A model generated the notes under the pieces. That model saw nothing but the letters and a program-made list of their open reading frames with translations, had not been told where the DNA came from and did no database searches. Of a stretch of DNA of 43,345 nucleotides, positions 1-43,345 are shown in pieces. The stretch covers positions 1-43,345 of the forward strand of contig NIVC01004524.1 of assembly GCA_002269645.1 (NCBI GenBank), read 5' to 3'. The position numbers and the translations under genes were made by a program. Every line of letters begins with the position of its first letter. Position 1 is the first letter of the stretch. Source of the DNA: Macrostomum lignano (lineage: Eukaryota).

Positions 1-29
1 TTAGATGGAAGAGCTGCGGAATGAACAGG
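1..29 (-). CDS. PARP4: PARP4 putative last coding exon (SCSFRSSSI*)
   Basis: TAG acceptor at 32-30 in phase with the donor at 104 gives a TAA at 3-1. The alternative CAG acceptor at 38-36 creates a TAA at the junction itself. The gene could instead continue outside the window. Confidence 0.4.
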
Positions 30-3000
30 CTATTTCTGTACAATTTTTTGTCTAAATAAAAAATCTAACAAGCAATAACATCGAAAAAAAAATCTCAGAC
101 TCACATTTAGCATCAGCTTGCCGCATTTGTGCGGCTTTCCGATTCTGTTTAACAGACAGCACCACCGGGTGCTTGTCGTGAACGCCGGCCAAAAGCAGCG
201 AAGCTTCCAGATCGTCAAACAGCCGAAGAGCTTCTTCGCTCTTTCCGGTGTTTGACAACTCCTGACCATCAATGATACCGTCGGCAATTTGCGCGAGAAT
301 TTCCGCCTAAAAAATTTAGACGAGTCATTATGAGAGTAACTATCCATATTGAGTTCTTTTTAATTCTGCGTCATTATAAAGTTTACTTTACGAGAAGGAA
401 AAATGCCTCGTCAACTCCTTCCTTATAAAGAGGTAAAAAATTGGGACAAATGCCTCGTCATCTAACAAACTCACAAGCCCGTCGCCAGCCTCCTTGATCG
501 GTTCCCAGCCCTGTGTGGCTAAGATATCAACCTTCTCGTCGTCTAGCAAAGTTTGCAATCGGCCAGTCATGTCCGATTCAAATTTTTCGTCCTGTCAGAA
601 ATAGATAGCATTTACAATTAGTATATAACAATACCGGTCAGACAAACCTTAGAGATTTAGTATATTGTGAAAGTGTGCTACTATATCATAAGGATAACGA
701 TTTCATCTACCTTTTCACGATCCTCAACCGCTACGAAGCTGGTAAATTGGCAAGCCACTGAGTAGCGAATCGATAATTGAACCAGGTTGGCCTTCTGCTC
801 CAGTCGCTTCAGCTGTAAATTTGATTGGGTTTGCTAATTTGTCACCTTTGAAATCTCAAATGAGTATACCTATTTTTATAGCTCTCTACCAATACGTTTA
901 TTGTGAACCTAATACGAGAATAACTTCAGTGGTGAACGCATCTGACTTTCGCACCAAAGACCCCAGGTTCGATTATGTGCGCGACCGCACATCACGCCAA
1001 CAACACAAGAGCCAACCACGGGGGTCAGAACTGCTTGGCTCTTTAAATGACTGCATGTCGCCATGAGTTGCGACAGTTTCTCAAGTCAGAACTTCATTTA
1101 TATTAAATCATCTTTTCTTAGAAACTCTCCGATTTAACTCTACCGACTTTTCCGACTTTTTAGTTACCTGATGCAGAGCCGGATCGGTATCCAAGCTGCC
1201 AGCCTCCCAGTCGGCAATGAGGCTCCTAGCAGCCAGGGCGTGCACCATGGAGCCGGTGGTAAAGCATAGCTCGCTAGTGAACACCGTGCAGCTGACTCGA
1301 CAGTCGCCAGCTTTGGCATGCAGTGTCGCTCGTTGACATCCGCGACCTTCGCGCGGCATCAAGCCATAGACAATCAAGCGCTGACCGTTGAACAGAGCCG
1401 ACGGACAAGCAGGCGCTTGGCGCACTACAGACAACTCCTGACTGTCACTGTTGTCATCATCGTCGTCAAGATGCCACTCAACGCTGAGCTCGGTAAGCGC
1501 CGGCGCGGTGAGCCGAGCAATCAGCTCGTCGGCCAATGCAGACCATTTTGAACGTCTGGCCGGGTCGAAAAATTCCACGGAACCGCCGGAACCGGCAGCT
1601 CCGGCCAGCGATCGGAGCCGGTGCCGGTCTGGCGAGGGTCCAACCGAGCAGGCCAGCAAACGCAGGTGCTTGTTAGCACCTGAAGCGGCGACAGCCAGTG
1701 TAGCCTCTTTCGCTTCGTAGTGTCCGTCAGAAATCAGCAGCACCGCGTGCGGTCCGAATTCGCGCAGTTGAGCCAGGTAAGCCAGGTAATTAGAAAGATT
1801 TGTGCCACCCATATTGGGTTTTGAGGCTCGGATGAATTCTAGACAGCGATTCTGGACGCTTTTCCTGGAAAATTTATAACTCGTGAAGTCAGCAAATGGA
1901 ATTTTTGCAGTTTAAAAGACACCAAGAACGAAAATTTAAATGCACCTTTTTAATAGATGCAGTGAACACTATATTAACGAAAAATGGTCCTTTTAGAAAA
2001 AATGCTATATGCTATTTAAAAATGGTACGCTTGAATGTTAAACTCGGAGTTTACAACATTTGACCGCCGACCCAATAGCCCAGACCCTAATCTGAATTGT
2101 CGGCAGTCAGGATTGTCTTTTTACCACATATTTAAAGAAATCTAGTTACTTTATAGCGCAAATTTAAAATGAATTTTATCAGATATCAAGAGTCTTTACT
2201 GTTTACTCTTTATGTACTCTTTAACGTATTGTACTTCCTGCTTTCAAAGCAAACAGAGATCGGTCTTAATGATTGTGGGAAGTATAGTTTCAAATGTCGG
2301 TTTTTCGTTTACAAAATACAAGGTCAAAACACAATATTTTTAGATTTATCAAAGAAAGTTGCTTCCAAGACAGAAACTATAGTGTAAAAAAGGAGTGAAA
2401 GAGGGGGGGGGCGTAGCCCAGTGGTCTAACGCAGCGGTCTGATGTGTCAGCGGCCCATGCTCGAGTTCAAGTGCAGTCACATTTATTTTAGGGCTCAATT
2501 GAAATCTCGGCTTGGCTCTGCTCGTGCAATTAACGCCCTTGAGGCCCAACCCCGAAGCACAGTGAACTTACATGCCTAACGATAAATAAAGATAATTCTC
2601 ACCTGCCGACCGGCTGTGGCAGCGCAAAGCAATCCTCGAACTGCGATCCGAACCGAGCCACGTTGACTCGAGTCCGCGCCGGCAGATGCCGCAACAGCAG
2701 CGCCGCCAGCCGCCTGGCGTCCACGCTTGGCTCGCCAGCCATTGAGCGGCTGCAATCTAACGCCAGGGTGACAACTCCGGAGCAATCCGAGGACGCTGAC
2801 GATTCGAACTCTGGGTAGAAGCACACCATCAGAGCGTCGGGACCGCTGGATTGCAGCGAGTCGTCGGGCCGTTCGACCCACAGTCGGGGCGCGTTTATCT
2901 CGGCTAGGGACACCTCGAGGCGGAAGCCAAGCTCGCCGAGAGTCTGCTGTTGGCCCGGTGCCAGGCGAACAACCGAACAGGTCTCCGTGCGCTTCACCTG

Positions 3001-5643
3001 TTTGCAGCATTCAGAAACTCACAGTTCTAGTTGCGCTAGAGCTCAGTTATTTAAACTTATACTAGTAGCATTCATATTGATTTTTAGTTACTTTTTCCAA
3101 CACCTCTACCAACTAACGACAACAAAAATGAATCTCCCTGTCCCCCACTCTCTCCCTATCCCTCCCCCACTCTCTCCCTATCCTTCCCCACTCTCTCCCT
3201 ATCCTTCCCCACTCTCTCCCTATCCCTCCCCCACTCTCTCCCTATCCCTCCCCCACTCTCTCCCTATCCCTCCCCCACTCTCTCCCTATCCTTCCCCACT
3301 CTCTCCCTATCCCTCCCCCACTCTCTCCCTATCCTTCCCCCACTCTCTCCCTATCCCTCCCCACTCTCTCCCTATCCTTCCTCCACTCTCTCACCATCCC
3401 TCCCCCACTCTCTCCCTATCCTTCCCCCACTCTCTCCCTATCCCTCTCCCACTCTCTCCCTATCCCTCTCCCACTCTCTCCCTATCCCTCCCCCACTCTC
3501 TCCCTATCCCTCTCCCACTCTCTCCCTATCCCTCCCCCACTCTCTCCCTATCCCTCTCCCACTCTCTCCCTATCCCTCTCCCACTCTCTCCCTATCCCTC
3601 CCCACTCTCATCCCTCTCTTCCTATCCCTCCCCAACTCTCATCCCTCTCCCTATTCTCCCCTACTCTAACCCCTCTCTCTCCCTATCCTTATCTACTCTC
3701 ATCCCTCTCCCTCCCTATTTTCAGCACTCTCACCCCTCTCTTCTCCTATCCCTCCCCCACAATCATCCCTTTCTCCCTGTCCATCACCCTCTCACCCCTC
3801 TAACTCCGCATCCATCACCCTCTCACCCGCCCTGTGCTTCTCGCTCTTTTTTGCTAACAACTTTTTGCGCAGATTTGTAAAAAGCACCTGAAAAGTTTAA
3901 AATTTAAACCTGAATCTCATGCGTTGGTGATATTAATCCCCTGATAGGATATGGCATCCTCAGACCGGCCTCCAGACTGAAAGCTCCAACTGGTCGTCTC
4001 ACGGCGGCCGTGTCTGTCACCTGCTGCAGGCTGTCATCAGCCGCTGAGGCCGTCTGCCAGGGCGCCGCGCTGCCGGGCAAGCCGAAGATCACCGCCTCGC
4101 CGCTTGGCTTCAACTCGCAGACGTAGCGAATTTTAATCAAAGCCGCCGTCCTTGCCGGCAGGTTGCCAATGGAAACGGTGAACACGTCGGGACTTTCGGC
4201 GGCCTGCTCCATCAGGTAGGCGCCTTTGCCGGCTGACACGGCTTCGCGATACTCGCGCCTGGCTTTCTCCTTCTCCTTGACAACTCCGACTACTCGTTTG
4301 GCGCCGATGTAGGCTTCGAAACCGCACACCGCGGCGCCTTCGCTCAGGGGAAACACGTAGCGAGCCTCCACAGGTGAGCTGCCAGTGTTGAAGAACTCTT
4401 GGAGCAGGACCACCTGGGCGGTTGCAGAGAGAGGGAGGGGTGCAGGGGTCCGCAAACTCCGGCCCGCAAAGCCTCTCTATCCGGCCCTCGGTTCTTTGAA
4501 ACTTCACAATAGCAATCCAACCCGATCAAGGTTTGAGTCTCTTCTCAGGTCTCTCTCTCCCCCCTCTTCTACCTTTTCTCTTCTCTCCGCTCCGCTTCTC
4601 TCTACTCATCTCCCTTCTCTTCTCGTTCGTCTTCCCTCTCCTTGTTCCCTTCAATTCTATCATATCATCTGACCTGCAGTAATGATCAAAACTCTTCATC
4701 TGGCGATTAGAAACTGAGGGCCGATGTACACCTGTGTGAGCCTGCGTACAGTATCCGCAGGAGTCAGGGGCGATGGCTGCAGGCCAGTGTCACCGATTGC
4801 GTTGGATAATTGTTTATTATTCCTCAATGTTGCCACAACCTTTTCTACACTTATTATCCAACTGTCAAAACTGTGGCTAAAATATTTTTTATTCTTACCT
4901 GAGCCACCAAGTCCACCAGGTTGGCGCGCACGTGCACCGAACGCAACGGCATTGGAGGTCCGCCCGAGTCGCTTAGCAACCCAAACTTTTGATCCGCAAT
5001 TCGAATATTCAACTCCAGATCGGTCAAATCCTCCACCTCGTCGTCTGATTCTTCATCATCAGGGATGCTGCACTGTTCCATCGTTGCCAGATTATCCATA
5101 GGCCGATCGCCGTCCAAATAGAACTCCACAATGTACTCGAGCTTCTGCTGGGCCGAATCAAACACTGCGAACTCGCGATCGCTGAAGCCATTGTCATCAT
5201 CAGCGTTGTTGGCTCCCGTCGAGATTGGAATCGACTCGACGCTCTGACAGTCAGCGGAGGTTGGTGAGCAGGCGGCGGCAGGCAGCGGCTGAGACACCCG
5301 CTGCACCCGGCCCAGGGCGACCGAGCACACCAGAGCCACGCGGCAGCCCAGGCCGGAGCCGTCGGCGCGGGGAGGCTCCGAATATTTGGCGGCCACCTCG
5401 ATGTTGTCGGCGAAGTAGATCCCGCGGCCGAGCTTGCCTGCGTGTCGGCGGTGCAGCAGCTGCTGGCCGGCTGGCAGGCGAGGCGGCAGGAGGCCTCTGC
5501 GAGGGGTTATCATTCAGGATTTTAGGGACTCAAGACGGAGTTTGGTAGAGAGCTAAAAGCGCTGTACAAGAGCGCTAAGATAGACAGACAGACACACAGA
5601 CACACAGACAGACACACACAGACAAACAGACAGACAGACACAC

Positions 5644-5732
<89 letters not shown>

Positions 5733-5753
5733 TAGACAGACAGACAGACAGAC

Positions 5754-5850
<97 letters not shown>

Positions 5851-5861
5851 CTAAGACACTA

Positions 5862-5902
<41 letters not shown>

Positions 5903-5913
5903 CTAAGACACTA

Positions 5914-5954
<41 letters not shown>

Positions 5955-6029
5955 CTCTGACAGACAGACAGACACACAGACAGACAGACACACACACAGA
6001 CAGACAGACAGACAGGCAGACAGACAGGC

Positions 6030-6097
<68 letters not shown>

Positions 6098-9000
6098 TGA
6101 CTGACAGACAGAATCCCAACACTGTTGTGAATGCAGGGGAGCGCTTCAAACTATCTATTACTACAAGCAGTACCGCCAGGCGCCATCTCACCTAGACAAA
6201 ATGCCCACCAGATTCCTGCCAGACGAGCCATGAAACAGCAGCCGCACGTTTCCCAAATCTCGTCGAAAAACGGCGGCCTCTTCGCGTCGACCGACGGAGA
6301 AAATCCGGCGAACATTGGCGCCGGAGCCGATGCTGGATTCGTCGATTAATCGACGAACGACGGCCTCCTCGTCTGGGTCGGCCCGCTGGACAAATGCTTT
6401 GAGTGCGCGGCGCTTCACCGAGGCTGGGGGTGACGGGCGCCAATTCGAGGCCTCCGTCACAGATAGAAGGTCGCGCATCAGCTGGGAGAAAGTCGATTGA
6501 TTGATCGGGGATTCACTCATTAGTTGATTGGTTGAATGACTGACTGTCTGACTGATTGAATGTTGATTGATTGATTGATTGATTGATTGACTGATTGAAT
6601 GTTGATTGATTGATTGATTGATTGACTGATTGAATGTTGATTGATTGATTGATGGATTGACTGATTGAATGTTGATTGATTGATTGATTGATTGACTGAT
6701 TGAATGTTGATTGATTGATTGATGGATTGACTGATTGAATGTTGATTGATTGATTGATGGATTGACTGATTGAATGTTGATTGATTGATTGATTGACTAA
6801 CTTATTGAATGTTGATTGACTGATTGACTGTTTGAATGTTGATTGATTGATGGATTGATTGACTTATTGTTGATTGTTTGACTGATTACTTGATTGACTG
6901 ATTGATATTAACGGTTTGATTGATTGATTGATTGATTGGTTTATTTCTTGATTAACAGGTGCCAGTATTATTATGTAGCCATTAGCGAATATACATGTAG
7001 AAGGGATATGTATTGGTTTAAAAGTGATAAAAACCAAAGGCTAGAAGACTGGTTTTTACCATTTTTATTGTTTTTTTCTTTACTTTGCATTAGACACTTG
7101 AATACTACAATTCTAACTCTTTATAGATGCCATAAAATCATAAAAGCTCGATGCTTCATACTAAATAATAAGTAAGTAGCTTATTATATTCTTTTCTTAC
7201 AGCAGGGCACCTAAATGCACAAATCAGAGTGATTAGTGTACATAGTTTAGGTGCACAGAGTATCCTTTTAATAAAAATACAAATCAATTAAACTGATATA
7301 CAATTATTCTTAGGCGATCATACTGCACTACTGTCAGTAAGCGAATATGGAAATAGATAATAAAATCGCCTACCAAGCAGACATCTGCGGCCAATCCGAA
7401 TTTATAAGCCGAGTCCAGGCACCCGCCGCCACCGCTGCCGCATTTCAAAGCCGATTGAAACTGCTGGCAGAGCGAGTGCGAGTGATAATCCGGCTTGCCT
7501 GCGCTCTGCTGCTGGTACTGCATCAGGACGCCTTCGGCTAGGTCCACCTGTCGGGTGTGTTGCAGTTTTATTCGCCACATATAACTTTTTTATACTTATA
7601 AGCCACTCTCTTCAGCACTCGACTAAAGCGTGCAACCCTCTCCAAGTATTTAACTAAAGCGTGCAACCCTCTCCAAGTATTTAACTAAAGCGTGCAACCC
7701 TCTCCAACACTTAATTAAAGCGTGCAACCCTCTGCAGTACTTGGTCTAATGCACGCAAGCGTACTAAGCCCACACAAATAATGTACAGATTTATTTAAAA
7801 AGTACACAAAAAACTTTGCTTACATCGTCAATGGTGCAGCTCCGGCTCTGCATCAGGTGGCCCAGCCAACCCTTGCCACCCGCGCCTATGCTTTGAGAGG
7901 CTTGGCCCAGGAATTCCAGAGCCTCCTGCCAGCAGGCCTCAACGAACTGGTCTTCGCCGGAGTTCAACAGGCTGGGAGCAACTTGAGTCAGCGCCTGCGA
8001 GTGTTGGCCGGTATGGGATCGGGTATTGTGAGGAGTTTTTGCCTCACTGATGTCTCACTGCTCTCTCCACACACTGGCATCTGTCCGCATTTCACACACT
8101 ACATGCTGCAGTCTTCCCACATGCTGCAGTCTCCCCACCCGTTGCAGTCTTCCCACCCGTTGCAGTCTTCCCACACGCTGAGGTCTCCCCACACGCTGAG
8201 GTCTCCCTACACGCTGCAGTCTCCCCACCGGTTGCAGTCTTCCCACACGCTGCAGTCTTCCCACACGCTGCAGTCTCCCCACCCGTTGCAGTCTTCCCAC
8301 ACGCTGAGGTCTCCCCACACACTGAGATCTCCCAACACACTGCAGTCTCCCCACACACTGAGGTCTCCCCACACGCTGACGTCTCCCCACACGCTGCAGT
8401 CTCCCCACCCGTTGCAGTCTTCCCACCCGCTGCAGTCTTCCCACACGCTGCAGTCTCCCCACACGCTGAGGTCTCCCCACACACTGAGATCTCCAAACAC
8501 ACTGAGATCTCCCAACACACTGAGATCTCCCAACACACTGCAGTCTCCCCACACGCTGAGGTCTCCCCACCTGTTGCAGTCTCCCCACACGCTGGAGTCT
8601 GTCTACATGCTGCAGTCTTCATACAGAAGTCCCACCGCACCACATCGTGGGTTCCCACGCCCAAGCCCCATCCCATACGCTAACTAACCTCTCTAAGCTG
8701 GTTCGAGCAGGATCGGAACAGCGAAACTGGCAGGTCTCGGACGCGACTCAGCGGACACCATTTAGTCGAAGCAGGAGCTGAAGTCGTCGGCCCCAGACTG
8801 CCGCCGCTACCGTACGAATCGGACAGATGAGCCAGCACATTCAGCGCGTTGGGAGCGTCCGGTATCACCCGCATGGACACGGGAACAAAGACCTGCGAGA
8901 TATGATAATAATCAAAATAGTAACTATAATAGTAATTAATTAGGATGCAGTACAGCAAAAGTACAAATGTACTTCAAGCTTAATGTTCGAACTAAAATAC

Positions 9001-11240
9001 ACGTGCGCCCTAAATTATTCTAAGTACATTTAGCTTAAAAGTACAAACGCACATAGAAAGTGCATGTGTACTTTTAGAAAAATTAATAACTAAAAGAACC
9101 AATCGATACCTACCTCGCTTCCCTTGCTAGCATAGACAATGTACTGATTCTGTCCATCTATTTCGCCCGTGTACAGCTCCAACAGGCTGTAAGTCGCATT
9201 CTGAAATAATGAAATTCAATTCATAAATATAATTGTAGTTCACAGAGCAAGGTAGAGCTTCTAACAAATCTCTGCTGACCTTGACAAAAATGGCGAACCG
9301 CAGCAGCTCGAATCGATCTGTTGGCGGTGATATCTTACTCGCCTCCGGAAAGTTGCTAACGTTTTGAACTCGAAATGACGGCGTGTCCGATTTCTCGGGC
9401 ACTGATAGAATATTAAAATAGGCTTCCATTGCGAAATTTGAAAAAAGTGTTTAGAAAAAGACACGGCAAGTTTCCTTTATTTTAACTGTATCCAAAAATT
9501 GATCCCTAAGTGCCGTTTTTATAAACGTGTGTCCAAGAGGGCCGTTCTATGAAAGTGTCACCAAAGGGGCCGTTTTATAGAAGTGTCCCCAAAAGGAACG
9601 TTTATAATATTGTCGCCAAGGGGAAGTTTTTAATTTAAAAAATCAACTCCGATAAGGAACCTCTGAAGCCTAAATGATATGAATCATTCAGTATTACATT
9701 TGAAATCTCAAATCAAAAATAGTCTATAACCAAAAGACGAGTTCTCCCTAGACAAAATTGCTTCTGGTGACTCACCCCTAACGGCTCCTTTCTCAAACAG
9801 TTCGCTGGCCGATTTTCCAGCCGCCAGGAATTCGTCAGTTCCAATCGGACGACCAGCGGCTAAGCAGGCGTCGAGAAATCCGATTCGAACCACGGGCTTG
9901 CCAAGGCTGAGCGCCTGTCGAACTTTTGAGCACTGCAGGTCGACACCGTCGGATACCAGTAGGTAGTCAATCTGGTGAGTAGAAGGCAGGGAAAATCTGT
10001 TCAGCACTTTGATTCCCAACCCTGCCAGCCAATCAGCGCACTGTCTTGTGTACACTGGCTGAGCCTTATCTAATATTAGCCAGCCAATCAGCGCACTGCT
10101 TGGTGTACACTGTCTGAACCTTATCTAATATCAGCCAGCCAATCAGTGCACTGCTTGGTGTACACTGGCTGAGCCTTATCTAATATCAGCCAGCCAATCA
10201 GCGCACGGCTTGGTGTACACTGGCTGAGACTTATCTAATCTCAGCCAGCCAATGAGTGCACTGCCTGGTGTACACTGGCTGAGCCTTATCTAATCTCAGC
10301 CAGCCAATGAGTGCACTGCCTGGTGTACACTGGCTGAGCCTTATCTAATCTCAGCCAGCCAATGAGTGCACTGCTTGGTGTACACTGGCTGAGCCTTATC
10401 TGATCTCAGCCAGCCAATCAGCGCACTGCCTAGTTTACACTGTCTGAAACATTCCATATTATAATACCACAGCGAATTACCTTCCTAGTGACAATGCAGG
10501 ACACAATGCCGCCATTGGTCATGATTAATCGTCGATAATTCTGCTTGTCTTTGGGCCGAACGCCGCTGTCCAACAATAGCGCGAATTGAAGGCTATTCAG
10601 TGGACCAGACGCTTGCAAAGGTGGAGCCTGAGCAGTTGAAGCAGTAGCCTCACCTGAGACTGAGCTGGGCACGCCAATATTCTTGAGTGTTGGGAACAAG
10701 ATTAAGAGGCTAATAGTTAATTTGAGCATTCTCATTGGATAGATATCCAAATAAAGGTAACTGAAAATAATTCTCTCACCAGCGATAGAGGAAGAGGCTT
10801 TGCAGCAGAACTAATGCTTGGCTTGGTCAGCGAGTGCAACTTTGCTGTTGATGGAAGCAGAGATGGCAATGCATATATACTAGGAAATTTTAAATTTCAT
10901 AATAAACCAGACTATTCTAAAGAGAGATTTAGGGCCCAACAGTTTGGGATATTTTTAGCCAATCCTACAAAACAGCCAATGCTTTAGTGTTGCGTGGTTG
11001 CAAAATTGTAAGTAATATTAATAATATCTTACTTGACTGCATTTGTGGCTGGCATTTTGACAAGGCAGACATAACTAGCTTTGTTGAGTTGTTGTCAGCG
11101 CCAATCACTGGCTTTGGTTTTGAAGCATCCTTTCTAATTGAAGACACCTGCAGCTCTGTGGCCTGATTAGACTTAAAAGTGTCATGGCTTTGGGTTGTTG
11201 TAGGAGCCAGAAATTGGAAAACTGGATGCAATTCAGGCAT
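1..11240 (-). CDS. PARP4: PARP4 / vault poly(ADP-ribose) polymerase-like protein, multi-exon gene (~1393 aa model)
   Basis: Phase-consistent GT-AG exon chain on the minus strand: 11240-11033 (tentative), 10653-10481, 9971-9776, 9401-9280, 8892-8689, 7994-7824, 7547-7374, 6481-6192, 5496-4899, 4413-3910, 2997-2603, 1864-1168, 812-711, 591-475, 306-105, 29-1 (tentative). The total of 4182 nt is a multiple of 3. Domain order BRCT - WGR-like/helical - ART - VIT - VWA is diagnostic of PARP4. Confidence 0.93.
105..306 (-). CDS. PARP4: PARP4 exon encoding a TPR-like helical segment
   Basis: TTTTTAG acceptor at 309-307 and GTGAGT donor at 104. Open phase-0 translation: [67 protein letters not shown]. 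Confidence 0.7.
475..591 (-). CDS. PARP4: PARP4 exon (post-VWA region)
   Basis: CAG acceptor and GTGAGT donor. [16 protein letters not shown] resembles recalled human PARP4 LIAKEDVDFLPYMSWQ. Confidence 0.85.
711..812 (-). CDS. PARP4: PARP4 exon (ITIH/VWA5A-like C-terminal motif)
   Basis: [34 protein letters not shown] carries the conserved S..YS...QFTSFVAVE motif of VIT-VWA proteins. Canonical splice sites; missed by the ORF track. Confidence 0.9.
1168..1864 (-). CDS. PARP4: PARP4 exon: VWA C-terminal half and downstream region
   Basis: [15 protein letters not shown]...AVLLISDGH supplies the MIDAS T and D. Also [11 protein letters not shown] and [13 protein letters not shown]. Acceptor 1867-1865, donor 1167. 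Confidence 0.92.
2410..2590 (+). mobile_element. tRNA-derived SINE-like element, copy 1
   Basis: A-box TAGCCCAGTGG (2414-2424), B-box-like GAGTTCAAGT (2463-2472), A-rich tail GATAAATAAA. The body recurs at 35791-35923. Confidence 0.65.
2603..2997 (-). CDS. PARP4: PARP4 exon: VWA N-terminal half
   Basis: [24 protein letters not shown] (MIDAS DxSxS), RVNVARFGS. Canonical splice sites. Confidence 0.93.
3135..3720. repeat. CT-rich ~22-24-bp minisatellite (ACTCTCTCCCTATCCCTCCCCC)
   Basis: Tandem units in the PARP4 intron 3909-2998. Confidence 0.9.
3910..4413 (-). CDS. PARP4: PARP4 exon: VIT domain
   Basis: [61 protein letters not shown] is a textbook VIT domain. Confidence 0.95.
4443..4680 (+). 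mobile_element. hAT-like MITE, copy 1 (right end degenerate)
   Basis: Starts CAGGGGTCCGCAAACTCCGGCCCG...AAAGCCTCTCTATCCGGCCCTC, then a CT-rich interior; shared with 26942-27340 and 34280-35190. Confidence 0.65.
4899..5496 (-). CDS. PARP4: PARP4 exon: ART catalytic domain C-terminal part, acidic linker and start of VIT
   Basis: [11 protein letters not shown] (catalytic Y), [18 protein letters not shown] (catalytic E), [14 protein letters not shown]. Confidence 0.95.
5578..6110. repeat. (GACA)n microsatellite
   Basis: Direct reading; PARP4 intron. Confidence 0.97.
6192..6481 (-). CDS. PARP4: PARP4 exon: ART catalytic domain N-terminal part
   Basis: [10 protein letters not shown]...RALK...[28 protein letters not shown] (catalytic H). 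Phase-2 junction AG|A to the next exon. Confidence 0.94.
6520..6940. repeat. (GATT)n / GATTGACTGATTGAATGTT compound repeat
   Basis: Direct reading; abuts the acceptor at 6482. Confidence 0.95.
7374..7547 (-). CDS. PARP4: PARP4 exon: regulatory helical domain
   Basis: VDLAEGVL...QQFQSAL...[10 protein letters not shown] aligns with recalled PARP4 VSKAEGIL...EFYRLIP...KADLCQL. Phase 0/0. Confidence 0.8.
7623..7737. repeat. 31-bp tandem repeat x~4 (CTAAAGCGTGCAACCCTCTCCAAGTATTTAA)
   Basis: Direct reading. Confidence 0.9.
7824..7994 (-). CDS. PARP4: PARP4 exon: helical domain start
   Basis: [26 protein letters not shown]...SCTIDD resembles PARP4 VEMIWAEAL...ISLND. CAG/GTAAGC sites; not in the ORF track. 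Confidence 0.8.
8100..8620. repeat. 18-bp minisatellite (CTGCAGTCTCCCCACACG variants)
   Basis: Produces the LQSPHT / WGDCSV / CGETAA pseudo-ORFs. Confidence 0.95.
8689..8892 (-). CDS. PARP4: PARP4 exon: WGR-like region
   Basis: Open phase 0/0 exon ending CSNQLRE, which joins ALTQ (cf. PARP4 ASEQLQAL). Internal similarity is weak. Confidence 0.65.
9280..9401 (-). CDS. PARP4: PARP4 exon: linker into the WGR-like domain
   Basis: [16 protein letters not shown] resembles PARP4 LPQDFEVAKYNTLEK. Phase 1/0 matches both neighbours. Confidence 0.75.
9505..9635. repeat. Degenerate ~29-bp tandem repeat x~5
   Basis: GTGTC.CCAAAGGGGCCGTTTTATA-like units. Confidence 0.7.
9776..9971 (-). CDS. PARP4: PARP4 exon: BRCT C-terminal half
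   Basis: IDYLLV...[19 protein letters not shown] has the BRCT pattern. CAG acceptor, GTGAGT donor. Confidence 0.85.
10020..10445. repeat. 55-bp palindrome-rich tandem repeat x~7.5 carrying GATA and CCAAT motifs
   Basis: Unit CTGGCTGAGCCTTATCTAATCTCAGCCAGCCAAT(C/G)AGTGCACTGCTTGGTGTACA. Confidence 0.93.
10481..10653 (-). CDS. PARP4: PARP4 exon: BRCT N-terminal half
   Basis: [10 protein letters not shown]...[18 protein letters not shown] has the BRCT NGG turn. GTAATT donor. The acceptor could alternatively be at 10630-10628. Confidence 0.72.
11033..11240 (-). CDS. Tentative PARP4 first coding exon (low-complexity N-terminal extension)
   Basis: ATG at 11240, open frame to a GTAAGA donor at 11032 in phase 1, matching the phase-1 acceptor at 10654. 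No homology support; an extra exon near 10780-10880 is also possible. Confidence 0.35.
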
Positions 11241-14200
11241 GGTTGTGGAATAACATTTGCATGCAAATATTTTGGACACTTGCTATGAGCTTATAATATT
11301 ATAGGCCAACTAATTATATTTGTTAATTATTAATGCTATTAAGTTACTTAGTTGCATGGGGGTTGCAGCTTGGCATACTTGGCTTAAAGCAAAATTGTTA
11401 CATAGCTAGCAAGGAATTCCAAATTAGTCCTCTACTTGTTCTTCTATATTGGTATTATATTCAGATTATTTCAAATATACTCAACATTTATTATCAACAA
11501 CATTGAAAGTCATTGTAAAAATTATTCAACATACACAGTTATTATAAGTTATATAGATAATCCAGCCAAAAAAATATATTATTTATGTTTTTTTGATTTT
11601 ACCTAACTTTTCACTTAAGTCATATTGTCTAAAATGCAAGGCATTATTTAAAAGTGAGGTAGTTATTTAATTCCTAATTATTTTTATTTCTCTTGGATAA
11701 AGCACCCATTAATAAATGATTAAGAATTCTTTACAGCAATTTTTTACTATTGACAACATATAATATATTTGAATGATTGATCATTCTTCTATTATTGTTT
11801 GATTATATTTAAAAATAGTTTAATAATATGGGTAAATAATAATTCATAAAATTGGGAGACATTTTTTTAAGTTAAAAATAATGATTTAATAGCCTATGGC
11901 AATGACTCAATAAGAAAGTTGCAAGTGTATAAGAATATAATAAGATCCCTTAAACAAAGTTTGTCCCAAAAAACTATATAGTTGTGATTATATTACTCTA
12001 GTAGGTAAAAACAATTTAAAAACTTGAATATTGAAAAAAAATCGTCTATGGGTGCTGATTTGCAGAAAATGTAGCAATATTAATAGGCCTATAACGTACT
12101 TGCGAACAATGTCATTATGTCAATAAAGATACTTAAATAAAACAGTGAAGCAACAAGGCATTTAAAGATACTAAACTTAAAAAAATGAATTAGGAAGAAC
12201 CATAGGATCTAGAGTGGACTAAAAATAAGTTGTAATAACGCGAAAGCAGTTCTTTGCATTAAGGAAGAAGTAAGAACCGAGGAAAGGAACCAATCCTGGT
12301 TAGAAAAAAGGATTATGAAATCATGCCCTCAATAACAATAGCAGCCAATGTATACACTTTTTGCTTCCTAACTAAAATTAAAGTTTTTTTAAACGAATAT
12401 TGCATATATTTTTCGCCCGTAACCTGTTATTTCCAGAGAGAAACTGGTATATCTACACAAGTGACTAATCAAAACGCAATCTGAAACTTATAGATCCTCG
12501 CCGGGATATCCTGGAAATTGGACATTTCAAATTTTTAGATGAAATATTTTTATACCCAATGTAGTAAAAACTTGGCGCACTTTTAAATTTCATATACTTT
12601 TTTGTTCAGGCTAAAGTATTTGTTTTCAATAAGAAAAAATAACTTTTAAAAATGTTTTTTTATTTGTTGAGATGGTGAGTTCTCTTTTTTAAAAAGCATT
12701 CTTTGTTCCCGGAAATAGAATTCGTCGGTCGGTCCAAGGCGCAAGTTAGTTAGCAACATATGTGTTCTGGTGTTAGACATGTCACCTTTTTTAGTAGTCG
12801 TAGTTAATTTAGCAGCATATGAGTAATATATCACTTAGTAAATCGCTTTTTTAAGTGGCTAGAGTTTTTTATTATTGTTAAAAAATCATGCGTCACCTCA
12901 CATGTCATAATTGATTTCTATTCTATAAATAACCATGCCTAACAATCCTAACATGCATGCTTCGCATGTTCAGTTTTTGGAAATAGGCCATAGGTCTAGC
13001 CTACTTCAGTAATAATAGTGTTATTTATAATTAGTAAAAATGTATAGAAAATTCCTAAATACAATGTCAATGTGGTTTGGTGTATTCATACATATTTGTA
13101 AGCTAATTTAGGCCTACCAAATTAATTTACTAAAGAAATAAGTATTTATTGAACATTGCAAGAATTATAGGGATTTAGGATTCTAGGAATTTTAAGAATA
13201 AACTATCTACTTTGCTTAGGCCCTAAATCTAATGTTGCTAAGAGTAAAGTATACACTGCAAAAATGCCAAATAGGGGCCTTAATTTAAAAAAATATTGAT
13301 ATCTAAAACAACAAATAAATGAATTAGACCTAATTCTAAGCAAATCAATATTGATAAATACTACCTAATTTTTATATCCTAATAAAATACTTCACTAAAA
13401 CCTACCAACATATGCTAGGAGCATATATTGATATATGCTCTATTCTTTTGCTCTATTTGGACCATTTATAGACCTATATAGGCCTATTATAATATTTTAT
13501 TTTATTAAATATCAAATTGTGATAAGCTGTTTCCATAGATAAACATAGGTAGTTGCCATTACCTATGTTTAAGTTTTTAGCACCACCATTCCTTATTTTC
13601 TATATGACACCAAAGCCAAAACTTTATTTTTTCAATGCTTATTCAAGGCCTAGTCTTGAAGGAGGCTGCACCATGGCTACTGTAAAAGACAAAATCAAAG
13701 TACATGAAGCATGAAATTTTGCACAAAGTTTAACAATGATTTTGCAAATATATTGTAATGAAAATTGACAACCTTTGCTTCATTTATAAAATTCTTAAAA
13801 TTGTGTTTTATTTCTTCTTTTTATTCTTTATTTTTGAAATTAAAAACAAATCTTAACATCTTCAATTTATAATCTTTACTTGCAATTACACATTTTTTAC
13901 ATAGGATTAGGATTTAGGACTAGCGCACCTGGCACACTTGTGCATTTTGACTGGCATACCTGGTGCTCACCAAAAATTTTTTGGAGTGGCTTCTAGCACA
14001 CACATAGCATGATCCTGACTATGGCCTTTGGGTTTAGGCCATAGATAACTTGTAAGGTAGACTTCTTTGCCATGTCTTTATCATACAAATCATTAATTTA
14101 AATCCTTGGCATTGGTGTGAATTCAAATGAAAAATAATTTCATAAAATATTGCCAACTAATGTGACTGTATATGACTTTGAAATGATAGCATTATTAGTC

Positions 14201-14449
14201 AGAACTGGCACAAATTCAAAAGAAAAATAATTTTGCAAATAAAATTACATTAGTACCCTAGTCTTATATTTATTTGTAATTTTTATAAATGGTTTATAGT
14301 TCTTTTATAAAATTAAAATGTAAATCATTTGGACCAGATGTAACAAATTCTATAAAGCTTCATAATAAGTTTAAACTTTTTTATAACTAAATAATATGGA
14401 TTCACCTTTTTGTGGCATTTTTTGTTTTAAAACTACGTTGCACTATCCA

Positions 14450-15650
14450 TATAAAAGTCAGGACTTTCAATATACAATCCCCCTTATAAGATGGCAAAAT
14501 TATAAGTTAAAAAAACTTTTAAAACCAAACTTTTAAATAGGAAAACTTAAAAGCGCAGTATTGTATTATAAAGTCTTGGGTTTTGTTAAAAAATGTAGCT
14601 TATATTTACTTTTCCACATGACCATTTAAATGGTAAAATTATTTGTAGGTGATTATAAGACAAAACCAAAGGAGCTTTTTTGGTTTCGAATTACAATCAT
14701 ACTAATAATAAAATTGTATTGGGTTAACCCAAAATTATTTATATATTATATAAAAAATTATAATATTGCAAAGGAATAAACATGATAGGTGAGTCTAGTC
14801 TTAAACAAAAGATTTCAACAATTACTATTCTTAGGAAAACCATTGAATCAGTATAGTCACTCAGAAAAAAAGTTATATTCAATAAAAATAAAAAAATATG
14901 AAATTTTTGCATGTCCCAATGAGAAGTGCTTCAATAAAAAAGAAAACTATTAATAAACAAGAGTATTAAATGGTGCCATGGATATTTTTTAAACTTAAAA
15001 CATGGTTTTAAATTTGTTTAATGTACCCTTTTTTAATTGTAGATTTCTAGTGAATTTTTGGCCATGTTTGTTTGTCCCACAAATGTCTTATCTAGTAGCT
15101 GACGCCAATTTAAGATAATTATAATCTCACTTAAGTATATAGCTCTTTTGGTTTTGTCTTACAAACACGTACAAAAGTGAGGAGAGTGCAGAAGCAATTA
15201 CCATAACAAATAATTTTATTCTCAAACATGCAGATCATTGATGAGATATATTACTTTTTTATGTGGACTGGGACTCTGTGTCCATAGAATGAACACAATT
15301 AAACTGCAAATTTGGGACCATACTAATCCATTCGATTTTGTAATACAATCCCTCTAATACAATTTTACTATCAGTGTGATCAGGTGCAAAACCAACAAGC
15401 TCTTTTGGTTTTTCTTACAATCACCTATATATAATTTCACCATTTAAATAGTTGTATGATGAAAGTGACTATAAGCTATGCTTCTATAACTTTCTATGCT
15501 ACATTTCAAAGATAATTTCAGTGATGATTTGAAGTGATTTGAAAATTGAGTACAATTTACAATAATTGTTAGATTCAGTTTTTTGATATACTGGAACTTT
15601 TTTGACTCTTTTTAATGGGGATTATAAAATAAAACTTGACCTGCTTAGGG
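14450..15650. repeat. Degenerate long inverted repeat (arms ~14450-14730 and ~15340-15650)
   Basis: CCATTTAAATGGTAAAATT...GGTGATTATAAGACAAAACCAAAGGAGCTT (~14620-14680) is mirrored at 15389-15460. A third partial copy lies at 15140-15175. Confidence 0.6.
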
Positions 15651-16418
15651 ATTTTAACTAAAGAATGCCCTAATTGTATATACACCTATATTAACTTATG
15701 TAATGACATTGGCATTGTAATAACAATTAGCACATATATAAAGTCATTTATGTTGCCATTATAAGCCATTTCATCAAGCACCTGAAGCAACCAGATAGGC
15801 AACTGTTGGCCAACCTAGCAGATCTGGCTACCATAAATTGTGGTAAACAGGGAGGGGTAAGCCACAAAAAATTCCAACCAAAAACAATTAGTACTAATTA
15901 GATAATGATGAATTTAGCCTTAATAAGACAGTCATAGTTATTGTTGCCATTTACATAGAATTGCATTAATTTTGCTTAAAGGTTTCTTTCTTAGGTAAGT
16001 CATATTTTTGGTCAAAAAGTAAGTCACATGGCCGGTGTAAATCAGGGGGGTTGCACATGTGTGACCTGGAGCTCTACTATGATTGAAATGGTGCTTACAT
16101 TAAGAACTCAATTTAGCCCATCAGGTTATTTATTACCATTTAGAAAACTTTTATACTGCAAAAATTCTTTATTGTGTTTTTTTAAGATTGTTGAGTTTCA
16201 TTAATATTCCTCTATGCAGGCAATAGGTTTTTAAGTTAAACTTATTTGGTTACTTATGTGTCACTATATAGTTTCAAACAACTATATAGTTACTTATATA
16301 TATATAGCGTGATATTGATGCCACAATGACAGTTTAATATGAATCACAATAATATTTAGCACTGTACAACAACCAAGCATTAAACATTTACATGCATTAT
16401 TCACATTTTCATAGCAAA

Positions 16419-18096
16419 ATGGATCCCAGTTCAGCCTCAATCATAAAGAAGTCATTAAAATACCTGCATAAGCTATGGCAAACAGATGCTTTTACCAAAA
16501 ACTCTGCAATGTTTAAATACTTGACTGCTCAATGGCTGGAGCTGAAGCTAGAGAAATCTGGTGTGCTCTGCTCTAACCAGAAGCTGTTGTGTCATTCAGT
16601 CTGTCCCGGCTGTTTGGGGCAGCAGCCACAGGCCTGCCAACAACACTACACAGTTAGCAGGCGGGGTCTTCGTAGAACTCGAAAGCGTTTAACCAAACGA
16701 TTAGGCAGCTCGGCGAGTGCAGAGGCTGCACTCGCTAGCAGAAAAGTGGTCAGTTTCTATTTTAAACATATTTCTATTGTTATATCTGTACTGTTTGTAA
16801 CCAGTTTGAAAAGCTATAACATCTTACTTTAAAATGATTACCCTGTAACATAATAAGACCTTTTACTCGTCCTGCAATACCCCATTGTAAGATTGTTCTG
16901 CAACACATTCTGATTTTCTGTAACATCCCACTCTTAGATAAGTGCCCTGTAACACATTATGATCGTTCTGTAACACCTCACTTTTAGATAAGTGCCCTGT
17001 AACACATTATGATTGTTCTGTAACACCTCACTCTTAGATAAGTGCCCTGTAACACATTATGATTGTTCTGTAACACCTCACTCTTAGATAAGTGCCCTGT
17101 AACACATTATGATTGTTCTGTAACACCTCACTCTTAGATAAGTGCCCTGTAACACATTATGATTGTTCTGTAACACCTCACTCTTAGATAAGTGCCCTGT
17201 AACACATTATGATTGTTCTGTAACACCTCACTCTTAGATAAGTGCCCTGTAACACATTATGATCGTTCTGTAACACCTCACTCTTAGATAAGGGCCCTGT
17301 AACACATTATGATTGTTCTGTAACACCTCACTCTTAGATAAGTGCCCTGTAACACATTATGATCGTTCTGTAACACCTCACTCTTAGATAAGTGCCCTGT
17401 AACACATTATGATTGTTCTGTAACACCTCACTCTTAGATAAGTGCCCTGTAACACATTATGATTGTTCTGTAACACCTCACTCTTAGATAAGTGCCCTGT
17501 AACACATTATGATTGTTCTGTAACACCTCACTCTTAGATAAGTGCCCTGTAACACATTATGATCGTTCTGTAACACCTCACTCTTAGATAAGTGCCCTGT
17601 AACACATTATGATTGTTCTGTAACACCTCACTCTTAGATAAGTGCCCTGTAACACATTATCCTTCGCTTTGGTGCAGCAACAACCTACTATTAAGTCAGT
17701 CTAAACCTCCTTACCATACTGAAGCACAAACTTTAATCGCAGGTCCGTCTTGTCTGCCCAACCTGCGGTCGCCGCAGCACCACCCGGCAACCGGCTGGTT
17801 CATCCAGCACGCCCGGCTCGACTGCACCCTCTTCGCGGGCGTCGGCTACTCCAAAGACGCCGATACAATCGACAATGTGCCACTCTCGCCAGCCTGGCAG
17901 TTCAAGCCAGGGCAAAGCGAACAAGCATAACAAAACCCTTTGCCGGGTGAAGCTGCTGCAGCAGCGGCAGTACGCTACTGGCGCAAATTTGTCGCCGTCT
18001 GCTTCCGCCGTTTCTTCTTCCGGCAGCAGAAGTTCGCCTGGCGGTGGCATGGCTTCGTTTCTGTCTCTGTTAGGGGCGGGAACGCCAAAGCGATAA
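16419..18096 (+). CDS. C18orf21: C18orf21/RMP24-like Rpr2 (RPP21/Snm1)-family Zn-binding protein, probable RNase MRP subunit; exons 16419-16748 and 17743-18096, 227 aa
   Basis: Two CxxC pairs (VCPGC; VRLVCPTCGR) separated by a basic stretch, an S/T/P-rich linker, KHNKTL..VKLLQQ and a terminal SFLSLLG. These match recalled human C18orf21 (ETCPYC; LLITCKTCNR; KKHFSQLKMLLSQ; NFLSSLKGG) in order and length. Phase-0 GTCAGT donor and CGCAG acceptor. Confidence 0.78.
16910..17660. repeat. 50-bp tandem repeat x~15
   Basis: Unit TAACACCTCACTCTTAGATAAGTGCCCTGTAACACATTATGATTGTTCTG fills the single intron of the C18orf21-like gene. Confidence 0.97.
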
Positions 18097-18405
18097 TAAA
18101 AAATCGTTTTTTGCTGTTTAGTTGTATCTGTCGATAAAAATGCATTTCGCCTACTAAAAGTAGGTTTGATGCATTTTTAATGCAAATTTGTTCCAAAATT
18201 TAATTAAAATACAAGTGCAACGTGGAGATGTACAGTTTTTAAAAGCTCGTATTTTAATTAACTTAGTCTTAATTTTGCCTTTAATTGATTAATATAGGTA
18301 CGATATGTAGTTTTGTAAGTTTAATCCTTGATAAAAAAACCAATCCCGAAAATGTGACCCATTGCAATGCAATTTCATGCATCTAATTGTGCGCCCGTCA
18401 TCAGC

Positions 18406-19631
18406 ATGAGCTCAGGGCAGGATGAGGCCTCTCTGGGGCTCAACCAGGACCACTGCAGCGCAGACGCTGCCACCGTGGATAGCAAGGAGCCATCCAATCA
18501 CATTGACCCAAACATAGAGGAGGCCATGGAGGGCATCGAGTTTTTCGATGAGGTTTTGCATTATCAAGGCGATACCGGTTTTGGTGCTACAGCCAATCAG
18601 AGAGGAGCTAATGATTTTGCTGCGGCAGATCAGGGTGAATCGGCTACGGATAATCACACAGCCAATCAAACTGGAGCTTGCGAGATTCCTGCAGCCAATC
18701 AGAGCGAGGATGCGGAGTTTCTTAAAGCCAGTCAGAGCGAATCTGCCGACATCTCAGCAGCCAATCACAGCAAGGCTACAGAAAGTCCTGCAGCCAATCA
18801 GGTCAAGGTTTTGGATTTTCTTGCAGATATTCGAAGCACTGACATCGCAGCAGCCAATCAGAGTGAAGCAACTGACATTGCAGCAACCAATCGGAGCGAA
18901 GCTACTGACATCGCAACAGCCAATCAGAGCGAAGCTACTGACATTGCAGCAGCCAATCAGAGCAAAGCTACTGACATCGCAGCAGCCAATCAGAGCATAG
19001 CTACTGAAATCGCAGCAGCCAATCAGAGCAAAGCTGTCGCTAGTTCACTGCCGAATCTAGACGAAGCTGTGGACGATGTCTTGGCCAATCAGAGTGAAAC
19101 ATTCGACCAAGCGCCAGCCAATCAGATTGAATCCGCTAGTAGTTTTATTACATCTGAAGTTGCGCCAGCCAATCAGAGCAAAGTAGCCACCGAATCATTA
19201 GCCGATCAGCGTGAAGCATCGGCAGATCAAAACGCCGCAGCCGCCGCTCCTCCAGATCAGGATTTCGTCATGGCCGAGGTTAAAACTGAAGTCCAATCTG
19301 CCGACGTGTCCGCAGTTTCCGTCGGCTTTGATGGCGCCGACGGCGAAGAGAGCGAAGCTGCCAGACAGGCTGCCAGCTGGATTGAAGACGCCAGCGAGGC
19401 TGCTGACTCCTCCGCCTCTGCCGTCGCTGCCGCCAAGACTGAACCTGTGGCTCTACTAGAAGCAAAGATTGAACCCACGGAAACCGGCTCGGCTGCGGCC
19501 TCCGCTGTCGAGCGGAAGCCGCAGGTGGCGGGCGTCAACGGCGGCGCCCCTGGAAGCCCCTCCTCGCAGCCCTGCTCGTCCTCCACCTCATCACAGGTGC
19601 CCATTCCCGGCCTGAGCAAGGCCTTGGAGAG
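18406..19631 (+). CDS. TDG: TDG exon 1: acidic disordered N-terminus with 11-aa ATDIAAANQSE repeats
   Basis: Long ORF ending at AG|GTGAGT in phase 2, matching the phase-2 acceptor at 19862. Confidence 0.8.
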
Positions 19632-22600
19632 GTGAGTTGCATCTGTAGCTGCCTTTTTACCTGTCTGTCTATCTATCTATCTATCTATTTATCTATCTAT
19701 CTATCTACCTGTCTGTCTATCTATCCATCTATCTATCTATCTGTCTGTCTTTCTGTCTATCTATCTATCTATCTATCTGTCTGTCTGTCTGCAGTTCATT
19801 ACTACTGATTTTTAATAAAGCATTTTGTTTATAACCACACCTGTCATGCCCAACCTCCCCAGCGCGCTGACCCGCCGTCAGCGACACGACCTCGAGCTCA
19901 CTGGCAGCTGCCCGCGTTGCGAAAAATTTCGCGAACAGATCGTCTTTGATGAAAATAACGAGCCGCAGCCCGGCATCAACATCCTGCCGGACTATTTGGC
20001 AGACGGCCTCGACATGGTTGTGGTAAGTTTGGCTCACCTGCTCCCAGATCCTCAGTTGCTGGGCCAGCCTCCCAGATCCTCAGTTGCTGGGCCAGCCTCC
20101 CAGATCCTTAGTTGCTGAGCCAGCCTCCCAGATCCTTAGTTGCTGGGCCAGCCTCCCAGATCCTTAGTTGCTGGGCCAGCCTCCCAGATCCTTAGTTGCT
20201 GGGCCACCAGCCTCCCAGATCCTTAGTTGCTGGGCCAGCCTCCCAGATCCTTAGTTGCTGGGCCAGCCTCCCAGATCCTTAGTTGCTGAGCCAGCCTCCC
20301 AGATCCTTAGTTGCTGGGCCAGCCTCCCAGATCCTTAGTTGCTGGGCCAGCCTCCCAGATCCTTAGTTGCTGGGCCAGCCTCCCAGATCCTCAGTTGCTG
20401 GGCCAGCCTCCCAGATCCTCAGTTGCTGGGCCAGCCTCCCAGATCCTTAGTTGCTGGGTCAGCCTCCCAGATCCTCAGTTGCTGGGCCAGCCTCTTAAAT
20501 CCTCAGTTGCGGGGCCAGCCAACCACACCCTCAGTTGCTGGGCCAGTCTTCCAGATCCGTATATTTCTTACCTCGCCTTTTTGTCTCTACTACTCAGTAT
20601 CCTGGCTATTCAGTAGTGCAAACGCGCGCATTCCCAAAAATCCGATCCGCTATCAAACAGATCGGCATCAATCCCAGCATGACCTCAGCCTACGTGGGTC
20701 ATCACTATGCCGGACCTGGCAATCATTTCTGGTCCTGCCTGAGCGAGAGCGGCCTCATCGCGGAGCCGCTCACCTGCCATGAGGATCACCGGATCTGCGA
20801 TTTTGGCATAGGCTTCACCAATGTGTGCACCAGGCCCACCAAAGGCGCCGCCGATCTGACCAGAAAGGAGATGAAAGAAGGTGCCGAAATCTTGCTGACA
20901 AAATTAAAGAAATACAAGCCGAAAATTGCCGTGTTCAATGGGAAAGGTAGGTCTTGTTTTATATGACTTTCCTGGCCTTTGTTGGGCATTCTATCTGCCC
21001 CGTTCCGCCCCGTTTAACCAACCTGAGGGCACTTCCCCCCATAGTCAGCCATAGGGCACTTTCTGCCCCCCCCCCCATAGTCAGCCATAGGGCACTTTCC
21101 GCCCCCCCCCATGGTCAGCCATAGGGCACTCTCCGCCCCCATAGTCAGCCATAGGGCACTTTCTGCCCCCCCCCCCCATAGTCAGCCATAGGGCACTTTC
21201 CGCCCCCCCCCATGGTCAGCCATAGGGCACTTTCCGCCCCCCCCCATAGTCAGCCATAGGGCACTTTCCGCCCCCCCCCATAGTCAGCCATAGGGCACTT
21301 TCCGCCCCCCCCCATAGTCAGCCATAGGGCACTTTCCGCCCCCCCCCCATAGTCAGCCATAGGGCACTTTCCGCCCCCCCCATAGTCAGCCATAGGGCAC
21401 TTTCCGCCCCCCCCATAGTCAGCCATAGGGCACTTTCCGCCCCCCCCCATAGTCAGCCATAGGGCACTTTCCGCCCCCCCCCCATAGTCTGCCATAGGGC
21501 GCTTGCTAGGCTTCAAGGCTACCCAGCCGCAACCGCCATTGAATTCCCGCAAACTTTCCCAGGCATTTACGAGGCATTCGTTGGTAACAAGAACTTCTAC
21601 ATGGGCAAGCAGCCGGAGCCGCTGGTGGGCACAGACATTGTCGTGTTCGTCATGCCCTCCAGCAGCGCCCGCTGCGCCCAGCTGCCCCGCGCCGCCGACA
21701 AGCTGCCATTCTACGTCGCTCTGAAGAAACTACGTGACTATGTTGTCGGCATCAGCTCGCATCTGAACGATTCCGATGTGGTGTTCACCGACTACACGGA
21801 GATGCGCGTGACGCAGCCGGACCCCAAGAGCGTGCGCAAAGCCGAACGGCGCAGGAAACGCAAGGCGGAGCTGGCCCAGCTCAACCAGGCTGCCGCCGCG
21901 GCTGCCGCCGCGGCTGCCGAGCAGAAAGCTCGAGCTGAAGCAGCCGCCGCTGCCGCAGCCTCCAGCATCGACTCTAAAGAAGCTGTCCAGGCCAAGATTG
22001 CAGCAATGCAGCAGCAGCAGCAGCAGCAACTGCGAGCAGCGGCTGGCGGCGTCAAAGTCGAAGGCTCCACAGCCGCCATCATCGGTCAGCCGGCTGCTGC
22101 TCAAGCTGGCGTAGCCATGCCGCAGCAGTACGCCCTGCTGACGCAGCAGCCCGGCCAGTTCGAGTGGCAGATTTACCAGCCCACTCTGTACTACCAGCTG
22201 CCCGCTGCCAACCCTGCAGATCAGGCTGGCGGCGCTGCTGCCGGCACCTCCGCTGCCGCCGCCGCCGCTGCCTACCTGCGGCCTCAGCTGCAGATCCTTC
22301 AACCGGCCGACGCCGCTGCAGCAATGGCAGCCGCCGGTGTCACCGTCGACAGTTCCGGGGCAGCCGCTCTGGTGAACAATTCTTCGTCATCGTCGGCAGC
22401 GTCATCTCTGGTTGTTTCGTCAACGTCGAATAGCGTCGGCGCCAACGCTGCCGCAACGGCCTTGACGGCGCAGCAGCTGGGTTTCGCCAACCTGCTGCTG
22501 CTCGATCCCAGCCAGCTGCAGGCGGCCGCCGCTGCAGCCGGAGCTGTGGGCGCCACCGTGGCCAGCAGCGTCGCCCTGGTGCCCTCCGTGTCCGCCGGCA

Positions 22601-22671
22601 TCGCCTCCACGGTGCAGGACAGTCGGACAATGGGACAGCAGCAGCATCAGCTGACTTACACCACACTGTGA
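18406..22671 (+). CDS. TDG: G/T mismatch-specific thymine/uracil DNA glycosylase (TDG/MUG family); exons 18406-19631, 19863-20022, 20661-20946, 21563-22671; 926 aa
   Basis: LPDYL..LDMVV|IGINP...GHHYAGPGNHFW, GIGFTNV, KYKPKIAVFNGK|GIYE, VMPSSSARCAQLPRA. All junctions are GT-AG and phase-consistent (2781 nt). An in-frame upstream ATG exists at 18367. Confidence 0.95.
19660..19792. repeat. (CTAT/CTGT)n microsatellite
   Basis: TDG intron 1. Confidence 0.95.
19863..20022 (+). CDS. TDG: TDG exon 2
   Basis: Ends ILPDYLADGLDMVV at a GTAAGT donor (cf. human TLPDILTFNLDIVI). Confidence 0.92.
20038..20550. repeat. 28-bp minisatellite (CAGATCCTTAGTTGCTGGGCCAGCCTCC)
   Basis: TDG intron 2. Confidence 0.96.
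20661..20946 (+). CDS. TDG: TDG exon 3: catalytic core
   Basis: IGINP (catalytic Asn) through IAVFNGK. Confidence 0.96.
21025..21500. repeat. ~33-35-bp minisatellite with poly-C run (CATAGTCAGCCATAGGGCACTTTCCGC7-9)
   Basis: TDG intron 3. Confidence 0.96.
21563..22671 (+). CDS. TDG: TDG exon 4: end of catalytic core plus Ala/Gln-rich C-terminal tail
   Basis: GIYEAFVG...MPSSSARCAQLPR (Arg-finger loop), basic KAERRRKRK, poly-Ala and poly-Gln, TGA at 22669-22671. Confidence 0.95.
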
Positions 22672-22904
22672 TGGCCGGCTGGACTGAGGCGGAATTTATT
22701 GATTTGTGCTTCTTATTGTTCGCTTAGAGACCCGTCCCGAGATTATGCGAACGCACTTTGCACTGATGCAGATTCTGTTATAACAAATAATAATAATAAT
22801 AGTACGCATATGAGATCTAACTACTTTTTATGTTCAGTAGTATCGTATTTTAGCTAATTAGCTGGTCCACTAGGAGTCGCCAATAAAAACGCAACTGTGC
22901 CTTT

Positions 22905-23185
22905 ATTGGCTCAGGAGAGTCACGTGACGATGTTTTAATTGGCTCAGAGAAGTCACGTGACGATGTTTCATTTGGCTCGGAGAATTCACGTCGTGACTAT
23001 GTTTCAATTAGCTGATGGAAGTCACGTGACTGTTTAAATTGGCTCAGAAAAGTCACGTGACTATGTTTTTATTGGGTCAGAAAAAGTCACGTGACTTATG
23101 ATTTGTCCAATAGCAACAAGCCCTGCCCGAGCGGAACACTGATATGTACAAATACTTCGTATATCCATCCTCTGTCACGTGACTT
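22905..23185. promoter_or_regulatory. Array of palindromic E-boxes GTCACGTGAC paired with reverse CCAAT boxes
   Basis: Perfect GTCACGTGAC at 22919, 22952, 23021, 23052, 23086 and 23174, most preceded by ATTGG(C/G)TCAG. Function not shown. Confidence 0.5.
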
Positions 23186-24779
23186 TACTTACTACTGAAT
23201 TGGAGATAGTAGGCGACCAGTAATCTTTGTAATAATTTTAGATTCTTTACCCAAGCACCTACTTTGATATACCTACTGTATTGCTTTAAGTACTATCACC
23301 AACACAGACAATTTTTTCTAAATAATTTAACACCAACCCTGCAGCTATTAAATAGTTTTCAAATTTGTAAATTTTTGTTTTAATTCTTAGCCTAACTCGC
23401 CCTGACAATATCATTACGCTCTGTCTGCTTCGCATATCACTTGATCGTTTTCAATAATTTATATATATGTCATATATCTGTCTGACTGTCTGTCTTTGTC
23501 AATCTTTTATTTGTAACATTTGCTTCTATTTTTATTTCTATCCAATGATGAAGAATAGAAATCCCGCAGTTATCGTGAGACTTTGTTAAAACAAAAATTG
23601 ATCTGTTGTCGTTAATAACTGATTGCACTTTTAATTAGTAGTTGTTGTTTGATAACATGGCAGCTTATGTTTGTGTGTTTTAAAATACAGATTATAAAGC
23701 GCTTAAAAAAGTCTGTTTAAACCTGTGGTCAGGATGAATTTACAGGTAAAAACTCGTCATCTGTTTCAAAGATTTTCACACCGCGCTTTTTATAACAAAA
23801 AATTCAGTTAAAGCTTATCGATGCGTTTTTATCAGCTGCTTCTGTCGCACAAAAAGCTCTCCGCTTTCCTTCTTGTTGGTTTCTATTTTGGTTTCCTTTT
23901 TCTGCTTATCAATTTTAGTAATTTGCTTTTTTTGCGTCTTACCAACTGCCGTCTGGTGATGGTGATCGCTTTTTTTGGCCCGTGTGCACCTGCAACTAGC
24001 AAAATGATTTACTATTGTTATTATTAACATTATTATTATTATGGACTGTCTGTATCGCACCGGGTTGCTGTGACCGCCAACCGTCGTAGCGGCGCGACTT
24101 TTTATTGATATATTTCTAAGTAGTCACGTGTGTACATAACTTTTATTACATATATATATATATGAATTCATATATAGCTGTTTTTTGCTTCTTCAGTTAT
24201 TATTTATGCCCACTCTTTGTCTGTTTTGATCTTCTTTAACTAATTATCGTCTATGAAATCAGCGCACTGGGATTTCATCGCCTGCCCTCAGAATTCATCA
24301 TGTTTTCTCGATTTGTGTTCAGATCTGCGTTCGAATTCACTCACCGACTCGCCGTTTAATCATTGTAGCCGAAGTTTTATATATAACTGTCTGTAAAGAC
24401 ATTGTCATCTCCCCATTTTTTGACGCAAAGAAATAACTAAAATCATGTTCTAGTAGTCCAGTTTTAGCGCAAAGCAGATTTAAAAAGTAAAAGAGCGTAA
24501 GCGTTTATTAAGTCCAATCAAGTCCTTAAATGTTTTTTTGTCGTTTTGCGCAACGGATCCTCTATGTGTGTTAAAAATATATATTATAAATTTCTTAAAA
24601 ACTCACACAGTAAAAAAGCCTGCATACAAATCTCATTGGTTTTATATTCACTAACTAAACACTAATTTCATTTTGTCTGTCATCCTTGAATTCGCTTACT
24701 ATGGGCGTTAAACATTTCTTAAGAAACAGTTGCGTTCGTTCTGTTTTGTTTTTTACGATTGGCCAATATGAGTCTACGT

Positions 24780-25470
24780 AGGCCATTTTAATGTGTGCAT
24801 TGATTGCGAAGCTTTCTCTTCAGCCAATCAGCGATGACTTGTTGATAAGGGAAATAACAGTTGGGGTGAAGACCATTTCAATGTGTGCATTTGATTGCGA
24901 GGCTTTCTCGTCAGCCAATCAGCGATGACTTGCTGATAAGGGAAATAACAGTTGGGGTGAAGACCATTTCAATGTGTGCATTTGATTGCGAAGCTTTCTC
25001 GTCAGCCAATCAGCGATGACTTGCTGATAAGGGAAATAACAGTTGGGGTGAAGACCATTTCAATTTGTGCATTTGATTGCGAAGCTTTCTCGTCAGCCAA
25101 TCAGCGATGACTTGCTGATAAGGGAAATAACAGTTGGGGTGAAGACCATTTTAATGTGTGCATTGATTGCGAAGCTTTCTCTTCAGCCAATCAGCGATGA
25201 CTTGCTGATAAGGGAAATAACAGTTAGGGTGAAGGCCATTTTAATGTGTGCATTGATTGCGAAGCTTTCTCTTCAGCCAATCAGCGATGACTTGCTGATA
25301 AGGGAAATAACAGTTGGGGTGAAGACCATTTCAATGTGTGCATTTGATTGCGAGGCTTTCTCGTCAGCCAATCAGCGATGACTTGCTGATAAGGGAAATA
25401 ACAGTTGGGGTAAAGACCATTTTAATGTGTGCATTTGATTGCGAAGCTTTCTCGTCAGCCAATCAGCGAT
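24780..25470. repeat. ~91-bp tandem repeat x~7.5 with CAGCCAATCAG and TGATAAG motifs
   Basis: Direct reading; ends ~850 bp upstream of the tentative Kv3 ATG. Confidence 0.95.
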
Positions 25471-26327
25471 CATTGATTACGAGTCGTATATTCAAGTTTT
25501 TTGTGCAAATAACTTAAAAAATAATTATTTTACCCCATTGTCTGCGGATTTAACCGTCTTAGCTGCAGGGCGGTCCGAAGAGGATTTAAGCGTCACCTAC
25601 ACGATGCTAAAACAACAATGAACCGAATGAGCAATTCGGTCGTTGTAGAGAGGAGAAATAAACAGTTGGACCAATGGCCACTCCGCTCCGAATATATTTT
25701 ATTTAATTTCGCTTCGGTGCAGAGCTGCAGTCCTGATTCTTGCCATAACGGCATGAAGGTGTGAGCCCCACTGTTTTAAACTGTTTCTCAACCCTATAGC
25801 TCCTTCTCCTACTCGGGTATTTTTTCCACTCGTCTCCGTAGGATGGGGAGGGGTTTGCGTGGAGAAAAACAAAAAACTGAAAATGAGAATACAGGCAACA
25901 GAAATTGCAATTGTGGGCCATTCGTTTTGTGAAGTACTTGGACCATGCAGCTATTTGGCGAGAGTATTCTCTTTCGCCAGTTAATTATGGCCACTTCTAT
26001 CTCTCGGTCTGTCTTCTCTGTGTTTCTCTTCTGCCACAGAGAGCGGCTCAACCACCCACCGAGCCGTGCTCAGCATAATCTGGTCATTCTCGAGTTCATA
26101 TCTTTGGCTTCGGCGAACGCAGCCAACTCTAACTGAATTTTGCTCTGCGCATTAAATAAGCGGCCTAAATAATAACCTAGTTTCACTTGTTCGAATCAAA
26201 ATTAATTTCGCACCTAAAAATGTCGAAACCGGAGAGACAAGTAAATATAAACAAGCGTTAGTTGTTGAGTCAATTATTGGCAACTAGTTGCAATCGACTC
26301 GGCACTTGTGGAAGATTCTGGTTCAAA

Positions 26328-26496
26328 ATGGCTTCGCCTTCGATAGCTACCGTCGGGGAAGAGCAGCAGCAGCAGGGAGCAGCTCCGCAAACCGTCAGTC
26401 AGCGCAGAGTCGGCAGGCGCTGCGGCATTATCGGGGGAGCGGCGATGTCAACAACCTCCGGGCTGGCGTCGGGCGAGTCAAGGCGAAGCATGCCCT
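26328..26496 (+). CDS. Tentative Kv3 first coding exon ([10 protein letters not shown]...RRSMP)
   Basis: AAAATGG start context; CT|GTGAGT donor in phase 1 matches the acceptor at 29453. Confidence 0.5.
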
Positions 26497-29400
26497 GTGA
26501 GTTGGGAAGAGTTCTCAGTCAGTGACTTGCAGAAAGTTGTTCGAGGCAAAGGTCAAAAGTTCAATTAGTTAGATCATGACACCCGTTCAGCCGAACTCTG
26601 ACTTTAACTCACGAGTTTCTCACTGTTTGCCAAGTTTTGGTGACAACGACCTTTTCATGGACAGCTGAAAATAAGTCGCGGACTGGAGGCCCAATTTTTT
26701 CTGAGTTTGTTTAATTCTCTCATTATACACCCATAGTGACCCTTTTAGTCTGACTAGGAACCCATGAGCTCAATATTTACACAATTTTGGGTCAAGAAAA
26801 AGCATGAAAACCATAATGTGGAGGTTGGTTTGCAAATTTAGGCAATTTAGGCAAATTCTGCTATTAGACATTGGGTTGCTTGTCATTCTAAATGACTTTA
26901 CTATCTAGATGACAGTCGGTAAACTTGCAAAGCCTCTACTCCAGGGGTTGAAAAACTTTTTTACCTCAAGGGCCAGGTGTAGAACCTAGCTAATGAGGAG
27001 AGAGAGGAGAGGGAATAGAGAAGAGAGAGAAAAGATACGAGAAGGGATCGAGACGAGGGAATGAAGGAAAAAGTAGGAGACGAAAGAAGAGAAAGGGAGG
27101 GGAGAGGAAAAGAGAGATGAGAGATGAGGAGAGAGGAGATTAGATAAGGAAAGGAGATAGAAAAAAGAGGAGAGGGGAAATCGAGGACAAAGGAGAAGAG
27201 ATATGAGAGATCAAGAGAGAAGATAGGAGAGATTCGACTAGATATCTGAAAGGAGACACCTTGAGCGGACAGGATTGCTACTGTAAAATTTCAAATGACC
27301 CGATCGCGAGGGCCGGATTGAGAGGCTTTGTCGACCCCTGATTTACTTACTACGTGGTAGATAAATCGCCAGTGCATTTATTTTAGAGCGATTTTATGGC
27401 ATAATTTGAGCTCAGGTTTTATTGGATGAAATATAACAACCAGAGCTCAGATTGACTCCAAAATTTCACACCATTTTAACAAAACTTTTGCGTCGTTTAG
27501 TCCCATAAAAAAGTTCCAAATCACGACGCTAAATGATGCGAAACGAAAACTTACATTCAAAATGCCCTGTGCTTGCCTTGAAACATTCCAAGCCAGGAAA
27601 CCAGACTTAAAATTGGGTCTTTTCACTGATTAACGATTCTGTCTGACCGCTCAGTCTTCAACTTCACTCCCCATCTTTAATCCCATCTTCAATCCCATCT
27701 TCAATCTCCACCTTCATTGCCCTTTTTCAATCCCCATCTTCAATCTTCATCTTCACTCCCCATCTTCACTCCCCATCTTCAATCCCAATCTTCACTCCCC
27801 ATCTTCAATCCCCATCTTCAATCCCCATCTTTGATCCCCATCTTCAATCCCCATCTTTGATCCCCATCTTTGATCCCCATCTTCAATCCCAATCTTCAAT
27901 CCCCATCTTCACTCCCCATCTTTAATCCCCATCTTCACTCCCCATCTTCAATCCCCATCTTTGATCCCCATATTCAATCCCCATCTTCACTCCCCATCTT
28001 CACTCCCCATCTTCACTCCCCATCTTCACTCCCCATCTTCAATCCCCATCTTTAATCCCCATCTTCAATCCCCATCTTCAATCCCCATCTTCAATCCCCA
28101 TCTTCAATCCCCATCTTCAATCCCCATCTTCAATCCCCATCTTCAATCCCCATCTTCAATCCCCATCTTCAATCCCCATCTTTAATCCCCATCTTCACTC
28201 CCCATCTTTAATCCCCATCTTCACTCCCCATCTTCACTCCCCATCTTCACTCCCCATCTTCAATCCCCATCTTCAATCCCCATCTTCAATCCCCATCTTT
28301 AATCCCAATCTTCACTCCCCATCTTCAATCCCCATCTTCACTCCCCATCTTCACTCCCCATCTTCAATCCCCATCTTTGATCCCCATCATCTGTGCTGCT
28401 CAATCCTCCCCTTCTTGACCTCAATTTTGAATATTCTCTTAGCCAGAACTTTTCCTCTTTTCAACTCGAAGTGATCGAAGCTTGTATTTGTGGTTTTCCC
28501 AGAATTTTCGGCTCCGCCTTTTCCCTCGTTTTAAGCAGTCAAACTCAGAACTGATTCTGCCAGCCAGAGTCAATGGATTTCCTCACAGAACAGCCCGAAC
28601 CCTTTAATTGGCCCTACATTATCGTAATCAATCAATGCAGTGACTGACCTCCAGACACCGACCATTCGTTCAGTGGCTGCCCCAAAAGTGCCATTTAATC
28701 GCTGATTGATGGGCACACCCCCCCCCCCCCCGACTGAAGGCAGCATGACTGAAGCTCACTCAGAACTTATTGATTGCCAAATCTCAATCATATCTCCAGC
28801 AAAGTTTTATCTTGTTCAGTTAATCTTTGTAGAATGGCTTTTGAGTCGATGTTTTGTGCATTATAGTATTCTCGTACTGCATAAAATCGTACAACTGTAA
28901 AAGTGTATAAACGGCATTTCTACTGCTAGTAAAGTTTGTAGGGTTAAGAAGCGTGCACAATATTCTTAGCAGAAAGTTTAAAACAAAACTTCCATAAAGT
29001 TTATAGTACAGCTCGTTCTTTGAAGAAAGAATATCAAATCCCAGTTGCTGTCTGCCACATCCCAAAGCCGCGAAGGTCATTTAACCAATTTTCTTATTAC
29101 AATAACTGAGGAATAAAGTTCGACCCTTCTAAGAAACAGAGACATTCGATCGTATCCAGCGACTTAAAAATAACGACAAAGAAGCTGAACGGGGTCCACA
29201 GCGTGCTTGGGGAATTACCTGCATGGCACTTAATTCGCTCCGTTCTTCTCCTATCTGAGTTTTCCATTTTCAAGAGCTCCTCCCGCACCTGCGTTCGATA
29301 TTTGCCATTAGCGAGGCTGGATTTGAAATCGAGATGAGGGGGATAGGAAGATATTGGAAAATGGCTGAGACCTGAGGCCTGAGAATGATAAATAGCCACC

Positions 29401-29526
29401 CAATGTCCTGCGCAGCCTTCCTGCCGAGCGCTGTACAATTGTCAGTGTCGCAGGTTTAGAAGTCAGGCCGCCAAACAGCATGTTCAGGCCGCAGCTCAGA
29501 AACAGCCGCAGGAATGCCAGCATAAT

Positions 29527-29558
<32 letters not shown>

Positions 29559-32500
29559 CGCAACAAAATCAACGGTCGAGCCAAAAGGAGCAAACACTGA
29601 GGAGCGAACACCAGCGAGCAGCTTTGCGAAGCAGATCGACGAGTCATATGCTTGACTGTTGTTGCTCCCACTTGCATTTCAACAGCTGCTGCCGCTGCTG
29701 CTGCTGTTTTTGTGAATGCAACTTGCACCAAGTCTGCCACGGTTGCATCGGTGCCTGCACAAACTGCTCCAACATCTGCTTCTGCGACAGCGAGACTGGA
29801 AGCAATTGTGCCCAGTGCTCAAGTTAGTCCTGCCTTTTTGCTAACTCTTAGTCAGTCAGTGAGTCAGTCAGTCAGTGAGTCAGTGAGTCAGTCAGTCAGT
29901 CAGTCAGTCAGTCAGTCAGTCAGTCAGTCAGTCAGTCAGTCAGTCAGTCAGTCAGTCAGTCAGTCAGTCAGTCAGTCAGTCAGTCAGTCAGTCAGTCAGT
30001 CAGTCAGTCAGTCAGTCAGTCAGTCAGTCAGTCAGTCAGTCAGTCAGTCAGTCAGTCAGTCAGTCAGTCAGTCAGTCAGTCAGTCAGTCAGTCAGTCAGT
30101 CAGTCAGTCAGTCAGTCAGTCAGTCAGTCAGTCAGTCAGTCAGTCAGTCAGTCAGTCAGTCAGTCAGTCAGTCAGTCAGTCAGTGAGTGAGTGAGTCAGT
30201 CAGTCAGTCAGTCAGTCAGTCAGTGAGTCAGTCAGTGAGTCAGTCAGTCAGTCAGTCAGTCAGTGAGTGAGTGAGTCAGTCAGTCAGTCAGTCAGTCAGT
30301 CAGTCAGTCAGTCAGTCAGTCAGTCAGTCAGTCAGTCAGTCAGTCAGTCAGTCAGTCAGTCAGTCAGTCAGTCAGTCAGTCAGTCAGTCAGTCAGTCAGT
30401 CAGTCAGTCAGTCAGTTAGTCAGCACGAGAGCGCAGGGCCCGAAGCGATGACAGGGGGCTTCGCCAGAACAGGCAGCCCACTCTTCTATTTGCAGCGCCT
30501 GCAGTCGGGAACCCAGCCCAGTCCTGCATGTTTAACAGACTTGGCTAGCAAAAATTATCATTCCTTCAGCGCAGTAGTCTCGGTAAAATGCTGCCCCATT
30601 AGCCTAGTAAGCCTTTACAAGCTTTTTAGAAGAAAGCCTTTAGAAGAAGGACTGCCCTCTCGGTGCGTTAAAAGGACCCTTTGGCCGGCAGAAGATATCG
30701 AGTCTGACACTTTGGGCGCTAATTCGAGACACTACTGCAAACGAATGCTGCATGCGGATTCCAACTACAATAAATCTCCACGGAGACTGCAGAATGCCAT
30801 GCATATAGCTATAGGGTTAAGTCTAACCCGCACAGGGCCCCAACTCCCAACTCTCCCTGCTTGCCTCTCCCGTCTCTCAGTGGGATTGGACCTCGCCTCC
30901 AGCCTCCTCCTCCTCCATTCCTGACAACTTTTCGCCCTGATATCAGCGCCAGTTCATTGGGCCGCTAGGCGGATTGTCGGCAAGGAAACAAAAATAGCTC
31001 CAATAGCTTTGCCAACTCTGTCGCGGAATAAACGTTCTAAAAAGCGTTCTGTAAGAATCCTCAGACGAAACCTCTTCTAACCGAATTCAGTCAGCAGCTT
31101 CCGAGAACGACGCCGGGCAGACTCGGAAGACCGAGACGCTGAAAACGACCAGCAGGCGATCGGCAACCAGAGCAACCCTCTTGACGGAGCAGCGGAACAG
31201 CGGCCAAGACGCCATCGCCGCTGTCATCGACGCCGGGGAACAACTACAGCGGCTGGAGCCACAGACTCTGGCATGTCCATAGCGCCGGCTGTTTCTGCGG
31301 CCGCAGCAATGGTCGCTGGCACTGCAGTGGCCTCGATGGCGGCGGCTCGCGCTGGCTCGCTGGCCAAGGCGGGCAGCATCGCGCCCGGCCGCCCGCCGCC
31401 GCCGGAGAACCGCATCGTCATCAACGTCGGCGGCGTCCGCTTCGAGACGTACAAATCCACGCTGAAGAACATCCCGGACACGCGGCTGGCCTGGCTAACG
31501 GAGACCACGTCAACTAACAATGCCGATTTCGACCCGGACACTGGCGAGTACTTCTTCGACAGGCACAGCGGCGTGTTCGCAATGATCCTCAACTACTACC
31601 GCACCGGCCGGCTGCACACCCCCATGGACATCTGCGGCCCCATGTTCGAGGAGGAGCTGGCCTACTGGGGCATCGACGAGAAGCAGATGGAGTCCTGCTG
31701 CTGGACCACCTACCGGACCCACCGGGACGCGCAGGAGACCCTCGCTGAGCTGAACGGCGGCGAACTGTCTGACGATGACGACGACGACGGTGAGAATGAC
31801 ACGGCGAAGAAGTTCGGCATCGAAGAGGCCGCCGCGCCTGAGCTCACCTGGTGGCAGCGCTGCCGGCCCAGGGCCTGGGCCTGGCTGGAGGGGCAGGGAG
31901 TCGGAGTGCCCGGGAAGGTGAGACTGACTGACTGACTGACTGACTGACTGACTGACTGACTGACTGACTGACTGACTGACTGACTGACTGACTGACTGAC
32001 TGACTGACTGACTGACTGACTGACTGACTGACTGACTGACTGACTGACTGACTGACTGACTGACTGACTGACTGACTGACTGACTGACTGACTGACTGAC
32101 TGACTGACTGACTGACTGACTGACTGACTGACTGACTGACTGACTGACTGACTGACTGACTGACTGACTGACTGACTGACTGACTGACTGACTGACTGAC
32201 TGACTGACTGACTGACTGACTGACTGACTGACTGACTGACTGACTGACTGACTGACTGACTGACTGACTAATCTATTGCATGAACACTATGGCACTTTGG
32301 CTCAGACAACGGTGCAGCACTAAGTTTTGTGCAGTTGTTGACACGAACATGCGAACAGCAGTTGTGAAGGGAAATAACATTTTAGCTCTGATGAAGTTAA
32401 TCCCTGCAATTTATCTTCACGTTCTAGGTGGGGGGACGTTGGCATTCCTTTCATTGAGATTTGCGCGTGTCAATGTTGTTTACTTTGTCAGCAGTGCTAT

Positions 32501-35500
32501 TGCAGTAGTGAGTCAACGACAACAGTATCTGCCATCTCCGCGCGGAGTGGAATGGGGCTAGGAACAACTGTCAAACAAAGGTCGACGCGTGCGTCCGGAG
32601 TGTGTCCGGCCCCCGCCACTCCGGGCTTGCAGCGGGGTGGAACAGGTCGCGGACGACCCAAAAGGCGCCGCGAAAATTGGGATAAAAGAAGCGTTTGCAT
32701 TATGCATGCCAAGGAGATCCTCGGGTGGTTGAGTCTGTTTTAGAGCAAAAAAACTCTCTAGCTGGGTCCGTCTTTATCCGCCGCAGGAGCTGGCAGGGGC
32801 GGCCCCAGGAGGAGGCGAAGGCGTGGCCTGAGCGGGATATTTTTATACGGGCGGATCCGGGAAGAGAAGGAGCTGCTGATGACGAGAAGCGGGAAGCTGA
32901 CAGTGAATTGAGGAACTGGGTTGCAGGGGGCGGTGGGGGCTGAAGCCTCTCAGTAGGCAGAGAAACCTGACACACACCTCCGCCTCATCATCCATTCTAG
33001 AGGCTGAACTGTCCAACTCCGTGGGTGACTGGGTCCTGAGTAGCAACTGATGTCCAAAATTCCCATGGATAAGCTGAAAACGAGGGATTTTTTCTGAGAA
33101 AAAAGCACCAAAGATTTGCCGGTGTTTCTTGTTCAGCTGCCACATTTCGCTAGTGGTGGCGGCGAGGTCTGCCATTTGCTTTACTTTGAAGCAGTCTTCT
33201 ATGAGTAAAAACTTGACTAATTAATCTTTACCTGCCGACGACAGGCCTTCGACTTGAAGCTTGAAGCTAAAGAAAAAAATGGTTGAAAATTGAAAAATTT
33301 ACAGACTATAGAAACAAATTGTTAGAATTGTGGCTTCCGCAACGGAAACAGAGTATTGCGGCTAGCCGACAGAGGGGCGCAGAAGGGCATCAAGGAAGTT
33401 AAAGAAAAGCGAAAGAAAGCAGAAAAATTCGATTTTTTTCGGTTTCTACAGCGCCGGATGCCTGGGCTGGAAAAGTTAGCTGAAGTGAATTCTGTCGAGA
33501 ATGAAGCAACACAAACGGCAAGTAATCGTCTACCTGGCCCTTGCGCGTCTCTGCTATGCAGATTCAGCCTCTCGTGTTGCATTCCACCCCCCCCCTTGTG
33601 CAGCATGGCCAGTCAGATTGGGGTTGACATATTCGTCTGAAGTCAATGCGCAGTGTCTGTCATCCGCGGTGCATGAGGCGAACTGCACTGCAATGCTAAC
33701 TGAGGCACACTTGACTGCAGTTGATGCAAGCCATTTGTGGCAAGCCGGGTCTGATTTTAATCACTATATGGGATGTGAAGTGCTGCTGTTGCCGGGGACA
33801 GACATTCAACCCTTAAGTATAGGCAGAACAATGCCCTTGAGGCCTGTTCACACAGCCATTAAACCACGCGGCTGATGTACGAGTTGAAGACAACGGAACA
33901 TCATGGCTGCTTTACAGAGTGTACGTGCCCGACGATTAGATTGCAGCGCTGGTTTCGGAACGATGTCGCATGAAGGCATTGCGCCCGCAGCATTCCTGCA
34001 GTTATTATTGTCATAGTTAAACTTTCGCAACTCGCTTCCAGATTCTGGCAACAGTGTCCGTCCTGTTCATCCTGGCGTCCATTGTCATTTTTATGGTGGA
34101 AACCCTGCCGAGTGTGCGAACAGTTCGACCAGAATCGAATGTGAGCAACTGCACGGGACTGACTGTGTCGGATTGTCTCAGGCAGACTACCCCTCACGCG
34201 GCTATACAGGTAATCATGTTTGTGAATAGTATGCAGTACCGTATGCTCATTGTGTTTTTGCTATTTCAGACGTGATAAAATTGCTTCGAATGGCCCTCTC
34301 TATCCGGCCCTCTCTAAAGAGCCTCTCTATCCGGCCCTCTCTAAAGAGCCTCTCTATCCGGCCCTCTCTAAAGAGCCTCTCTATCCGGCCCTCTCTAAAG
34401 AGCCTCTCTATCCGGCCCTCTCTAAAGAGCCTCTCTATCCGGCCCTCTCTAAAGAGCCTCTCTATCCGGCCCTCTCTAAAAAGCCTCTCTATCCGGCCCT
34501 CTCTAAAGAGCCTCTCTATCCGGCCCTCTCTATCCGGCCCTCTCTATCCGGCCCTCTCTAAAGAGCCTCTCTATCCGGCCTTCTCTAAAAAGCCTCTCTA
34601 TCCGGCCCTCTCTAAAGAGCCTCTCTATCCGGCCCTCTCTAAGGAGCCTCTCTATCCGGTCCTCTCTAAGGAGCCTCTCTATCCGGCCCTCTCTAAAGAG
34701 CCTCTCTATCCGGCCCTTTCTAAAGAGCCTCTCTAAGAGCCTATCCGGCCCTCTCTATCCGGCCATCTCTATCCGGCCCTCTCTAAAGAGCCTCTCTAAG
34801 AGTCTATCCGGCCCTCGGGGTCTTTTGAAACTTCACTATAGCGATCAGGCCCGCTCAATGTTTACGAGCTATATCTCTCTTCTCAGCGCTCTTCTGTCTA
34901 ATCTCCTCTCTACTCTCTTCCTCTCTCCTCTCCTTTTCTTTCCTCCCTTCTCCTCTCGTCTCCGCTCCTCTCTCCTCTTATCCTCATCGATCTCTATCCT
35001 CTCTTCTCTCTCCTCCTCTCTCCTCCTCTCCTCTCTCCTCTTCTCTCCACTCCTCTCTTCTCCTTTATTCTCTCGCCTCTTATCTCCCTTCTCTCTTATT
35101 TATTCCATCTCCTCTCTCCCCTCCTCCAGCCCGCAGTCATTATCTAAGTTCTCTATCTGGCCCTTGAGGTAAAAAAGTTTGCCAACCCCTTGCTTAAAGT
35201 CTTCAAGCACTTGTACTTTTGTGCAAGATGCAATGGGTACAGATGTCGTGAGCTGAGCTGTATACTCATTTCGCTGATCACTGAGCACTCACACGAATAA
35301 GTGCTCAGACTCACAACTCACACAGTGTACTGTTTTTGTATCATTGCCAGGCAGTGTAGGCGAGATCTGTGCGTTCCGCAATAATCCCCAAGACCAATTT
35401 CTTTGCAAAAGAACCAAGTGTAATGTGCTGCGATCGAGAGTCAGTCTGAGCATACTCCTGCATTAAAATGAAGCAACTATGAGATTTGTGAAGCAGACAC

Positions 35501-38500
35501 AATAAATTTGTCCAGGATTCGGGACACCGTTGCCCAGCACGCAGCAATTTTACCTGTTAATACCCTGGTATTGCGCCGAGCTTGCACTTATGCAGAGGCT
35601 ACTCCTGATCCTGTTTCCGAAGCTAAACAATGTCATGCACGATTAGTGACCAGGATGCCATAAACTTATTAGGATCCTTAACAAGGTTACCTCAATTACG
35701 TACCCAGCTAATGCTGGCACCCATTTTACAGCTGGGGGAACTGAAGCAACGCATAACCTTTAAGTGTCTTGCTCAAGGACACATATTGTTCAGATTCCAA
35801 GTGGAGTCACATTAATTTGGGGCTGAATTGGAATCTCGGCTTGGCTCTGCTCGTGCAATTAACGGCCTTGAGAGCCAACCACCCAAGGCGCAGTGAAGTG
35901 TACATGCCTAACGATAAAATAAAGTTAGGGCCTCTGTACACTCCTGTGCATTTGCCTGGCATATGCATTTAGTAAAACAGCTTTCTACTTTCAGTTCAGT
36001 AGCAAAGAAGAATACATAAGCTGGCAGCTGAAATGACTTTGATAAGTTTAGACGCCCAATCTCGCATTCGTAAACAACTTGCTAACTGGTTCAGCCATAA
36101 TGTACATTGGCCAATCCAACTGAAATGTACATGGCAGCTTTAGGCTGGAATTCCGTGAAAAGCAATAAAAATTGGGGCGGGGCGGGGGGTGGGTAGTGTG
36201 GAAAGGCGCGATTGGAGGGTTCAAGCTGGGGGTTGAGCCAATAAAATTAGCCTTAGCTTTAAAAATACGTTTAAACGCTACTTCAGTTTAACTTGCTACT
36301 GAACTGAAAGTAGATTGCATGGAAATGTGCTGAATGGCCCATCTAGCTATTCTAATACCTGTGCCTAGACCCAAAAATTTATAATTAAGGCCAATGCCTA
36401 ATACAATACCCACCAACGCCTTTACTGCAGGTATTCGACATAGTCATAACGTTCTACTTCACTCTGGAGCTGCTCGCTCGAATACTGTTCTGCCCGCAAA
36501 AGGGAGAATTTTTCAAATCGGTGCTCAACTGGATCGACATCGTTGCCGTGTTTACGGCCTACGTGTCCTATGTCGTATTTTACGCAATGCCGCCCGACTC
36601 AACGGTGGTCGCACTGCAGATACTGAAAGTGCCCAGAATATTTCGCATCTTCAAACTGACCAGACACTTCTCCGGATTGAAAATCCTTGTGCACACGATG
36701 AAGGCCTCCTCCAGAGAGCTGATGCTCTTGGCTATAGTCTTTGCCATATTTGTCATTCTGTGTGGAACTGCCGTGTTCATCTGCGAGCAGTTCGTTGAGA
36801 CGCACGCCAACGAGTTCACTACCATACCCATCGGCTTCTGGTGGGCTCTGGTCACCATGACAACGCTTGGATACGGAGACGTTGTGCCTAAATCACTGCC
36901 AGGTTCGGCTGGGGGTTGAATTTTACAGTTTCATTGTAACAGCCCACAAATGATTACAGGTGATTCTGCCACCCTAAGAGTTCAACCACTCGTGCCTCTA
37001 CCCCATGCCTCCACCCCCATGCCTCTGCCCCCACGTCTCTACCCCACGTCTCTACCCCCACGTCTCTACCCCCACGTCTCTGCCCCCACGTCTCTGCCCC
37101 CACGTCTCTGCCCCCACGCCTCTGCCCCCACGTCTCTACCCCCACGTCTCTGCCCCCACGCCTCTGCCCCCACGTCTCTACCCCCACGTCTCTGCCCCCA
37201 CGTCTCTACCCCCACGTCTCTGCCCCCACGTCTCTACCCCAATGCCTCTACCCCCACGCCTCTACCCCAATGCCTCTGCCCCCACGTCTCTACCCCCACG
37301 CCTACTCTACCCTAATGCTTCTACCCCAATGCCTCTACCCCAATGCCTCTACCCCAATGCCTCTACCCCAATGCCTCTACCCCAATGCCTCTACCCCAAT
37401 GCCTCTACCCCAATGCCTCTACCCCAATGCCTCTACCCCAATGCCTCTACCCCAATGCCTCTACCCCAATGCCTCTACCCCAATGCCTCTACCCCAATGC
37501 CTCTACCCCAATGCCTCTACCCCAATGCCTCTACTCCAACGCCTCTACCCCAATGCATATACCATTTATTCGGTCGACATTAGGTCGATTTTATCTCATG
37601 AAAGTTGAGCTTGAAGTACAGAAGCTATCTGGAAAATGTTTGCCATTGTATTGGTATCGCAGACTCACTATATATGCTTACTTATTAAAAATTGTCGTCT
37701 TAAAACAGTCAACAGCCGTCGAGCAATCCTCACCTCACGATAGGTCACTCACTAGAAATGCGATTCACTGATTCAATCTTGAAGAAGCTCACAAATTTAA
37801 TTACAGTTGAATCAGCGACTCGGTTTCCGGGTAGACGGGAGAATTACTCGAATTTCTCGGCCGAGCTGTCAGGATTTGAATTGAAAATGCTCCCGATTGC
37901 GTGTCCGTGACCCTGCCCGGTGGCAGATCCTGTGAAAGGGGGAAGGCTTGACGCCGGATTAAAAAGTTTTTGAAGTACAATTTGTACTTTCTTAATCAAA
38001 GTCCATGCGCTAGGCAGCTGTCTATAGCATTATCCGGGACAGACAGACAGGCGTGTTAAATAATCCTAACGGCACTTTGCTTCAGTTGAATCAGCGGCTG
38101 AGACAATTTTAGGCAAAGAAATCTGAAAGCAGATAAAAATAAGATTTTTCAATTTGTATTTTACTGACAGATTATTTTAAGCCGCAGAGGCTGGAACTTA
38201 ACTTTTGAATAATTTTCGGGCATTGGTGGATTGAGCATTGGGCATTTGTCGCCGAAAGGGGTCCCCATCACAAACCCGAAATAGCATAAAAACCCGAAAT
38301 AGCATAAAAACCCGAAATAGCATAAAAACCCGAAATAGCATAAAAACCCGAAATAGCATAAAAACCCGAAATAGCATAAAAACCCGAAATAGCATAAAAA
38401 CCCGAAATAGCATAAAAACCCGAAATAGCATAAAAACCCGAAATATCATAAACCCGAAATATCACAAACCCGAAATATCATAAACCCGAAATATCATAAA

Positions 38501-39306
38501 CCCGAAATATCACAAACCCGAAATATCAAACTCGAAATATCATAAAAACCCGAAATATCATAAACCCGAAATATCATAAACCCGAAATATCACAAACCCG
38601 AAATATCAAACTCGAAATATCATAAAAACCCGAAATATCATAAACCCGAAATATCATAAACCCGAAATATCACAAACCCGAAATATCATAAACCCGAAAT
38701 ATCACAAAAACCCGAAATATCACAAACCCGAAATATCACAACTCCGAAATATCACAAACCCGAAATATCACAGACTAGAAATATCATAAACCCAAAACAT
38801 TACAAACCCATGAAGTGTCACAAACAAGGACAAACAAGGTTGTTAAGTAGTCCTTGGTCACAAACCCGAAATATCATAAGCCCGAATTATCACAAATATT
38901 TCGGGTTTTTGTGATATTTCGGGTTTGTGATCCCCCTCCGCCGAAGGCTCTGCGCCACAGGGTTGTCAACCAGGAGTAAATTTCAAGCCGACCGAACACA
39001 CCGCAGGCTATCTGGTCGGAGGCGTCTGTGCCATCAGCGGCGTGTTGGTCATCGCCCTGCCGGTGCCCATCATCGTGAACAACTTCGCCCTGTACTACAC
39101 CCACGCGCAGGCGCGGCTCAAGCTGCCTAAACGAAAGAAGCGCGTTTTGGTTGGCGCACCAGACGCGCTGAAGCAGACAGTCGGCTCGCTGTCCGAAGTT
39201 GGCGACGACTTCATCCCCGGATTCGGCGGCGGCGACTACAGCGAGAGCGACGACACCGAAGACTCGTCGGCGGAGGATGCGGCAGCAAGTCAAGACGAGA
39301 AGCTCA
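26328..39306 (+). CDS. Shaw: Voltage-gated potassium channel, Kv3/Shaw family; exons 26328-26496 and 29454-29822 (tentative), 31091-31917, 34042-34209, 36431-36902, 39007-39306; 3' end unresolved
   Basis: T1 domain ([17 protein letters not shown]...FFDRH...LNYYRTG...HX5CX20CC), S1-S6, TLGYG filter, PVP gate, and Kv3-typical [26 protein letters not shown] and KLPKRKKR. All junctions are phase-consistent. Confidence 0.95.
26942..27340 (-). mobile_element. hAT-like MITE, copy 2 (both TIRs present)
   Basis: TIRs CAGGGGTTGA... and ...TCGACCCCTG, GA-rich interior. Flanking 8-mers CTCTACTC / ATTTACTT are only a partial TSD match. Confidence 0.75.
27660..28390. repeat. 13-bp minisatellite (CCCCATCTTCAAT / CTTCACT variants)
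   Basis: Direct reading. Confidence 0.96.
29454..29822 (+). CDS. Tentative Kv3 second coding exon (polyQ plus Cys-rich cluster)
   Basis: GTCGCAG acceptor and A|GTTAGT donor, 369 nt, phase 1/1, open frame joining 26496 to 31091. Confidence 0.5.
29850..30423. repeat. (TCAG)n microsatellite
   Basis: Direct reading; begins ~27 nt after the donor at 29823. Confidence 0.98.
31091..31917 (+). CDS. Shaw: Kv3 exon: basic cluster, Ala-rich linker, T1 domain, pre-S1
   Basis: Frame is open from 31081, acceptor TTCAG at 31090, donor AAG|GTGAGA. An internal ATG at 31273 is an alternative start. Confidence 0.95.
31921..32269. repeat. (GACT/CTGA)n microsatellite, reverse complement of 29850-30423
   Basis: Direct reading; begins inside the donor consensus GTGAGACTGACT. 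Confidence 0.98.
34042..34209 (+). CDS. Shaw: Kv3 exon: S1 and S1-S2 loop
   Basis: [23 protein letters not shown]...PH; TTCCAG and GTAATC sites. Confidence 0.92.
34280..35190 (+). mobile_element. hAT-like MITE, copy 3, with its left subterminal segment amplified into a 27-bp minisatellite
   Basis: Right end GGCCCTTGAGGTAAAAAAGTTTGCCAACCCCT matches copy 2. 34810-34850 matches copy 1. 34288-34815 is tandem CCTCTCTATCCGGCCCTCTCTAAAGAG. Confidence 0.72.
35640..35785 (-). mobile_element. CORE-SINE (MIR-core)-like fragment
   Basis: CCCATTTTACAGCTGGGGGAACTGAAGC...AAGTGTCTTGCTCAAGGACACA (35720-35783) closely follows the recalled MIR core CCCATTTTACAGATGAGGAAACTGAGGC...AAGTGACTTGCCCAAGGTCACA. Confidence 0.6.
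35791..35923 (+). mobile_element. Same SINE family, 5'-truncated copy 2
   Basis: Shares AATCTCGGCTTGGCTCTGCTCGTGCAATTAACG and TACATGCCTAACGATAAA with 2470-2590. Confidence 0.7.
36431..36902 (+). CDS. Shaw: Kv3 exon: S2-S5 and pore
   Basis: [52 protein letters not shown]. Confidence 0.96.
36990..37555. repeat. Two adjacent 14-bp minisatellites (CCCCACGTCTCTAC then CCCCAATGCCTCTA)
   Basis: Direct reading. Confidence 0.95.
38262..38936. mobile_element. Foldback/MITE-like element: long array of AAACCCGAAATA(G/T)CA(T/C) units closed by two inverted units
   Basis: Left end ATCACAAACCCGAAATA; right end TATTTCGGGTTTTTGTGATATTTCGGGTTTGTGAT is its reverse complement. 18-bp units then 16-bp units. 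Confidence 0.6.
39007..39306 (+). CDS. Shaw: Kv3 exon: S6 and proximal C-terminus
   Basis: [31 protein letters not shown]; A|GTGAGT donor. Confidence 0.96.
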
Positions 39307-39409
39307 GTGAGTGCCGTCATAAAATTTCAAGCATTCTGTGAGCGCCCTGGCAATGAGTCAGAGCTGCTGCGCATGTACACCCTTTTAAGGGCCTTTTAAA
39401 GGTAATTTT

Positions 39410-39700
39410 TAGAGGCCAATTTCCTGGAAAAATGCACTGCGAACGTAAACTCAAGATCGTTTAATTTTTTAAAGGCCAATTTCCTGGAAAAATGCACTGC
39501 GAACGTAAACTCAAGATCGTGTAATTTTTTAAAGGCCAATTTCCTGGAAAAATGCACTGCAGACGTAAACTCAAGATCGTGTAAGTTTTTAAAGGCCAAT
39601 TTCCTGGAAAAATGCACTGCGGACGTAAACTCAAGATCGTGTAATTTTTTGAAGGCCTCTTTCCTGGAAAAAATGCACTGCGGACGTAAACTCAAGATCT
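39410..39700. repeat. 60-bp tandem repeat x~5
   Basis: AAGGCCAATTTCCTGGAAAAATGCACTGCG.ACGTAAACTCAAGATCGTGTAATTTTTT. Confidence 0.95.
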
Positions 39701-40116
39701 CAAGTTCATACACACATGCATACGCAGTCAGTGCATAGATAGAACCTTGGGATTATGTAGTAAAAAGATAACAACATGAAAATGAAACTGTCACTACACA
39801 GCTATAAAAATATACCATAGTAACATGCTAGCTGTGTGTGCTAAGTTAAAATAATGGTAATCTTCACAATTGCGGAAATGTAACTCAAAAAAGGGGGTTG
39901 AGACTTTCCAACTGGACACGTTCACGTATTTTAGTCAATTGATGCGTACTTGAAAGACAGAAACAGCTGTGGGGCTGGGGTGAGGATGTTAGACACATTG
40001 ACGCGAAGTCGTGCAAATGAATGCCGGGTTTCGTTTCAAATTCATTAGCGAGACAAAAGTTTTCAAGTTATTTTTAGACAAAACTGACTTTTTAAAACTC
40101 GATGCTTTTCACCCAG

Positions 40117-40219
40117 ACCAACGGCTCGGCCCCCGAGACGCCTCCAGGCATCACCGTAGAGTTTATGGATGTCCAGTCCAGCAGCAAGAAGTCCCTGCGG
40201 AGTTCGCTGGCTGTTCCAG
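40117..40219 (+). CDS. Possible further Kv3 C-terminal exon (frame unresolved)
   Basis: GC-rich island between TTTTCACCCAG and AG|GTAAAT. Best-looking frame TNGSAPETPPGITVEFMDVQSSSKKSLRSSLAVPG is phase 0, which does not match the phase-1 donor at 39306. Confidence 0.45.
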
Positions 40220-40361
40220 GTAAATTGACTTAGGTATAATTAATGTCTAATTAATATTCATTATTTTTGATGAGCATTTAAAGTCTACTTCAGAGGGACG
40301 AAATTTTTATAGCAGTTCTGAAGATGCTGATTAAGACCTGATGATTATTGATTTAGAGCCT

Positions 40362-41212
40362 GAAGGTGACTGATTGAGACCTGAAGGTTATTGATTCAGA
40401 CCTGAAGGTCATTGATTCAGACCTGAGGGTTATAGATTCAGACCTGAAGGTCATTGATTCAGACCTGAGGGTTATAGATTCAGACCTGAAGGTCATTGAT
40501 TCAGACCTGAGGGTTATAGATTCAGACCTGAAGGTCATTGATTCAGACCTGAGGGTTATAGATTCAGACCTCAAGGTCATTGATTCAGACCTGAGGGTTA
40601 TAGATTCAGACCTGAAGGTTGTTCATTTAGACCTGAAGGTTATTCATTTAGACCTGAAGGTTATTCATTCAGACCTGAGGGTTATAGATTCAGACCTGAA
40701 GGTTGTTCATTTAGACCTGAAGGTTATTCATTTAGATCTGAAGGCTATTCAGACCTCAAGGTTATTCATTTAGACCTGAAGGTCATTCATTTAGACCTGA
40801 AGGTTATTCATTTAGACCTGAGGTTATAGATTCAGACCTGAAGGTCATTGATTCAGACCTGAGGGTTATAGATTCAGACCTGAAGGTCATTGATTCAGAC
40901 CTGAGGGTTATAGATTCAGACCTGAAGGTCATTGATTCAGACCTGAGGGTTATAGATTCAGACCTGAAGGTCATTGAAGACCTGACTTATGATTAGACCT
41001 GAAGTTTTCATTTAGACCTGAAGGTTGCATTTAGACCTGAAGGCTATTCATTTAGACCTGAAATTCATTTAGACCTGAAGGCTATTCATTTAGACCTGAA
41101 GGTTATTCATTTAGACCTGACTTCACAAGGTTATTCATTTAGACCTGAAGTCATTTAGACCTGAAGGTTATTCATTTAGAAGGGTTATGATTCAGACCTG
41201 AAGGTCATTGAT
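40362..41212. repeat. 21-bp minisatellite (ATTCAGACCTGAAGGTCATTG / ATTCAGACCTGAGGGTTATAG)
   Basis: Alternating dimer, degenerating towards the right. Confidence 0.95.
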
Positions 41213-41224
41213 CAGATAGATAAT

Positions 41225-43345
41225 TCGATAGAAATGCCGATAGAAATGTCGATAGAAATGTCGATAGAAATGCCGATACAAATGTCGATAGAAATGTCGA
41301 TAGAAATGCTGATAGAAATGTCGATAGAAATGTCGATAGAAATGTCGATAGAAATGCTGATAGAAATGTCGATAGAAATGTCGATAGAAATGCTGATAGA
41401 AATGTCGATAGAAATGTCGATAGAAATGCCGATAGAAATGCCGATAGAAATGTCGATAGAAATGTCGATAGAAATGTCGATAGAAATGTCGATAGAAATG
41501 CCGATAGAAATGAAATGCTGATAGAAATGTCGATAGAAATGTCGATAGAAATGTCGATAGAAATGCTGATAGAAATGTCGATAGAAATGTCGATAGAAAT
41601 GCTGATAGAAATGTCGATAGAAATGTCGATAGAAATGTCGATAGAAATGTCGATAGAAATGCCGATAGAAATGTCGATAGAAATGTCGATAGAAATGTCG
41701 ATAGAAATGCCGATAGAAATGTCGATAGAAATGTCGATAGAAATGCCGATACAAATGTCGATAGAAATGTCGATAGAAATGCTGATAGAAATGTCGATAG
41801 AAATGTCGATAGAAATGTCGATAGAAATGCTGATAGAAATGTCGATAGAAATGTCGATAGAAATGCCGATAGAAATGTCGATAGAAATGTCAATAGAAAT
41901 GTCGATAGAAATGCCGATAGAAATGTCGATAGAAATGTCGATAGAAATGCTGATAGAAATGTCGATAGAAATGTCGATAGAAATGTCGATAGAAATGCTG
42001 ATAGAAATGTCGATAGAAATGTCGATAGAAATGCCGATAGAAATGTCGATAGAAATGTCAATAGAAATGTCGATAGAAATGCCGATAGAAATGTCGATAG
42101 AAATGTCGATAGAAATGCCGATAGAAATGTCGATAGAAATGTCAATAGAAATGTCGATAGAAATGCCGATAGAAATGTCGATAGAAATGTCGATAGAAAT
42201 GCTGATAGAAATGTCGATAGAAATGTCGATAGAAATGCCGATAGAAATGCCGATAGAAATGTCGATAGAAATGTCGATAGAAATGTCGATAGAAATGTCG
42301 ATAGAAATGCCGATAGAAATGATAGAAATGCTGATAGAAATGTCGATAGAAATGTCGATAGAAATGCTGATAGAAATGTCGATAGAAATGTCGATAGAAA
42401 TGCTGATAGAAATGTCGATAGAAATGTCGATAGAAATGCTCGATAGAAATGTCGATAGAAATGTCGATAGAAATGCGATAGAAATGCTGATAGAAATGTC
42501 GATAGAAATGTCGATAGAAATGTCGATAGAAATGTCGATAGAAATGTCGATAGAAATGTCGATAGAAATGTCGATAGAAATGTCGATAGAAATGTCGATA
42601 GAAATGTCGATAGAAATGTCGATAGAAATGTCGATAGAAATGTCGATAGAAATGTCGATAGAAATGTCGATAGAAATGTCGATAGAAATGTCGATAGAAA
42701 TGCTGATAGAAATGTCGATAGAAATGTCGATAGAAATGCCGATAGAAATGTCGATAGAAATGTCAATAGAAATGTCGATAGAAATGCCGATAGAAATGCG
42801 ATAGAAATGTCGATAGAAATGCTGATAGAAATGTCGATAGAAATGTCGATAGAAATGCCGATAGAAATGCCGATAGAAATGTCGATAGAAATGTCGATAG
42901 AAATGTCGATAGAAATGTCGATAGAAATGTCGAAATAGAAATGCCGATAGAAATGATAGAAATGTCGATAGAAATGTCGATAGAAATGCTGATAGAAATG
43001 TCGATAGAAATGTCGATAGAAATGTCGATAGAAATGTCGATAGAAATGCTGATAGAAATGTCGATAGAAATGTCGATAGAAATGCCGATAGAAATGTCGA
43101 TAGAAATGTCGATAGAAATGCTGATAGAAATGTCGATAGAAATGTCGATAGAAATGTCGATAGAAATGAAATGCTGATAGAAATGTCGATAGAAATGTCG
43201 ATAGAAATGCTGATAGAAATGTCGATAGAAATGTCGATAGAAATGCCGATAGAAATGCCGATAGAAATGTCGATAGAAATGTCGATAGAAATGTCGATAG
43301 AAATGTCGATAGAAATGCCGATAGAAATGAAATGCTGATAGAAAT
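41225..43345. repeat. 12-bp satellite (TCGATAGAAATG)n running off the window end
   Basis: About 2.1 kb visible, with variants CCG, CTG and TCA at the first three positions. Confidence 0.99.

Follow-up and report, generated by a model that had tools for sequence, protein, structure and literature searches.

Drosophila Shaw is weakly voltage dependent, and S4-swap experiments showed that the slope of the G-V curve is predicted by neither the net charge of S4 nor specific charges within it (PMC2217113). N.at-Kv3.2 of Notoplana atomata, a flatworm Kv3 channel with an atypical S4, generates an omega current and shows no conduction at all via the canonical pore (Klassen, Spencer and Gallin 2008, PMC2443804), and thereby provides a precedent that an atypical S4 in a flatworm Kv3 can yield qualitatively new behaviour. 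Of the verified regulatory Kv subunits, 42 out of 43 carry atypical substitutions in the S6 gate relative to PVPVIV, a feature with “high predictive value” (PMC6279357). In Kv3.1, residues C208, H212 and E213 at the end of S1 form an interface between the sensor and the pore (PMC9287412). Here, we describe a gene of the same subfamily from the flatworm Macrostomum lignano, in which the voltage sensor departs from that of the vertebrate Kv3 channels.

Structure of the Shaw gene

The window, which is the whole stretch of 43,345 nucleotides that was analysed (contig NIVC01004524.1), carries a voltage-gated potassium channel gene of the Shaw/Kv3 type, which is intact and divided into four exons. 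The gene is located at positions 31273-39341 on the + strand, on which all features below also lie, and codes for a product of 539 amino acids with clean splicing and AG/GT borders at all four exons. Exon 1 (31273-31917; donor AAG/GTGAGA, phase 0) encodes the N-terminus, the T1 tetramerisation domain and the pre-S1 segment. Its product matches Pfam BTB_2 at residues 48-142 (E=9e-31), and positions 31387-31917 are covered in a tblastn search by another M. lignano protein, P0273, at 85% identity. Exon 2 (34042-34209; acceptor CCAG/ATT, donor CAG/GTAATC, phase 0) encodes S1 and the S1-S2 loop, which contains the N-glycosylation sequons NVS and NCT. Exon 3 (36431-36902; acceptor TGCAG/GTA, donor CAG/GTTCGG, phase 1) encodes S2, S3, S4, the S4-S5 linker, S5, the pore helix and the filter, and is covered by a Pfam Ion_trans match at residues 216-462 (E=6e-40). 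S6 with its gate, a KLPKRKKR motif and an acidic tail are encoded by exon 4 (39007-39341), which ends in a TGA stop codon (39339-39341). All four exons are collinear with the independently annotated P0273, and the joints are identical. A (GACT)87 microsatellite in intron 1 (31922-32269) begins 4 nt past the exon-1 donor.

The gene may have alternative C-termini, to judge from a GTGAGT donor at 39307 and another, weak donor after KRKKRVL. The candidate alternative C-terminal exon TNGSAPETPPGITVEFMDVQSSSKKSLRSSLAVPG at 40117-40219, with the borders CCCAG and GTAAAT, resembles, by eye only, the C-terminal “ITVxFxDEV” motif of proteins from Lingula, Patiria and M. lignano. No alternative S3/S4 exon was found in the introns of the gene by tblastn.

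Family assignment and a second protein in M. lignano

By homology, the protein is assigned to the Shaw (Kv3/KCNC) subfamily of the Shaker-type Kv channels, in agreement with the original prediction. It has the Shaker-type architecture, with a T1 (BTB_2) domain at the N-terminus followed by a six-TM Ion_trans domain (Pfam), and its best solved relative over residues 45-480 is Kv3.1, with a HMMER score of 420 bits versus 265 for Kv2.1, 248 for Kv4.2 and 235 for Kv1.2. The match to Kv3.1 has an E-value of 1e-124, and a chance match is therefore of no concern. The top Foldseek matches of the AlphaFold2 model (mean pLDDT 81 in the TM domain) are also Kv3.1 structures. Among named proteins, the nearest are KCNC1-like or Shaw-like ones from Lingula (54% identity), Lymnaea (54%) and Patiria (52%), with which the protein also groups in an NJ tree, at a bootstrap of only 46-53%. 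The window protein belongs to a divergent clade that has to date been seen only in Macrostomum flatworms. This clade is about 25% farther from the outgroups than the Shaws of Lingula or Lymnaea.

P0273 is an uncharacterised M. lignano protein (UniRef A0A1I8I3I8, with the fragments A0A1I8IWU2, P0127, and A0A1I8F3L4, P0046) that is 77% identical to the window protein over 474 residues. The two share the S4 core (QILKVPRI), the change from Pro to Thr in S3, the loss of the pre-S1 motif, Cys382 in S5, the filter and the gate. They differ in S2, which is only 54% identical, and in the residue before Q334, which is His rather than Leu in P0273; the latter also has an S3-S4 turn that is 4 residues shorter and 2 additional pre-S1 residues. 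P0273 represents a different gene, which is either a paralog or a congeneric ortholog of the window gene. The identity between the two proteins is 96% in T1 and 98% in S6. From Q334 to the end of the S4-S5 linker, one of 35 residues differs; given the average divergence of the two proteins, the chance of this is 0.0008-0.002. The atypical S4 thus counts among the regions of the protein with the strongest constraint. Since the S4, the Thr in S3 and the pre-S1 loss are also found in P0273, they are inherited features of the lineage rather than sequencing errors or decay.

The T1 domain, the pre-S1 segment and the pore

The zinc site H-x5-C-x20-CC, which is common to the non-Shaker subfamilies, is present in T1 at 31615-31701 (HTPMDIC at 31615-31635, CC at 31696-31701). 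The domain is 72-80% identical to the T1 of other spiralian Shaws, and contains no unusual change except P99S. The K+ selectivity filter TLGYGD (36863-36880) is of the canonical T-x-GYGD type, and the S6 gate PVPIIV (39060-39077) has the canonical P-x-P and equals the family consensus at every position (residue counts in the relatives: P104, V69/I66, P119, I79/V51, I112 and V105). Direct reading of these three sites and of the Phe and Glu in S2, described below, confirmed the original prediction that all four are intact.

The pre-S1 segment (31876-31917) replaces the conserved motif W.L[FL][ED].P.SS..A, which is absent from both the window protein and P0273. The relatives have P in 116/134, S in 116/134 and A in 111/135 at the corresponding columns. 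The replacement had been noted previously, and the segment is genuine exon sequence. A read-through into the intron was considered and rejected, as there is a strong phase-0 donor at 31917/31918 and the next exon starts at CCAG/ATT (34042). The spacing between pre-S1 and S1 exactly matches that of Kv3.1, and WALLEVEGTGVGGPGK in P0273 is the homologue of the segment at the same exon joint. S5 (36716-36793) had been described as divergent, which is true to a moderate extent: the S4-S5 linker and S5 are 43% identical to the Shaws of Lingula and Lymnaea, compared with 69% between these two, but a change from F to C at residue 382 (F382C) is the only departure in S5 from a residue conserved in at least 80% of the relatives. 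Outside S5, changes at such positions are P, S and A in pre-S1 and P99S in T1.

The voltage sensor

S2 (36434-36490) contains the outer acidic residue D274, F281 of the charge-transfer centre, E284 and R288. The corresponding columns in the relatives contain 74 E and 46 D at the outer acidic site, F in 135/144, E in 134/145 and R in 135/146. In S3 (36527-36586), D307 is kept and the mid-S3 proline is replaced by Thr within VFTAY (36548-36562), as originally read. This column contains Pro in 102 and Thr in 6 of the 146 relatives, and P0273 also has Thr. S4 (36614-36664) has Q334 (CAG, 36617-36619) at R1, K337 (AAA, 36626-36628) at R2 and P339 (CCC, 36632-36634) directly before R3, followed by R340, R343, K346 and R349. 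In the HMMER alignment, l-q-i-l-k-v-p-r is placed opposite LRVVRFVR in Kv3.1 and LRVIRLVR in Kv1.2, and the register with Gln at R1, Lys at R2 and a change from Val to Pro is therefore correct. The residues thus agree with the earlier description of the S4, and of a sensor domain that is off the vertebrate Kv3 consensus in a protein with an intact T1, filter and gate.

The further step in the original prediction, that the sensor is degenerate, was not borne out. Five of the six basic positions in S4 are kept (K-R-R-K-R), R1 being the sole neutralised one and Lys at R2 a conservative change, and there are no acidic residues. Basic residues are found at every third position, with Gln at R1 alone, together with the counter-charges in S2 and S3 and the charge-transfer-centre Phe. 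In a set of 147 representative relatives, R1 is most often Gln (45 Q versus 20 R). This residue is present in the KCNC-like proteins of Tubulanus (a nemertean), Bugula (a bryozoan) and Hydra, and throughout the Kv2-type channels, which are ordinary delayed rectifiers. The S4 that had been used as the “canonical” comparator is that of the vertebrate Kv3 channels, which is unrepresentative of invertebrate Shaws. Most of the “atypical” features are common among invertebrate relatives, and the sensor is not truly degenerate. The proline before R3, present in 0/147 other representatives, is the only truly unusual feature of the sensor. The same S4 is accordingly widespread in spiralian Shaws with respect to R1 and partly R2, but not with respect to the proline. 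According to the AlphaFold2 prediction, the helix is interrupted for one residue at K337, which is not the case in a control Shaw; the interruption could impair the travel of S4.

Functional interpretation

We consider it probable (about 0.72) that the gene codes for a functional pore-forming Shaw alpha subunit with an S3-S4 paddle that has been remodelled in this lineage. Four subunits would assemble via T1, either as homotetramers or with the paralog, which has a near-identical T1, or other Shaw subunits. On depolarisation, K337, R340 and R343 would pass the charge-transfer centre, and the K+-selective pore would then open. The changes specific to the lineage are that S4 has gained a proline directly in front of R3, that S3 has lost its usual central proline, that the S3-S4 turn is very short, and that the pre-S1 and S4-S5/S5 segments have been remodelled. 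Their effect is probably a retuning of activation in its midpoint, slope and kinetics and not a loss of voltage sensing, although its direction and size are unpredictable from the sequence.

As a special case of this explanation, the protein may be a homomeric Shaw channel that depends weakly on voltage, is “leak-like” or is strongly shifted, which we regard as possible but rather unlikely. Through the loss of R1 and the proline in S4, its G-V curve would become flatter and displaced, as it is in Drosophila Shaw. The S4 of the latter carries a net charge of +3, its first basic position is reversed in charge, and the voltage dependence of the channel is very shallow and unsaturated below +200 mV (PMC2217113). 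The delayed-rectifier back-mutants of N.at-Kv3.2 are also very right-shifted and shallow, with a V50 of +26 to +74 mV and a slope of 15-27 mV (PMC2443804). The helix break at R2 (K337) in the model is consistent with such a phenotype. However, the window protein has kept a basic R2 where the arthropod and nematode Shaws have Ser, giving its S4 more charge than that of Drosophila Shaw, and Kv2-type delayed rectifiers normally have Gln at R1. Moreover, the charge content of S4 is no predictor of the slope (PMC2217113), so that a leak-like phenotype is not readable from the sequence. A natural gating-pore (omega-current) channel like N.at-Kv3.2 is very improbable. In such a channel, a kinked S4 and a non-basic R1 that faces a short Asp in S2 would create a non-selective cation path through the voltage-sensor domain at negative voltages. 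The omega pore in the flatworm Kv3 has been ascribed to a compact R1, to the replacement of Glu by Asp in the outer part of S2 and to a possible bend of S4 (PMC2443804), and the window protein contains Q334, D274 and a predicted proline-induced break at K337. N.at-Kv3.2, however, needs a non-basic R3 (G331), as G331R or G331K turns it into a delayed rectifier again (PMC2443804), whereas R3 is basic in the window protein (Arg340), which thus does not combine a non-basic R1 with a non-basic R3. Gln is also larger than the A, C, S or V residues that yield omega currents at R1 of Shaker (PMC2443804). Asp at the outer S2 site is non-discriminating, being found in 46/142 relatives, and Gln at R1 (45/147) with D or E at this site is widespread in ordinary channels.

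It is likewise quite improbable that the protein is a heteromer-only regulatory (“silent”) subunit, which would form no homotetramers and modulate canonical Shaw subunits. One Kv3-subfamily regulatory cluster is known from Nematostella (PMC6279357), the Macrostomum clade evolves faster, with unusual residues in pre-S1 and S5, and the similarity of T1 to that of canonical spiralian Shaws would make co-assembly plausible. The original prediction took the degenerate S4 as a marker of such subunits, but no published criterion ties S4 degeneration to a silent phenotype, and the published marker is degeneration of the S6 gate (PMC6279357). Since the gate here is canonical, a heteromer-only role is disfavoured. 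T1, in which P99S is the one unusual change, is also highly conserved between the paralogs. With this gate, and S4 charge being no guide to the G-V slope, neither a leak-like channel nor a silent subunit, as originally proposed from S4, is supported. A pseudogene, an assembly error or mis-read codons are hardly credible, although the region is dense in tandem repeats, frameshifts abound in some of the paralog's M. lignano database models (P0147, P0176), and an identical protein was not found on record. The frame of 539 codons is unbroken over four exons with canonical splice sites, the Q/K/P S4, the Thr in S3 and the pre-S1 change recur in an independent M. lignano sequence, and S4 with the S4-S5 linker is significantly more conserved than the remaining protein.

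Comparison with known channels

Human Kv3.1 (KCNC1; PDB 7PHH, 8F1C, 8QUC), the closest solved relative by sequence and fold, has in common with the window protein the T1 zinc site, FCP.K after S2, RIFKLTRHF in S4, the filter, the PVP gate and the KLPKKKK motif. It differs in having Arg at R1 and R2, Val at the site of P339, ILPFY in S3 and DPYSS before S1, and its C208, H212 and E213 correspond to M, L and P in a manual alignment. Drosophila Shaw and the arthropod and nematode proteins of this type (e.g. P0124 from Pectinophora and P0128 from Panagrellus) are similarly members of the Shaw subfamily with a non-basic R1. Their R1 is Glu and their R2 is Ser (LEFFSIIRIMRLFKLTRH), with a net charge of +3, whereas the window protein has no acidic residue in S4, and its Lys at R2 sets it apart from the low-charge type with an acidic or neutral R1, a neutral R2 and a net charge of +3.

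N.at-Kv3.2, compared by its published description, is likewise a Shaw-family protein of a flatworm in which R1 is non-basic, the outer acidic site of S2 is occupied by Asp, and the canonical pore is conserved. Its R1 residue is His and its R3 residue is Gly, the latter found in 0/149 other representatives compared, while the window protein has Gln at R1, Arg at R3 and the proline before R3. The KCNC2-like protein of Tubulanus polymorphus (P0140, XP_074659756.1), a spiralian Shaw-like protein, shares Gln at R1, Lys at R2 (LQTIKLARIFRMFKLTRH) and the canonical gate. It differs in having Ala at the site of the proline and in keeping IVPFY in S3, and its overall identity is only about 51%.

Conserved S4 prolines were reportedly described by Yamaguchi in 1999 in IS4 and IIIS4 of L-type Ca channels. 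The S4 proline pattern is R-P-x-R in CaV and NaV, as opposed to K-x-P-R in the window protein, and the CaV prolines are thus found at a different position in the R-x-x-R triplet, in another branch of the channel superfamily. They nevertheless occur naturally within functional S4 sensors and tune the voltage of activation, as in IIS4 of CaV3.3, where mutation of P711 shifts activation by 10-12 mV (PMC5825144). Prolines in S4 are compatible with voltage sensing.

Gene structure and genomic surroundings

The channel gene is located on the plus strand and contains four coding exons at positions 31273-31917, 34042-34209, 36431-36902 and 39007-39341, the last of which ends with a TGA stop codon at 39339-41. 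All joints have canonical splice borders, with the donor AAG/GTGAGA after exon 1, the acceptor CCAG/ATT and donor CAG/GTAATC around exon 2, TGCAG/GTA and CAG/GTTCGG around exon 3, and the acceptor CGCAG/GC before exon 4. For annotation, a lineage-specific Shaw/Kv3 gene of a flatworm with a validated four-exon model is an ordinary result. The 539-amino-acid product combines a T1/BTB_2 with an Ion_trans domain. That the atypical 14-residue segment upstream of S1 (31876-31917, plus strand) is intron sequence read past a donor was rejected, since both sides of the joint are in phase 0, the spacing to S1 is that of Kv3.1, and P0273 (UniRef A0A1I8I3I8), another M. lignano protein, has the same peptide; the only strong donor follows GPGK. 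A tblastn search of the introns with four Shaw proteins for an alternative S3/S4 exon yielded the four exons and otherwise chance-level matches only. Downstream of exon 4, a candidate additional C-terminal exon at 40117-40219 (plus strand), flanked by AG and GT, encodes ...NGSAPETPPGITVEFMDV...KKSLRSSLAVPG and by eye resembles the conserved 'ITVxFxDEV ... RRxSLxPNG' C-terminal region of the Shaw proteins of Lingula, Patiria and M. lignano. This exon and two donors, one at 39307 and one following KRKKRVL, suggest alternative C-termini in the style of Kv3.

Micro- and minisatellite arrays are extremely dense throughout the window, with 23 TRF rows of score at least 200, and give long spurious open reading frames when translated. 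Examples are located at 5578-6112, 16898-17660, 29850-30423, 31922-32269, 34295-34798, 36993-37556, 38267-38809 and 41215-43329. Each intron of the channel gene holds such an array, a (GACT)87 repeat begins 4 nt past the donor of exon 1, and the last 2 kb of the window are filled by 176 copies of a 12-mer. A PARP4-like (vault PARP) gene is located on the minus strand at 1100-10100. Its PARP catalytic domain is encoded by exons at 6188-6520 and 4854-5513 and its VIT domain by one at 3904-4455, while two others, at 2599-2997 and 1108-1812, probably encode vWA; a reading frame in this region (9708-10055) is BRCT-like and had no match in Pfam. A TDG/MUG-type DNA glycosylase is encoded on the plus strand at 20535-22671, where the match to the UDG superfamily covers 20535-20966 and the long Ala/Gln-rich reading frame that follows (21601-22671) had no Pfam match. 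Between these genes, an AT-rich block at 11000-16000 has a GC content of 25-32%, as compared to 45-63% in the flanking regions, and contains no open reading frame of at least 110 amino acids.

Family placement

Within the Shaw/Kv3 family, the protein is a new member, as yet uncharacterised, whose S3-S4 region shows a remodelling specific to its lineage. In a search of all PDB sequences, residues 45-480 matched human Kv3.1 with 420 bits, while the scores to Kv2.1, Kv4.2 and Kv1.2 were lower (265, 248 and 235 bits, respectively). Among 1.84 billion representative proteins scanned, the best full-length relatives were a KCNC1-like protein of Lingula (54% identity), a Lymnaea protein (54%) and a Shaw-like protein of Patiria (52%), and one M. 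lignano fragment was far closer, at 77% identity. The full-length cluster mate of this fragment is P0273, which over 474 residues has 77% identity to the window protein and is collinear with the window gene at every exon joint. The window's own protein is absent from the databases, and the exon-1 reading frame had no exact match in public assemblies. A homolog search with S1-S4 as the query gave no matches, and one with T1 gave only unnamed fragments of at most 80% identity, none of them a Macrostomum entry. We infer from the sequences that the window gene and P0273 are either paralogs or orthologs from congeneric species.

In a neighbor-joining tree, the window protein and P0273 formed a pair with 100% bootstrap support, and this pair joined the Shaw proteins of Lingula, Lymnaea and Patiria with just 46-53%, for which reason we do not claim an exact sister group of the Macrostomum clade within Shaw. 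The pair is about 25% more distant from the outgroups than are the Shaws of Lingula or Lymnaea. Two further database entries, P0147 and P0176, were considered as members of the clade with a broken S4 and rejected as frameshift-ridden, partly fused models of the M. lignano paralog; such gene models are a possible source of error in automated S4-motif surveys of this species.

Sensor residues among relatives

All strings on which the original prediction of an atypical voltage sensor was built were recovered on the plus strand of the window. The 17-residue S4 is encoded at 36614-36664 and contains Q334, K337, P339, R340, R343, K346 and R349, and the VFTAY sequence in S3 is encoded at 36548-36562. 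HMMER alignments to the solved Kv3.1 and Kv1.2 upheld the register, in which the gating position R1 is a glutamine, R2 is a lysine, and the valine before R3 is replaced by a proline. S2 contains D274, F281 and E284, and the T1 zinc motif H-x5-C-x20-CC, the filter TLGYGD and the gate PVPIIV are all present.

Residues were counted by column in 149 other representative relatives aligned to the window protein, with 134-147 of them covering each counted column. R1 is a glutamine in 45 of 147 relatives and an arginine in 20, followed by glutamic acid (17) and aspartic acid (10). The glutamine occurs in KCNC-like proteins of the nemertean Tubulanus, the bryozoan Bugula and Hydra, as well as in every Kv2-type cluster, for instance in a KCNB1-like protein of Glandiceps. 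R2 is an arginine in 100 relatives, a serine, which is the arthropod and nematode Shaw type, in 21, and a lysine in five; the Tubulanus protein has the same combination of Q at R1 with K at R2. Judged from these columns, the glutamine at R1 is normal, and the lysine at R2 is conservative and has precedent. The changes in S3 and upstream of S1 are uncommon: the mid-S3 proline, a threonine in the window protein, is retained in 102 of 146 relatives (threonine in six), and the pre-S1 P, S and A, here Q, G and G, are retained in 116/134, 116/134 and 111/135, respectively. The S6 gate follows the consensus at 6/6 positions.

By this comparison, only the proline before R3 is unique to the Macrostomum clade, as the relatives have L, I, M, V, A or F at this site and none of 147 has a proline. 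The sole comparable S4 proline is found in KCNC1-like proteins of Sardina pilchardus (P0159/P0272; S4 LLMVPRCLRLLRIFKLTRR), which have a methionine at R1 and the proline immediately before R2. Since this proline, also beside a neutral R1, is independent, such S4 prolines have arisen more than once. A Shaw-like protein of the mollusc Lymnaea stagnalis (P0122, CAL1540895.1), in which R1 is Asn and the R3 position is Met (FLNSFRLIMIFRILKLTRH), represents another naturally charge-poor spiralian Shaw S4.

Inheritance and constraint

The atypical features are shared with P0273, which has the same S4 core, a threonine where S3 usually has its proline (VAVATAC), a lost pre-S1 motif (WALLEVEGTGVGGPGK), and the equivalents of Cys382 in S5 and Ser99 in T1. 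The feature set thus predates the split of the two genes and does not reflect read errors. Identity between the two proteins is 96% in T1, 98% in S6, 90% in the S4-S5 linker and S5, and 54% in S2. From Q334 through the S4-S5 linker there is one difference in 35 residues, which has a probability of 0.0008-0.002 at the average divergence of the proteins. Far from decaying, the unusual S4 thus ranks with the most strongly conserved regions of the protein. The frequency of glutamine at R1 speaks against the description of the sensor as degenerate. With vertebrate Kv3 as the yardstick, invertebrate Shaw sensors look degenerate, an easy over-reading that is now corrected.

Predicted structure

An AlphaFold2 model of the transmembrane domain only had a mean pLDDT of 81.4 and a pTM of 0.65, with Kv3.1 structures as its first matches. 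In the model, S3 is a single unbroken helix to Y-A, followed by a two-residue turn, and S4 is helical with a one-residue break at K337, two residues before P339, in a region with a pLDDT of 73-83. The S4 helix of a control Shaw fragment predicted with the same alignment set (full S4 K-R-R-R-K-R) was continuous. The model gives soft evidence that the proline kinks S4 at R2.

Functional interpretation

The likeliest function, to which we assign a probability of about 0.7, is that of a voltage-gated, K+-selective homotetramer, for which all needed elements are present in the sequence. The original prediction had proposed a leak-like channel or a silent, heteromer-only subunit. What marks regulatory Kv subunits is a degenerate S6 gate (42/43 verified) and not S4 (PMC6279357), and by this sole published sequence criterion the silent subunit fails, as the gate is canonical. 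The assignment to a Shaw/Kv3 subunit with intact T1 site, filter and gate is supported; the step to a leak-like or silent subunit is not. Sequence cannot tell whether gating is leak-like. The voltage dependence of Drosophila Shaw, in which R1 is Glu and R2 is Ser, is very weak, but the S4-swap study that showed this found the G-V slope to be predicted neither by net charge nor by individual charges (PMC2217113), and the S4 of the window protein carries more charge than that of Drosophila Shaw. Across the aligned family R1 is normally neutral, and from such a residue neither leak-like gating nor a silent subunit can be predicted. Prolines in the S4 of CaV channels are compatible with sensing and shift activation by about 10 mV (PMC5825144).

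The one feature of genuine biophysical interest is a natural, conserved proline inside a Kv S4 combined with the loss of the conserved S3 proline. It is conceivable, if improbable, that the Macrostomum clade has rebuilt its S3-S4 paddle into a voltage sensor qualitatively unlike that of any characterised Kv channel. The helix-breaking proline would have shifted from mid-S3 into S4 just before R3, where its neighbours would be an S3-S4 turn of two residues and an R1 that is neutral and faces a short Asp. If so, a natural omega (gating-pore) conductance, a hyperpolarisation-open phenotype like that of Notoplana N.at-Kv3.2 or partial charge movement would be possible. Macrostomum lignano is a laboratory model with RNAi and transgenesis.

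A precedent is N.at-Kv3.2 of the polyclad flatworm Notoplana atomata, in which R1 is His, R3 is Gly and the outer S2 site is Asp, and which passes a non-selective omega current through its sensor with the canonical pore unused; restoring a basic R3 abolished the phenotype (PMC2443804). Both proteins have a non-basic R1 and the S2 Asp, and a bend in S4 is a further, probable feature in common. However, the window protein retains an arginine at R3, unlike N.at-Kv3.2, and we consider a similar omega current quite unlikely. This reading is nevertheless the main reason why the gene merits an oocyte experiment: as an omega current has evolved in one flatworm Kv3, the window gene offers an inexpensive, clearly defined candidate with which to relate S4 helix geometry to gating.
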